DNA of 48,179 nucleotides, the filler included, from Jimgerdemannia flammicorona (taxonomy: Eukaryota): NCBI GenBank assembly GCA_003990765.1. It is 2 parts of 2 records of this genome, joined end to end, with 100 filler letters (N's around TTAATTAATTAA, not from the genome) between each part and the next. Parts side by side here need not be neighbours in the genome. Positions count along the whole stretch, not along the records: positions 24,141 to 48,179 come from RBNJ01001027.1; 1 more part is not named here. The stretch is one strand, 5' to 3'. The translations under genes were made by a program, and so were the position numbers. The notes beneath the pieces were generated by a model. It did no database searches. It was not told the DNA's origin and worked only from the letters and a program-made list of their open reading frames with translations. This document shows, piece after piece, positions 1 to 48,179 of the stretch (position 1 is its first letter; every line of letters begins with the position of its first letter).

Positions 1-2040
1 ACTCTCTTATCCATTCTAATCTATCAACCTCAATCTCACACCTCATATCCTGAAGAAGAAATATATCTGCATCTAATTTCCTTAGTTATCTAAAGATATT
101 ACTACATCTTCCTGCCCCCTGAAGTCTATTGATATTTATAGAAAATATATTAGTTATACTGTTCATAGTGAATAATATTATAGAGGTATGAATTCACTCT
201 ACAATTCCATACTCTCATTCTCTTCTACCAAATCCAAGTTCTGCTTTAGAGCTACCAATAACTCCACACAATCCTCTCCATCCACTATTTCTATAGATAT
301 ATAATACTCCTTACACACTATCTGCCATTTCACCAACCTATTTCTTGGCCCCTACAGATATGATGCCTGCTCATTCACAATATCTAGAAGAGTTACCTCT
401 CAGGTCCCATCCACCTCATACTTCTCCTCTTCCAACAGTGTGCCATCAGCTCATCTCTCAGCCTTCTCACCACACCCTTATCCCTCAGCACCTCTCCCCA
501 GAAGGCCTTACTGATCACATGAAAATCCATCTCTCTGAACTCCTCTGTTACCACATTCTTCATTGCCTTCTATATCTACTTCTCTCCACCAACTGTCTCC
601 TTCCCTCATGCTGACTCTCACCCCCCAGCTCCTCTGCTCTCCCCCTCCTCAGTTCTCCTGGATCCACTCCATCTATCTTCAGATACATCCTGCAACTCCT
701 CCTCTCCAACATCAGGCACTCTATACTGAATCAAAATCCCTTTTACTATCTCTATATCTGCCACCACCTCCTTTAACCCCAGTCCCAATTCTCTCTCCTG
801 GCCTTCTCCTTGTTGCCCTATTTCCACCCATATACTAGTCCTCACACCCTCTCCACTAGTTACATCAGCTCTCTTTGGGTCTCCTTCCAGGAATAACAAC
901 AGCTCCTTCTGTACCTTCCCCTCCTATACCTTTTCTCAGAGAGCCTGGTCTATCTGCACCTTCTTGCTATTGATGATCTCAACCACCATTCTAGTCTCAT
1001 ACTCCTTCCAAGCCTTCTGCCTCCTCTCAACTACTCTCACTATATCCTTCAGTACCTCCAGCAGATCCTCCTCCTCTGGTGTCTCCAGCACTCATAATAC
1101 CTTATATTCCACTGGTCCCCACCTTAGTACTGCTGGCCAATCCCTCTCTTTCCTAGTATTCTTCTTTTCCACCAGTCTCACTCTGACATATACATCTCTA
1201 GTCTAGAGTTCTGTCCCCTCCTAGACCTAAAACCCAATATTGACAATATTGTTAAACTCCTTGATAGTATTCTCTACCAGCTACCTAGCTTTCTCCTTTC
1301 TAATAGTCAGCAAGTCCACCACCACTAGTTGAACTACTTGGGAGTCTCAGCACATATACCTTACCATCAGAACAGTCACTCTTCCAATCACTAGTCCCTT
1401 CTCCTAAGCTCTCAACAACAACTCCTCTTTCTCAAAGCTGACCTCCACTAACTTGAGCTTTTTTCAAAAACTTCACTGAGGCTGCACCATTTACTTCCTT
1501 AGCCAAGAACCCCAGTACCATCTTTACCATCACTGCCAGGCCCCGGAAGTACATCTTAACTGTAAATTTGGATCTTGACTTTTTGAGTAACAGAGTCACC
1601 ACCCCTGTCACACTATCAGCCAGATTACAGGGCCTCATGCCCTTTCCACAACTCAGTCCATCATCAGCAGTCTCATCTAGATTTTTTTTCAGATTGCTCA
1701 TTATGCTCTCATCAGTAGTTACTCCATCAGCCACTACACTACCAGCCCTACTACTCTGGCCCCCCAAAGGGACTCCTCTCTTCCCCCCTGCAGCTGCCTT
1801 TCTCTTCCCCAGCTCCAGCCACCCATCTAGTCTCATTGCTCATACTCTCATCTTGACCTTATCAGTAAAGGTCAACTGTCCAATTCCCTGCTATCTCATT
1901 TTACCTCATCTATTACTGACTTCTCATCTCCTCAGAGAGGTACTCAGAATCTCAAAACCTATACCTTGACCCCTCCCCATATACTGTCATTCAAAAGTGT
2001 TGAGACCACCCTGCCTAGTATACTCTCTAGATTGCTTGTT
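1..2040 (-). mobile_element. L1/Tx1-like non-LTR retrotransposon, 5' part: decayed ORF1 (~200-1970) and start of ORF2 APE endonuclease (166 to <1)
   Basis: Minus strand from the ATG at 166 reads MNSITNIFSININRLQGAGRCSNIFR*LRKLDADIFLLQDMRCEIEVDRLEW, matching the APE start (N[VI]NGL...DIxxLQE...W). Upstream is purine-rich sense sequence with broken ORFs. The 5' boundary is approximate. Confidence 0.75.
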
Positions 2041-5000
2041 ACTTATTATGTCATTTTTATCTTTATACTAAAAATATTGGTTGAAGTGTTTTCTGAAGTT
2101 TGTATAATCTGAATATTACTGGAGAAAGGTCAGAGTTCCTTTTATATCTTGTATAAGATAAGATTCTTCCCACTTAGGCTCCAGTTTTCATGACTATATA
2201 GCTTCTACTATATTCTAATATACTAGGACTTTGTCTCCTATTTTGATAATCTCCACAGGCTTATGAATCTTCTCTGTATTATTCTATTATAGTGTCTGTA
2301 TCTTGTTTATATAATCCTCAGCCTTCTTTATGATTTGGTATAGTCTCCATATCTCTATATCCACATGTTTCTATACAATATCTCTATTAGATGATAGGGT
2401 TCCTTGAGAACTTTCTTCTCTGAATAGTAGTGAAATGAGTACTTTGTGATTGGATATCCTGAAGAGTGGATAAAGGTATTGGTAGATAGTGATCCCAGTT
2501 TTCATAGTTATTACAGATCTTGATGATAATATTCTTGAGAGTCTTGTTGGTCCTTTCTACTTGTCTATTCTCTTATAGGTGATAGGCTGTAGTCTAAATG
2601 GGCTGGATTTTGTACTTCTTGTAGAGAACCTTAAAGAACTGATTCATGAATTCTGTTCCTCTATCTGTAGTTACTTGCATTGGGGTCTTAAATCTGCAGA
2701 TGATTTCTTTGTAGAAGAAATCAGCAATTGACTATACATTGGCTTCTTTGAGAGATCCTACCTCTATCTATTTTGTGAAGAGATCTACAATGACAATGAT
2801 ATATTAGTTGCCAGTCAATATCAGAGGTAGCAGGTTAATTATATATATTGCTATATAAGTAAAGGGTACAGGTTCTATATGTTCTGATCCCAGAGTTTGG
2901 TTTCATTGGTCTTGTTTCTATTTCTGATATTTATTACAAGTTTTGATAAATTGTCTGATATCTTTCACTATCTCTAGCTACTACATTATTCTTCTTGCTT
3001 TATTATATATGTTTGTTCCTCCTAGATAGCTAAGTTTGTATACTGATTTCATTACTTGCTTCTTCTTATATTTGGGTATGACTAGTAGTTTTCCTTTCTT
3101 CAGTATTTCTCCATCAGTCTCAAATTATTTCTATGTTCTGTTGATAATTGTTTGTATTCATTCTTCCAGATATTGGGGAATCTTTCACTGTCCCTAGTAG
3201 GTGATGATTCTTTAGTAGAACTTTTTATTCATAATTGATTTATTGGTTGGAGGTCCTTTAGGGTATCTGTGAGAGGGTATCTGCATTGGCATTGGTTCTT
3301 TCTGGGCAGTATATAATGGTTATGTTATATGCTTGCAACTTCATGATCTATCTAATATATATTCCTTTGGATTTCCCAGTAGTTAGTAACTAGGTGAAGG
3401 CTGAGTAGTCTGTCTGAATAGTGAAGTATCTTCCAGTGAAATAGTAGTAGAACTTCTCTATAGCCCAGATGACTGCAAGACATTCTAACTTATAGGATTC
3501 ATATTCTTTTTCATCTCCTCTAGTCTCTCAGCTTAGATATATAATGATATACTCCACTTTGTCTTTCTTTTGAGCCAGGACTACTTCTAGTTCTTAGGCA
3601 CTTGCATCTGTCTGCAGGATGAATTCTTGAGTCCAATTGGGTCTTCTGAGAATAGGTGCCTGAGTCAGTCTAATCTTGAGCTCATCAAATCCTTTTGTTG
3701 TCTGCCAGTCTATTAAAACTTGACATCTTTCTTATTATGTTTATAGATTGGTCCTATATTGTTAGAGAATTCTCTGATAAATTGACAGTAATATGAGATA
3801 AGTTCTATAAAGGCTTAGACTTCAGTAACTGTAATAGGTCTTAAGTATACAGCTACTGCTTGAATCTTGAGAGGGTCTGTGTGTATTCTATCTTGATTGA
3901 TGATATAGCCAAGATAGATAATCTCTACTTCTACAAACTTGCACTTCTTGGGCTTAATGTAAAGACCATACTATCTTAGCTTCTCTATTATCTGCTGGAT
4001 GTGCTGCAGATATTCTTTGGCTATCTTGCTGTAGATGATAACATCATCCACATAAACCATCATCAATCTTCTTATATTATAGTGGAAGATTTTGTTTATC
4101 ATTTACTGAAAGCTTACAGGAGTATTATATATTCCAAATAATATTTACAGATAGATATAGGTTCCATCTGGGGTGATGAAAGCTGACTTTTTACTTACTG
4201 CTTCAGTGAGTCTGATTTGGTAGAATCCTGAGTATAAGTCTAAAATACTATAGTACTGTGCTTTATCTCTCAAGATTATGAGGATGTCACTTATAAGGAG
4301 TAATGGTTGGCAATCTTTCTTGATAACCAAGTTGAGCTTCCTATAATCAGTATAGAGTCTTGGGGCAAATTCTCCTAACTTACTTCCTCTTTTTGGAGCT
4401 AGTATAACTGGTGAAGTCCAGGGGCTGCTGGCTTCTTTAATAATACTGACTTCTTCCATCTGCTTGATTTCTTCTCTGAGCCATTCATAGTAGACTGGTG
4501 ATATTGGCCTTGCTTTTTGGTCGATTGGTTTGGTGTTTCCTATATCTACATTATGATAGTAGTATGGGGTCTTTTCTTTGATATTCTTAAAACCTATGGC
4601 TAGGATATTCTCAAATTCATAAAGTATCTTCTTGAGTTCCTTCTTGAGTGGGAATTTATTTTCAATAGTGTAGCTATGCTTATTTATAGTTTCCTCTTTC
4701 TTGTAATTTAGTTTGGTGATCTTGGTACTGGTGAATACTTCTCTTCCTATGGATCCAAATACTTTCTTTCTTCTTTCTATTTCCTCCAACTTCTTGACTT
4801 CCATGATTCTTGGCTGAAGAACTGGAAAGATCAACATCTGTACTAGTCAGTCCTTCTTTTTGTTTAGAAATGGAATTGTAGGATTGTAGTTCTTAATAAT
4901 AAGTAGTATTTCTCTAATATAATTTGAATTGATGACTCCTCCTTCAATTGTGATTTCACTCCTAGCTAGACTGCTTCTTGTCTTGAGAATTCTGATATAG

Positions 5001-7307
5001 TTCTTTGAAATGGTCATCTCCAGATCAGTTGTAAGTAGGGTAGTTCTGAGGCTTCAGTACAGCTTCTTCTACTGTGGCAATATCCATTCTGGCTATAATC
5101 TCTGACTTGTATTCTGGTAGAACTATATCAGGGTAGATCCTCTGAATCTTGACCTTGATTTATTCTTCATTATTACTGTCCTCCAAGAGGACTGGTGGTT
5201 TGTCATCCTCTTCCTTCTCCTCCTCTTCTCTTATCTGTTTTTCAAGAGCCATCTGTTCTCTTTTCTGGCAGATCTTTCTAACACCAATGCTATATTAGTA
5301 ATAGTCATTGATGTGCTCACAACAGGACATCTTGATTTCATGAAGACAGACTCCTTATAGTATATATCCTTCTGCAATCTTCCTGTACCAGTCTTCTTTA
5401 TTGATCCATCTGACTTTCTTGTTCTTTTTCTGAGTAGTCACCATATAGGTATCTTCTTGCTTGCTTTTTTCTTCCTCCATCTCAGATAGCACTTCTTTGT
5501 TGATATTAATGAGAATTTGCATCTTCTGGTCTTGGTAGATGATCTGTATCTTTCAGACATTCAGATCAATTATTGTCTTAGCTTTATGAAGCCACTGGTT
5601 GCCAATAAGGAGTGGTATTAGTCATGATCACATCTACTAGAATAATTACTCTCCCAAACTTGATGGGAACATCTTGGATCTTTCCTAGAGGTGTAGCTCT
5701 TGTGCTGTCTACTGTGATAAATACCAATTTGATTACTTCTTCAACTTCTCAACCTAGGTTGTCTGCTGCTTTCTTGCTGAGGAGACATTCTTCTCCTTTT
5801 ATATCAATGATGGCTTTGAAGATTCTATCTTCAATACGATAGGTTGTATAGCCAGAGGTCTTGCAATTGTCTTTGCTCTCTTCTCCTAAGTCTTCTTGAA
5901 TATTGTTGGTCTCAGTTATCTTCCAACCTTACTCCTTAGTTATCTCAGCAAGTCTATATCTCATTTTCTGTCTGAATGTAGATATTTCTGCCAGCTGGCT
6001 AAATGTTGCATTGATCTTTTATTAACTGAGGTTCTTGAAGATATCATACTTGAAGGTCTTGGATTTGCAAAGCTTCTTCTCCTTTTCTCCTTCACTGGCT
6101 GGAGTGGTTCTTCAGATGATATCTTGAACAGCCTGTTCTAGCTCCATATCTTGATCTGTTTCTTCATCTTGACTTTCTGTAGTAGTCTCCATCTAATTTT
6201 CCATAGAGTTCTTCTTGAGTCTCCCTAGTGGTCTCTTGTAGAGTTATTTATGGACATCTTTCTTAATAGTCTCAACATGGTAGGCTTCTCATTCTTTTTT
6301 ATCTAATTCTCCAATCTCTTTAAAGATTATGATACATATTAGCCTATTCCTTATTTTGCATAGTATTGCTTAGCTGGGCCTTGTACTTGGTTTTACTCAT
6401 ATATTCATATGAGTAGTGGCCTTCTTCTTCACAAGTATAGCAGGTACCTTTCTTCTTGTCTAAGGTAGTGGCAAACTTCTAAACTGGGTGGGGTCTCTTT
6501 CTTTAATTTCCTTTATTACATCTCCTAGGTGGACTGTCATTTTTACAAACTTCTTGGCAAGTTCCTCCATAGGATCACTATTCCTCTACTACTCAGTAGC
6601 TCTTGGCTGAGGTATGTTTCAATTGATCACTATAGTAGAGATCACACTAGTTGACTTGAGTGCTTTGATTCTAACTTCAGTGACTCTTTCTATTTTATAG
6701 TCTTATAGATATCTGGGTATCTAGTATCACTAGGCATAGATAACTTTTTATAATAGATCTAGAACTATTAATAATAAGCAGATAGCTAGGGCTATCTCTA
6801 GATGAACTCTTTTCATGAAGGTTATCTCAGCTACTTGACCTTGGATGACAGCAGCATAATCTATGAGGATTATCTGATATCAGATTCTAGTGTAGAATGT
6901 GTTTGGATTCTCACTCCTTCCTTAGTAAGTTGTGTTGAGCTGATCCTTCAGGGCTTACTTGATCTTATTTGCATAGTAAGTGGCTTGAAGCCAGGCCTTC
7001 TGTGCTATTAGTACTACATTGTCATTATTTTCTATATAGGTTACAGCTGTGAATGCTGCTCTTGCTGGTCCTCAAAGACTGAAGAACAGGAGGAGTACTT
7101 GCTATATTGCTGTCAGGGTCCTTATGGCAGCATAGTGCTCAAAATCATCAATGAAAGTAATGATTGATTTATCTGAAATATATTTATGAAATACTGGTAA
7201 TCTTATATCTATCTTGTCTGAATGTCTCAGTTTGATTTTTATGGTTGTTTAAGTGGTAGTGGTTGTTTATTATTTAGCTTAAAAGTGAGGAATTTGTCTT
7301 GAATCAT

Positions 7308-7323
7308 CAGCCAATAGATACCA
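7308..7323 (-). promoter_or_regulatory. Primer binding site of gypsy A (TGGTATC..., tRNA-iMet-like)
   Basis: Minus strand reads TGTTACA-ACT-TGGTATCTATTGG right after the LTR; only the first 7 nt match the canonical TGGTATCAGAGC. Confidence 0.55.
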
Positions 7324-7326
7324 AGT

Positions 7327-7754
7327 TGTAACATAGTGAACACCTAATCTCTAAAGTACAGCAGATTTCTGTATCTTGAAAACTTGACTTATTCCGACTC
7401 TCCCAGAGTCTACAAGATACAGAAGAGTGAGTTTGAAGTATATCTGCTTGCAGACTTACTAGTTCTTTTGCTTTGAATTATTTCAATTTGAGATTTATTC
7501 ACTCTAGATACTGGGATATTTATATAAGTTTGCTAGTTATAAGATGGCTAAGTTATGACTACATTATCTGTAAGTTATTTTCAATAAGTGTAGATCCTCT
7601 ATATCTATAAAATCTTTATGATCATAATGATTCTACATTTGTAGAATATGACTGCTATTTGTAAGGCTATACTATATTTGGGAATCAGATTCAGATATCA
7701 TAATCAAATATCTATTCTTCTGATTCATGTTACTAATTCAGATCAACCATAACA
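7327..7754 (-). repeat. 5' LTR of gypsy A (428 bp)
   Basis: TGTAACA...ATAACA termini; homologous to 9086-9582 and 17820-17911. Confidence 0.88.
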
Positions 7755-7887
7755 TTAGTTAGTTATATAATTAGCTAGTTGATTAGTTAGTAAGTTAGTT
7801 AGTTAGTTTGCTAGTTAGTTATTTAGTTAGTTAGCTAGTTTATTAGTTAGTAAGTTAGTTAGTTAGTTAGCTAGTTAGTTAGCTAGC

Positions 7888-7922
<35 letters not shown>

Positions 7923-7970
7923 CTAGTTAGTTAGTTAGTTAGTCAGTTAGGTAGTTAATTAATTAATTAA

Positions 7971-8017
<47 letters not shown>

Positions 8018-8142
8018 TTTAGTTATTTATATAATTAGCTAATTTATTAGTTAATAAGTTAGTTTTTTTGTTAGTTAGTTAGTTAGATGGTTAGATAGTT
8101 AGATAGTTAGTTAGTTAGCTAGTTAGTTAGTTAGTTAGTTAA

Positions 8143-8194
<52 letters not shown>

Positions 8195-8355
8195 CTAGCT
8201 AGTTAGTTAGTTAGTTAGTTAGTTAATTAGTTAGTTAGTTAGTTAGTTAGTTTGTTAGTTAGTTAGTTAGTTAGTAACTTAATTAGTTAATTAGTTAGCT
8301 AGTTAGTTAGATAGATAGTTAGTTAGCTAGTTAGATATTTAGTTAGTCAGTTAGC

Positions 8356-8389
<34 letters not shown>

Positions 8390-8499
8390 ATTAGTTAATT
8401 AGTTAGTTAGTTAGGTAGTAAGTTAGTTTGTTAGTTATTTAGTTTATCTAATTAGCTAATTTATTAGTTAGTAAGTTAGTTAATTTATTATTTAGTTAA

Positions 8500-8543
<44 letters not shown>

Positions 8544-8544
8544 C

Positions 8545-8580
<36 letters not shown>

Positions 8581-8747
8581 CAGTTAGCTAGCTAGTTAGT
8601 TAGTTAGTTAGTAGTTAGTTAGTTAGATAGTTTGCTAGTTAGTTAGTTAGTTAGCTAATTAGTTAGCTAGTTAGTTAGCTAGTTAGTTAATTAGTTAGCT
8701 AGTTAGTTAGTTAGTTAGTCAGCTAGTTAGTTAGTTAGTTAGTTAGC

Positions 8748-8781
<34 letters not shown>

Positions 8782-8845
8782 TTTAGTTTATTATCCAATT
8801 AGCTAATTTTTAGTTAGTAAGTTAGTTAGTTAATTAGTTAGTTAA

Positions 8846-8889
<44 letters not shown>

Positions 8890-9013
8890 GTAGCTAGTTA
8901 GCTAGTTAGTTAGTTAGTTAGATAGTTAGCTAGCTATTTAGCTAGTTAGTTAGTTAGTTAGATAGTTAGCTAGCTAGTTAGTTAGTTAGTTAGTTAGTTA
9001 ATTAGTTAGTTAA

Positions 9014-9060
<47 letters not shown>

Positions 9061-9085
9061 TATAATTAGTTAGTTAGTTAGTTAG
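7755..9085. repeat. (TTAG)n degenerate tetranucleotide array, ~1.33 kb
   Basis: Continuous TTAG units with CTAG/TTAA/ATAG/TCAG variants, running precisely from one LTR end to the next. Confidence 0.97.
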
Positions 9086-9582
9086 TGTAATATAGCAGAT
9101 GTATAACCATATAAGTATATTAGGTTTCTTTATCTTGAAAACTTAATCTTCTTCAACTCTGCAGTATCCTTAAAATGTAGAAGTGGGTGAGTTTGAAGTA
9201 TATCTTTCTGCAGACTTACTAGTTCTCTTACTTTCACTTTATATAGAATTATTTCAATCTGAGATTTATTTACTCTATATATTGGAGATATTTATACAGA
9301 TTTATTAGTTATAAAGTAGCTGAGTTATGAATATGTTTTCTATGAGTCATTCTTCATAAGTATTAATTATTGACATCTATTATATCTTTGATAATTATCA
9401 ATACTTTAACATCTGTGAAATCTTTGACATTTGTGACTACTTTAACATTTGTTAAAGTTTCTAAATTTGTGAAATATGACTGCTATTTGTAAGACTATAC
9501 TATGTTTGGAAATCTGATTCTGGTACTAACATTACATATCTATTCTACTGATTTATATTACTAATTCAGATCAATCTTTACA
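9086..9582 (-). repeat. 3' LTR of gypsy B, with polypurine tract at 9583-9595 (minus TTTAAGAGGAAGT)
   Basis: TGTAA...TTACA termini, homology to LTR A, adjacent purine tract on the minus strand. Confidence 0.85.
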
Positions 9583-10478
9583 ACTTCCTCTTAAATAGAT
9601 AATTTATCTTTAAAACATTCTATTCACTTAAACTCTCAAGCATTTACTATTTGTATCTTCTTATATTATATAATCTGTATCATTACAATCTCTCAAAAGT
9701 ATCTCTTAATATATTTAATATCTTCTAAGACTAATGTTTGGACATGGGCTAGAGCTAATTTATTATCTTTCAATAACTTGTTAATTCATTTGATAATTGA
9801 GATTTATATCAAAGAGCTGGTACTCTCTGATCTAATCTTCTTTTCCATTTCTGTCTATGAGTTTAGTAGCTGTCCCAACTCAAAGTATTCTTGAAACTCA
9901 GTTTTGTTCTGGTAGGTCTTGAAATATGAGATTTAAAATAAGTATATCTCAACTATTATCAAAGGATTCTTCTATGATTGGTAGTTCTATAGTAAACCAT
10001 TGTCTTTCTATAACTCATAGTACAGTACTAGTAATCTTGAGGACTGCAGCAGTACTTCATTGATTAGTCATGATATTTCTTGATTCAGTTTTAGTAAATG
10101 ATAGTGTGGATGATTATGCCTGAGAGTTTTCATAGTCAAAAGGTTATTATATCTTATACTAAGTTTGGTTCTTCTCACTTAGGCTCCAGCTTTCATAACT
10201 ATGAAGCTTCTATAATGTTCTGATATACCATAACTTTGTCTCTTATCTTGATAATCTCCAGAGGCTTGAAATTCTTTTCTGAATTATTCTATTGTTATAT
10301 CTATGCCTTGGTTACATAATTCTCAGCCTTCTTTCTGATTGGTATAGTCTTCATATCTCTGTATCTATATGTTTTCATACAGTATCTCTATTGAATAATT
10401 AGGTTCTTTGAGAACTTTCTTCTCTAAATAGTATCTCTCAAGAGTTGACTAAGTATCACTTGGTTCTAGACTATTTCA

Positions 10479-10611
10479 GAGTTAATTTATGCCATTCTGA
10501 AAACATGGTCATGTTTTATTTATCTTATATATAGTGGTTTTATATCTGCAAATCCATCTGTCTAAGATATATATATGAGATAATTCACAGATAAAAATAG
10601 CAATAAAACAT
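10479..10611 (+). repeat. DIRS left inverted terminal repeat
   Basis: Reverse complement of 15023-15155 (e.g. GTGGTTTTATATCTGCAAATCCATCTGTCTAAGATATATATATGAGATA). Confidence 0.92.
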
Positions 10612-13600
10612 CCCAGCTCTCATAAAGTCCATCTCTTAGCCATTTTGAAAGCTTTGGCAGTTTGCTCTTTTTTTATATATATGTAACTTCTATTACTAGT
10701 GAGATAATGAATGATAACCAAATCCAACAACAATATGACCATGCCACTCAGATTGAATATGCTGAATTCTTACATCAGATCACCAAGGCTGTCACAGTTA
10801 GCCTCCATCCTCCTCTAACAGATCCAGAGATTGCAAACAATAGGAAATACTGATACATTATAACATCCTTTTCCTCTAATGATGGGCTGATAAACTCTCT
10901 TATCTCAGAGATACTATCAATGAAATGAACCTCTATAACAAGAATAGTAGAGATAGGATTTCCTCACTACTATCTAGATAAGAGCTCTTGGGCAATATCA
11001 TACCCCTCCTACATTAACTGATGTGGTCCCCCAAGATAAAATTGAAGCCTATCTTACCTCTGCTAGCTTCTGAAAACTCCTCTGCCACAATCTCAAGTCA
11101 AGGTGGGATATCTTCCACACCCACAATATTGATGAAGCCTTTATCAATGACTTCCCTAAAGCAGCTTAGGAAGCAGACAAGGTTCTTGCTGGCATCTAGT
11201 GAGTGATCTATAATATCCTCTATATCCTCAAACCTTACTTAGATAGGGCTGATGTCTACTATGGACTGGTCCATACTGCTATTATTCCCCTCTTAGTGGA
11301 AAAACTCCAGGACTCACTCCAGTTTGGTTTCTATGAGACCAAATATATTTGAATTTACCACTGCACAGAACTTGCCAAGGCTACTGGCTGGTCCTCTGTC
11401 CTTCTAGCTACACCATGGTCTCTGGCTCCAACTTCAATAGTGATCTCTTTAGTGCTGACTTCATCTGCTGTTTCTATGATAATACCAAACACCAGAAGCA
11501 CTGTCTGCTCATTTGTGATATAGTCAAATCCAGCCATTGTAGAGGTACTTCCCACCATAGTTCAACTCTCTCTGGGGGCTATAGCTAGAGAAATGAGATA
11601 CAGGAGAACCACTGCCTCAACTACTGCCAACAATCATCCTGCTCTTGAACCCATACCTCAAGTGCCAACAGCTATGGGGTGTTCAAAGCTCTATACTCAG
11701 GGCACAGTATACTTTAACTGACCACCCAACTCTAAGCCCTTCTCTCTATCACACAATCACCTCTAGGTTACTAAATGTTATATCAAAGATAGGAGTGTGA
11801 CTTACTCTGATTTTTGAGTCCACTTGGACAGCCTTGAGCATAGACTACTGAACTATTGATATAGCTCATAGTAAGAACAGAATTGAATGAATAAGTCTCT
11901 TGAACCCCCTCCAGACCAAATCTCAGTTTTCTTATAAGCAGGGTATATCCCAGATAGAAAGAGCTTTGATGGATATAGCTATTGCTGAATTCCAGAACAA
12001 GGATGACATTTATACCACTCTCCCAGGGGATCTGCTTTACTATTCCAATATCTTTACTATCTCTCAGATTGAAAAGGTCTGTGCTTATCTTGATATATAT
12101 CTTCTAAATAAGTTTATATAGCAATTGCACTTTAAGATAGAAGGTATTCAGATCCTATACTACATGGTTTGCTGAAGTGACCATCTCATCAAGATTGATA
12201 TCAAGGATGCTTATCTCTACATCTCTCTTTATTCTGATGACTAATGGCTTCTGGTATTTCATTAATAATAGATCAACTAGATGTTCTGGACCATACTATT
12301 CCGACTGTCATCTGTCTCTTAGATATGGACCAAGATGATAGCAGCTATTCTGGAATCTCACTGGTAGTAGGGCATCTGGCTAATCTACTACATCAATGAT
12401 ATCTGCCTTCTGGCCTCATTCTAAGAGAAGGCCCTCTGCCATAGAACAATCATCTACCACTACTTGAAGGTATTGGGATTCCTCCTGTACTCTACAAAAT
12501 ACATATATCTAAGAATCTAGCCAACAACAGACTTTCTTGGGATTTCTGATCAATATAGGCAAGATGGAACAATATCTACCCCTGGACAAGGTCTGTAAGA
12601 TTCGCAAGAAAACCATCTCCTTTCTTTGCTGTACCACCTTGATTCCAATATACAAGGTTGTCTCAATAGTGGGTCTATGCAACTCCACCTCTCAGACAGT
12701 CTTCCCAGCCTGCTTTTGGGTCTGGCACCTTATATAGGACATTTAAGAGGTCATTTAGGTCAACCTTGACAATTAGAATAATCTGATGGCCATCTCTCCA
12801 ACATCCTGTGATGATCTACAATAGTGGTCCCTTGAACTGGCCAAGTGGAATAGCATATAACTTCTCTCTGAGTATTCCAAAGTTATTATTAATACTGATG
12901 TAAGCAACTATAAGTGGGGTTTCAACATTACTACCAGTACCTCCCAAGCTAGATGCAAGACAACTGGCTCTTAGACCCCTTGGGAACAGTACCAATTCAT
13001 CAACTACTTCAAGCTCAAGATAGTTCTTTTTGTCTTCCAGATCAATAGCCAACATTGGGAGTATCATACAGTCCTCATTCAGATGGACAATATGACTACA
13101 AAGATTTTATCAATAAGCAGAGGGACTCTCTCCACTATCTGAACAATGTGGCAGCCCAGATTCATTGTCTCTATCTGATGAAGAAGATTCTCCTCTTTAC
13201 AGAACATATCCTCAGCATCCAAAGTATACAGGTGGACTTCCTGAGCTGGATCTGTCTCTGCCTCAATAACTGGCAACTGAACTCTCAATTATTCTGCCAT
13301 CTCCTCTGGGCTCCAAATCTCTGGACCTCTTGGCCTCTTGAATGATGACTCAGATACTCTACTTCTATAGCTATCAGAAAGACCCTGAGGCTCTGGAGAC
13401 AGATGCTTTCATCACTTTTGGTCAGTCTATGGCACATATATAAACCCTCCTTAGATTCTTATCAATTAAGTCCTGTACAAAATTAAGTCCAATCACTTCT
13501 AGCATCTCATACTCATTATACCATTTGGATACAATATAGCTGGTGGTCCAAACTTCTCAGCATGGCCATGATACCCCTGATTCTTCTTTCTTAATACCCT

Positions 13601-14718
13601 CTGATGACAGCATCAGTAACCCAGATGATATATTAGACTGCTCTGATATGGAAAATCGGCAGGAATCCCCAGATGCTACAATATTGGCACCAGAGGCTCA
13701 CTGGCTTATCTGGGCCAACATCTAGAATTCCTCTTGCAAGAACTACAAATCTGTCTTCCAACACAATGCTCATTGTTGCCATCAATAGTATATTGATCTC
13801 ATGTATACCTTTATTAAATAGAAATTAACTGCCTAGCACGGTTCTTCTAAGAGAGAATGAGCACCTATCAGCTCTACAGTATATATACTACCATCAGATG
13901 GTAGACACCATTAATACATGGCACTTGTTTTTTGACCCTCCCATCTGTTACCCATTTAATCTAGAGTATAGCAAACTTATATCTCCCTTTCCATAAGAAT
14001 AAGTCTCACTGATAATATATAGCCTCTCTCATTCAGTGGTTGGCTTCTCTGGACTCATATAATACCATGAAGACTCAGGTCTTGTATGACAAGAAAATGG
14101 ATATACTTCTGACCCTTTGCATATCTTTACAGATGGCAAGTGACTTTGCAAGATGCTGGATAATTATTTGTTTTTGTAGTGGCATAAATGACAGGCTGCC
14201 TGAAATGATCCTAACTGCCAATATGACTAAGGAATGTATCTACAAAGGTCTCCCACTCTATCCCAGCCCTCTTTGAGGACATGGATATGTATCCTGTCTA
14301 CTGGACTTTCTATTGGACTCATGAGTTAGAACCCCTATGCCCCCCTATCAATAGTGACCTCCTCTTTATCAGTGCATGCTCTCTATATTATAACCTTACT
14401 CCTGACCATATTCACAACCGATTCTCCAAGTACATGGCTGCCATGAGTATCAATCCTATCTACTATCCACACTCTATATAGACTGAATCTTTCACTGAGG
14501 CCCTTGAAGGAGGACACCTATTGATGAGGTTCTTGAGAGTAGCAACTAGAGCTCTTGGACGACCTTCAAGTACTATTATCACCTATCACACCAGACACCC
14601 ACCCTCTCTAGCAAGGTGCAGACTTCTTCTCTGATCTATATGGTCCTTTGGCATAAGAGCAAGGGTATCTGCAAGACCCCCCTCAGATGCTCTACTTGTC
14701 TTTAATCTACAAACAACT

Positions 14719-14831
14719 AACTCTGAAATGGTCCAGAACTAAGTAATACTTAGTCTCAGATAGATGAGGTACTATAGGTACTGAAGTCTATCTCAGACTT
14801 TGTAAGCTAGATAGAGAACTATGAGGAGTTG
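14719..14831 (+). repeat. DIRS internal complementary region (ICR)
   Basis: 14719-14755 is complementary to the left terminus 10447-10483; 14754-14831 is complementary to the right extension 15150-15227. Confidence 0.92.
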
Positions 14832-15022
14832 GTTTCTCTCCCTTCTCTCTCTATCTTATTTTTATTTACTGCTTTTCTTCATATCTTCTTCTCACTTCCA
14901 AATTTTACAAAAGATATTCTTCTCCTTCTCTCTTATCTTCCAGCCTTTCTTTTCTTTATTTTTCCTTTGGGATTTTTGGCTTATATGCCAAACCTTTCCT
15001 AGGCTAAGAGACAGACTCCAGA

Positions 15023-15155
15023 ATGTTTTATTGTTATTTTTACATATAAAATATCTCATATATATATCTTAGACAGATAGATTTGCAGATGTAAAACCAC
15101 TATGTTTAAGATAAATAAAGTATTCTAACACTTTCAGGATGGTATAAATCAACTC
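15023..15155 (-). repeat. DIRS right inverted terminal repeat, followed by right extension 15156-15227
   Basis: Inverted copy of 10479-10611. Confidence 0.92.
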
Positions 15156-17819
15156 CTCATAGTTCTCTACCAAGCTTGTAAAGTCTGGGACAGACTTTGA
15201 TATCTATAGTACCTCATTTATCTAAGAAATGGGTGCTTTACAATCAGATATCCTGAAGCACAGATAATACTATTAGCAGATATTGATCCCAATATTGTAG
15301 TTATTACAGGTCTTATTGATAACATTCTTGAGAGGTTTGTTGGTCCTTTCTGCTTATTTATTTCTCTGAGAGTAATAGGCTATAGTCTGAATGTTCTAGA
15401 TACTGTACTTCTTAAAGAGAACCTCAAAAAACTGGTTCATGAATTCTGTTCCTCTGTCTGTAGTTACTTATAATGGGGTCTTGAATCAGCAGATGATTTT
15501 TTGTAGAAAAAATCAGAAATTGACTGTGTATTATCTCCTTTGAGAGGTCCTGCCTCTATTTATTTTGTAAAAAGGTGTTGATGATAATAATATATTAATT
15601 GCCAGTCAAAGTCAAGAATAGAGGGCCAATTACATTTATTGCAATATATACAAAGAGTACTGGTTCTGTGTGCTAATCTGGGGTTTTGATTTCATTGGTC
15701 TTATTTCTGTTTTTAATATTTATTACAGTTCTTGATAAATTATCTAATATCTTTCTCTATTCCTGGTCACTACATTGTTCTTCTTACTTTATCATATATA
15801 TTTATTCCTCCTAGATGACCAAGTTTATATACTGATTTCATTACTTGCTCCTTCTTGTGTTTGGGTATGATAAGTAGCTTTCCTTTTTTTAGTATTTCTC
15901 CATCAGTCTCAAATTGCTTCTATGTTCTGTTGATAATTATTTGTATCAATTTTTTTTAGATATTGAGGCATCTTTTGCTATCTCAGGTAGATAATAATAC
16001 TGTAGAAGAGTTCTTTATTCATAGTTGATTTACTAGTTAGAAGTCCTTCAGAGTATCTTTAAGAGAGTATCTGCATTGGTATTAGTTCTTTCAGAGTAGT
16101 GTACAATGATTATATTATAGGCTTGCAACTTTATTATCCATCTGACATAGATTCCTTTGGATTGCTCAGTGATCAGTAGTCAAGTGAGAGTTGAGTAGTC
16201 TATCTGAAAAGTAAAGTATCTTCTGATAAGATAGTAGTGGAACTTTCAACAGTCCAGATAACTGCAAGATATTCCAACTTATAGGATTCATACTCTTTTT
16301 CAGCTTCTTAAGATCCTTAGCTGAGATATGTAATGATATATTCTACTTTGTCTTTCTTTAGAGCCCAGACTACTTTTAGTCCTTGTGTACTTACATCTGT
16401 TTGCAGGATAAATTCTTGAATTTAATTAGGTCTTCTGAGAATAGGTGCTTAGATCGGTCTGATCTTAAGTTTATCAAATGCTTTGTATTGTCTACCAGTC
16501 CATTGGAACTTTATATCATTCTTATTGAGTTTGTAGATTGAGTCTGTAATGTTGGAAAATCCTTTGATAAATATACTATAGTATGAGGTACATCCTATGA
16601 AGGCTTGGGCTTTAGTGACAGTAGTGGGTCTTAGATATACTATTACTGCCTAAATCTTGAGAAGGTCTATATATATTCTATCTTAGTTGATAATATAGCT
16701 AAGATAGGAGATCTCAATTTCTGTGAAATTGTACTTCTTGGACTTAATGTATAGGACATGCTTTCTTAGCTTCTCTATTATCTACTAGATATACTGCAGA
16801 TGTTCTTCAGCTATTTTACTGTAGATGATAATATTATTTATATAAACTATCATCCATCTTCCTATATTTTAGCAGAAGATTTTGTTTATTATTTACTGAA
16901 AGCTTGCTGATGTATTACACATTCTAAATAGTATTTGCAAGTAGACATAGGTTCTATCTAGAGTGATGAAGACTGATTTTTTACTTGCTGCTTCTGTAAG
17001 GTCAATTTGATAGAATTCTGTATATAAGTCCAAAGTGCTATAGTACTGTACTTTATCTTCTAAGATTATACAAATGTTGCTTATGAGAGATAGTGGCTGG
17101 CAATTCTTCTTGGTAACTAGGTTGAGGTTTCTGTAATTAGTGTAGAGTCTTGGAGTGAATTCTCCTAGCTTTTTTTTTTTTTTTTCAGAACTAATATAAC
17201 TGGTGAACCCCAAGGACTGCTGGCTTCTTTGATGATACTGGCTTCTTCTATCTGCTTGATTTCTTCTCTGAGCCATTCATAGTAGGCTGATAGTATTGGG
17301 CTTACTTTTTGGTAGATTGGTTCAGTATTCTCTATATCTATATTATAATAGTAGTATAGAGTCTTCTCTTGATATTATTGAAGTCTGTGGCTAGGACATT
17401 CTCAATTTCATAAAGTATCTTCTTGAGTTCCTTCTTGAGTGAGAATTTATCTCTAATAGTATAGCTATACTTATTTGTAGTTTTCTCCTTCTTGTATTCT
17501 AGTTTGGTAATCTTATTACTAGTAAATAATCCTCTTTCTATAGATCCAAATCCTTTCTTTTCTCTTTCTGTTTTCTTCAACTTCTTGACCTCCATGATCT
17601 TTGGCTAAAGAACTAGAAAGATCAACATCTGGGTCAATTGATCCTTCTTCTTAATTGAAAATAGAATTGTAGAGTTATAGTTTCTAGCAATGAGTAGTAT
17701 CTCTTTAATATAATCTAAATCAATGACTCCTTCTTCAATTGTAATCTCACTCTTAGCCAGGCTACTTCTTATCTTGAGGATTCTAACATAGTCTTTTGGA
17801 ATGGTTATCTCCAGATCAT

Positions 17820-17911
17820 AAGGCTATACTATATTTGGGAATCAGATTCAGGTACTGTGATCAAATGTCTATTCCCCTGATTCATGTTCCTAATTCGGAT
17901 CAACCGTCACA
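17820..17911 (-). repeat. Partial LTR (outer 92 bp) of the A/B family, abutting the F-box pseudogene
   Basis: Matches 7663-7754 mostly by transitions; ends ACCGTCACA. Confidence 0.88.
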
Positions 17912-18721
17912 GGACAGACATGAATTTCTCATCTCATCGACGATATCTCTTTCGTCACAATTCGCGCCGTTCTGATGGAACCTGAATCTTCTTAACTGTG
18001 GCCAGAAATTGAATAGGGAGAGCAGTTAACTATCTTTAACGTTTTCGAGAAACGCACATGGAGCTGGGTGCATCGGAGGTTACTACAGACCCATCCAGAC
18101 ACACGGTGGTGAGACAGAGCATTGTGAAGGTGGCGGATTATGAGGAGATAAAGCTGGCCACCGAGTGATGACCGTTGAAACCCTTGATTTCGAGTGTGGT
18201 GATCGTCGGAGGCGTCAGAAGTTTATGTGATGGAAAGAGGTATGGGTGGTCACGTTGGAGGAGGCCGACTAACTACCAGGATTTTGAGATGGGATAGGAT
18301 GGGAGGGCAGAGGGCCAGGATGGCCGCCAATCCTTTGTGATCTTGATGGATTGTGGGTGTGGCAAGGGAATAGAAGTCAATTATTGTCTTCTTTATCAAG
18401 GTAAAACAGTTGAGTCCGTACTTTTGCGCTTCCGCAAGTAGCTCGGATATTCGATTGATATTGGTGGTCACCGTTCCAATTTCCAATAGTACGGTGAACA
18501 TGGCTTCGCAGAATAGTTCGGGGGCCTCGTCGTTCCAAGTTGTGAAACCAACGAGCAGGCAAACAGTGCGAGGAATGGACGTGAAAGGGAGGGGCTATGA
18601 CCCAGAGGCGTACTTCCTACTTGAAATAGATAAGCACCTCGCGTACAAGTTCGGGCGGTAAACGCAGGTATTCACGGTTTTGAGCAAGAGAAATGTTGGT
18701 GTCGTTCGGCGTGGAAGCCAT
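17912..18721 (-). pseudogene. F-box/LRR-like pseudogene, paralog of 20595-21587
   Basis: MASTPNDTNISLAQNREYLRLPPELVREVLIYFK* (stop 18617-18619), frameshifts, then NINRISELLAEAQKYGL and LLSLFNFWPQLRRF...EMRNSCLS, cut by the LTR at 17911. Confidence 0.88.
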
Positions 18722-19611
18722 TTGAAGAAGAGAGACAATAGTTGGGGTGCTGCGGCTGTTGTCAATTTCTCATTTTGCACGTGGCCTACGACATAGGATT
18801 ACCAACATTACCATGGCAACTTGAAGCTTGCCGCAGTGGCTATCAATTTACTATTTTGGCGCAAATTGAAGTAGGTTCATGTTGAATACGTTCCCTCAAG
18901 GAAATGTAGGATTTTTCTGTTCCCTATCAAAAACAGTTTGACGAGAATTTACATCATATAAATCTCGTTAATAGTAGTAGCCGCCGACCCTTTGAATGCT
19001 AAAGCTACAGTGTAAACTTGGATAAGTGAAGAATGCGCGTAAACTTTTGTAGAGGTAGCCATAGGCCGTGCCAATTTTTCCTGTCCCTAAAATGGGTTCC
19101 CCAAGGACTATGGGAAAGTTTTTTTATCAATATGTTATTGGTAAAATACGGTTCAATTACCGATGATGATAGGCCTCGCCTAGCGCCCGTCTGAGAACTA
19201 CCCTTCCCCGTGCGGGGATGTGTAAAATAACAAAAACTAAGAGCAAAAACAACAATCTGCTGGGCTAGGGGGCAAAAAAAAAAGAAAAAAAAATAAACGG
19301 AAATTTGGCTAACCTGTTCCTCGCATCCGTCTAGTGTGGTCATTATCCTCACCCGACCCGCTACTTATTTTTTCCTCATATATACATAGGAGAATTTAAT
19401 TCAATAACTACCAGCTTTTTTCAGGATCTCGCCGGAAGCCTCATCTGAATGTAGGATTAGCCTCGTTCCCGCCACACTGAACCCACCGGTCTAATAAATA
19501 AAAAATAAAAAAATCACGTCTCCTCTAATGGGAGTAATTTGAAATATTTTTTTTTTTTATGATGGCGTGCAACCAAAACAAGTGCTTGACAAATCTCGCT
19601 TGAAGTCTCTC

Positions 19612-19772
19612 CATGTCTTGCGCGGCTTGCTGCTTGCGGCTTACGGCTTGCGTGTTCCGCGGCTTGCGTCTTGCGGCTTACGGCTTGCGTCTTGCGCCGC
19701 TTTGCGGCTTGCGACCTGCGAATTAGGCGGCTCGAGCTTGCGGCTAGTTCGTCTGATGGCTTGTCGCTTGTC
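19612..19772. repeat. Degenerate 7-bp (GCGGCTT/GCGTCTT)n array
   Basis: CTTGCGGCTTACGGCTTGCG... repeated many times. Confidence 0.8.
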
Positions 19773-20594
19773 GCCAAATAAAGCGGTCTGTTGCTCGGAT
19801 TAATCGCGACGCTTTTACGAGTATATTCAACACAAAGCGATTTATACGGGCTTTGGGAGTAACGGTGAATACGAGATTCCGTGGCGGTGTCTACCATATT
19901 TTAAAGGTTCGTGGACGCTGGTATTTTCTCAGGCGTCGACGCTATTTAGTTACGATCTTCGGCGTTAATCTCGGTTAGGAGTTAGTGTCTGTCTTAGGTG
20001 TCAATTTTGGGCGCTCGCGCTCCATTACACACCGCACGCTTTTATTTTAAGTGTGTATCAATAATCCGATACACCTACGAATTGCAATTCTTGGCTAACA
20101 CTACAAAGCTCGTTGTATGGACGTAAAGCCGTTTGCGAGAGATGTAGGTGCCGATGGCTTTCACAAGCGGAAATGGCCGACGGCGATTGCATTTGATGGC
20201 TGCCACGCGGTTGCTAATTTTATTATTACATTTATCACGAACACAGTCTACATCCCTAGTCAAGCTCACCGCCATTGTGAATGGAACCTCCAACCGTTGC
20301 TCTCCCAAATCGCAGCGTAATCAGTATTACCGGCATTCTGGTTAAAATATTTTCGTGGCAAAATGTGTCGAGTTACGGGTATTATCTATGCTATTTGAAG
20401 AAGCGAATGCAACACAGGGTTATATTTCTCCCAGATTATTTACTGAACAGCATTTCCACTATCTACTTTAATTTCCTTGTGTGACAATTCTTTAAACAAA
20501 CACGTGCCCTACAGATAAGTAACGTTTCAGTGGTCCACGTGTAAAATGGTAAATTGACAACAGCCGTCGCACCCCAACGATTGTTTCCCTTCTT

Positions 20595-21587
20595 ATGGCT
20601 TCCACTCGGAGCGAAAACAATTCCCCTCTTTATCTCAACTATGAATACCCTCGCTTGCTACCTGAACTGGTACGCGAGGTGTTTATCCATGTCGAGGCGG
20701 AAGTCAACCCCTGGAGCCCCTACCCTTCCGGGGCATTCCTTGACCTCTTTGCCTGCTCGTTGGTTTGCACAACCTGGAACGACGAGGCTCGCAAACTGCT
20801 CACTGAGAAAACGTTCTCTGTGCTATATAGCTATGGGTTGATAGGGGCCATCAACATCAATCGGTTGGCGGAGCTACTCACGGAAGCACACAAATATGGA
20901 CTCCACTATCGTGCCTTGATAAGGAAGGTGTTTATTCCCTCCCCCACCGGCGCACCCGAATTCTCTCAAGCTATCCAAGGCTTGGCGACCATCTTGGCTC
21001 TCCATCCACCGAATCTTTCCCATCTCGCCATCGGAATGCATACAAGCAAGCCGCCCTCCAACGTGGACGTCAATGCTATTTTCGACAGCATCAAACCCCT
21101 GACGCCCCCGACAATTACCACCCTCGACATCAGCGGCTCTACTGGTTATCATTCGGTCGCTAGATTCATCTCCTCCCAATCCGCCACCCTAACAGCCCTC
21201 CGCCTCTCCTCCATGTGTCTGGATGGGCCAATGTCGTCCGCACTACGCCTTTGCACCCAACTTCGTGTGCTGTTCCTCGACAATGTTGAGGATGGCGAAC
21301 TGCTTTCCCTGTTCCGCTTCTGGCCAGAGTTAAGGATGTTCGACTTCCTTCAGTACAGTGCAGGTTGCAGCACCACCGAAATCGCCGGCGAGATGAAACA
21401 ATGGTGCCCTTATATAACGAATTTCACATATGCTTGCAGTACCGCTAATATGATGGGGTTAGGACACTTCAACATCATCTGGGTTCGCGAAGGAAGTCCG
21501 AACGATGTGTTGACAGAGATTGATACAGATTATTTTATGGATAGGTACATAGTGGAACAACAATTCAAATTCATTCTTAGTATGTAA
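20595..21587 (+). CDS. F-box-like protein with C-terminal leucine-rich (RNI-like) region, 330 aa, intronless as predicted
   Basis: Intact ORF in CpG-rich DNA; LLPELVREVF...LFACSLVCTTW F-box-like motif; LxxLxL segments (ITTLDIS, LTALRLS, LRVLFLD); paralog nearby. Confidence 0.8.
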   Translation: MASTRSENNSPLYLNYEYPRLLPELVREVFIHVEAEVNPWSPYPSGAFLDLFACSLVCTTWNDEARKLLTEKTFSVLYSYGLIGAININRLAELLTEAHKYGLHYRALIRKVFIPSPTGAPEFSQAIQGLATILALHPPNLSHLAIGMHTSKPPSNVDVNAIFDSIKPLTPPTITTLDISGSTGYHSVARFISSQSATLTALRLSSMCLDGPMSSALRLCTQLRVLFLDNVEDGELLSLFRFWPELRMFDFLQYSAGCSTTEIAGEMKQWCPYITNFTYACSTANMMGLGHFNIIWVREGSPNDVLTEIDTDYFMDRYIVEQQFKFILSM

Positions 21588-21915
21588 TATCATTGCAAGA
21601 ATTATTGGGATCCAAGGCTGTAATTTCCCTATAGTTATTTATTGCAACACTATACGTTCACTCGGTTGTCGGTCAAAATCGAGCCGTCAGTAGCTTTTTA
21701 TGGTATTATTTTATAAAGTATTCTCGTAACTCCTCCCATCACAACAAAGCAGAAGTTAATGCTGGCCACAAGTAACACAATATCGCAGAGGAAAATAATA
21801 TTGTGATATATTTTGTGGTGTGAATATCTTAAAAAGGTCAGAGTTAATATTCCAGAAGGAGAAATGTTAAGGACGGGTCCTGAATTTTTTACTGTGTTTC
21901 CATCAGACCAAAAAT

Positions 21916-22570
21916 CTAAAATTTATCGGATCGGCCAAATGGGACGTGGCGTATTTCGTGTGTCTTAACGATTTCAGGATCAACGATCGACAATCTTGGC
22001 GCGAAATCATTGGCGGAATGTTCTAGGGTGGCGCGGTCAATAGACAAAAACATCAAAACGTCCGCCTTATTGCCACTTTCGACCTCGTAAAGAACAAAGA
22101 CGCCTCTTGCAAAGTTTCGGGGAAAGACCCAAAGCGACATCACGGAGTACTTCCCCTGAACAGTCCAAACCAGTCGCAATATTGTATCAGACAATAATGG
22201 AATGGGGCCCAATTGGAGCACGCGCTATTGTTAACGGACCGCCATACACGCGTCTGTGGCTCAGGTGTTTAACCACCTGTCCTCACAAGGTCGAGATCCG
22301 ATCTACACCTTCCGCGGATGCGCTGAAACTGGTCGCTATCTTCATGAGAGCAAAACTCGAAAGGTGTGCTGTCAATCCCGGCGATATCGCAAACAACACG
22401 AACACATGCCAGTCTTCTACCCCGCCTGCCAAGTAGGTGTTTTCCCTATCCGGCTCATTATATGAACCGTTCCTCAAATTTGTTGAGGACCTCCGACGCT
22501 GACGTAGTTTGTATGGTGACATTATCGTCGAAAACGTCGACTTGTATGTAAAAAGCTCTGCATTCCGTTG
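21916..22570 (-). pseudogene. Possible fragmented or spliced gene of unknown family
   Basis: Protein-like minus-strand pieces (ECRAFYIQVDVFDDNVTIQTTSASEVLNKFEERFI; ILRLVWTVQGKYSVMSLWVFPRNF...RSDKF*) in CpG-rich DNA; no recognised domain. Confidence 0.3.
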
Positions 22571-23581
22571 TCAGGACAACGCTAAGCCTGCCGAACTCCT
22601 CTTGTATTCAAAAGGTAGGTGGGGCACAAAATGTCCCACGTAATTTCCTTGGACGAAAAGGGTGTTGAAGTGATCACACTCTCCAAACCGTCTCTATTTT
22701 GTCGTTCGAGGTCATTGCATTATTAGAACGCAATTTTGGAGTCGGGGAATTCCTCGAGTGTATTAATCTGGCGTCATTTTGTTCGGTTTTCTTTGTCCCT
22801 CATAGTAAATCTTCGTTGAATGTCGATTGTTCTGTCTAACGCCTGTTTAAAGAACTTGAACCTCGGCACGGAAACCTATCCCGTTCACAATGATGAGCGG
22901 AAATGCAACTGGAGCTGAAGAATTGGAAGTTGAAGACTCTGATCGAGAGAGTGACGGTGAGGAAGGTCGGAGGATGGCGTTTGAAATTAGCACAAGGGTG
23001 AGGATCGGAAACCGATCTCTCTATATACCTGTATATAATTTATTTCGTAGCTTAACCTCCATCAGATAATTAAAATATACGTTTCGATAGAAATACCTCT
23101 TTTCCTAATAAATATGCGAAATTTACTGTAGCACAACAACGCCTTGGCGAAGTAATTGACAAGGGTTCCAAGTATTCGGGGCTCTAACAGAAATGTTAGC
23201 ATGACACCACCGCCGAAGACTTCGATAATGAAAGAATCTCCATGGGCGATCGAAAACTGCGAACACATCTATGTATTGTCTTACATACTGGTGTAGACGA
23301 TCAATCGCAATAATGAATCGTAGAATGTTGAACTAGAAGTAATAATTAATCATAAAATACAGCGCGACCGATGAGCGCAAATTAGCAATTAACTTCAGAA
23401 AGACGGTTGACTACAAAAATGTAAAACGTTGATTATCGCGGGAAATATTTCACTAGATTCCACGCTGAATAAATCATGTAAACATATCATATACAACAAT
23501 AAGGGGGATACCACATATTTTCCGTTCATGCCTCCAATTACTCTCTGCGCCCCACAAATACCCAGCTCCTACCCCCGGCAC

Positions 23582-23732
23582 CAACACCCCTTCTCTTCAT
23601 CGCCCCGCACACGCACATCAATACCCTTCTTATCGCCTCGCACACGCATATCGACACCCCTGCTCATCGTCTCGCACACGCACACTAACACCCTTGCTCC
23701 TAATCGCCCCGCACAAACACACCAACACTCCT
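23582..23732. repeat. ~30-33 bp minisatellite (ACCCYTGCTCATCGCCYCGCACACGCACA-like), about 4 copies
   Basis: ATCGYCYCGCACA recurs at ~23599, 23632, 23666 and 23703. Confidence 0.75.
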
Positions 23733-24040
23733 GGCCCTCACCTTCCGGCTCATCCATATCAGACCCACTCCTCACCATCTTGCACACCGTATTTCATATC
23801 TTCCACATCCCATGCGCGGCCCTCCATATCATACATATTGTTATTATTATTATTATGTATTATTATTTGCCTTTCGAGTTTTAAATATATATATTTATAT
23901 ATAGGTAATAGTTTACCACCTCACGTGTTCCGAATTTTTCCAATCGAGCGACTCTGAAAGATCTCTGTGTCCAACAAAACAAAGTGAGCATGAAACTCTT
24001 GACGTGCAATATCCTTCTGTCCCGCCCCCCCGCCCCCCCC

Positions 24041-24140
24041 NNNNNNNNNNNNNNNNNNNNNNNNNNNNNNNNNNNNNNNNNNNNTTAATTAATTAANNNN
24101 NNNNNNNNNNNNNNNNNNNNNNNNNNNNNNNNNNNNNNNN
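24041..24140. other. Assembly gap with artificial TTAATTAATTAA spacer
   Basis: N-run with a six-frame-stop linker in the middle. Confidence 0.95.
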
Positions 24141-25139
24141 AAGCACTGCCCCCCCATTAACTTAGGCTAGCTATTGTCCAGCAGCTTGACTATGCCAGAT
24201 GCAGCAGGGCTGATAAGCCTGCACCTCATTCTGCACACCATGCTCTCCCTACCACCAGGGGAAACCCAACCATATGCCAACGACCGAAAGCGCATGCCTG
24301 AGAACCCAACGTATGTACAAGACCACGCTCGAGCCGAATAGAATAGCCTCTGCCACCCCAAAGAGAATGACAGGCAAAAAAAAACCCTCATCAAAGCACA
24401 ATACAGTGGGTAGGGCCTGGTTCTCCCAGTCAAGGTGAGTAAAGGACTTATACGTAAGGCGGAAGGAAACCCCCAATACCCCACTACTCAAGCCTGCGGG
24501 CCTCGATCACGTTGCCATGTCAGCTCCCAGTTCCAGTTGAGTGCAGCCAAGACGCCTGAAATAGGTAGCCTTGGGCCTCCTAACCCCCCCTGACAACTGG
24601 GGCCCAACCCTGCTGACCACCAAAAGAAGCCGATAGTGACACCTACCACCTAACCATGCTACACCAATCAAAAGGCCCCACTGAAGCAGCACCTGCCCCA
24701 GCCCCGATGACTGCCCCCAGCCTGGCACCCTACTGGTTCACCGTAATCGCCCTTCCACTTATCTGTGATGGCCATCTCCCCTCCCATCCTGACAATACCT
24801 GAAAAGCAGTCACCTACGCCAGAACCATGCTCGCCGGGAAGCTCGCCAAAGCCAGAGGGCCCCACCACAGGCACCAAGGACCTGCAGGTAACCTACACTG
24901 AGCACTTGATGCCCAAGGTCGGCCGACTCCCTACGTAGCCCGAGACATACTGAGACAACTCCTTGTTGGCGACAGCAAAAGGAAGAAGGCACCGCACCAA
25001 AACGGGTACACCCCAGATGCAGCTGAAGACACCAGAATTCATGAAAAAGTGGAGGAAGCACTGATCCGACACTAATAAAGGGGCAACTCATCACTATTAC
25101 CCTCCTCCCACCATGCCCCTGCAGACACAGCAAACCAAC

Positions 25140-25853
25140 CTGAGGTAGAGGGGGTAATATTAGGGGAAAGGAGACTTGGAAGGTCACCTACCAAACCTTG
25201 TAACCAGTAAGGTAGTGGAGAAAGGAGCAGTAATGCTCAACTTCCACTCAGATTATCTTATCAAGGGGAGTTGCTTCGACTGTGAGAAGTACCACAATAT
25301 AGAACAGGAAGGGAGATACATGCAGACACCTGAACATTGGCTAGGAGAGTGTGAGATACTTAGTAACTTTTGGCAGATAGTTGGGAATCATTTAGGGGTA
25401 GTATATCAGAGAGATGGTGTACAGGGTTAGTGGGAGTATTTGAGAGATAGACTGGTGGGGGGGGTGGGAAAGGAGTGGCTTACCTTAGGCTGAGTTTTGG
25501 CAATTTGGGTGGGGCTGGCCAGTTACTGGCTATTTGTTTTTGAAGATGAGAGGAGACTGGGCTTGGGAGATCAGTTGTTGCATTGACATAGCCTTATGGA
25601 AGACACCTTGACAGGCTGGTAGCTTGGTTGGGGGCTGTAGAGTAGTCAAAGATATCATTTAGTGGAGAAGATCTGTAGGCAGAGTAGGAGGAGGATGGGA
25701 GTAGTGGGTGAGATAGTGGTCTTTATTCATGATGATGTAGAGAGAGGCTCCTCTATAGGGATCAGATAGTGGGAGGAGATACTGTAAACTTATTAATAGA
25801 CTAGTAATAAATGGTAGAGTTCAAGTGACTGTAAAAATATATATATATATAAA
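25140..25853 (+). mobile_element. L1-like LINE 3' end (ORF2 C-terminal zinc knuckle and tail)
   Basis: CFDCEK...QTPEHWLGECEILSNFW fits CxxC...ETxxHxxxxC...W (zf-RVT); followed by W-rich decayed coding sequence and an A/(TA)n tail. The 5' boundary is uncertain. Confidence 0.7.
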
Positions 25854-25899
25854 TAGCTTGCAAACAATAGGCAAATATAAGATAGAATTTCTAAAAAAG

Positions 25900-27600
25900 A
25901 CCATTTTATTTCTTTTTTTGTTTATAAATACTCCTGCAAACATTTCTCTCTGCAGACACTTTCTTTCCACAAATACTTTCTTCTATAAACAGTTTCTCCT
26001 ACTATATATTCTTCTCTATATTCTGCTTGTCTCTCTCTTAGATCAGATCATTCTTGTTCAATAAAAGAGAAACATCAGAGATATCAATTATCTTATCATC
26101 TTCATCTAAGTTAATATCTTTATACAGATCATAAACTGTTTTTTCAATTTCAAGTAAATTGATATAGTTGTAAATCTTATTGATCATCTTGAGCTATTAT
26201 ATATATATTTTCTTATACTCCTTTTTATTGAAAGTTCTTAGTAAGGTATCAGGCCAGGTAATATAATCTAGCTATAATTATATAAAGAGATAAGTATATG
26301 CCAAATAAGTATATACATATATACTAATAAATATAAATCTATAAACTTGAAAATATACTTACAAATATACAAATAATAGCAACTATATGATAGTTAATAT
26401 GTTTGTCTTTTTGAAACATATTTATGAACTGAGGTTTTCATTTAAAGAATATGAAATAGAGTGATTGTTTTATATAATTGCTATAGAATAGCTTGCTAAG
26501 CTCACTCTTATTATTCTTTAGATAAATAAAATTATTTCAAACTTATAAATATTATACTACTTATTTGGTAAGTATGAGTAAGATCTTTTAGAGCTATAGA
26601 TTTTAGCTGATCTATATCAAAGACTTTGTGAATATGGGAATAACAGACTACAATCTGATGTTATAGCTATTTTTTTTAATAAAAATAAGAATAGTTGAGT
26701 TTATGAACTACCAAATAAATATATAAATAGGATATAAATAAAACACTCACTGTAGTATAAATTGACCTATTGCTGTCTTTGGTCTTTAAGTCCACATTCT
26801 TCAAAATTTTAATAACAATAAAAGATCTTTAAGAAAAAGATACATAATAAAGAAGTATATTCACTACAAGCTTCCAGATCACTTTATTAATTTTATATTT
26901 CTGACAGAGATTGCTAATACCTATAGATTTGCTAAATTATGATAAAAAAATTCAATTTGTATTTATAAACAAGCTATAATATACAAACTATAATTTATAA
27001 ACTCATTTTTAAAAACAACTTATCTATTTTTTTTTCCTATCTTGCTTAATCATCTGTCCTATATACCTAACTAAACCCTCTATATTATTATTCTGAAGTA
27101 CCTTATTATCTGAAAGCACCTCATTATCCAGAAGTACCTCATTGTTTAGAAGTACCTTATTATCTGAAAGCATCTCACTATATGGAAACATCTCATTATC
27201 CTAAATTATAAGCTCAGATTATTTATCATCTCTATCTTATTTACTACTCCCATCTTGTTCACCAACTCTGCTTTCATTTGATCTTATACAGTCTTTTGTT
27301 ATTTGGCTGCCCTCTCATTGAAGTTAGAAGCCACAAACTTACTAATATTGATCTTATCTAGATATGATATGATCTGCTTGGTTTCATATACCTTTATGAT
27401 CTGATACAGCTTATCTATGATCTGCTTCTTAGTTTTGTATACTTTTGTAGTCTGCAGCCTATCTGTAGTCTGCTGCTTCTTAGTTTTATAGAACTGATTT
27501 GATTTATTTATAGCTTGGTATATATTATTCATAACTTAGTACTTATTATTTATACTTGAGTATATTTTGTTTATCTTAGAATATGATCTGTTATCTTTAA
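25900..27600 (-). pseudogene. Heavily decayed spliced gene, probably transposon cargo divergent from the Plavaka transposase
   Basis: Minus-strand GT(A/G)AG...AG introns (CTTAC at ~26358, CTCAC at ~26746) and in-frame 21-bp repeats at 27095-27200; AT-rich decay like the Plavaka region it joins once the gypsy is removed. Confidence 0.4.
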
Positions 27601-27694
27601 GCATGAGGAGATTGTGGTAGGGAGAGAATAAGAAAAGATATAATTCTTCCAGATAAAGATCTCTTTTTATATCTGTAATATTTATAATAGATAT

Positions 27695-29038
27695 TGTAAC
27701 AAACTACGAAATATAGCAATCTCAAAACCTAACCAGGTGATGTGAACATTAGCATAGTATAGTAACTAGCAACCATTATTGTGGAAAAATATATAAATAA
27801 CCAGATAGCCAAAGAAGGAAATAATGTGAACAATGGCTGTCCTCTGGACAGTGGCTATCTACCAGACAGTAACCATCTATCTAAATACACCATAGATAAC
27901 AAATCTATAGTTAGCCAGATAGTAATCAGATAGCAACCACAATGTATAAATTACCCCAGAGACAAGAGTGAATAAACCTCAGTCTGAAATTCAGAATACA
28001 TTTCAACTTCAGTTTGCTTTTCAATATAAAGAAGAGTCTGAAAATTGAATCCAAAAAGTAAAAGACAAGTCTACCTACTACACTTTGAGAGATATGCCTG
28101 CCAAAAGCCACTTGATCCAGGAAGAATTGCAACACTTAGGAGAAATGCCCACTCTATAGCCACTATTAAAAGATTGTGAGCATTGATTCCCTTTTTCCAC
28201 TCTGGGCTACTTTCTGATATAAAGCTTGAAGATTTTGCTGTCTAAGTTTGAGAAAGAACTTCACTGCTGTATTCCCAGTTGAAGCTACTGATTCAGGAAG
28301 AATCCATGACAGCCAAGTTACTCATACCATCTAAGTTATTTCCCAGAAGCCCACTGATTCAGGAGAATCTATATCATCTGCTATTTCGAGTTATCTGTAT
28401 TCCCAGAAGAACCTGATTTGCGCCATCTGAGTTTCCATGACATCTGAGTTATCTGAGTTATCTAAGTTACTCACCACTGAGTTATTCATTTATTCTCAGT
28501 GAGCCAATATAGAAGAACCCACTACTAGTACAATTCCCAGTAAGAAGGATCTATACTATCCTCTATTTCCAGTGAGCCAAATTGAGTTATCTGCCAAATT
28601 ATCAGAATGTCCTGCATAAGGAACTCATCATGCTATACAAGATCATCATATAGAAATTATATAAAGAGAACCACTAAATTGCCAGACTGTTATGCACAAG
28701 GAGATTGTCACACTACATAAAGATCATCATACTACACAAGATCGCCATACCCAGAAATTGCATACTTTTGGAGATTGCCTCACTATACAAATTTGTGGCA
28801 TTCCTAGTTAACTTAAGAAGGAAACCCATTTATACACATAAACTGCTGCTACACTCAGAGAACTGTCCCAATTAGGAAATTGATACACAAATCACTCATA
28901 GATATCTAGCTTTTGACTATTATACTGCTAAATATCAAGAATATTTTGTTGCTTTTAACAAAGTAACTAAGGGCTCAAGCCAAACTACATCAACCCCCCA
29001 ACCTTGTAATTTGCCTCTATTGAGCCAGGCATGTTACA
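27695..29038 (+). repeat. 5' LTR of element C (1344 bp)
   Basis: TGTAACA...TGTTACA; direct repeat of 36727-38015. Confidence 0.95.
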
Positions 29039-29040
29039 TT

Positions 29041-29056
29041 TGGGAGCTCAACTGGA
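29041..29056 (+). promoter_or_regulatory. PBS, tRNA-Pro-like (TGGGAGCTCAACTGG vs TGGGGGCTCGTCCGG)
   Basis: 2 nt after the LTR; most differences from the tRNA-Pro PBS are G>A or C>T. Confidence 0.55.
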
Positions 29057-32000
29057 AAGATTTCAAAAATCGATATAACTTTTCAGCTTACAAGAACCCA
29101 TAGTCAAACTAGATACATTTGATATAACACCAATTTCTGCCACTACAGGAGAACCAGTTATTACCAGCATTTGGATAGGAAGAGAAGTAATCATATCAAG
29201 ACTTGCTGACTACCCAGCATCAGAAGGATTCTAGCTAGAAGCAGAAGACAGTATAGGTCAAAATCCCCAACCAGATCAACCAGACAATATAGACAGCCCT
29301 GCTGGAGATTTTGAAGAACTTGTACAAGAACTAGAAGATCTTATTACACAAGCCTGAGATCTTATAGCCAGACACCCCATATTCATCCCACCAATCTCCT
29401 CAATAGAACCTTTACCACAACCCCTTGCAGAATCTGAAGTAGCTCCTACAAAAATACCTAGGCCCATTCCATTTCGTCCAAGGCCCAGAACACTATCCTC
29501 AGGATATCCAAGCACCTCTATTTCTAGTGACAGCTCAGAAAGTAAATCAGAATCAGAATCCAGACCAGAACCAGAATCAGAAGAAAGTGATGATGAAATG
29601 GCCACCTCATTGCCAACCTTTGCAGAATACTCAGAGGAAGACCCTAGAGAATTCCTTGATAGAATTGAAGGAATTGCAGCCCTAAGGAATCTCTCAGATG
29701 AAAGAAAAATTGCCATCTACAAGGCTCAGCTCAGAGAACCAGCCAGAGGAATTTTCCATTAAACAGCAGACAACTGAGATTTAGAACTAGCAAGACAGAT
29801 ACAAGCAGCAATGTCTGATGAGCAAGAATATGTAGCCATGGTCCACTGACTTATTGTAAAGTATACAGAAAATGAAACCTGCCATAAGGCTCAAGAATCC
29901 ATTATAGGGATGAAGATGAATCTTAGAGAATCACTCAGAGCCTTCTTTATAAGAATCCAGAAGAGAATGTATGCTGCTGGGTTCAATGCCACCAACCAGG
30001 ACATTATAGGTCTAATGATCTTCATGAATAGAATTCCTCCAAACATTGCCCAACATGTCCACACCCTAGGCATCAGAAGGTCTGAAGAGTAAGTGGATGC
30101 AGTCTAAGGATTCTTTGATGTCAGACAAGGGACTACCTGGAGTGATTATGAGAAGAAAGAAGATAAAGAAGACATCCTGGTCAAAGCCCTACAAGGACTC
30201 CTTCAAGGACAAGAAAGATCCAAAGAAAGAAGGCCAGCCAAGAAAGGAAAGAAGGACAGAAGTGAAATCCAAGACCTTAGCTCCAAGTTGGACCAATTGG
30301 TTGGACAGATTGAAAAACTTACCACATGCAAAAATTGGGGCTACCAAGACAGCAGGGGATACCCACCACAGAGGAGCCAAGGTTATCCACCAAGAGATAA
30401 TAGGAATTACCAGCAAGAAGAAAGAAGGTATCCTATCTGAGACAGAGCCCAAGTCCAATGTTTTCACTATAGATAATTCAGACACTATGCTACTGAATGT
30501 GACAATAAAAGAAGTGACTGAAGGGACTCAGAACCACCAAACTGAAGGAATGACACTCAGTACAAGAAGGCTGAAGCCCATCCTGTTGAAGATTTCAAGG
30601 AAGCAAGCAACAGTGAAAACTACAGTGACCTAGACTTGTACCCTACCAAGGTTACCACCCAAAAGACAGTTTACCTAGCAGAAAAGAGGAAGAGACCTGT
30701 AGGAAGGCCATCCAGGAACATCAGCAGAAGAATCATCCAAGAAGAAGATGAAGAACATGAAGAGGAACAAGTAGAAATATCTCCCCGAACCCTCTCACCT
30801 TTTGTTCCTGAGACAAATGAGTTGCTACTAGAAGATGAAGAAATGGAATAAGAAGAATGGGAACCTGCTGCTCCAAAGCCTAAGAAGAAGTATACTCCAA
30901 AGACCATGCCTAGAGATATTTACAATAAAGCTTGGCAGAAGATTCAAGAAGCCAAGATAGAAGTTCCCCTCCTACAGTTCCTACAACTGACACTAGCTAG
31001 AGTTCAAAACAAATTACTGAGAACCACCAGGTCTAGCACTGGCCAAGTCCCAATCCCACAGCAAGAACCAGTTCCCATCCCTGTTCAAGCAGCTGAAAGA
31101 CATGTCAGTACCTACCTACATGGAGATATTGGAAGACAAAAGGCGAAGATCCTCATAGACACAGGAGCAGCTGTCTGTATTATTGCCAAATAGTTCCTGG
31201 ATACCCTCCAATGGCCCATTGATGGACCATCTAACCTCAGTATCATAGTAGCAGATGGAGCCTGAACTCAACCCCTTAGAGAAGTATAAAATATCACTAT
31301 CTCTCTTGGACACATTCAGTTCTCTATCTCCAAAGCTGTTGTCACTGAAGCTGACACCTATGATATGATTCTTGGCACCAACTGGATGAAGGAAATGAAT
31401 GCAGTTGTTGATATTGGCCAACAAGTACTCAAGTTTGATTACTAAGGCAAGAAGTATAGAGTTAAGGTGACTAGCTATGAGCAATCAAAGAAGAAGAAGA
31501 AGGTCACTATTCAGGAAGAATATGCCAGTAGTGAAGAGTCTACTAGAGAAGAGGAGGAAGAATCTGAAGATGGAAATAATCCCAGACTCAATCCCTGAAT
31601 CAATCTGGTGGATGACAGACCAGAAGACAATGTGTGGGCTAAGAACACCATTCCCATCACCATCAGAGCCATTGCAGGAGAAGCCAAGGGATGTCCTACC
31701 TGCCTCAAGAGACACAAGTATCCTGAGCACTCCTCCAAGATCATGGGAACAAGGAAATCACCTGGCACAGCCTGCCCAGAGTACAAAAGAAAGAAAAAGA
31801 AATGCAGACATGTTCCAGAAATACCTGCAACTGAAGCTGCAGAAGTACAAGCAATTTGGGGTCAAGAATCATCTGAGGAAGGAGAAACTTCTGACCAAGA
31901 AGTTCCTGAACAAGAAGTACCTGAAGAAGAAGAGGTTCCCGAACTCATTCCCTGGGATAACCCTTGCTGGACACCACCTGAAGACAATGACCCTTGGAAT

Positions 32001-32760
32001 ACAGAAGAAGGATCCAGTACAATCACTATTATTTCCAAGAAAGAAACTCACCAAGAAAAGGCTTTTTGGCTAGGAAGATGTCCACACCAAATGGTCTTCC
32101 ACTCTCCCCGAGACTACTGCCACCAGTGTCATCTGTTGGATCAACAAGAAAGACAGAGACCCCAGAGACCAGAACCCCCAACTACACTTGTACAGTCAAC
32201 CACCTTTTAAGAAGTTACCACAAAATTACAAAGTCAATTTAGAGGACAAGACTTCTTCACCCAAACAGAAATATACCCCTTGTCTACCCTTCCCCCAACT
32301 TATGATCAAGATAGGTACCAATTCCCAAGACAACAAGAGATCAACAGCTGGAAACATCATTTCTAAGCAATGGGATATTGCAACCATGGAAGACACCCTG
32401 ACTGCCAAGACTGCAGATATCAGAGGATTCACCTTAGTTATGATATTGTAGTCTATACTTTAAAGAGAGGAGACAACAGGGGCCAGATCCGAAAAAGCCA
32501 AACCAAGAAGCCAGAAAGAAAAATCCTCAAGTTCTATGATTTGGAAGAAGATATCCTAGCTCTCATTAGATATGCAACCCGCCAAGGATAGGCAAAAGAT
32601 GCTACCAACTTCATGGAAGTCCTAGACCCTATAGAAAGAAGAGGAATCAATTATCTCTGAGACCCCTCTACTGGAGCCAGATGGCTACACCTCAACCTTA
32701 GAGCTTGGAGGCTCTCTGCTAGTGGAGCTTCAGCCTGAACTCAGCAAGGATATTGCCCAG

Positions 32761-33165
32761 TATGTTCTGCTGCACCCCAAGGCCAAACCCCTGGCCAAAG
32801 CCCACCCAGAGGATATAGGATATGATCTTTACAGCTTAGAGGATAAATCTATCAAGCCTGGAAAAACCTTTATGATCAGAACTAGATTAGCTATACAGCC
32901 ACCCCAAGGAGCTTACATCCAATTGACCTCAAGGTCTGGACTTGCCAGACAAGGAATAACTATAGAAGGAGGAATCATTGACCCAGGATATATAGGCAAA
33001 ATCAAGGTTATTCTACACAACAGCAGTATAGAATGGTACTAAATTATTAGAGAACAGAAGATTGCCCAAGCAGTCTTCATGAAGGTCAGAACTCTACAAT
33101 TACAGGAAGTATCTAAACTAACTGAAGGAATGAGGCAAGCTAAAGAATTTGGAAGTTCAGATAAG
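32761..33165 (+). pseudogene. dUTPase domain within the gypsy pol
   Basis: Motifs GYDL, RSGLA, GIIDPGYIG, IAQ, FGSS in order; stop at 33040-33042. Confidence 0.92.
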
Positions 33166-34023
33166 AAGGAAGTACATCTCTTCCAAGTCAACCATCTCAA
33201 GAGGAATGCCCCCCAACAACTGTACCAGCAACCAGTCAGACTGCACAAGAACCTCATCCTGGAGCCTGGAGAACAAACAACCTTCGAAATCTTTGCACCA
33301 CCTGACCCCAGAAACCTTTTCTTTGAACCCAAGGAAGATATTCCCCACCTGGACATAGAAGGATATACATTCTCTGACAAGATGAATCTAGTACATTCCT
33401 GAGCAATCAACCAAAGTTGGGAAACCATCATCTTGCTAAGAGGAACCATCATAGGACATCTGGTACCTTTTCTCAACTGAACTCATAAAGAAGTTTATGA
33501 ACTAAACCTATTGGGAAATGGCAAAAGGTCTCAGAAGAAAGAAAAGGCCCCTTTGCAACCCAGGAGACAGTGAAGCCTTCCACCAACATTGGAGAAGAAT
33601 TGACACCTCAACAACAGCAACAATTAGTAGAACTTCTCAATAAATATCAAGATATCTTCACTATTGATTATGGCAACCTGCCATACAATCCATCATATTA
33701 CCACAGCATAAATACAGGAAATACAATACCCATCTGGCAGAAACCCTATAGAATACCCCATCACTTGAAAATATTCAAAAAGGAGTACATTTAAGAACTC
33801 TTAGACAATAGGGTCATCTGACCCTCTACCAGCCCCTGGGCCAGCCCTATACTTATTGTACCAAAGAAAGGAGGATGGAGACTCTGCATGGATTACAGGA
33901 AACTCAATTCAGTCACCGAAAAGGATATATATCCTCTGCCCAGAATTGATGACCTCTTAGATTAGTTACAAGATACCAGATACTTCAGCAGTATGGACCT
34001 CTTTGCAAGATTTCATGAAATCT

Positions 34024-34055
34024 TGTCAAGTCCTTCGGGACCACTGACACTTGAA

Positions 34056-34086
<31 letters not shown>

Positions 34087-34142
34087 GGCCCCTGCACAAG
34101 GATGATACTATCTTCCTGAGTGGATAGCCCTATATGGGCAAG
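34024..34142 (+). ncRNA. U6: U6 snRNA copy (probable retro-pseudogene) inserted in the RT domain
   Basis: GTCCTTCGGGAC 5' stem-loop, then AAATTGGAACGATACAGAGAAGATTAGCATGGCCCCTGCACAAGGATGATAC (ACAGAGA box, AGC triad, ISL). Flanked by AGATTTCATGAAATCT at 34008-34023 and 34143-34158. Confidence 0.95.
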
Positions 34143-36726
34143 AGATTTCATGAAATCTCCATGGACCTAAAAGATATTCAAAAGACAGCCTTCCTTGCTT
34201 TAGGAAAACTATTTGAATATCTCTGAATACCCTTTGGACTTTGCAATGCACCCCCCACCTTTCAGAGAATGATGAATTCAGTCTATGCTCCCTTGATCCA
34301 CTACTGCCTGATTATATACATGGATGATTGTAATATCTATTCAGTAAATTTTGAAGAACACCTGCACCACCTGAAGGAATTCTTCAAGCTCACCCACAAA
34401 AACCACTTGAGACTAAATGCAAAGAAATGCTACTTTGGGAAACAGAAACTTGAATTCCTTGGATTTATAGTCTCAAAAGAAGGAACCCATGCAGATCCAA
34501 AGAAAACCAAGAAGATCAACAATTGGCCAGTACCCAAGACTCCAAAAGAAACATTATCATTCCTGATGCTAGTATCCTACTACAGAAGATTTATCAAAAA
34601 CTTTGCCCAAATTGCTGCCCCAATCTGAATCCTTCTCAAGAAAGGAGTGCTATTCAAATGGACAGAATCACAAGAAAAAGCCTTCAAAGAACTTAAGAAC
34701 TGCATGACTATAGCACTAATCCTTGTATATCCCAATCTATAGAAGCCATTCATCTTGTATACAGATGCTTCTAAAGATGGTCTCAGAGTATTTATAGCTC
34801 AAGAAGGACTCAATCAACAGCACTATGTGATAGCTTATACAAGCAGAGCTATCAATCAGCAGCAGATGAACTATGGTAGCACCAAACTGGAATGTCTTGC
34901 AGTCATATGGGCAGTCACCCTGTTCAAGCATTACCTCATCAGAAAAAGGTTCACCCTGATCACAGACCATGCAGCCCTCAAATAGTTATTTAACCATAAG
35001 AAACCCACTGGAATCCTAGCCTGCTGGATCCTTATTCTTCAGGATTACAAAATTACTATCATCCACAAAGCAGGGAAAGCTCACAACAATGTTGATATAC
35101 TTTTCTGCCAGCCCCAATGAACTAGAAGAAGGGTGTCCCAAGGAATTACACTCTAAAGGAAGCTCCTTAGACTATTAAGGCACAAGAAGATCTCATCCAA
35201 AAAGAATATCAGAAAGCCCACTAAGAACAGATAAGTACAGAAGACAAGATTTAAGAACAATATCAACATTGGCCCCACCTCAGAACACAAGTCCAAGACA
35301 TTATTCAGAAATGTAATATCTGCCAGAAGTACTAAGGAAGGAAGAACTATCAAGCACTACTACAACCAATTGCACTATTAGACAATATCTTTCAGAGATG
35401 GGGAATAGATGTAATTGGACCTCTACCAGTTATACCAAGAAGAAATAAATATATTCTTGTATTTGTGGAACATCTGACCAAGTGGCCTGAGGCTTTCCCA
35501 ATGGAAATCACAGATGCCTTAACCATTGTAGGCCTCCTCCATGGACTCATACTCAGATATGAATCCCCAGAAGAACTTATCTCTGACTAAGGCACAGAAT
35601 TCATCAATAATATAATTACAAGTTATGCTTGAATTCACAAGATCCACCTCAAACGAATCACATCATATCACCCACAGACCAATGGCATGACAGAAAGAAT
35701 GAACCAGACCATCAAGAAAGGACTTGCCCAAGTTGATCCTATCAATTGGGACCTCTGCTTACCTGAGATCCTATGGGAAATCTGAAATACCCCTGCTGCT
35801 TCAACCAAACAAAAACCTTTCAAAATGATGTTTGCTAAGAAGACCAGAACTACTGACCATGAGAACCTTGGAAAGCTTCTTGAAAAAGAAGATCAGCTGC
35901 AAAATGAAGCCCAAATCCAGATTATCAAAGCCCAGGAAAGACAAAAGAAGTATTATGACCAGAAACAAAAGGATCAGAAGATCAAGATTGGTAATCAAGT
36001 TCTGGTTTAGAGAAGCATGATAGAAACAAACTTTACCACTAAACTGGAACTGAAATGGGAAGGACCTTATCTTGTATACAATATTAGAGAAACTAGCATC
36101 TATTTAAGAAGCATGGATGGACAAACCCTGAGAACAGCAGTATACATCAATCACCTCAAACTATATCTCCTCTCTATACCATAAGCCAAAGGATTGATCA
36201 GCATCTCCAGACATTGGTCCTCAGCTCCTTCCAGGCCCTACCAGTTCCCTTACCCCAGTTTCACCAACTTGAATGAACTCCAATACAATTGATCCAGAGG
36301 CATCAAGAGAATCTTGCCATTGCCCAAAGATTATTACAGATCTACCATCTATAGATCTCCTACAACATTGGACAATTACTTAAAGAATAGCCATACATTG
36401 GAGGACTAGCTGAGATAACCCACCAAGAAGCAAGAACTGCCAAATGAATCTACACTCTATACAAATGAAATGTTGGAGCCCTAGTGCAATCTCACTTCTA
36501 CCTCAATGATATTCATCAGATGAATGAGACCACCTTTCAGAGTATTCTCCAGTAAGTAGATATCCTGTTTTCCAAAGGATAAGAAGAAGACCCAGAGCTA
36601 GAATGGAGTGACCCTGACATAGACAATGAAGATGACAGAACAGGTATAGATGCAGAAGCAGCTTATACTTATTGGAATAATGACTGAAGAACAGTCTGGG
36701 ACAGACTATCCTTTAGTGGGGGCTGA

Positions 36727-38015
36727 TGTAACAAACCATGAAATGTAGCAATCTCAAAACCTAACCAGGTGATATGAATATTAGCTTAGCATAGTAACTA
36801 GCAATCATTACTGCAGAAAAATGTATAAATTACCAGATAGCCAAAGAAGGAAATAATGTGAACAGTGGCTGTTCCCTGGACAGTAGCTGTCTGCCAGACA
36901 GTGACTGTCCACCCAAATATACCATAGATAGAAAATCTATAGTTAGCCAGATAGCAACCAGATAACAACCACAATGTATAAATTACCTCAGAGACAAGAG
37001 TGAATAAACCTCAGTCCAAAATTCAGAATACATTTCAACTCTAGTTTGCTTTCCGATACAAAGAAGAGTCCGAAAATTGAATTCAAAAAGCAAAAGACAA
37101 GTCTGCCTACTACACTTCGAGAGATACACCTGCTAAAAGCCACTTGATTCAGAAAGGATTGCAATACTTAGGAGAAATGCCTGCTCTATAGCTACTACTA
37201 GGAGATTGTAAGCATTGGTTTCCTTTTTCCACTCCAGTCTACTTTTCAATACAAAGCTTGAAGATTTTACCACCTAAGTTCAAGGAAGAACTTTGCTGCC
37301 TTATTCCCAGTTGAAGCTGCCAATTCAGGAAGAATCTACAACAGCCAAGTTACCCATGCCATCTAAGTTATTTCCCAGAAGTCTGCCAATTCAGGAGAAT
37401 CTATATCATCTGCCATTTTCAAGTTATCTGTATTCTCAGAAGAACCCAATTCATGCTATCTGAGTTTCCACAATATCTGAGTTATCCAAGTTATCTAAGT
37501 TACTTACTGCCAAGTTATTCATTTATTCTCAGTGAGCTGATACAGAAGAACCTACTGTCAGTATAATTCCCAGTAAGAAGGATTTGTGCCATCCTCTATT
37601 CTCAGTAAGCCAAATCAAAATCATCATACAGAAATCACATAAGAAGAACTGCTAAATTGCCAGATCATCATATACAAAAAGATCATCATACTATATAGAG
37701 ATCATCATACTATATAAGATTACCACATCCAGAAATTGTATACTTTTAGAGATTGCCTCACTACATAAAATTGTGGTATTCCCAGTTGATCTAAGAAGGA
37801 AACCTGTTCATATATATAAACTGCCACTATATTCAGAGAACTGTCCCAATTAGGAAATTGACACACAAATTACTCACAGTTATCCAGCTTTTGACTATTA
37901 TACCACTAAATACCAAGAACATTTTATTACTTTTAACAAAGTAACTGAGGGCTCAAGCCAAACTACATCAACCCCCAATCTTATAATTTGCCTCTATTGA
38001 GCCAGATATATTGCA
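36727..38015 (+). repeat. 3' LTR of element C
   Basis: Direct repeat of the 5' LTR with a short internal deletion; preceded by TTTAGTGGGGGCTGA. Confidence 0.95.
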
Positions 38016-40647
38016 ATATGTATATATGTATACAGATATTATCAGAAAGTCTAATAAGTAAATATAAAGCTTGCTTACTTACATTTAGTTAATATGACAA
38101 TATAATGAGTTTAGTTAATATAATAAAATATAAGTATATTAAACAAATATGCATTAAGTAAGTATACTAAGTAAGTATATTAAATAAATATATATTAAGT
38201 AAGTATGTCAAGCAAGTATATTTAGGGCAAAAGTATAAAGTCAATCAGATAAAGAATTCCATTTTAGGCCAGCATGTTTTATGATCACAAACTTACTGTT
38301 AAAATTTATATTATCCTTCCAATTCTTCTCTATTTTAAACCTAATATCAATATAAAGCTTTTTTGCTCATATTGCAACCTAAAGTACAAATCTGCCTCAG
38401 AATTAACTTGATATATCTATAAGATGTATAATATACTTATATAATATCAAAATAATAAGGCTATTTTTAAATTTCCAGTTCATTAAGATTTTTGTAACTC
38501 TAATACATATGTATTATACTACTATTATCTATAAATTTATTCACAGTTTATAAGTTAATCTTAAATGCCACACATATTTCAAGTTTGAGCAATTTATATA
38601 AACAAACTTGAAAGATTTCAGATAATCATACTAAGTATATATATAATTTAAGATAATATCAGTAGTTATAGTCTATCTTCAATTTAAGAATAAGAAAGTC
38701 TATCATTTAGCAAAAATAATAATTTAATTTAAGAGAAAAGACAATTGTTCAGAGAGAATGACAATTAAATTCAAGATCAGAAAAGTCCATCTACTATATT
38801 AGAGTTTGGCAAGAATTATATTATTTATAAACCATCTGGTGATCAGATTATTAATAGCAAGAAAGTACTTATACAGTATAATGAATTTATTTCTAAACTT
38901 GGATGGATACCTATAACTAATATAAATAATTCTTTATATCCTTAAAAGAATGATAGAGAAATTTGGCTTATGAATCTATTATTTCAAAGTAGAAATATAT
39001 CTTGAAAGATTGTAGATAAACTTCTTAATATATTTGTAGATAGAAGAATTTCAATAATAAATAGGTGTCTTTAGTTTATAAACTCAAAAAAGATAATAAA
39101 ACTTTTAGATATAGTAGCTAAAAATAGAGTAATATATAATTAAATAGTTAATATTTCTATTAAATTGATAAATATTCAGTAATTTTCTTTTTTAAATTAG
39201 CTTTTCAATTATAAAGTTTTTAACATCACTCATATATCTGAAACTTAGACTGGTAAATATATACTATTTTATCAAGATCTACTTACTATTCTATATAAGC
39301 TGATGTCAAATGCTTTGTTTGAGGATAATATGAAAATTAAAGTAGAGAAATACTATATGATAGATAGTATATAAAAGTACTCTAAGATATATTAGAGTGA
39401 TTTTTGATAGTAAACATAGGTAAAATAATAATTAATTTTAAGTTTACAAGTGATTAGTCAGTATACTCACTATTTATGAACTATAATTCTTTTTTCAAAC
39501 TATAGAAGAAACTCCTACTTAGTATAATAGTAATTCTGGTATGTATTACTTAGAATTAACCAAATATATTATAATCTATTTAGATATATCAAAATATATT
39601 TACTATATATTTCTATTAGCAATTTCTCTAAATATATTAGATGAATATACTTATAAAATATATTCTCAGTAATTGCATATTTTCTGATTATTAAAGGGAT
39701 TTCCAAAGAGACTGAAAAAGATCTTTTATAAAGGGAAAGTAGTTCTATATTATAGATATATATCATGGATATTTTGTAGATTATCTATAGTAGGAAAAAG
39801 ATAATATTTATAATTATAAAATTATATAGATAAAAATTTTATTATTTGATAGCTGATTATAAATATATTTTGTAATAATATTATTATATATAGACCAGAT
39901 GGCAAACTTCATAATTACTATTCAGTAGTTATGTCTTTTATGATCAATTATCTAGAGATATATTTGATCTGTCTGATCTGTATGAATTAAACCTGTCCAA
40001 AATATATAGCCCCTCACTTGTAATTTTCATGCCTTGATAAGATATATCCTTTATGAACAGTTTCTGAGATACAGAGAGCAGTTGTAAATATACAGATTTA
40101 CAATTTGAAAGGCAAATATAAAATAGCTGAAAAGAGTCTTCAAGAGTATAGATTGTAGAGACTAACTATATATATTAATTTTACTTGTTTTTGAATAAAT
40201 ATTTTTTATTAACAATTATATCATCTATCAACCAAACTCCAGAATATACTATAGAAACTATCTCTTATAAAAATTTATTCAATAATTATGCCTAATATAT
40301 TTTATTAAGTAAAAAAAGGTATCTGGGAACACCTGATCAATCTAACTCTTAATCTTATTAAGAGTTTATTTGAACACATATAGCAAACCTGCTTATACTA
40401 GAGCAGAATCTCTATATTTAGCTTATTTCTTGATATCTTAAGCTCAAAAAATTCTCTACTAGAATTTTAAATCTTATCAAATAACTGTAGCTGAATATCA
40501 ATAACTGATATATGTAAGTATTATATACATATATTATAATGAGTTTGTGAATTGTTTATGAACTTCTTATACATATAACTAAAAAAAAAAATTCTTTTAA
40601 AAGATATTCCTCCTATATATGAGAGGGATTTTCGAATTACTTAGTAT

Positions 40648-42434
40648 TGTAACAGACCAAAACGTACCACCTGAATTATAACTTAGCCAGATGACGCGAA
40701 TAATTAGCATACTTACTCAGCATGATGTGACTTCCAGTATATCATGGTTACTCATGCCTGCCACACTTATAATTAGCCAAGACACCAGATCAGGATTGTT
40801 TATCTGTGTCCTGAGGACACACTCATGTCCTGCGGACACACTCATGTTCTGCAGACACACTCATGTCCTGTGGACACACTCATGTCCTGTGGACACACTC
40901 ATGTCCTGTGGATACACCTGTACCCAGAGGACACACCTGAATATTACCGAAGATAGCAAATCTATAGTTAGCCACATAGTAACCAGATAGCAACCAACTT
41001 GTATAAATTACCCCAGAGATGAGAGTGAATAAAACCTCAGTCCGAATTGAAGTGCAAACCAAAGAAGCCTCTAAAGATTGAGCAATTGGTCCCCTTATTC
41101 CCACTCCAGTCCACTTTCTGATACAAAGCTGATTTTTCCACCTAAGTTCAAGGAGAACTTCGCCACCTTTGGAACTATTGGTTCACTTGCCAGATAAGCC
41201 TGAAGAATTGCCGCCTAAGTTCAAGAAGAACTTTGCCACCTTTTGAAGAACTTGCTGCTTAAAGGAATAAGCCGCGCTATTGGTACACTTGCCAGATAAG
41301 TCTGAAGAACCCTATCCTCCACCTTCCCAAGAAAGCCACCTTGCTCAAGTCAGTTTCTAATGCAACTTCACAGTGATCCATTTGCGCAAACGAAGCTAGT
41401 CTTTGATGTAACTTTGCCAAGAGACCCTTTCCCAAAGAATGCTGCCAGTTGTTTGTATTCCCGGTAGAAGCCTGCCGATTCAGGAAGAATCCGTGCCATC
41501 CCGTTTTCCAGTTAAAGCCCACCGATTCAGGAAGAATCTGTGTCACCTGCCATTTCTAAGCTATCCGCCATATTCCCAGTTGAAGCCGCTGATTTAGAAG
41601 AATCTGCACCATCTGAGTTAATTCCCAGTTGAAGCTGCCAATTCAGAAAGAATCTGCACCATCCCATTTCCCAGTTAGAGCTGCCAATTCAGGAAGAATC
41701 CATGTTACCCACTGTTTCTAAGCTATCCGCCATATTCCCAGTTGAAGCCACCAATTTAGAAGAATCTGCACCATCTGAGTTAATTCCCAGTTGAAGCTGC
41801 TGATTTAGAAGAATCTGCATCATCCACTATTTTCAAGTTATCCACATTCCCAGAGAACCTGTGCCCCCGAGTTATTGTTCCCAGAGGAGCCTGATTCACA
41901 CCATCCGAGTTATTCATTATTCCCAGTGAGCCTAGGAAGAATCCATGCCATACAATTCCCAGTGAGCCAAATTGAGTTATCCACCAGATTATCAGAATGT
42001 CCTGCATAAGGAACCCACTGCACTACACAAGAGATTGTCATGCTACACAGAGATCATCACACAGAAACCGCATAAGGAGAACTGCTAAATTGCCAGACCG
42101 TCATATACAAGGAGATCGTCGCACTATACAGAAATCACCCATTACTCAAGAAGGAAACTGCTCATGCTATACACAAATTCTGCCATTCCCAGTTGACCCA
42201 GGAAGGAAACCCATTCACACAAATTGCCGCTACACCCAGAGAACCATTCCAATTAGGAAATCGATATACAAATTACTCGCAGATATCTAGCTTTGACTAT
42301 TATACCGCTAAACACCAAGGACCTCAGGAATTATAGAACATTTTGTTGCTTTTTGACAAAGTAACTGGGGGCTCAAGCCTAACTATATCAACCCCCAACC
42401 TTGTAATTTGCCTCTATTGAGCCGGCACGTTACA
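40648..42434 (+). mobile_element. Solo LTR (1787 bp), related to element C LTRs; TSD GTAT
   Basis: TGTAACA...CGTTACA; GTAT at 40644-40647 and 42435-42438; shares blocks such as AAATCTATAGTTAGCC and TTGCCTCTATTGAGCC; retains more CpG. Confidence 0.93.
40808..40938 (+). repeat. 19-bp tandem repeat GGACACACTCATGTCCTGT, ~5 copies plus degenerate ends
   Basis: Read directly; the consensus unit holds the GGACA/TGTCC inverted pair. Confidence 0.92.
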
Positions 42435-43877
42435 GTATTGTCAAATGCTTTACAATATTTATTCTATATCTCATTACTAGTCTAGACTGAAAAAACACTT
42501 ATAGATCAAGATATACTATTATCTCAATTCAATAAACTAAAAGAACAGTTTACAGAGATCTCACTAAGTTTATTAAACTTTGAAAAACTCCATTCTCTGT
42601 AGCATATTTCTGAATCAACTTGAATATTTGATATACTAGATACATAATACTAATATAGTGTAATAGTTCTAGTTTCTTTAAGAGAAAGTAGCTAAGACTA
42701 GTAATTCTGGTGGGTCTATAGTATATAACATTATATTCAGAGTAGCTCATTCACTTGATCAGATATTTAGGATAGTGATGGCAGATTCACTTGTTAAGAA
42801 TTTTCTCAACCTTATACTCAATATGGTCTTCAATAATCACAGAGATAAATAGCTTGAAAATTTGATCAGAATAAAGTAGTGGCTGGTTTCAGATCTTGAG
42901 ATATAGCATATGAAAGACTAGATATACTCTTATGGTTTCAGATAAATTAAGATAGTAGGAGGATGCTGAGACTTATTTAGTGATCTCAAAGGGTCTAATA
43001 TACTTGGGTTAGAACTTATTTGATAGGTAGTTGACTTGAGATTATATCTTGAGGTTCTTAGTAGACATTAAGACTTAATCTACAATAGTATAGATAACAT
43101 CATAGTATATACTTGACTTGATACTATTGGGCCTTCTGGAGGTTTATAGTAGAAATCTTAAATAGCTCATCCATTTTATCAGTGAGGTTCTTAGTAGTAG
43201 GAACTTATATTTGACTGCTTTTTTTGAAAGAAACTAGACTTGCAGAGATCTCAGAATTTTGACTGTAGAGTAGTCAAAAAGGAGAAAGACTAGTAGATAA
43301 TTAGATAGTATTGTTATATACAAATTTTACATAAGTCAAGTAATGATCCCAATCATCTTACTTATAAGAAATATAGTTTATGAGTATCTATTTTAGAGTT
43401 CTATTTATATACTCAGTTTGTCTATTAGTTTGTGGGTAAAAGGTAGTAGACATGGGTCTTGAAGAGAGTTTGCTAAAAGTAGTACTCTGAATGGATGGAG
43501 TTGATCCAGATGAGATTTGATTCAGGTTCATCATGTGATGGATTTGAATCAACTCAGATTGGTCTCATGATCTGATCTGGATTGATCTGGATTGATCTGG
43601 ATTGATCCATCTGGATTGATCCATCCAGATGATCTATCTGGATTAATCCATCTAGATTGAAATCTTTAGTGACATCACCCTTTCTTTTGTTTATTTTGCT
43701 CTTGTTTTTTTTTTCCTACCACACTTTGGTGACATCACTCTTTCCTTTTGTTCCCTCTCTTTTCTTTATTCTTTTTCTTTATTTTTTTTCTTTATTCTTT
43801 CCTGCTGCATCATAAGCAAACAAAACAGTAGCTCTTAATTCATATATTAGTCTAGTCTACTCATTTTTTACCCTGCA

Positions 43878-45916
43878 ATGATCATCAAAAGAGGGAGTAT
43901 TCGAGGTGGAAACATACTCTCTGCTGACAATGTTAGATTCTTTCTCATATGGGCAGTACACAAGCTGCTTATCGAGAGCCAAAGGGGTGATGGCAGTAGC
44001 AATGGTAGTGGTGATAGTGATGGCGATGGTAGTGGCAATGGTGGTGGTGATGGCAGAGATGAGGGAGAATTCTGACAACAACTCATGGTGGCCCTTCAGA
44101 CTTCAGAATTCACAGACCTCATAGCTATATATGTGGTAGCCTTTTTGGAGCAGCTGATAGTAGATATAGGTTGCTCACTTGGCCACCACTTGTTTACTTG
44201 TGTTTATTTAAATTTCTCTAGTATGACCCAATTTACCTTATACTTTTCTTAGGATCTACAGCTCTATGGCGAGATCTGCCAACTTTATTTGCAATATCTG
44301 GTCAAGATGAAAAAAGGCTGGCAGATGTTGTGGGGCATGCCTTTGGTGGCTGAGCTATTGAGTCAATACATTGCATAGTGGAGGTCTCAAAAGAAACAGA
44401 AGCAAGCCTTTATGAGCAATCTTGTGCAACTTGTACAACTCATTAGTGTGCAACTTATTGGCATACAGCTCACTCACTCATACTCTTTTTCTGAAATACC
44501 CATCTCTGTGTTTTATTTAATTTCATTTTTTATATAATCTCCCCCTAAAAAACACCCACACTCACATGCAACCTGCTCATATACAACTTGTCTACATGCA
44601 ACTCATCTGCATGCAACCCATCTACACACTTATCTCAGTTCCTTATATCAGAGCTCAGTTCTATTGGAAAGGAGAGTTCAAAGTTATCAGAGTTCAACCA
44701 CATCCAGTATCTGATCAAATAGAGAAATTTGAGGGCAAGATGTTCAGCATGAGTAGTATCAGCATCATCATCAAGGCTTGGGGGTCTACATTCAAATCAG
44801 AGTCAATCATTCTTGACCAAGGGGTCCATTGGCCAGCAGGAGTAACTAATGACAAAGAGAACTATACTATTATTAATGAATATGGAGAGGTGGTTGCAAT
44901 GGTGGTAAGGAACCTCTATGGTGATGAGCTTCACCACCACATCAATAAGATTTGTGAGGATTGCATCAAATACCAGATGGCAGAAAAGAGGGGGCAAAAA
45001 AAGCAAGGAGGGGGGGTTTGGACAGGAATTGGATATACTATAACACTGGTAAAGGGTGGGTTCTGGAGTTCTGAAATCCCCTGCACTCATCTCCCTTTTT
45101 TTTTCTCCTCTCCAGATAAATCACACTCTTTGCTGATATACTCTTTTTGATACAATTCCAGGAATATACAAGATTCTGTACCCCTACCAGAACTTTAGAA
45201 GTGCTGTTGAAGAGCAAACTATGCATGAGCATGACATGGCCTGTGCAGTGATGCCAGCTATAATCTGGAGTTCTTTGAGCAGATTGATAGAGCATATGGC
45301 AGGCCAGCTTGGTGGTGATCTCAGCATGGCTATTTGTACATTCTTGGCACAATTTAGCATGCCATATGAGGTGAGGAGCTCTGCTTTTTGGGGGTGCTGC
45401 AGCCCAGGGAGTTTCTGCAGCTCAGGGGATTTCTGTGGCCTGGGGGATTTCTGCCCCCCTGTACACAAAAAGAACTAACCAGTTGCCATCCATTTTGGCA
45501 GATTTTCAAGCCAGGGCTCCTGGGGCTGGACCAAGAGCAGACATCCACCAGTATAGCCTAGCAGTATGAGGTCCTGGGCCAAGAGTTCACCCAACTGTAT
45601 GCTCATGTCACATCAGGATATATGTATCAGGCACAATGTTTCTCTACCTATACATACAGATAACAATGTTACCCCAGTAATGTTTTACATCCTGGAAAGG
45701 AAGGGCCCAACCTGGGAGAATAGCAGAGGAGTCTGGTATGACCTCATCTATGGTTTCGAGATCCTGTTTGCAGTCAACATGGCTGTCCTCTTCCAACCAC
45801 ATGACCACCATAGTACCATTGCCTTTAAGGAGAGCTTGGACACAATAGTCATCACACTCATAACAGATGATAGACTCATCAAGGCCTGGGACTGGTGGGT
45901 GGAGCAGTTTTTGTAA
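43878..45916 (+). pseudogene. Spliced TET/JBP-like Fe(II)/2OG dioxygenase gene (exons ~43878-44170, 44253-~44432, 44652-45048, 45162-45370, 45502-45916) with stops and frameshifts
   Basis: IINEYGEVVAMVVRN, KRG...GIG, then RHNVSLPIHTDNN (HxD at 45653-45661), G-x-W-x-L, AVLF, HHST (distal His ~45809) and a final hydrophobic strand. GTAAAG/GTGAGG donors, GCTGAT/CTAAC branch points and CAG acceptors are visible. Confidence 0.6.
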
Positions 45917-45919
45917 GAG

Positions 45920-46780
45920 TTAGGCAATCTTTTGTGAGGGATAGGCAGTCTTTTGTGAGGGTTAGGCAGTCATTTTGTATGGATTGGGCAGTCTTATGTG
46001 GGGGGTTGGGCTGAGTGCCTCTTTCTGTAGCACTAGCTTAGCCATTATGCAGAGCCCTACTGACCCCTTGGTTCTGCTCTGCAGTACCACTGATATAGTG
46101 CTGCAGCACAGGGCCAGGGTGTCCATAGAACCTGAACTGGTGATGGGGCCCAAATCTGTGGTGGACTTCAACTGCTGGAAGTACTCTCTAACCGCTGGAA
46201 ACACCCTCTGACTATCTGAAGTACCCTCCGACCACCAGAAGCACCCTCCGACTGCCAGAAGCACCCTCCACCCTGGACTCCTTGGTGGCTTAGGACTGCC
46301 CCTATACTACTGGCAGAGGGCTGTAAATTTTGTGTACTCCCTCTGCCTGCCCTGCCTATCTCAGACACTTGTGGCTTGGGGCTGCCCCTTGCTGCTGGCA
46401 GAAGGCCACAAATTTTGTGCACTCTCTCCATCGACCCCATGCCCACCAACCCTGCCAACCAACCCTGCCCACTGGTCTAGGTACTGACAGCTTGAGGCTG
46501 CCCCTCACTGCTGGCAGAGGGTCACAAATTTTGTATACTCTCTCTACCTACTCCCCCCTCTGCCTCCCTCCCTCTGCCAACCCCCCCCCTGACCAGGACA
46601 CTTGTGGCTTGGGGCTGCCTCTTGCTGCCAGCAGAGGGTCACAAATTTTGTACACTCTCTCTGCCAATGCATGCCCACCCACCAATCCACCCACTAACCT
46701 GGGCACTGACAGCTTGGGACTGCTCCTTGCTACTAGCAGAGGGCCACAAATACTGCACACTCCCTCTGCTGCCACCACCA
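45920..46780. repeat. Composite repeats between the convergent genes (GGCAGTCTTTTGTGAGGG; CCAGAAGCACCCTCC; GGCAGAGGGTCACAAATTTTGTAYACTC x5)
   Basis: Motif copies at ~46311, 46396, 46513, 46631 and 46736. Confidence 0.8.
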
Positions 46781-46929
46781 ACCCTGCTGACCACTTGGGC
46801 TGTAAACTCCAGGCTGAGTTCTCAGGATTTTTTACCTTTTTATTATTTTGAAAGGTATTAAATATTCCACAAGGCTAACCAACTTATCCATAAACCCCCA
46901 GGACCTGCTGAATTTTAGTGGCCTGAGCC

Positions 46930-48160
46930 TTACCAAGACTTCAGACACATATATGTCCAGATTGTCTCAGCATTCAGTGTATACCTCTTTGGGGCAATGA
47001 GGTCCACCTTACCTGAGAACAACCGCTTGATGAGAGTGCTGGAGGTAGGAATTGCCAGGTAGTTCCAAGCCATATCATATAGGCTGGGGAAGTCTGTTTG
47101 ATGCAGCTGCATACTCTGGTGGGTAGAGCAATGGGTAGAGTAGTGGTTAGATTGATGGATTAAATTGGCCCAATGCCCATCTAACAACCCACCTTCCACC
47201 AGTTGAGCACCTCTGCACCCTCCAGCAGGATCACACAGTTACTGGTAAGATAAATGGTAAGTTCATCTATTGATGGTAGCTCTTTCACTGATGGCTCCCT
47301 CTTCCTCTTTCTGCTGAAGTAAATGTGGAATAGGAGGGATTCCTCAGTATATTCATCCAGACTTCAGCTGGAACCTTGCAGTGGTATATAGTTTTTCTGG
47401 TATACTTCGATTATGGCCTACTTGGTTCTCTCAATGAAGTGCTGCTCTCAGTCCTGATCTTTATGGTATTGTAGCTTTAAGTGTGGGTCCAGCACTATTC
47501 GAAGAAAAGGAAGAGTGAGTTTTTGTGGGGGTTTCTCTATTTTGGAAGAGGTAATGACCATATACTGACATTGACATACCTATACTAATTGAGTATATGG
47601 CAGTATCTATTTAGGAGTAGTATTTTCTGAGCTTGCTTAGAGTAACCTCTATGGCATCTCTCTGATCTAGGCTCAACCATAAATCACTGCAACCCTCTAG
47701 CCTATCCTTGAGCTTGTCCTCTAGCCAGTCAATCAGAAGGTTGTATACTGATATTGTCGAACTTATTTTGGAGTCATTTGTTTAACTATATCCTTCATAC
47801 AATTGTCAAAACACTAGCAGTTATATGTGGTGAGATATTGCATTATACAGAGGCAGACAAAACAAGTGTGGAGCCAGAGCAATCACCACTTACTTCCAAA
47901 CTCTGACAACATTCCTAAGTACATCTCACTCACTTTCACCTAGAGCCTTGGCCTATATTTCCTTATCAGCAGCTACTGTTGAATCTATTGGCTTTTTTTG
48001 TTTTTTGTTTTTTTTTTAAATAAATCTTCAATTATCTGAAATAAGTTGCTTCAGCTGAGTGAAGAAAAAAAGAATATATATCATAGCAAACTCCAGCATG
48101 TGCTGGATCATTGCAAATGTTGAGTTCTAACGTATACAGATGTCCAATATAAGCTCTTTT
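46930..48160 (-). pseudogene. hAT transposase, C-terminal part with dimerisation domain, spliced and decayed
   Basis: LDICIR*NSTFAMI (RWNS motif), YNLLIDWLE, KLRKYY, VLDPHLKL, VLNWWK-intron-LHQTDFPSLYDMAWNYLAIPTSSTLIKRLFS...MCLKSW. Confidence 0.93.
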
Positions 48161-48179
48161 GGGGCTTTTTTTTTTTTTT

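Follow-up and report, generated by a model that had tools for sequence, protein, structure and literature searches.

A tail-less U6 snRNA copy between two copies of a self-complementary 16-bp duplication in a decayed gypsy element

The window, that is, the whole stretch of 48,179 nucleotides from Jimgerdemannia flammicorona that was analysed, contains a retrotransposon with a TG..CA LTR pair, a flanking 5-bp duplication and the order RT, RNase H, integrase, the features by which Ty3/gypsy elements are recognized. Its RT gene is interrupted by a short insert. The parts of the host element are as follows.

27690-27694 and 38005-38009: 5-bp duplication GATAT flanking the element
27695-38004, plus strand: complete dUTPase-bearing Ty3/gypsy LTR retrotransposon of 10.3 kb (LTRs, target-site duplication, Pfam domains)
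27695-29027 and 36727-38004: LTRs of the element, with TG..CA ends (repeat search)
32635-33039: dUTPase (Pfam)
33720-34023, plus strand: RT frame upstream of the insert, with three stops, ending ...DLFARFHEI (translation)
34143-34625, plus strand: RT frame downstream of the insert, starting RFHEISMDLKDIQKTAF (translation)
34743-34982: RNase H (Pfam)
35336-35587: rve, weak (Pfam)

The two LTRs differ by 178 transitions and 7 transversions, a RIP-like spectrum with CpA-to-TpA decay that makes a fungal organism probable. At the per-site rate measured from them, the chance of finding the repeat copies around the insert intact is 0.42 and that of an almost intact U6 core 0.45; given these chances and the RIP-like spectrum, dating of the insert against the LTRs was rejected as uninformative. 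The Atlas leads for the host RT are a mixture of arthropod and fungal ones.

The insert and its borders comprise the following features.

34005-34010, plus strand: GCAAGA of the target, shared in part with the first nucleotides of the left repeat (read from the sequence)
34008-34023, unstranded: left copy of the 16-nt self-complementary target duplication (repeat search)
34024-34142, plus strand: the insert, 119 nt between the repeat copies, a U6 snRNA copy with no oligo(T), poly(A) or flanking promoter
34024-34049, plus strand: extended U6 5' stem-loop, 5 bp and 4 bp around a UUCG loop (minimum-energy fold)
34025-34137, plus strand: Rfam RF00026 U6 match, model 1-105 (covariance-model alignment)
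34127-34139, plus strand: GCCC-TATAT-GGGC hairpin at the 3' end of the insert (minimum-energy fold)
34138-34143, plus strand: 3'-terminal GCAAGA of the insert, extending into the right repeat (read from the sequence)
34143-34158, unstranded: right copy of the 16-nt target duplication (repeat search)

Searching the whole window with cmscan at gathering thresholds returned one match to the U6 model (77.5 bits against a gathering score of 44; E 4.8e-18), which spans positions 1-105 of 105 without truncation and bears out the claim of a sequence-only reading that a near full-length U6 copy lies in a gypsy RT. A permissive Rfam scan of the window added three sub-threshold miRNA-like rows, attributed to chance. 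In the Rfam alignment the ends of the match lie within 1 nt of the insert limit at the 5' side and 5 nt from it at the 3' side; as U6 is thus aligned end to end near both limits, gene-flanking DNA probably did not come along, and at most about 20 nt of sequence beyond the U6 body is left unassigned. Throughout the core (ACAGAGA box, AGC and internal stem-loop region) the sequence departs from the consensus by two transitions, of which one is of the CpA-to-TpA type. That a complete U6 match should be bracketed at its ends by a 16/16 repeat is not explicable by chance.

The copy carries neither oligo(T) nor poly(A), as had been claimed. Within 33951-34300 T never occurs four or more times in a row, and hence there is no T4 terminator at the copy; no A-run lies at the 3' junction, the sole A6 being the internal one of U6 at 34054; and the DNA 5' of the copy is RT coding sequence, in which no TATA-like word can be read some 30 nt upstream. 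A functional U6 gene was therefore rejected as a candidate, terminator and promoter both being absent, and a DNA transposon or MITE was rejected because the ends of the insert are without terminal inverted repeats, as read from the sequence. With no A-tail, no T4 terminator and no TATA-like word, the copy is a pseudogene, and without an A-rich tail it can belong only to the 'tailless' subclass of retropseudogenes.

Abutting the insert on both sides, the 16-mer AGATTTCATGAAATCT forms a direct repeat at 34008-34023 and 34143-34158 that is 100% identical (16/16). Both copies were also reported as an inverted pair with 100% complementarity, so that the 16-mer is its own reverse complement; this too had been claimed from the sequence. 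The limits of the duplication are exactly those of the maximal perfect palindrome of the empty site, and a random 16-mer is a perfect palindrome with a probability of 4^-8. A rival parse is a 19-bp duplication with a 2-nt slip, in which the palindromic duplication is less clean, and the A common to both repeat copies could derive from the U6 end, which would give a duplication of 15 bp.

The left flank ends ...YFSSMDLFARFHEI and the right flank begins RFHEISMDLKDIQKTAF... in the same frame, with a Pfam RVT_1 match on 34227-34625 (5.2e-18). Insert and one repeat add up to 135 nt (119 + 16), in frame, and their deletion joins the flanks and restores the RT frame, in agreement with the sequence-only reading. 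The 16-mer encodes a conserved RT motif, (G/R)FHEI, and none of the relatives that cover the site at the protein level shares the insert: the site is uninterrupted in all nine close relatives read by eye (9/9), and the 111 of 162 stored relatives that match the motif pattern all have the standard 8-residue spacing (111/111), the other 51 giving no pattern match and being uninformative. No DNA of gypsy relatives was found in viral_contigs or genome_contigs, and the empty-site comparison is accordingly one of proteins. The Gly before FHEI is near-invariant, with G in 109 of 110 relatives and Arg in the present element. Since both copies of the 16-mer begin with the A that changes Gly to Arg, the duplication probably arose after an inactivating mutation of this gypsy copy.

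Both hairpins proposed for the ends of the insert, the extended one at the 5' side and the terminal GCCC-TATAT-GGGC, appear in its minimum-energy fold, which as a whole is unexceptional (z -1.6 vs shuffles). The U6 model's own 5' stem aligns to the outer helix of the 5' hairpin, and a literature search on a 12-mer from the 5' loop gave unrelated matches only. The 3' hairpin is either native to U6 here or, under the 19-bp parse, partly made by the junction. The identity of GCAAGA between the 3' end of the insert and the target, also claimed before, holds as well, with a 2-nt offset between the right and left copies relative to the repeat. At the other junction the first 7 nt of the insert are complementary to the left flank at five of seven positions, which yields a 30-nt palindrome (87%), and positions 34006-34025 form a perfect palindrome of 20 nt.

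For the origin of this locus, about an even chance is given to the reading of the insert as a lone 'tailless' U6 retropseudogene without function that arose by target-primed reverse transcription. The whole U6 RNA, from its first nucleotide to a few nucleotides short of its 3' end, would have been reverse-transcribed directly at a chromosomal target inside a gypsy copy that was already integrated and already decaying. The two strands would have been nicked 16 bp apart, at both edges of the pre-existing palindrome, and priming would have proceeded from the nicked bottom strand through a short stretch that the U6 3' end shares with the target (GCAAGA, perhaps AGATTT as well) and not through poly(A); subsequent repair would leave the 16-bp duplication. 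A reverse transcriptase/endonuclease of the non-LTR (LINE) type, supplied in trans, would be responsible.

The length of the duplication falls within the variable range of target-site duplications at target-primed retropseudogenes (about 7-30 bp); in a fungus, insertions made by LINEs are described with duplications of 10-20 bp (Gogvadze 2007, PMC2104539), and for mammals the range given is 8-30 nt (Noll 2015, PMC5322556). Tail-less snRNA copies with target-site duplications and 2-18 nt of complementarity between target and RNA 3' end constitute a described class (Noll 2015, PMC5322556; Doucet 2015, PMC4476161). As characterized in those reports, the mammalian tailless or 3'-truncated snRNA retropseudogenes ('Group III' in Doucet 2015) resemble the present copy in lacking an A-tail and any LINE piece and in being flanked by a target duplication, there of variable length, and probably also in starting at the first nucleotide of the RNA and in the short identity of target and RNA at the 3' junction. 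They differ from it in their association with therian L1 and TT/AAAA-like sites and in being usually clearly 3'-truncated in single-stranded loops, whereas the present copy is nearly full length, with nicks after ...AAATCT/, a perfectly palindromic duplication, a probably fungal host and no LINE seen in the window. The chimeras formed by template switching between U6 and LINE RNA (mammalian U6-L1; the fungal WEIRD-MGL 'MINE') are also similar in having a full-length small RNA at the 5' side and direct repeats of 10-20 bp, in a fungus too, but the LINE fragment that defines their 3' part (at least 230 nt in M. grisea), as given in Gogvadze 2007 (PMC2104539), is missing from the insert. Between the end of the U6 model match and the downstream repeat there are 5 nt, and no LINE 3' part.

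Several points count against the target-primed reading. Pfam detected no LINE-type RT or endonuclease among 207 translated ORFs (55 aa or longer) taken across the whole window, a search that heavily broken remnants could escape, so the proposed enzyme is unseen. The domains that were found are of gypsy type only (dUTPase, RVT_1, RNase H, rve), plus one hAT remnant; a weak RVT_1 match on the minus strand at 4148-4846 is regarded as gypsy-like because it adjoins a dUTPase. The nicks would follow ...AAATCT on both strands, unlike the TT/AAAA consensus of L1, the duplication is palindromic, and the case is a single instance. Nor is perfect palindromy of the duplication known as a hallmark of target-primed reverse transcription. 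As a side observation, the ORF at 20553-21584 has no HMMER-detectable relative, and its only Atlas leads are fungal and F-box-like.

An unlikely, though not negligible, explanation is the capture of a U6 cDNA at a staggered break induced by DNA structure. The palindrome would have folded out into a hairpin or cruciform, with a symmetrical cut at the base of that structure; the resulting 16-nt overhangs would have been filled, and a free cDNA, made by any cellular RT such as that of the abundant gypsy elements, end-joined with microhomology. That the duplication and the longest perfect palindrome at the empty site coincide exactly, given the low probability of such a 16-mer, is what this model would produce, and the short identities at both junctions (GCAAGA at the 3' side; the 5/7 complementarity with the 30-nt and perfect 20-nt palindromes at the 5' side) agree with it. 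It needs no LINE, consistent with the Pfam scans of the window, and retrovirus particles are described as packaging and reverse-transcribing U6 (Telesnitsky and Wolin 2016, PMC4997597). Set against this, the 16-nt DNA hairpin is weak (-2.1 kcal/mol), and for a U6 cDNA of full length with precise ends, synthesis has to be primed from the RNA's 3' end, which target priming provides more simply. Capture of cDNA at breaks in yeast is also not known to leave a long target duplication, which further counts against this model.

Rather unlikely is the insertion of U6 as a patch inside a gypsy virus-like particle, in which the minus-strand RT would pass a 16-nt RNA hairpin, switch to a co-packaged U6 RNA, run to the U6 5' end, return to the gypsy RNA across the base of the hairpin and recopy the 16-mer; the insert would then be as old as the host gypsy copy. 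The orientation of U6 is that of the gypsy RNA, as the model requires, the insert sits in the RT gene, an equal age is compatible with the dating tests, and the borders of a hairpin, lying side by side, would explain why the repeat is the palindrome. Telesnitsky and Wolin 2016 (PMC4997597) describe host-RNA patches with microhomology at their junctions, patches in the HIV-1 RT gene among them, and a packaging level of about one U6 per virion of MLV or RSV; the insert resembles these patches as a sense small RNA within pol with microhomology at its junctions. According to the same review, however, such patches are known from exogenous retroviruses, whereas here there are an exact 16-bp duplication and a shared, probably post-integration, mutation. 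The Gly-to-Arg change in both repeat copies is unlikely to have been present in the RNA of a working parent, and the insert is absent from all relatives covering the site. In textbook terms an exact flanking duplication marks chromosomal integration, and the one found here accordingly points away from a patch.

It had further been suggested from the sequence that resident L1-like elements mobilised the copy, that it belongs to a U6-derived SINE-like family, or that hairpin-forming DNA is a preferred target. The first finds no support in the ORF translations of the window. The second, with a U6 head, a 3' hairpin tail recognized by a LINE and a preference for hairpin-forming targets, is very improbable. 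It would account for the small hairpin at 34127-34139 where U6 normally has oligo(U), and SINEs with snRNA-derived heads exist (Kojima 2015, PMC4494074), but neither Rfam scans nor a repeat search gave a second U6 copy in the 48-kb window, and exact-word scans of three public contig collections, in which RIP-type changes in the copy could hide a master gene, gave nothing relevant: the 20-mer at 34116-34135 had no match in metagenome contigs, the 18-mer at 34125-34142 two that are unrelated chance matches (alike, without U6, one beside a tRNA gene), and the 5' 20-mer at 34030-34049 none in genome_contigs and none in viral_contigs. The host gypsy family, by comparison, is common in metagenome data, with a cluster of 37 members. 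Furthermore, the U6 core departs from the Rfam consensus at only two positions, which suits a copy taken from a functioning gene but not a SINE undergoing drift, and no LINE tail in the window matches the insert. The SINEU elements (Kojima 2015, PMC4494074) are likewise short snRNA-derived retroposons but, as described there, have heads from other snRNAs, multi-copy families and LINE-derived tails; for the present insert neither family nor tail was found. A search for sequencing runs listed six, all labelled soil metagenome, from 3 studies and with shares of 0.05-0.14; no RNA run is among those listed, and no conclusion on habitat, strain or expression is based on them. That a chimeric read or contig joined U6 cDNA or DNA into a repeat, as an artefact of the assembly or library, is scarcely credible: an artefact would not create an exact 16-bp target duplication and keep the frame of both flanks, and the insert sits 6 kb deep within an element of complete structure.

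Stray copies of U6 RNA are a known class; the missing tail and the palindromic target are what is unusual here. The third suggestion, a target preference, receives no support from the one copy in 48 kb, and as a single instance the palindromic target is a curiosity. A tail-independent retro-insertion pathway that picks dyad-symmetric DNA, through the same nuclease motif or the base of a hairpin or cruciform cut on both strands, which would make the duplication identical with a perfect palindrome, and that then uses homology priming to copy in small structured RNAs like U6, is quite doubtful. We know of no rule of target choice based on dyad symmetry for insertions of the non-LTR type. For integrases and transposases, target motifs with palindromic symmetry have been described in a study that leaves out non-LTR elements (Linheiro and Bergman 2012, PMC3276498). 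The duplications in question (Linheiro and Bergman 2008/2012, PMC3276498) are similarly centred on dyad symmetry, but they are short and of fixed length, with motifs of 7-14 bp, and flank LTR or TIR elements, whereas the U6 insert has neither and its 16 bp are longer.

Within the host element the U6 insertion would have had no functional consequence, the host gene being already dead. Processed U6 copies mark reverse-transcriptase activity on cellular RNAs. The detailed accounts cited here concern mammals, and in the fungal chimeras described in Gogvadze 2007 (PMC2104539) the head is WEIRD RNA and not U6. A clean, tail-less and near full-length U6 copy in what looks like a fungal repeat affected by RIP would indicate that such copying of cellular RNA, or its counterpart in gypsy particles, operated in this genome. 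The insert also preserves one version of the organism's U6, in which the 5' stem is extended and a 3' hairpin may be present. If palindromic duplications were found to recur, and only then, they would point to nicking guided by structure or symmetry.

The 119-nt insert in the reverse transcriptase (RT) gene of a dUTPase-bearing Ty3/gypsy retrotransposon is very probably a dead, RNA-derived copy of U6 snRNA with a target duplication. In a gathering-threshold scan of all 48,179 bases, RF00026 (U6 spliceosomal RNA) was the sole Rfam match, at 34025–34137 (+), with 77.5 bits where the family threshold is 44 (E 4.8e-18); the match spans model positions 1–105 of 105 and is not truncated, which bears out the near-full-length copy proposed in the sequence-only reading. 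A permissive scan added three below-threshold, miRNA-like matches, none of them at the U6 locus. The ends of the model and the limits of the insert lie at most 1 nt apart at the 5′ side and at most 5 nt apart at the 3′ side.

Features of the insert and its borders
34008–34023, left copy of AGATTTCATGAAATCT (repeat finder)
34024–34049, +, extended 5′ stem-loop in the fold of the insert
34127–34139, +, four-pair hairpin in the fold of the insert
34143–34158, right copy of AGATTTCATGAAATCT (repeat finder)

Both hairpins described from the sequence are present in the computed fold, which as a whole is not unusually stable (z about −1.6). Inspection of the insert and its junctions found neither a T4 run nor an A-run at the 3′ junction, in agreement with the claimed lack of oligo(T) and poly(A). 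No promoter or terminator was seen to accompany the copy, and a functional U6 gene was rejected for want of both. Through the conserved core (ACAGAGA box, AGC and internal stem-loop region) the copy departs from the Rfam consensus at two positions only, both transitions and one of them of the CpA-to-TpA type.

The two copies of the 16-mer are 100% identical to each other and, as a pair, 100% self-complementary by the repeat finder, exactly as had been claimed. Insert and repeat together measure 135 nt, so the frame is preserved; translation gives ...YFSSMDLFARFHEI for the left flank and RFHEISMDLKDIQKTAF... for the right, and joined they read one conserved RT motif in one frame, so that the proposed restoration of the RT frame holds. 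The closest RT relatives, 83% identical to the window ORF, belong to a 37-member cluster drawn wholly from metagenome-type sources, and the motif ...SSMDLFAGFHEIPMDPKDIQKTAF is uninterrupted in all nine close relatives read by eye. A strict motif pattern fits 111 of 162 compiled proteins, every one of the 111 with the standard eight-residue spacing, the other 51 being uninformative on the empty site. This site was examined in proteins, and the ancestral nucleotide sequence was reconstructed from this copy and the proteins only.

In the reconstructed target the duplication is the maximal perfect palindrome, the next bases outward, A and C, being unpaired; it lies within the coding sequence for FHEI and is therefore older than the insertion event. 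A 16-mer drawn at random would be perfectly palindromic with probability 4^-8, yet because the DNA is AT-rich, shuffled windows contain a mean of 1.4 perfect palindromes at least 16 nt long. Read as nicks, the borders would place both cuts after the identical word ...GAAATCT, as would be expected from a sequence-specific nuclease at a dyad-symmetric site and equally from a structure-specific cut at the base of a hairpin. The palindromic duplication is one instance and carries no further inference. The hexamer GCAAGA, correctly reported as shared, occurs at the 3′ end of the insert and in the target. In a second parse GCAAG is taken into the duplication, giving a 19-bp repeat whose right copy has slipped by 2 nt (AG); the end of the insert would then be 34137, as for the Rfam model, half of the 3′ hairpin would be junction, and the duplication would share only one border with the palindrome. 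Rough coincidence counts do not separate the 16-bp and 19-bp parses decisively. After insertion, palindromes exceed 16 nt at both junctions, with 20 nt at the left (34006–34025), where two insert bases pair with the left flank and an imperfect extension reaches 30 nt (87%), and 18 nt at the right (34142–34159).

The interrupted host element is structurally complete and is bordered on both sides by a 5-bp GATAT duplication.

Features of the host element
27695–38004, +, complete Ty3/gypsy element, 10.3 kb
27695–29027 and 36727–38004, LTRs with TG..CA ends
32635–33039, dUTPase, upstream of RT (Pfam 3e-17)
34227–34625, RVT_1 (Pfam 5e-18)
34743–34982, RNase H (Pfam)
35336–35587, integrase core, weak (Pfam)

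Named RT relatives share 45–50% identity; most belong to Rhizophagus and Rhizopus, some are from a spider and a single one is from a plant. Compared with related proteins, several of the stops in the RT region replace Q or R. Of 1277 sites aligned between the LTRs, 185 are mismatched (p 0.145), 7 of them by transversion and 178 by transition. C-to-T at CpA accounts for 125 of the transitions, in even shares among CAA, CAC, CAG and CAT, and CpG is almost absent. Repeat-induced point mutation (RIP) acts as C-to-T at CpA, while the methylation-driven pattern of plants, at CG/CHG, is unlike that of these LTRs. The spectrum thus points to fungal RIP or something like it, so LTR divergence provides no clock here. 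Taken with the named RT relatives and the fungal leads for the 344-aa frame listed below, it makes the host probably a fungus whose genome is rich in repeats. Such a spectrum leaves dating uninformative: were the insert as old as the element, the repeat copies would still be intact with P 0.42 and the U6 core nearly intact with P 0.45, neither of them surprising. A preprint on Entomophthorales (10.1101/2023.09.13.557621) describes giant fungal genomes rich in old Ty3 elements and enriched in dUTPase domains, one species also having L1; a setting of this kind thus exists, though the preprint does not place the present DNA in it.

Other features of the window
4148–5053, −, dUTPase(+RT) gypsy-like remnant of another family (Pfam); RT motif uninterrupted, ILDLYSGFYQIRL...
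7755–9086, (TTAG)n microsatellite, 1.3 kb, about 333 units, 83% match
17608–17823, −, dUTPase(+RT) gypsy-like remnant of another family (Pfam)
20553–21584, +, 344-aa open frame
24041–24084 and 24097–24140, two 44-N runs 12 bases apart, inside the filler joining the two records
40934–42434, pieces matching the gypsy LTR in part (36910–38000) at 70–95% identity, probably a third, rearranged LTR-related copy; 162-bp tandem duplication inside, at 41457–41825
46933–47238, −, remnant of a hAT transposase C-terminal dimerisation domain (Pfam 5e-9)

Dinucleotide indices of RIP type reach extreme values in the very AT-rich stretch around the microsatellite (TpA/ApT 2.26 at 8001–10000). The 344-aa frame has no relative by Pfam family or HMMER; an Atlas feature search leads to fungal F-box-like clusters (score 0.96), as a lead only.

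Because its limits lie at the RNA ends, promoter and terminator are lacking and the flanking duplication is exact, the insert has the anatomy of a retropseudogene. Having no A-tail and no LINE fragment, it fits the tailless or 3′-truncated snRNA class, and the chances are about even that it is a tailless retropseudogene reverse-transcribed directly at a nicked target. Passages in Doucet 2015 (PMC4476161) and Noll 2015 (PMC5322556) describe for this class reverse transcription directly on the small RNA, helped by 2–18 nt of RNA–target identity. Here, synthesis would start on U6 RNA at the nicked target, priming would be aided by the shared GCAAGA, and by its length the RNA could run on into the AGATTT that opens the repeat. 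Like mammalian tailless snRNA retropseudogenes, the insert has a target duplication and no tail, and its limits provisionally lie at the RNA ends, taken as those of the Rfam model; unlike them, it lacks the L1 nick site, and no LINE was seen in the window. The resident L1-like elements once invoked find no counterpart in the 207 translated ORFs of 55 aa or more from the window (Pfam; one of them a duplicate), which gave no LINE-type RT or endonuclease, although LINE copies broken into pieces below 55 aa could escape. LINE-made chimeras flanked by 10–20 bp direct repeats are described for a fungus in part of Gogvadze 2007 (PMC2104539); a U6/LINE chimera was rejected, the insert having no LINE part.

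A staggered, cruciform-type break that captured a free U6 cDNA and was repaired by fill-in and end joining would account for the palindrome and requires no LINE; this route is unlikely, in that the DNA hairpin of the palindrome is weak (−2.1 kcal/mol) and a precisely ended cDNA is easier to obtain by target priming. Patch insertion of U6 inside a gypsy particle is also unlikely. The sense orientation of U6 is the one this model needs, adjoining RNA-hairpin borders would account for the 16-mer being copied again, and PMC4997597 offers precedent: a virion of MLV or RSV packages about one U6, and patches of host RNA showing microhomology occur, the RT gene of HIV-1 included. Against it, the first A of both repeat copies turns into arginine a residue that is glycine in 109 of 110 relatives, as expected in a dead copy and not in a working parent, an argument that fails if that A is the U6 end. 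An artefact of assembly or library is unlikely, since it would hardly yield an exact 16-bp target duplication with both flanks still in frame. A SINE-like U6-derived family, as earlier suggested, is unlikely as well: repeat and permissive Rfam scans found no second U6 copy or fragment in the window, and exact matches were lacking for the 3′ 20-mer in metagenome contigs and for the 5′ 20-mer in genome or viral contigs. Two metagenome contigs match the 3′ 18-mer; alike each other and without U6, they were rejected as family members and taken as chance hits. These word scans find exact matches only, and the copy may have undergone RIP-type mutation; a U6-tailed family of high copy number is nevertheless unlikely because the searched data are rich in the host gypsy family and not in the U6 words. 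Taken as a tailless retropseudogene, this one instance would be unusual for its class in its palindromic duplication and in a possibly divergent U6 3′ end.
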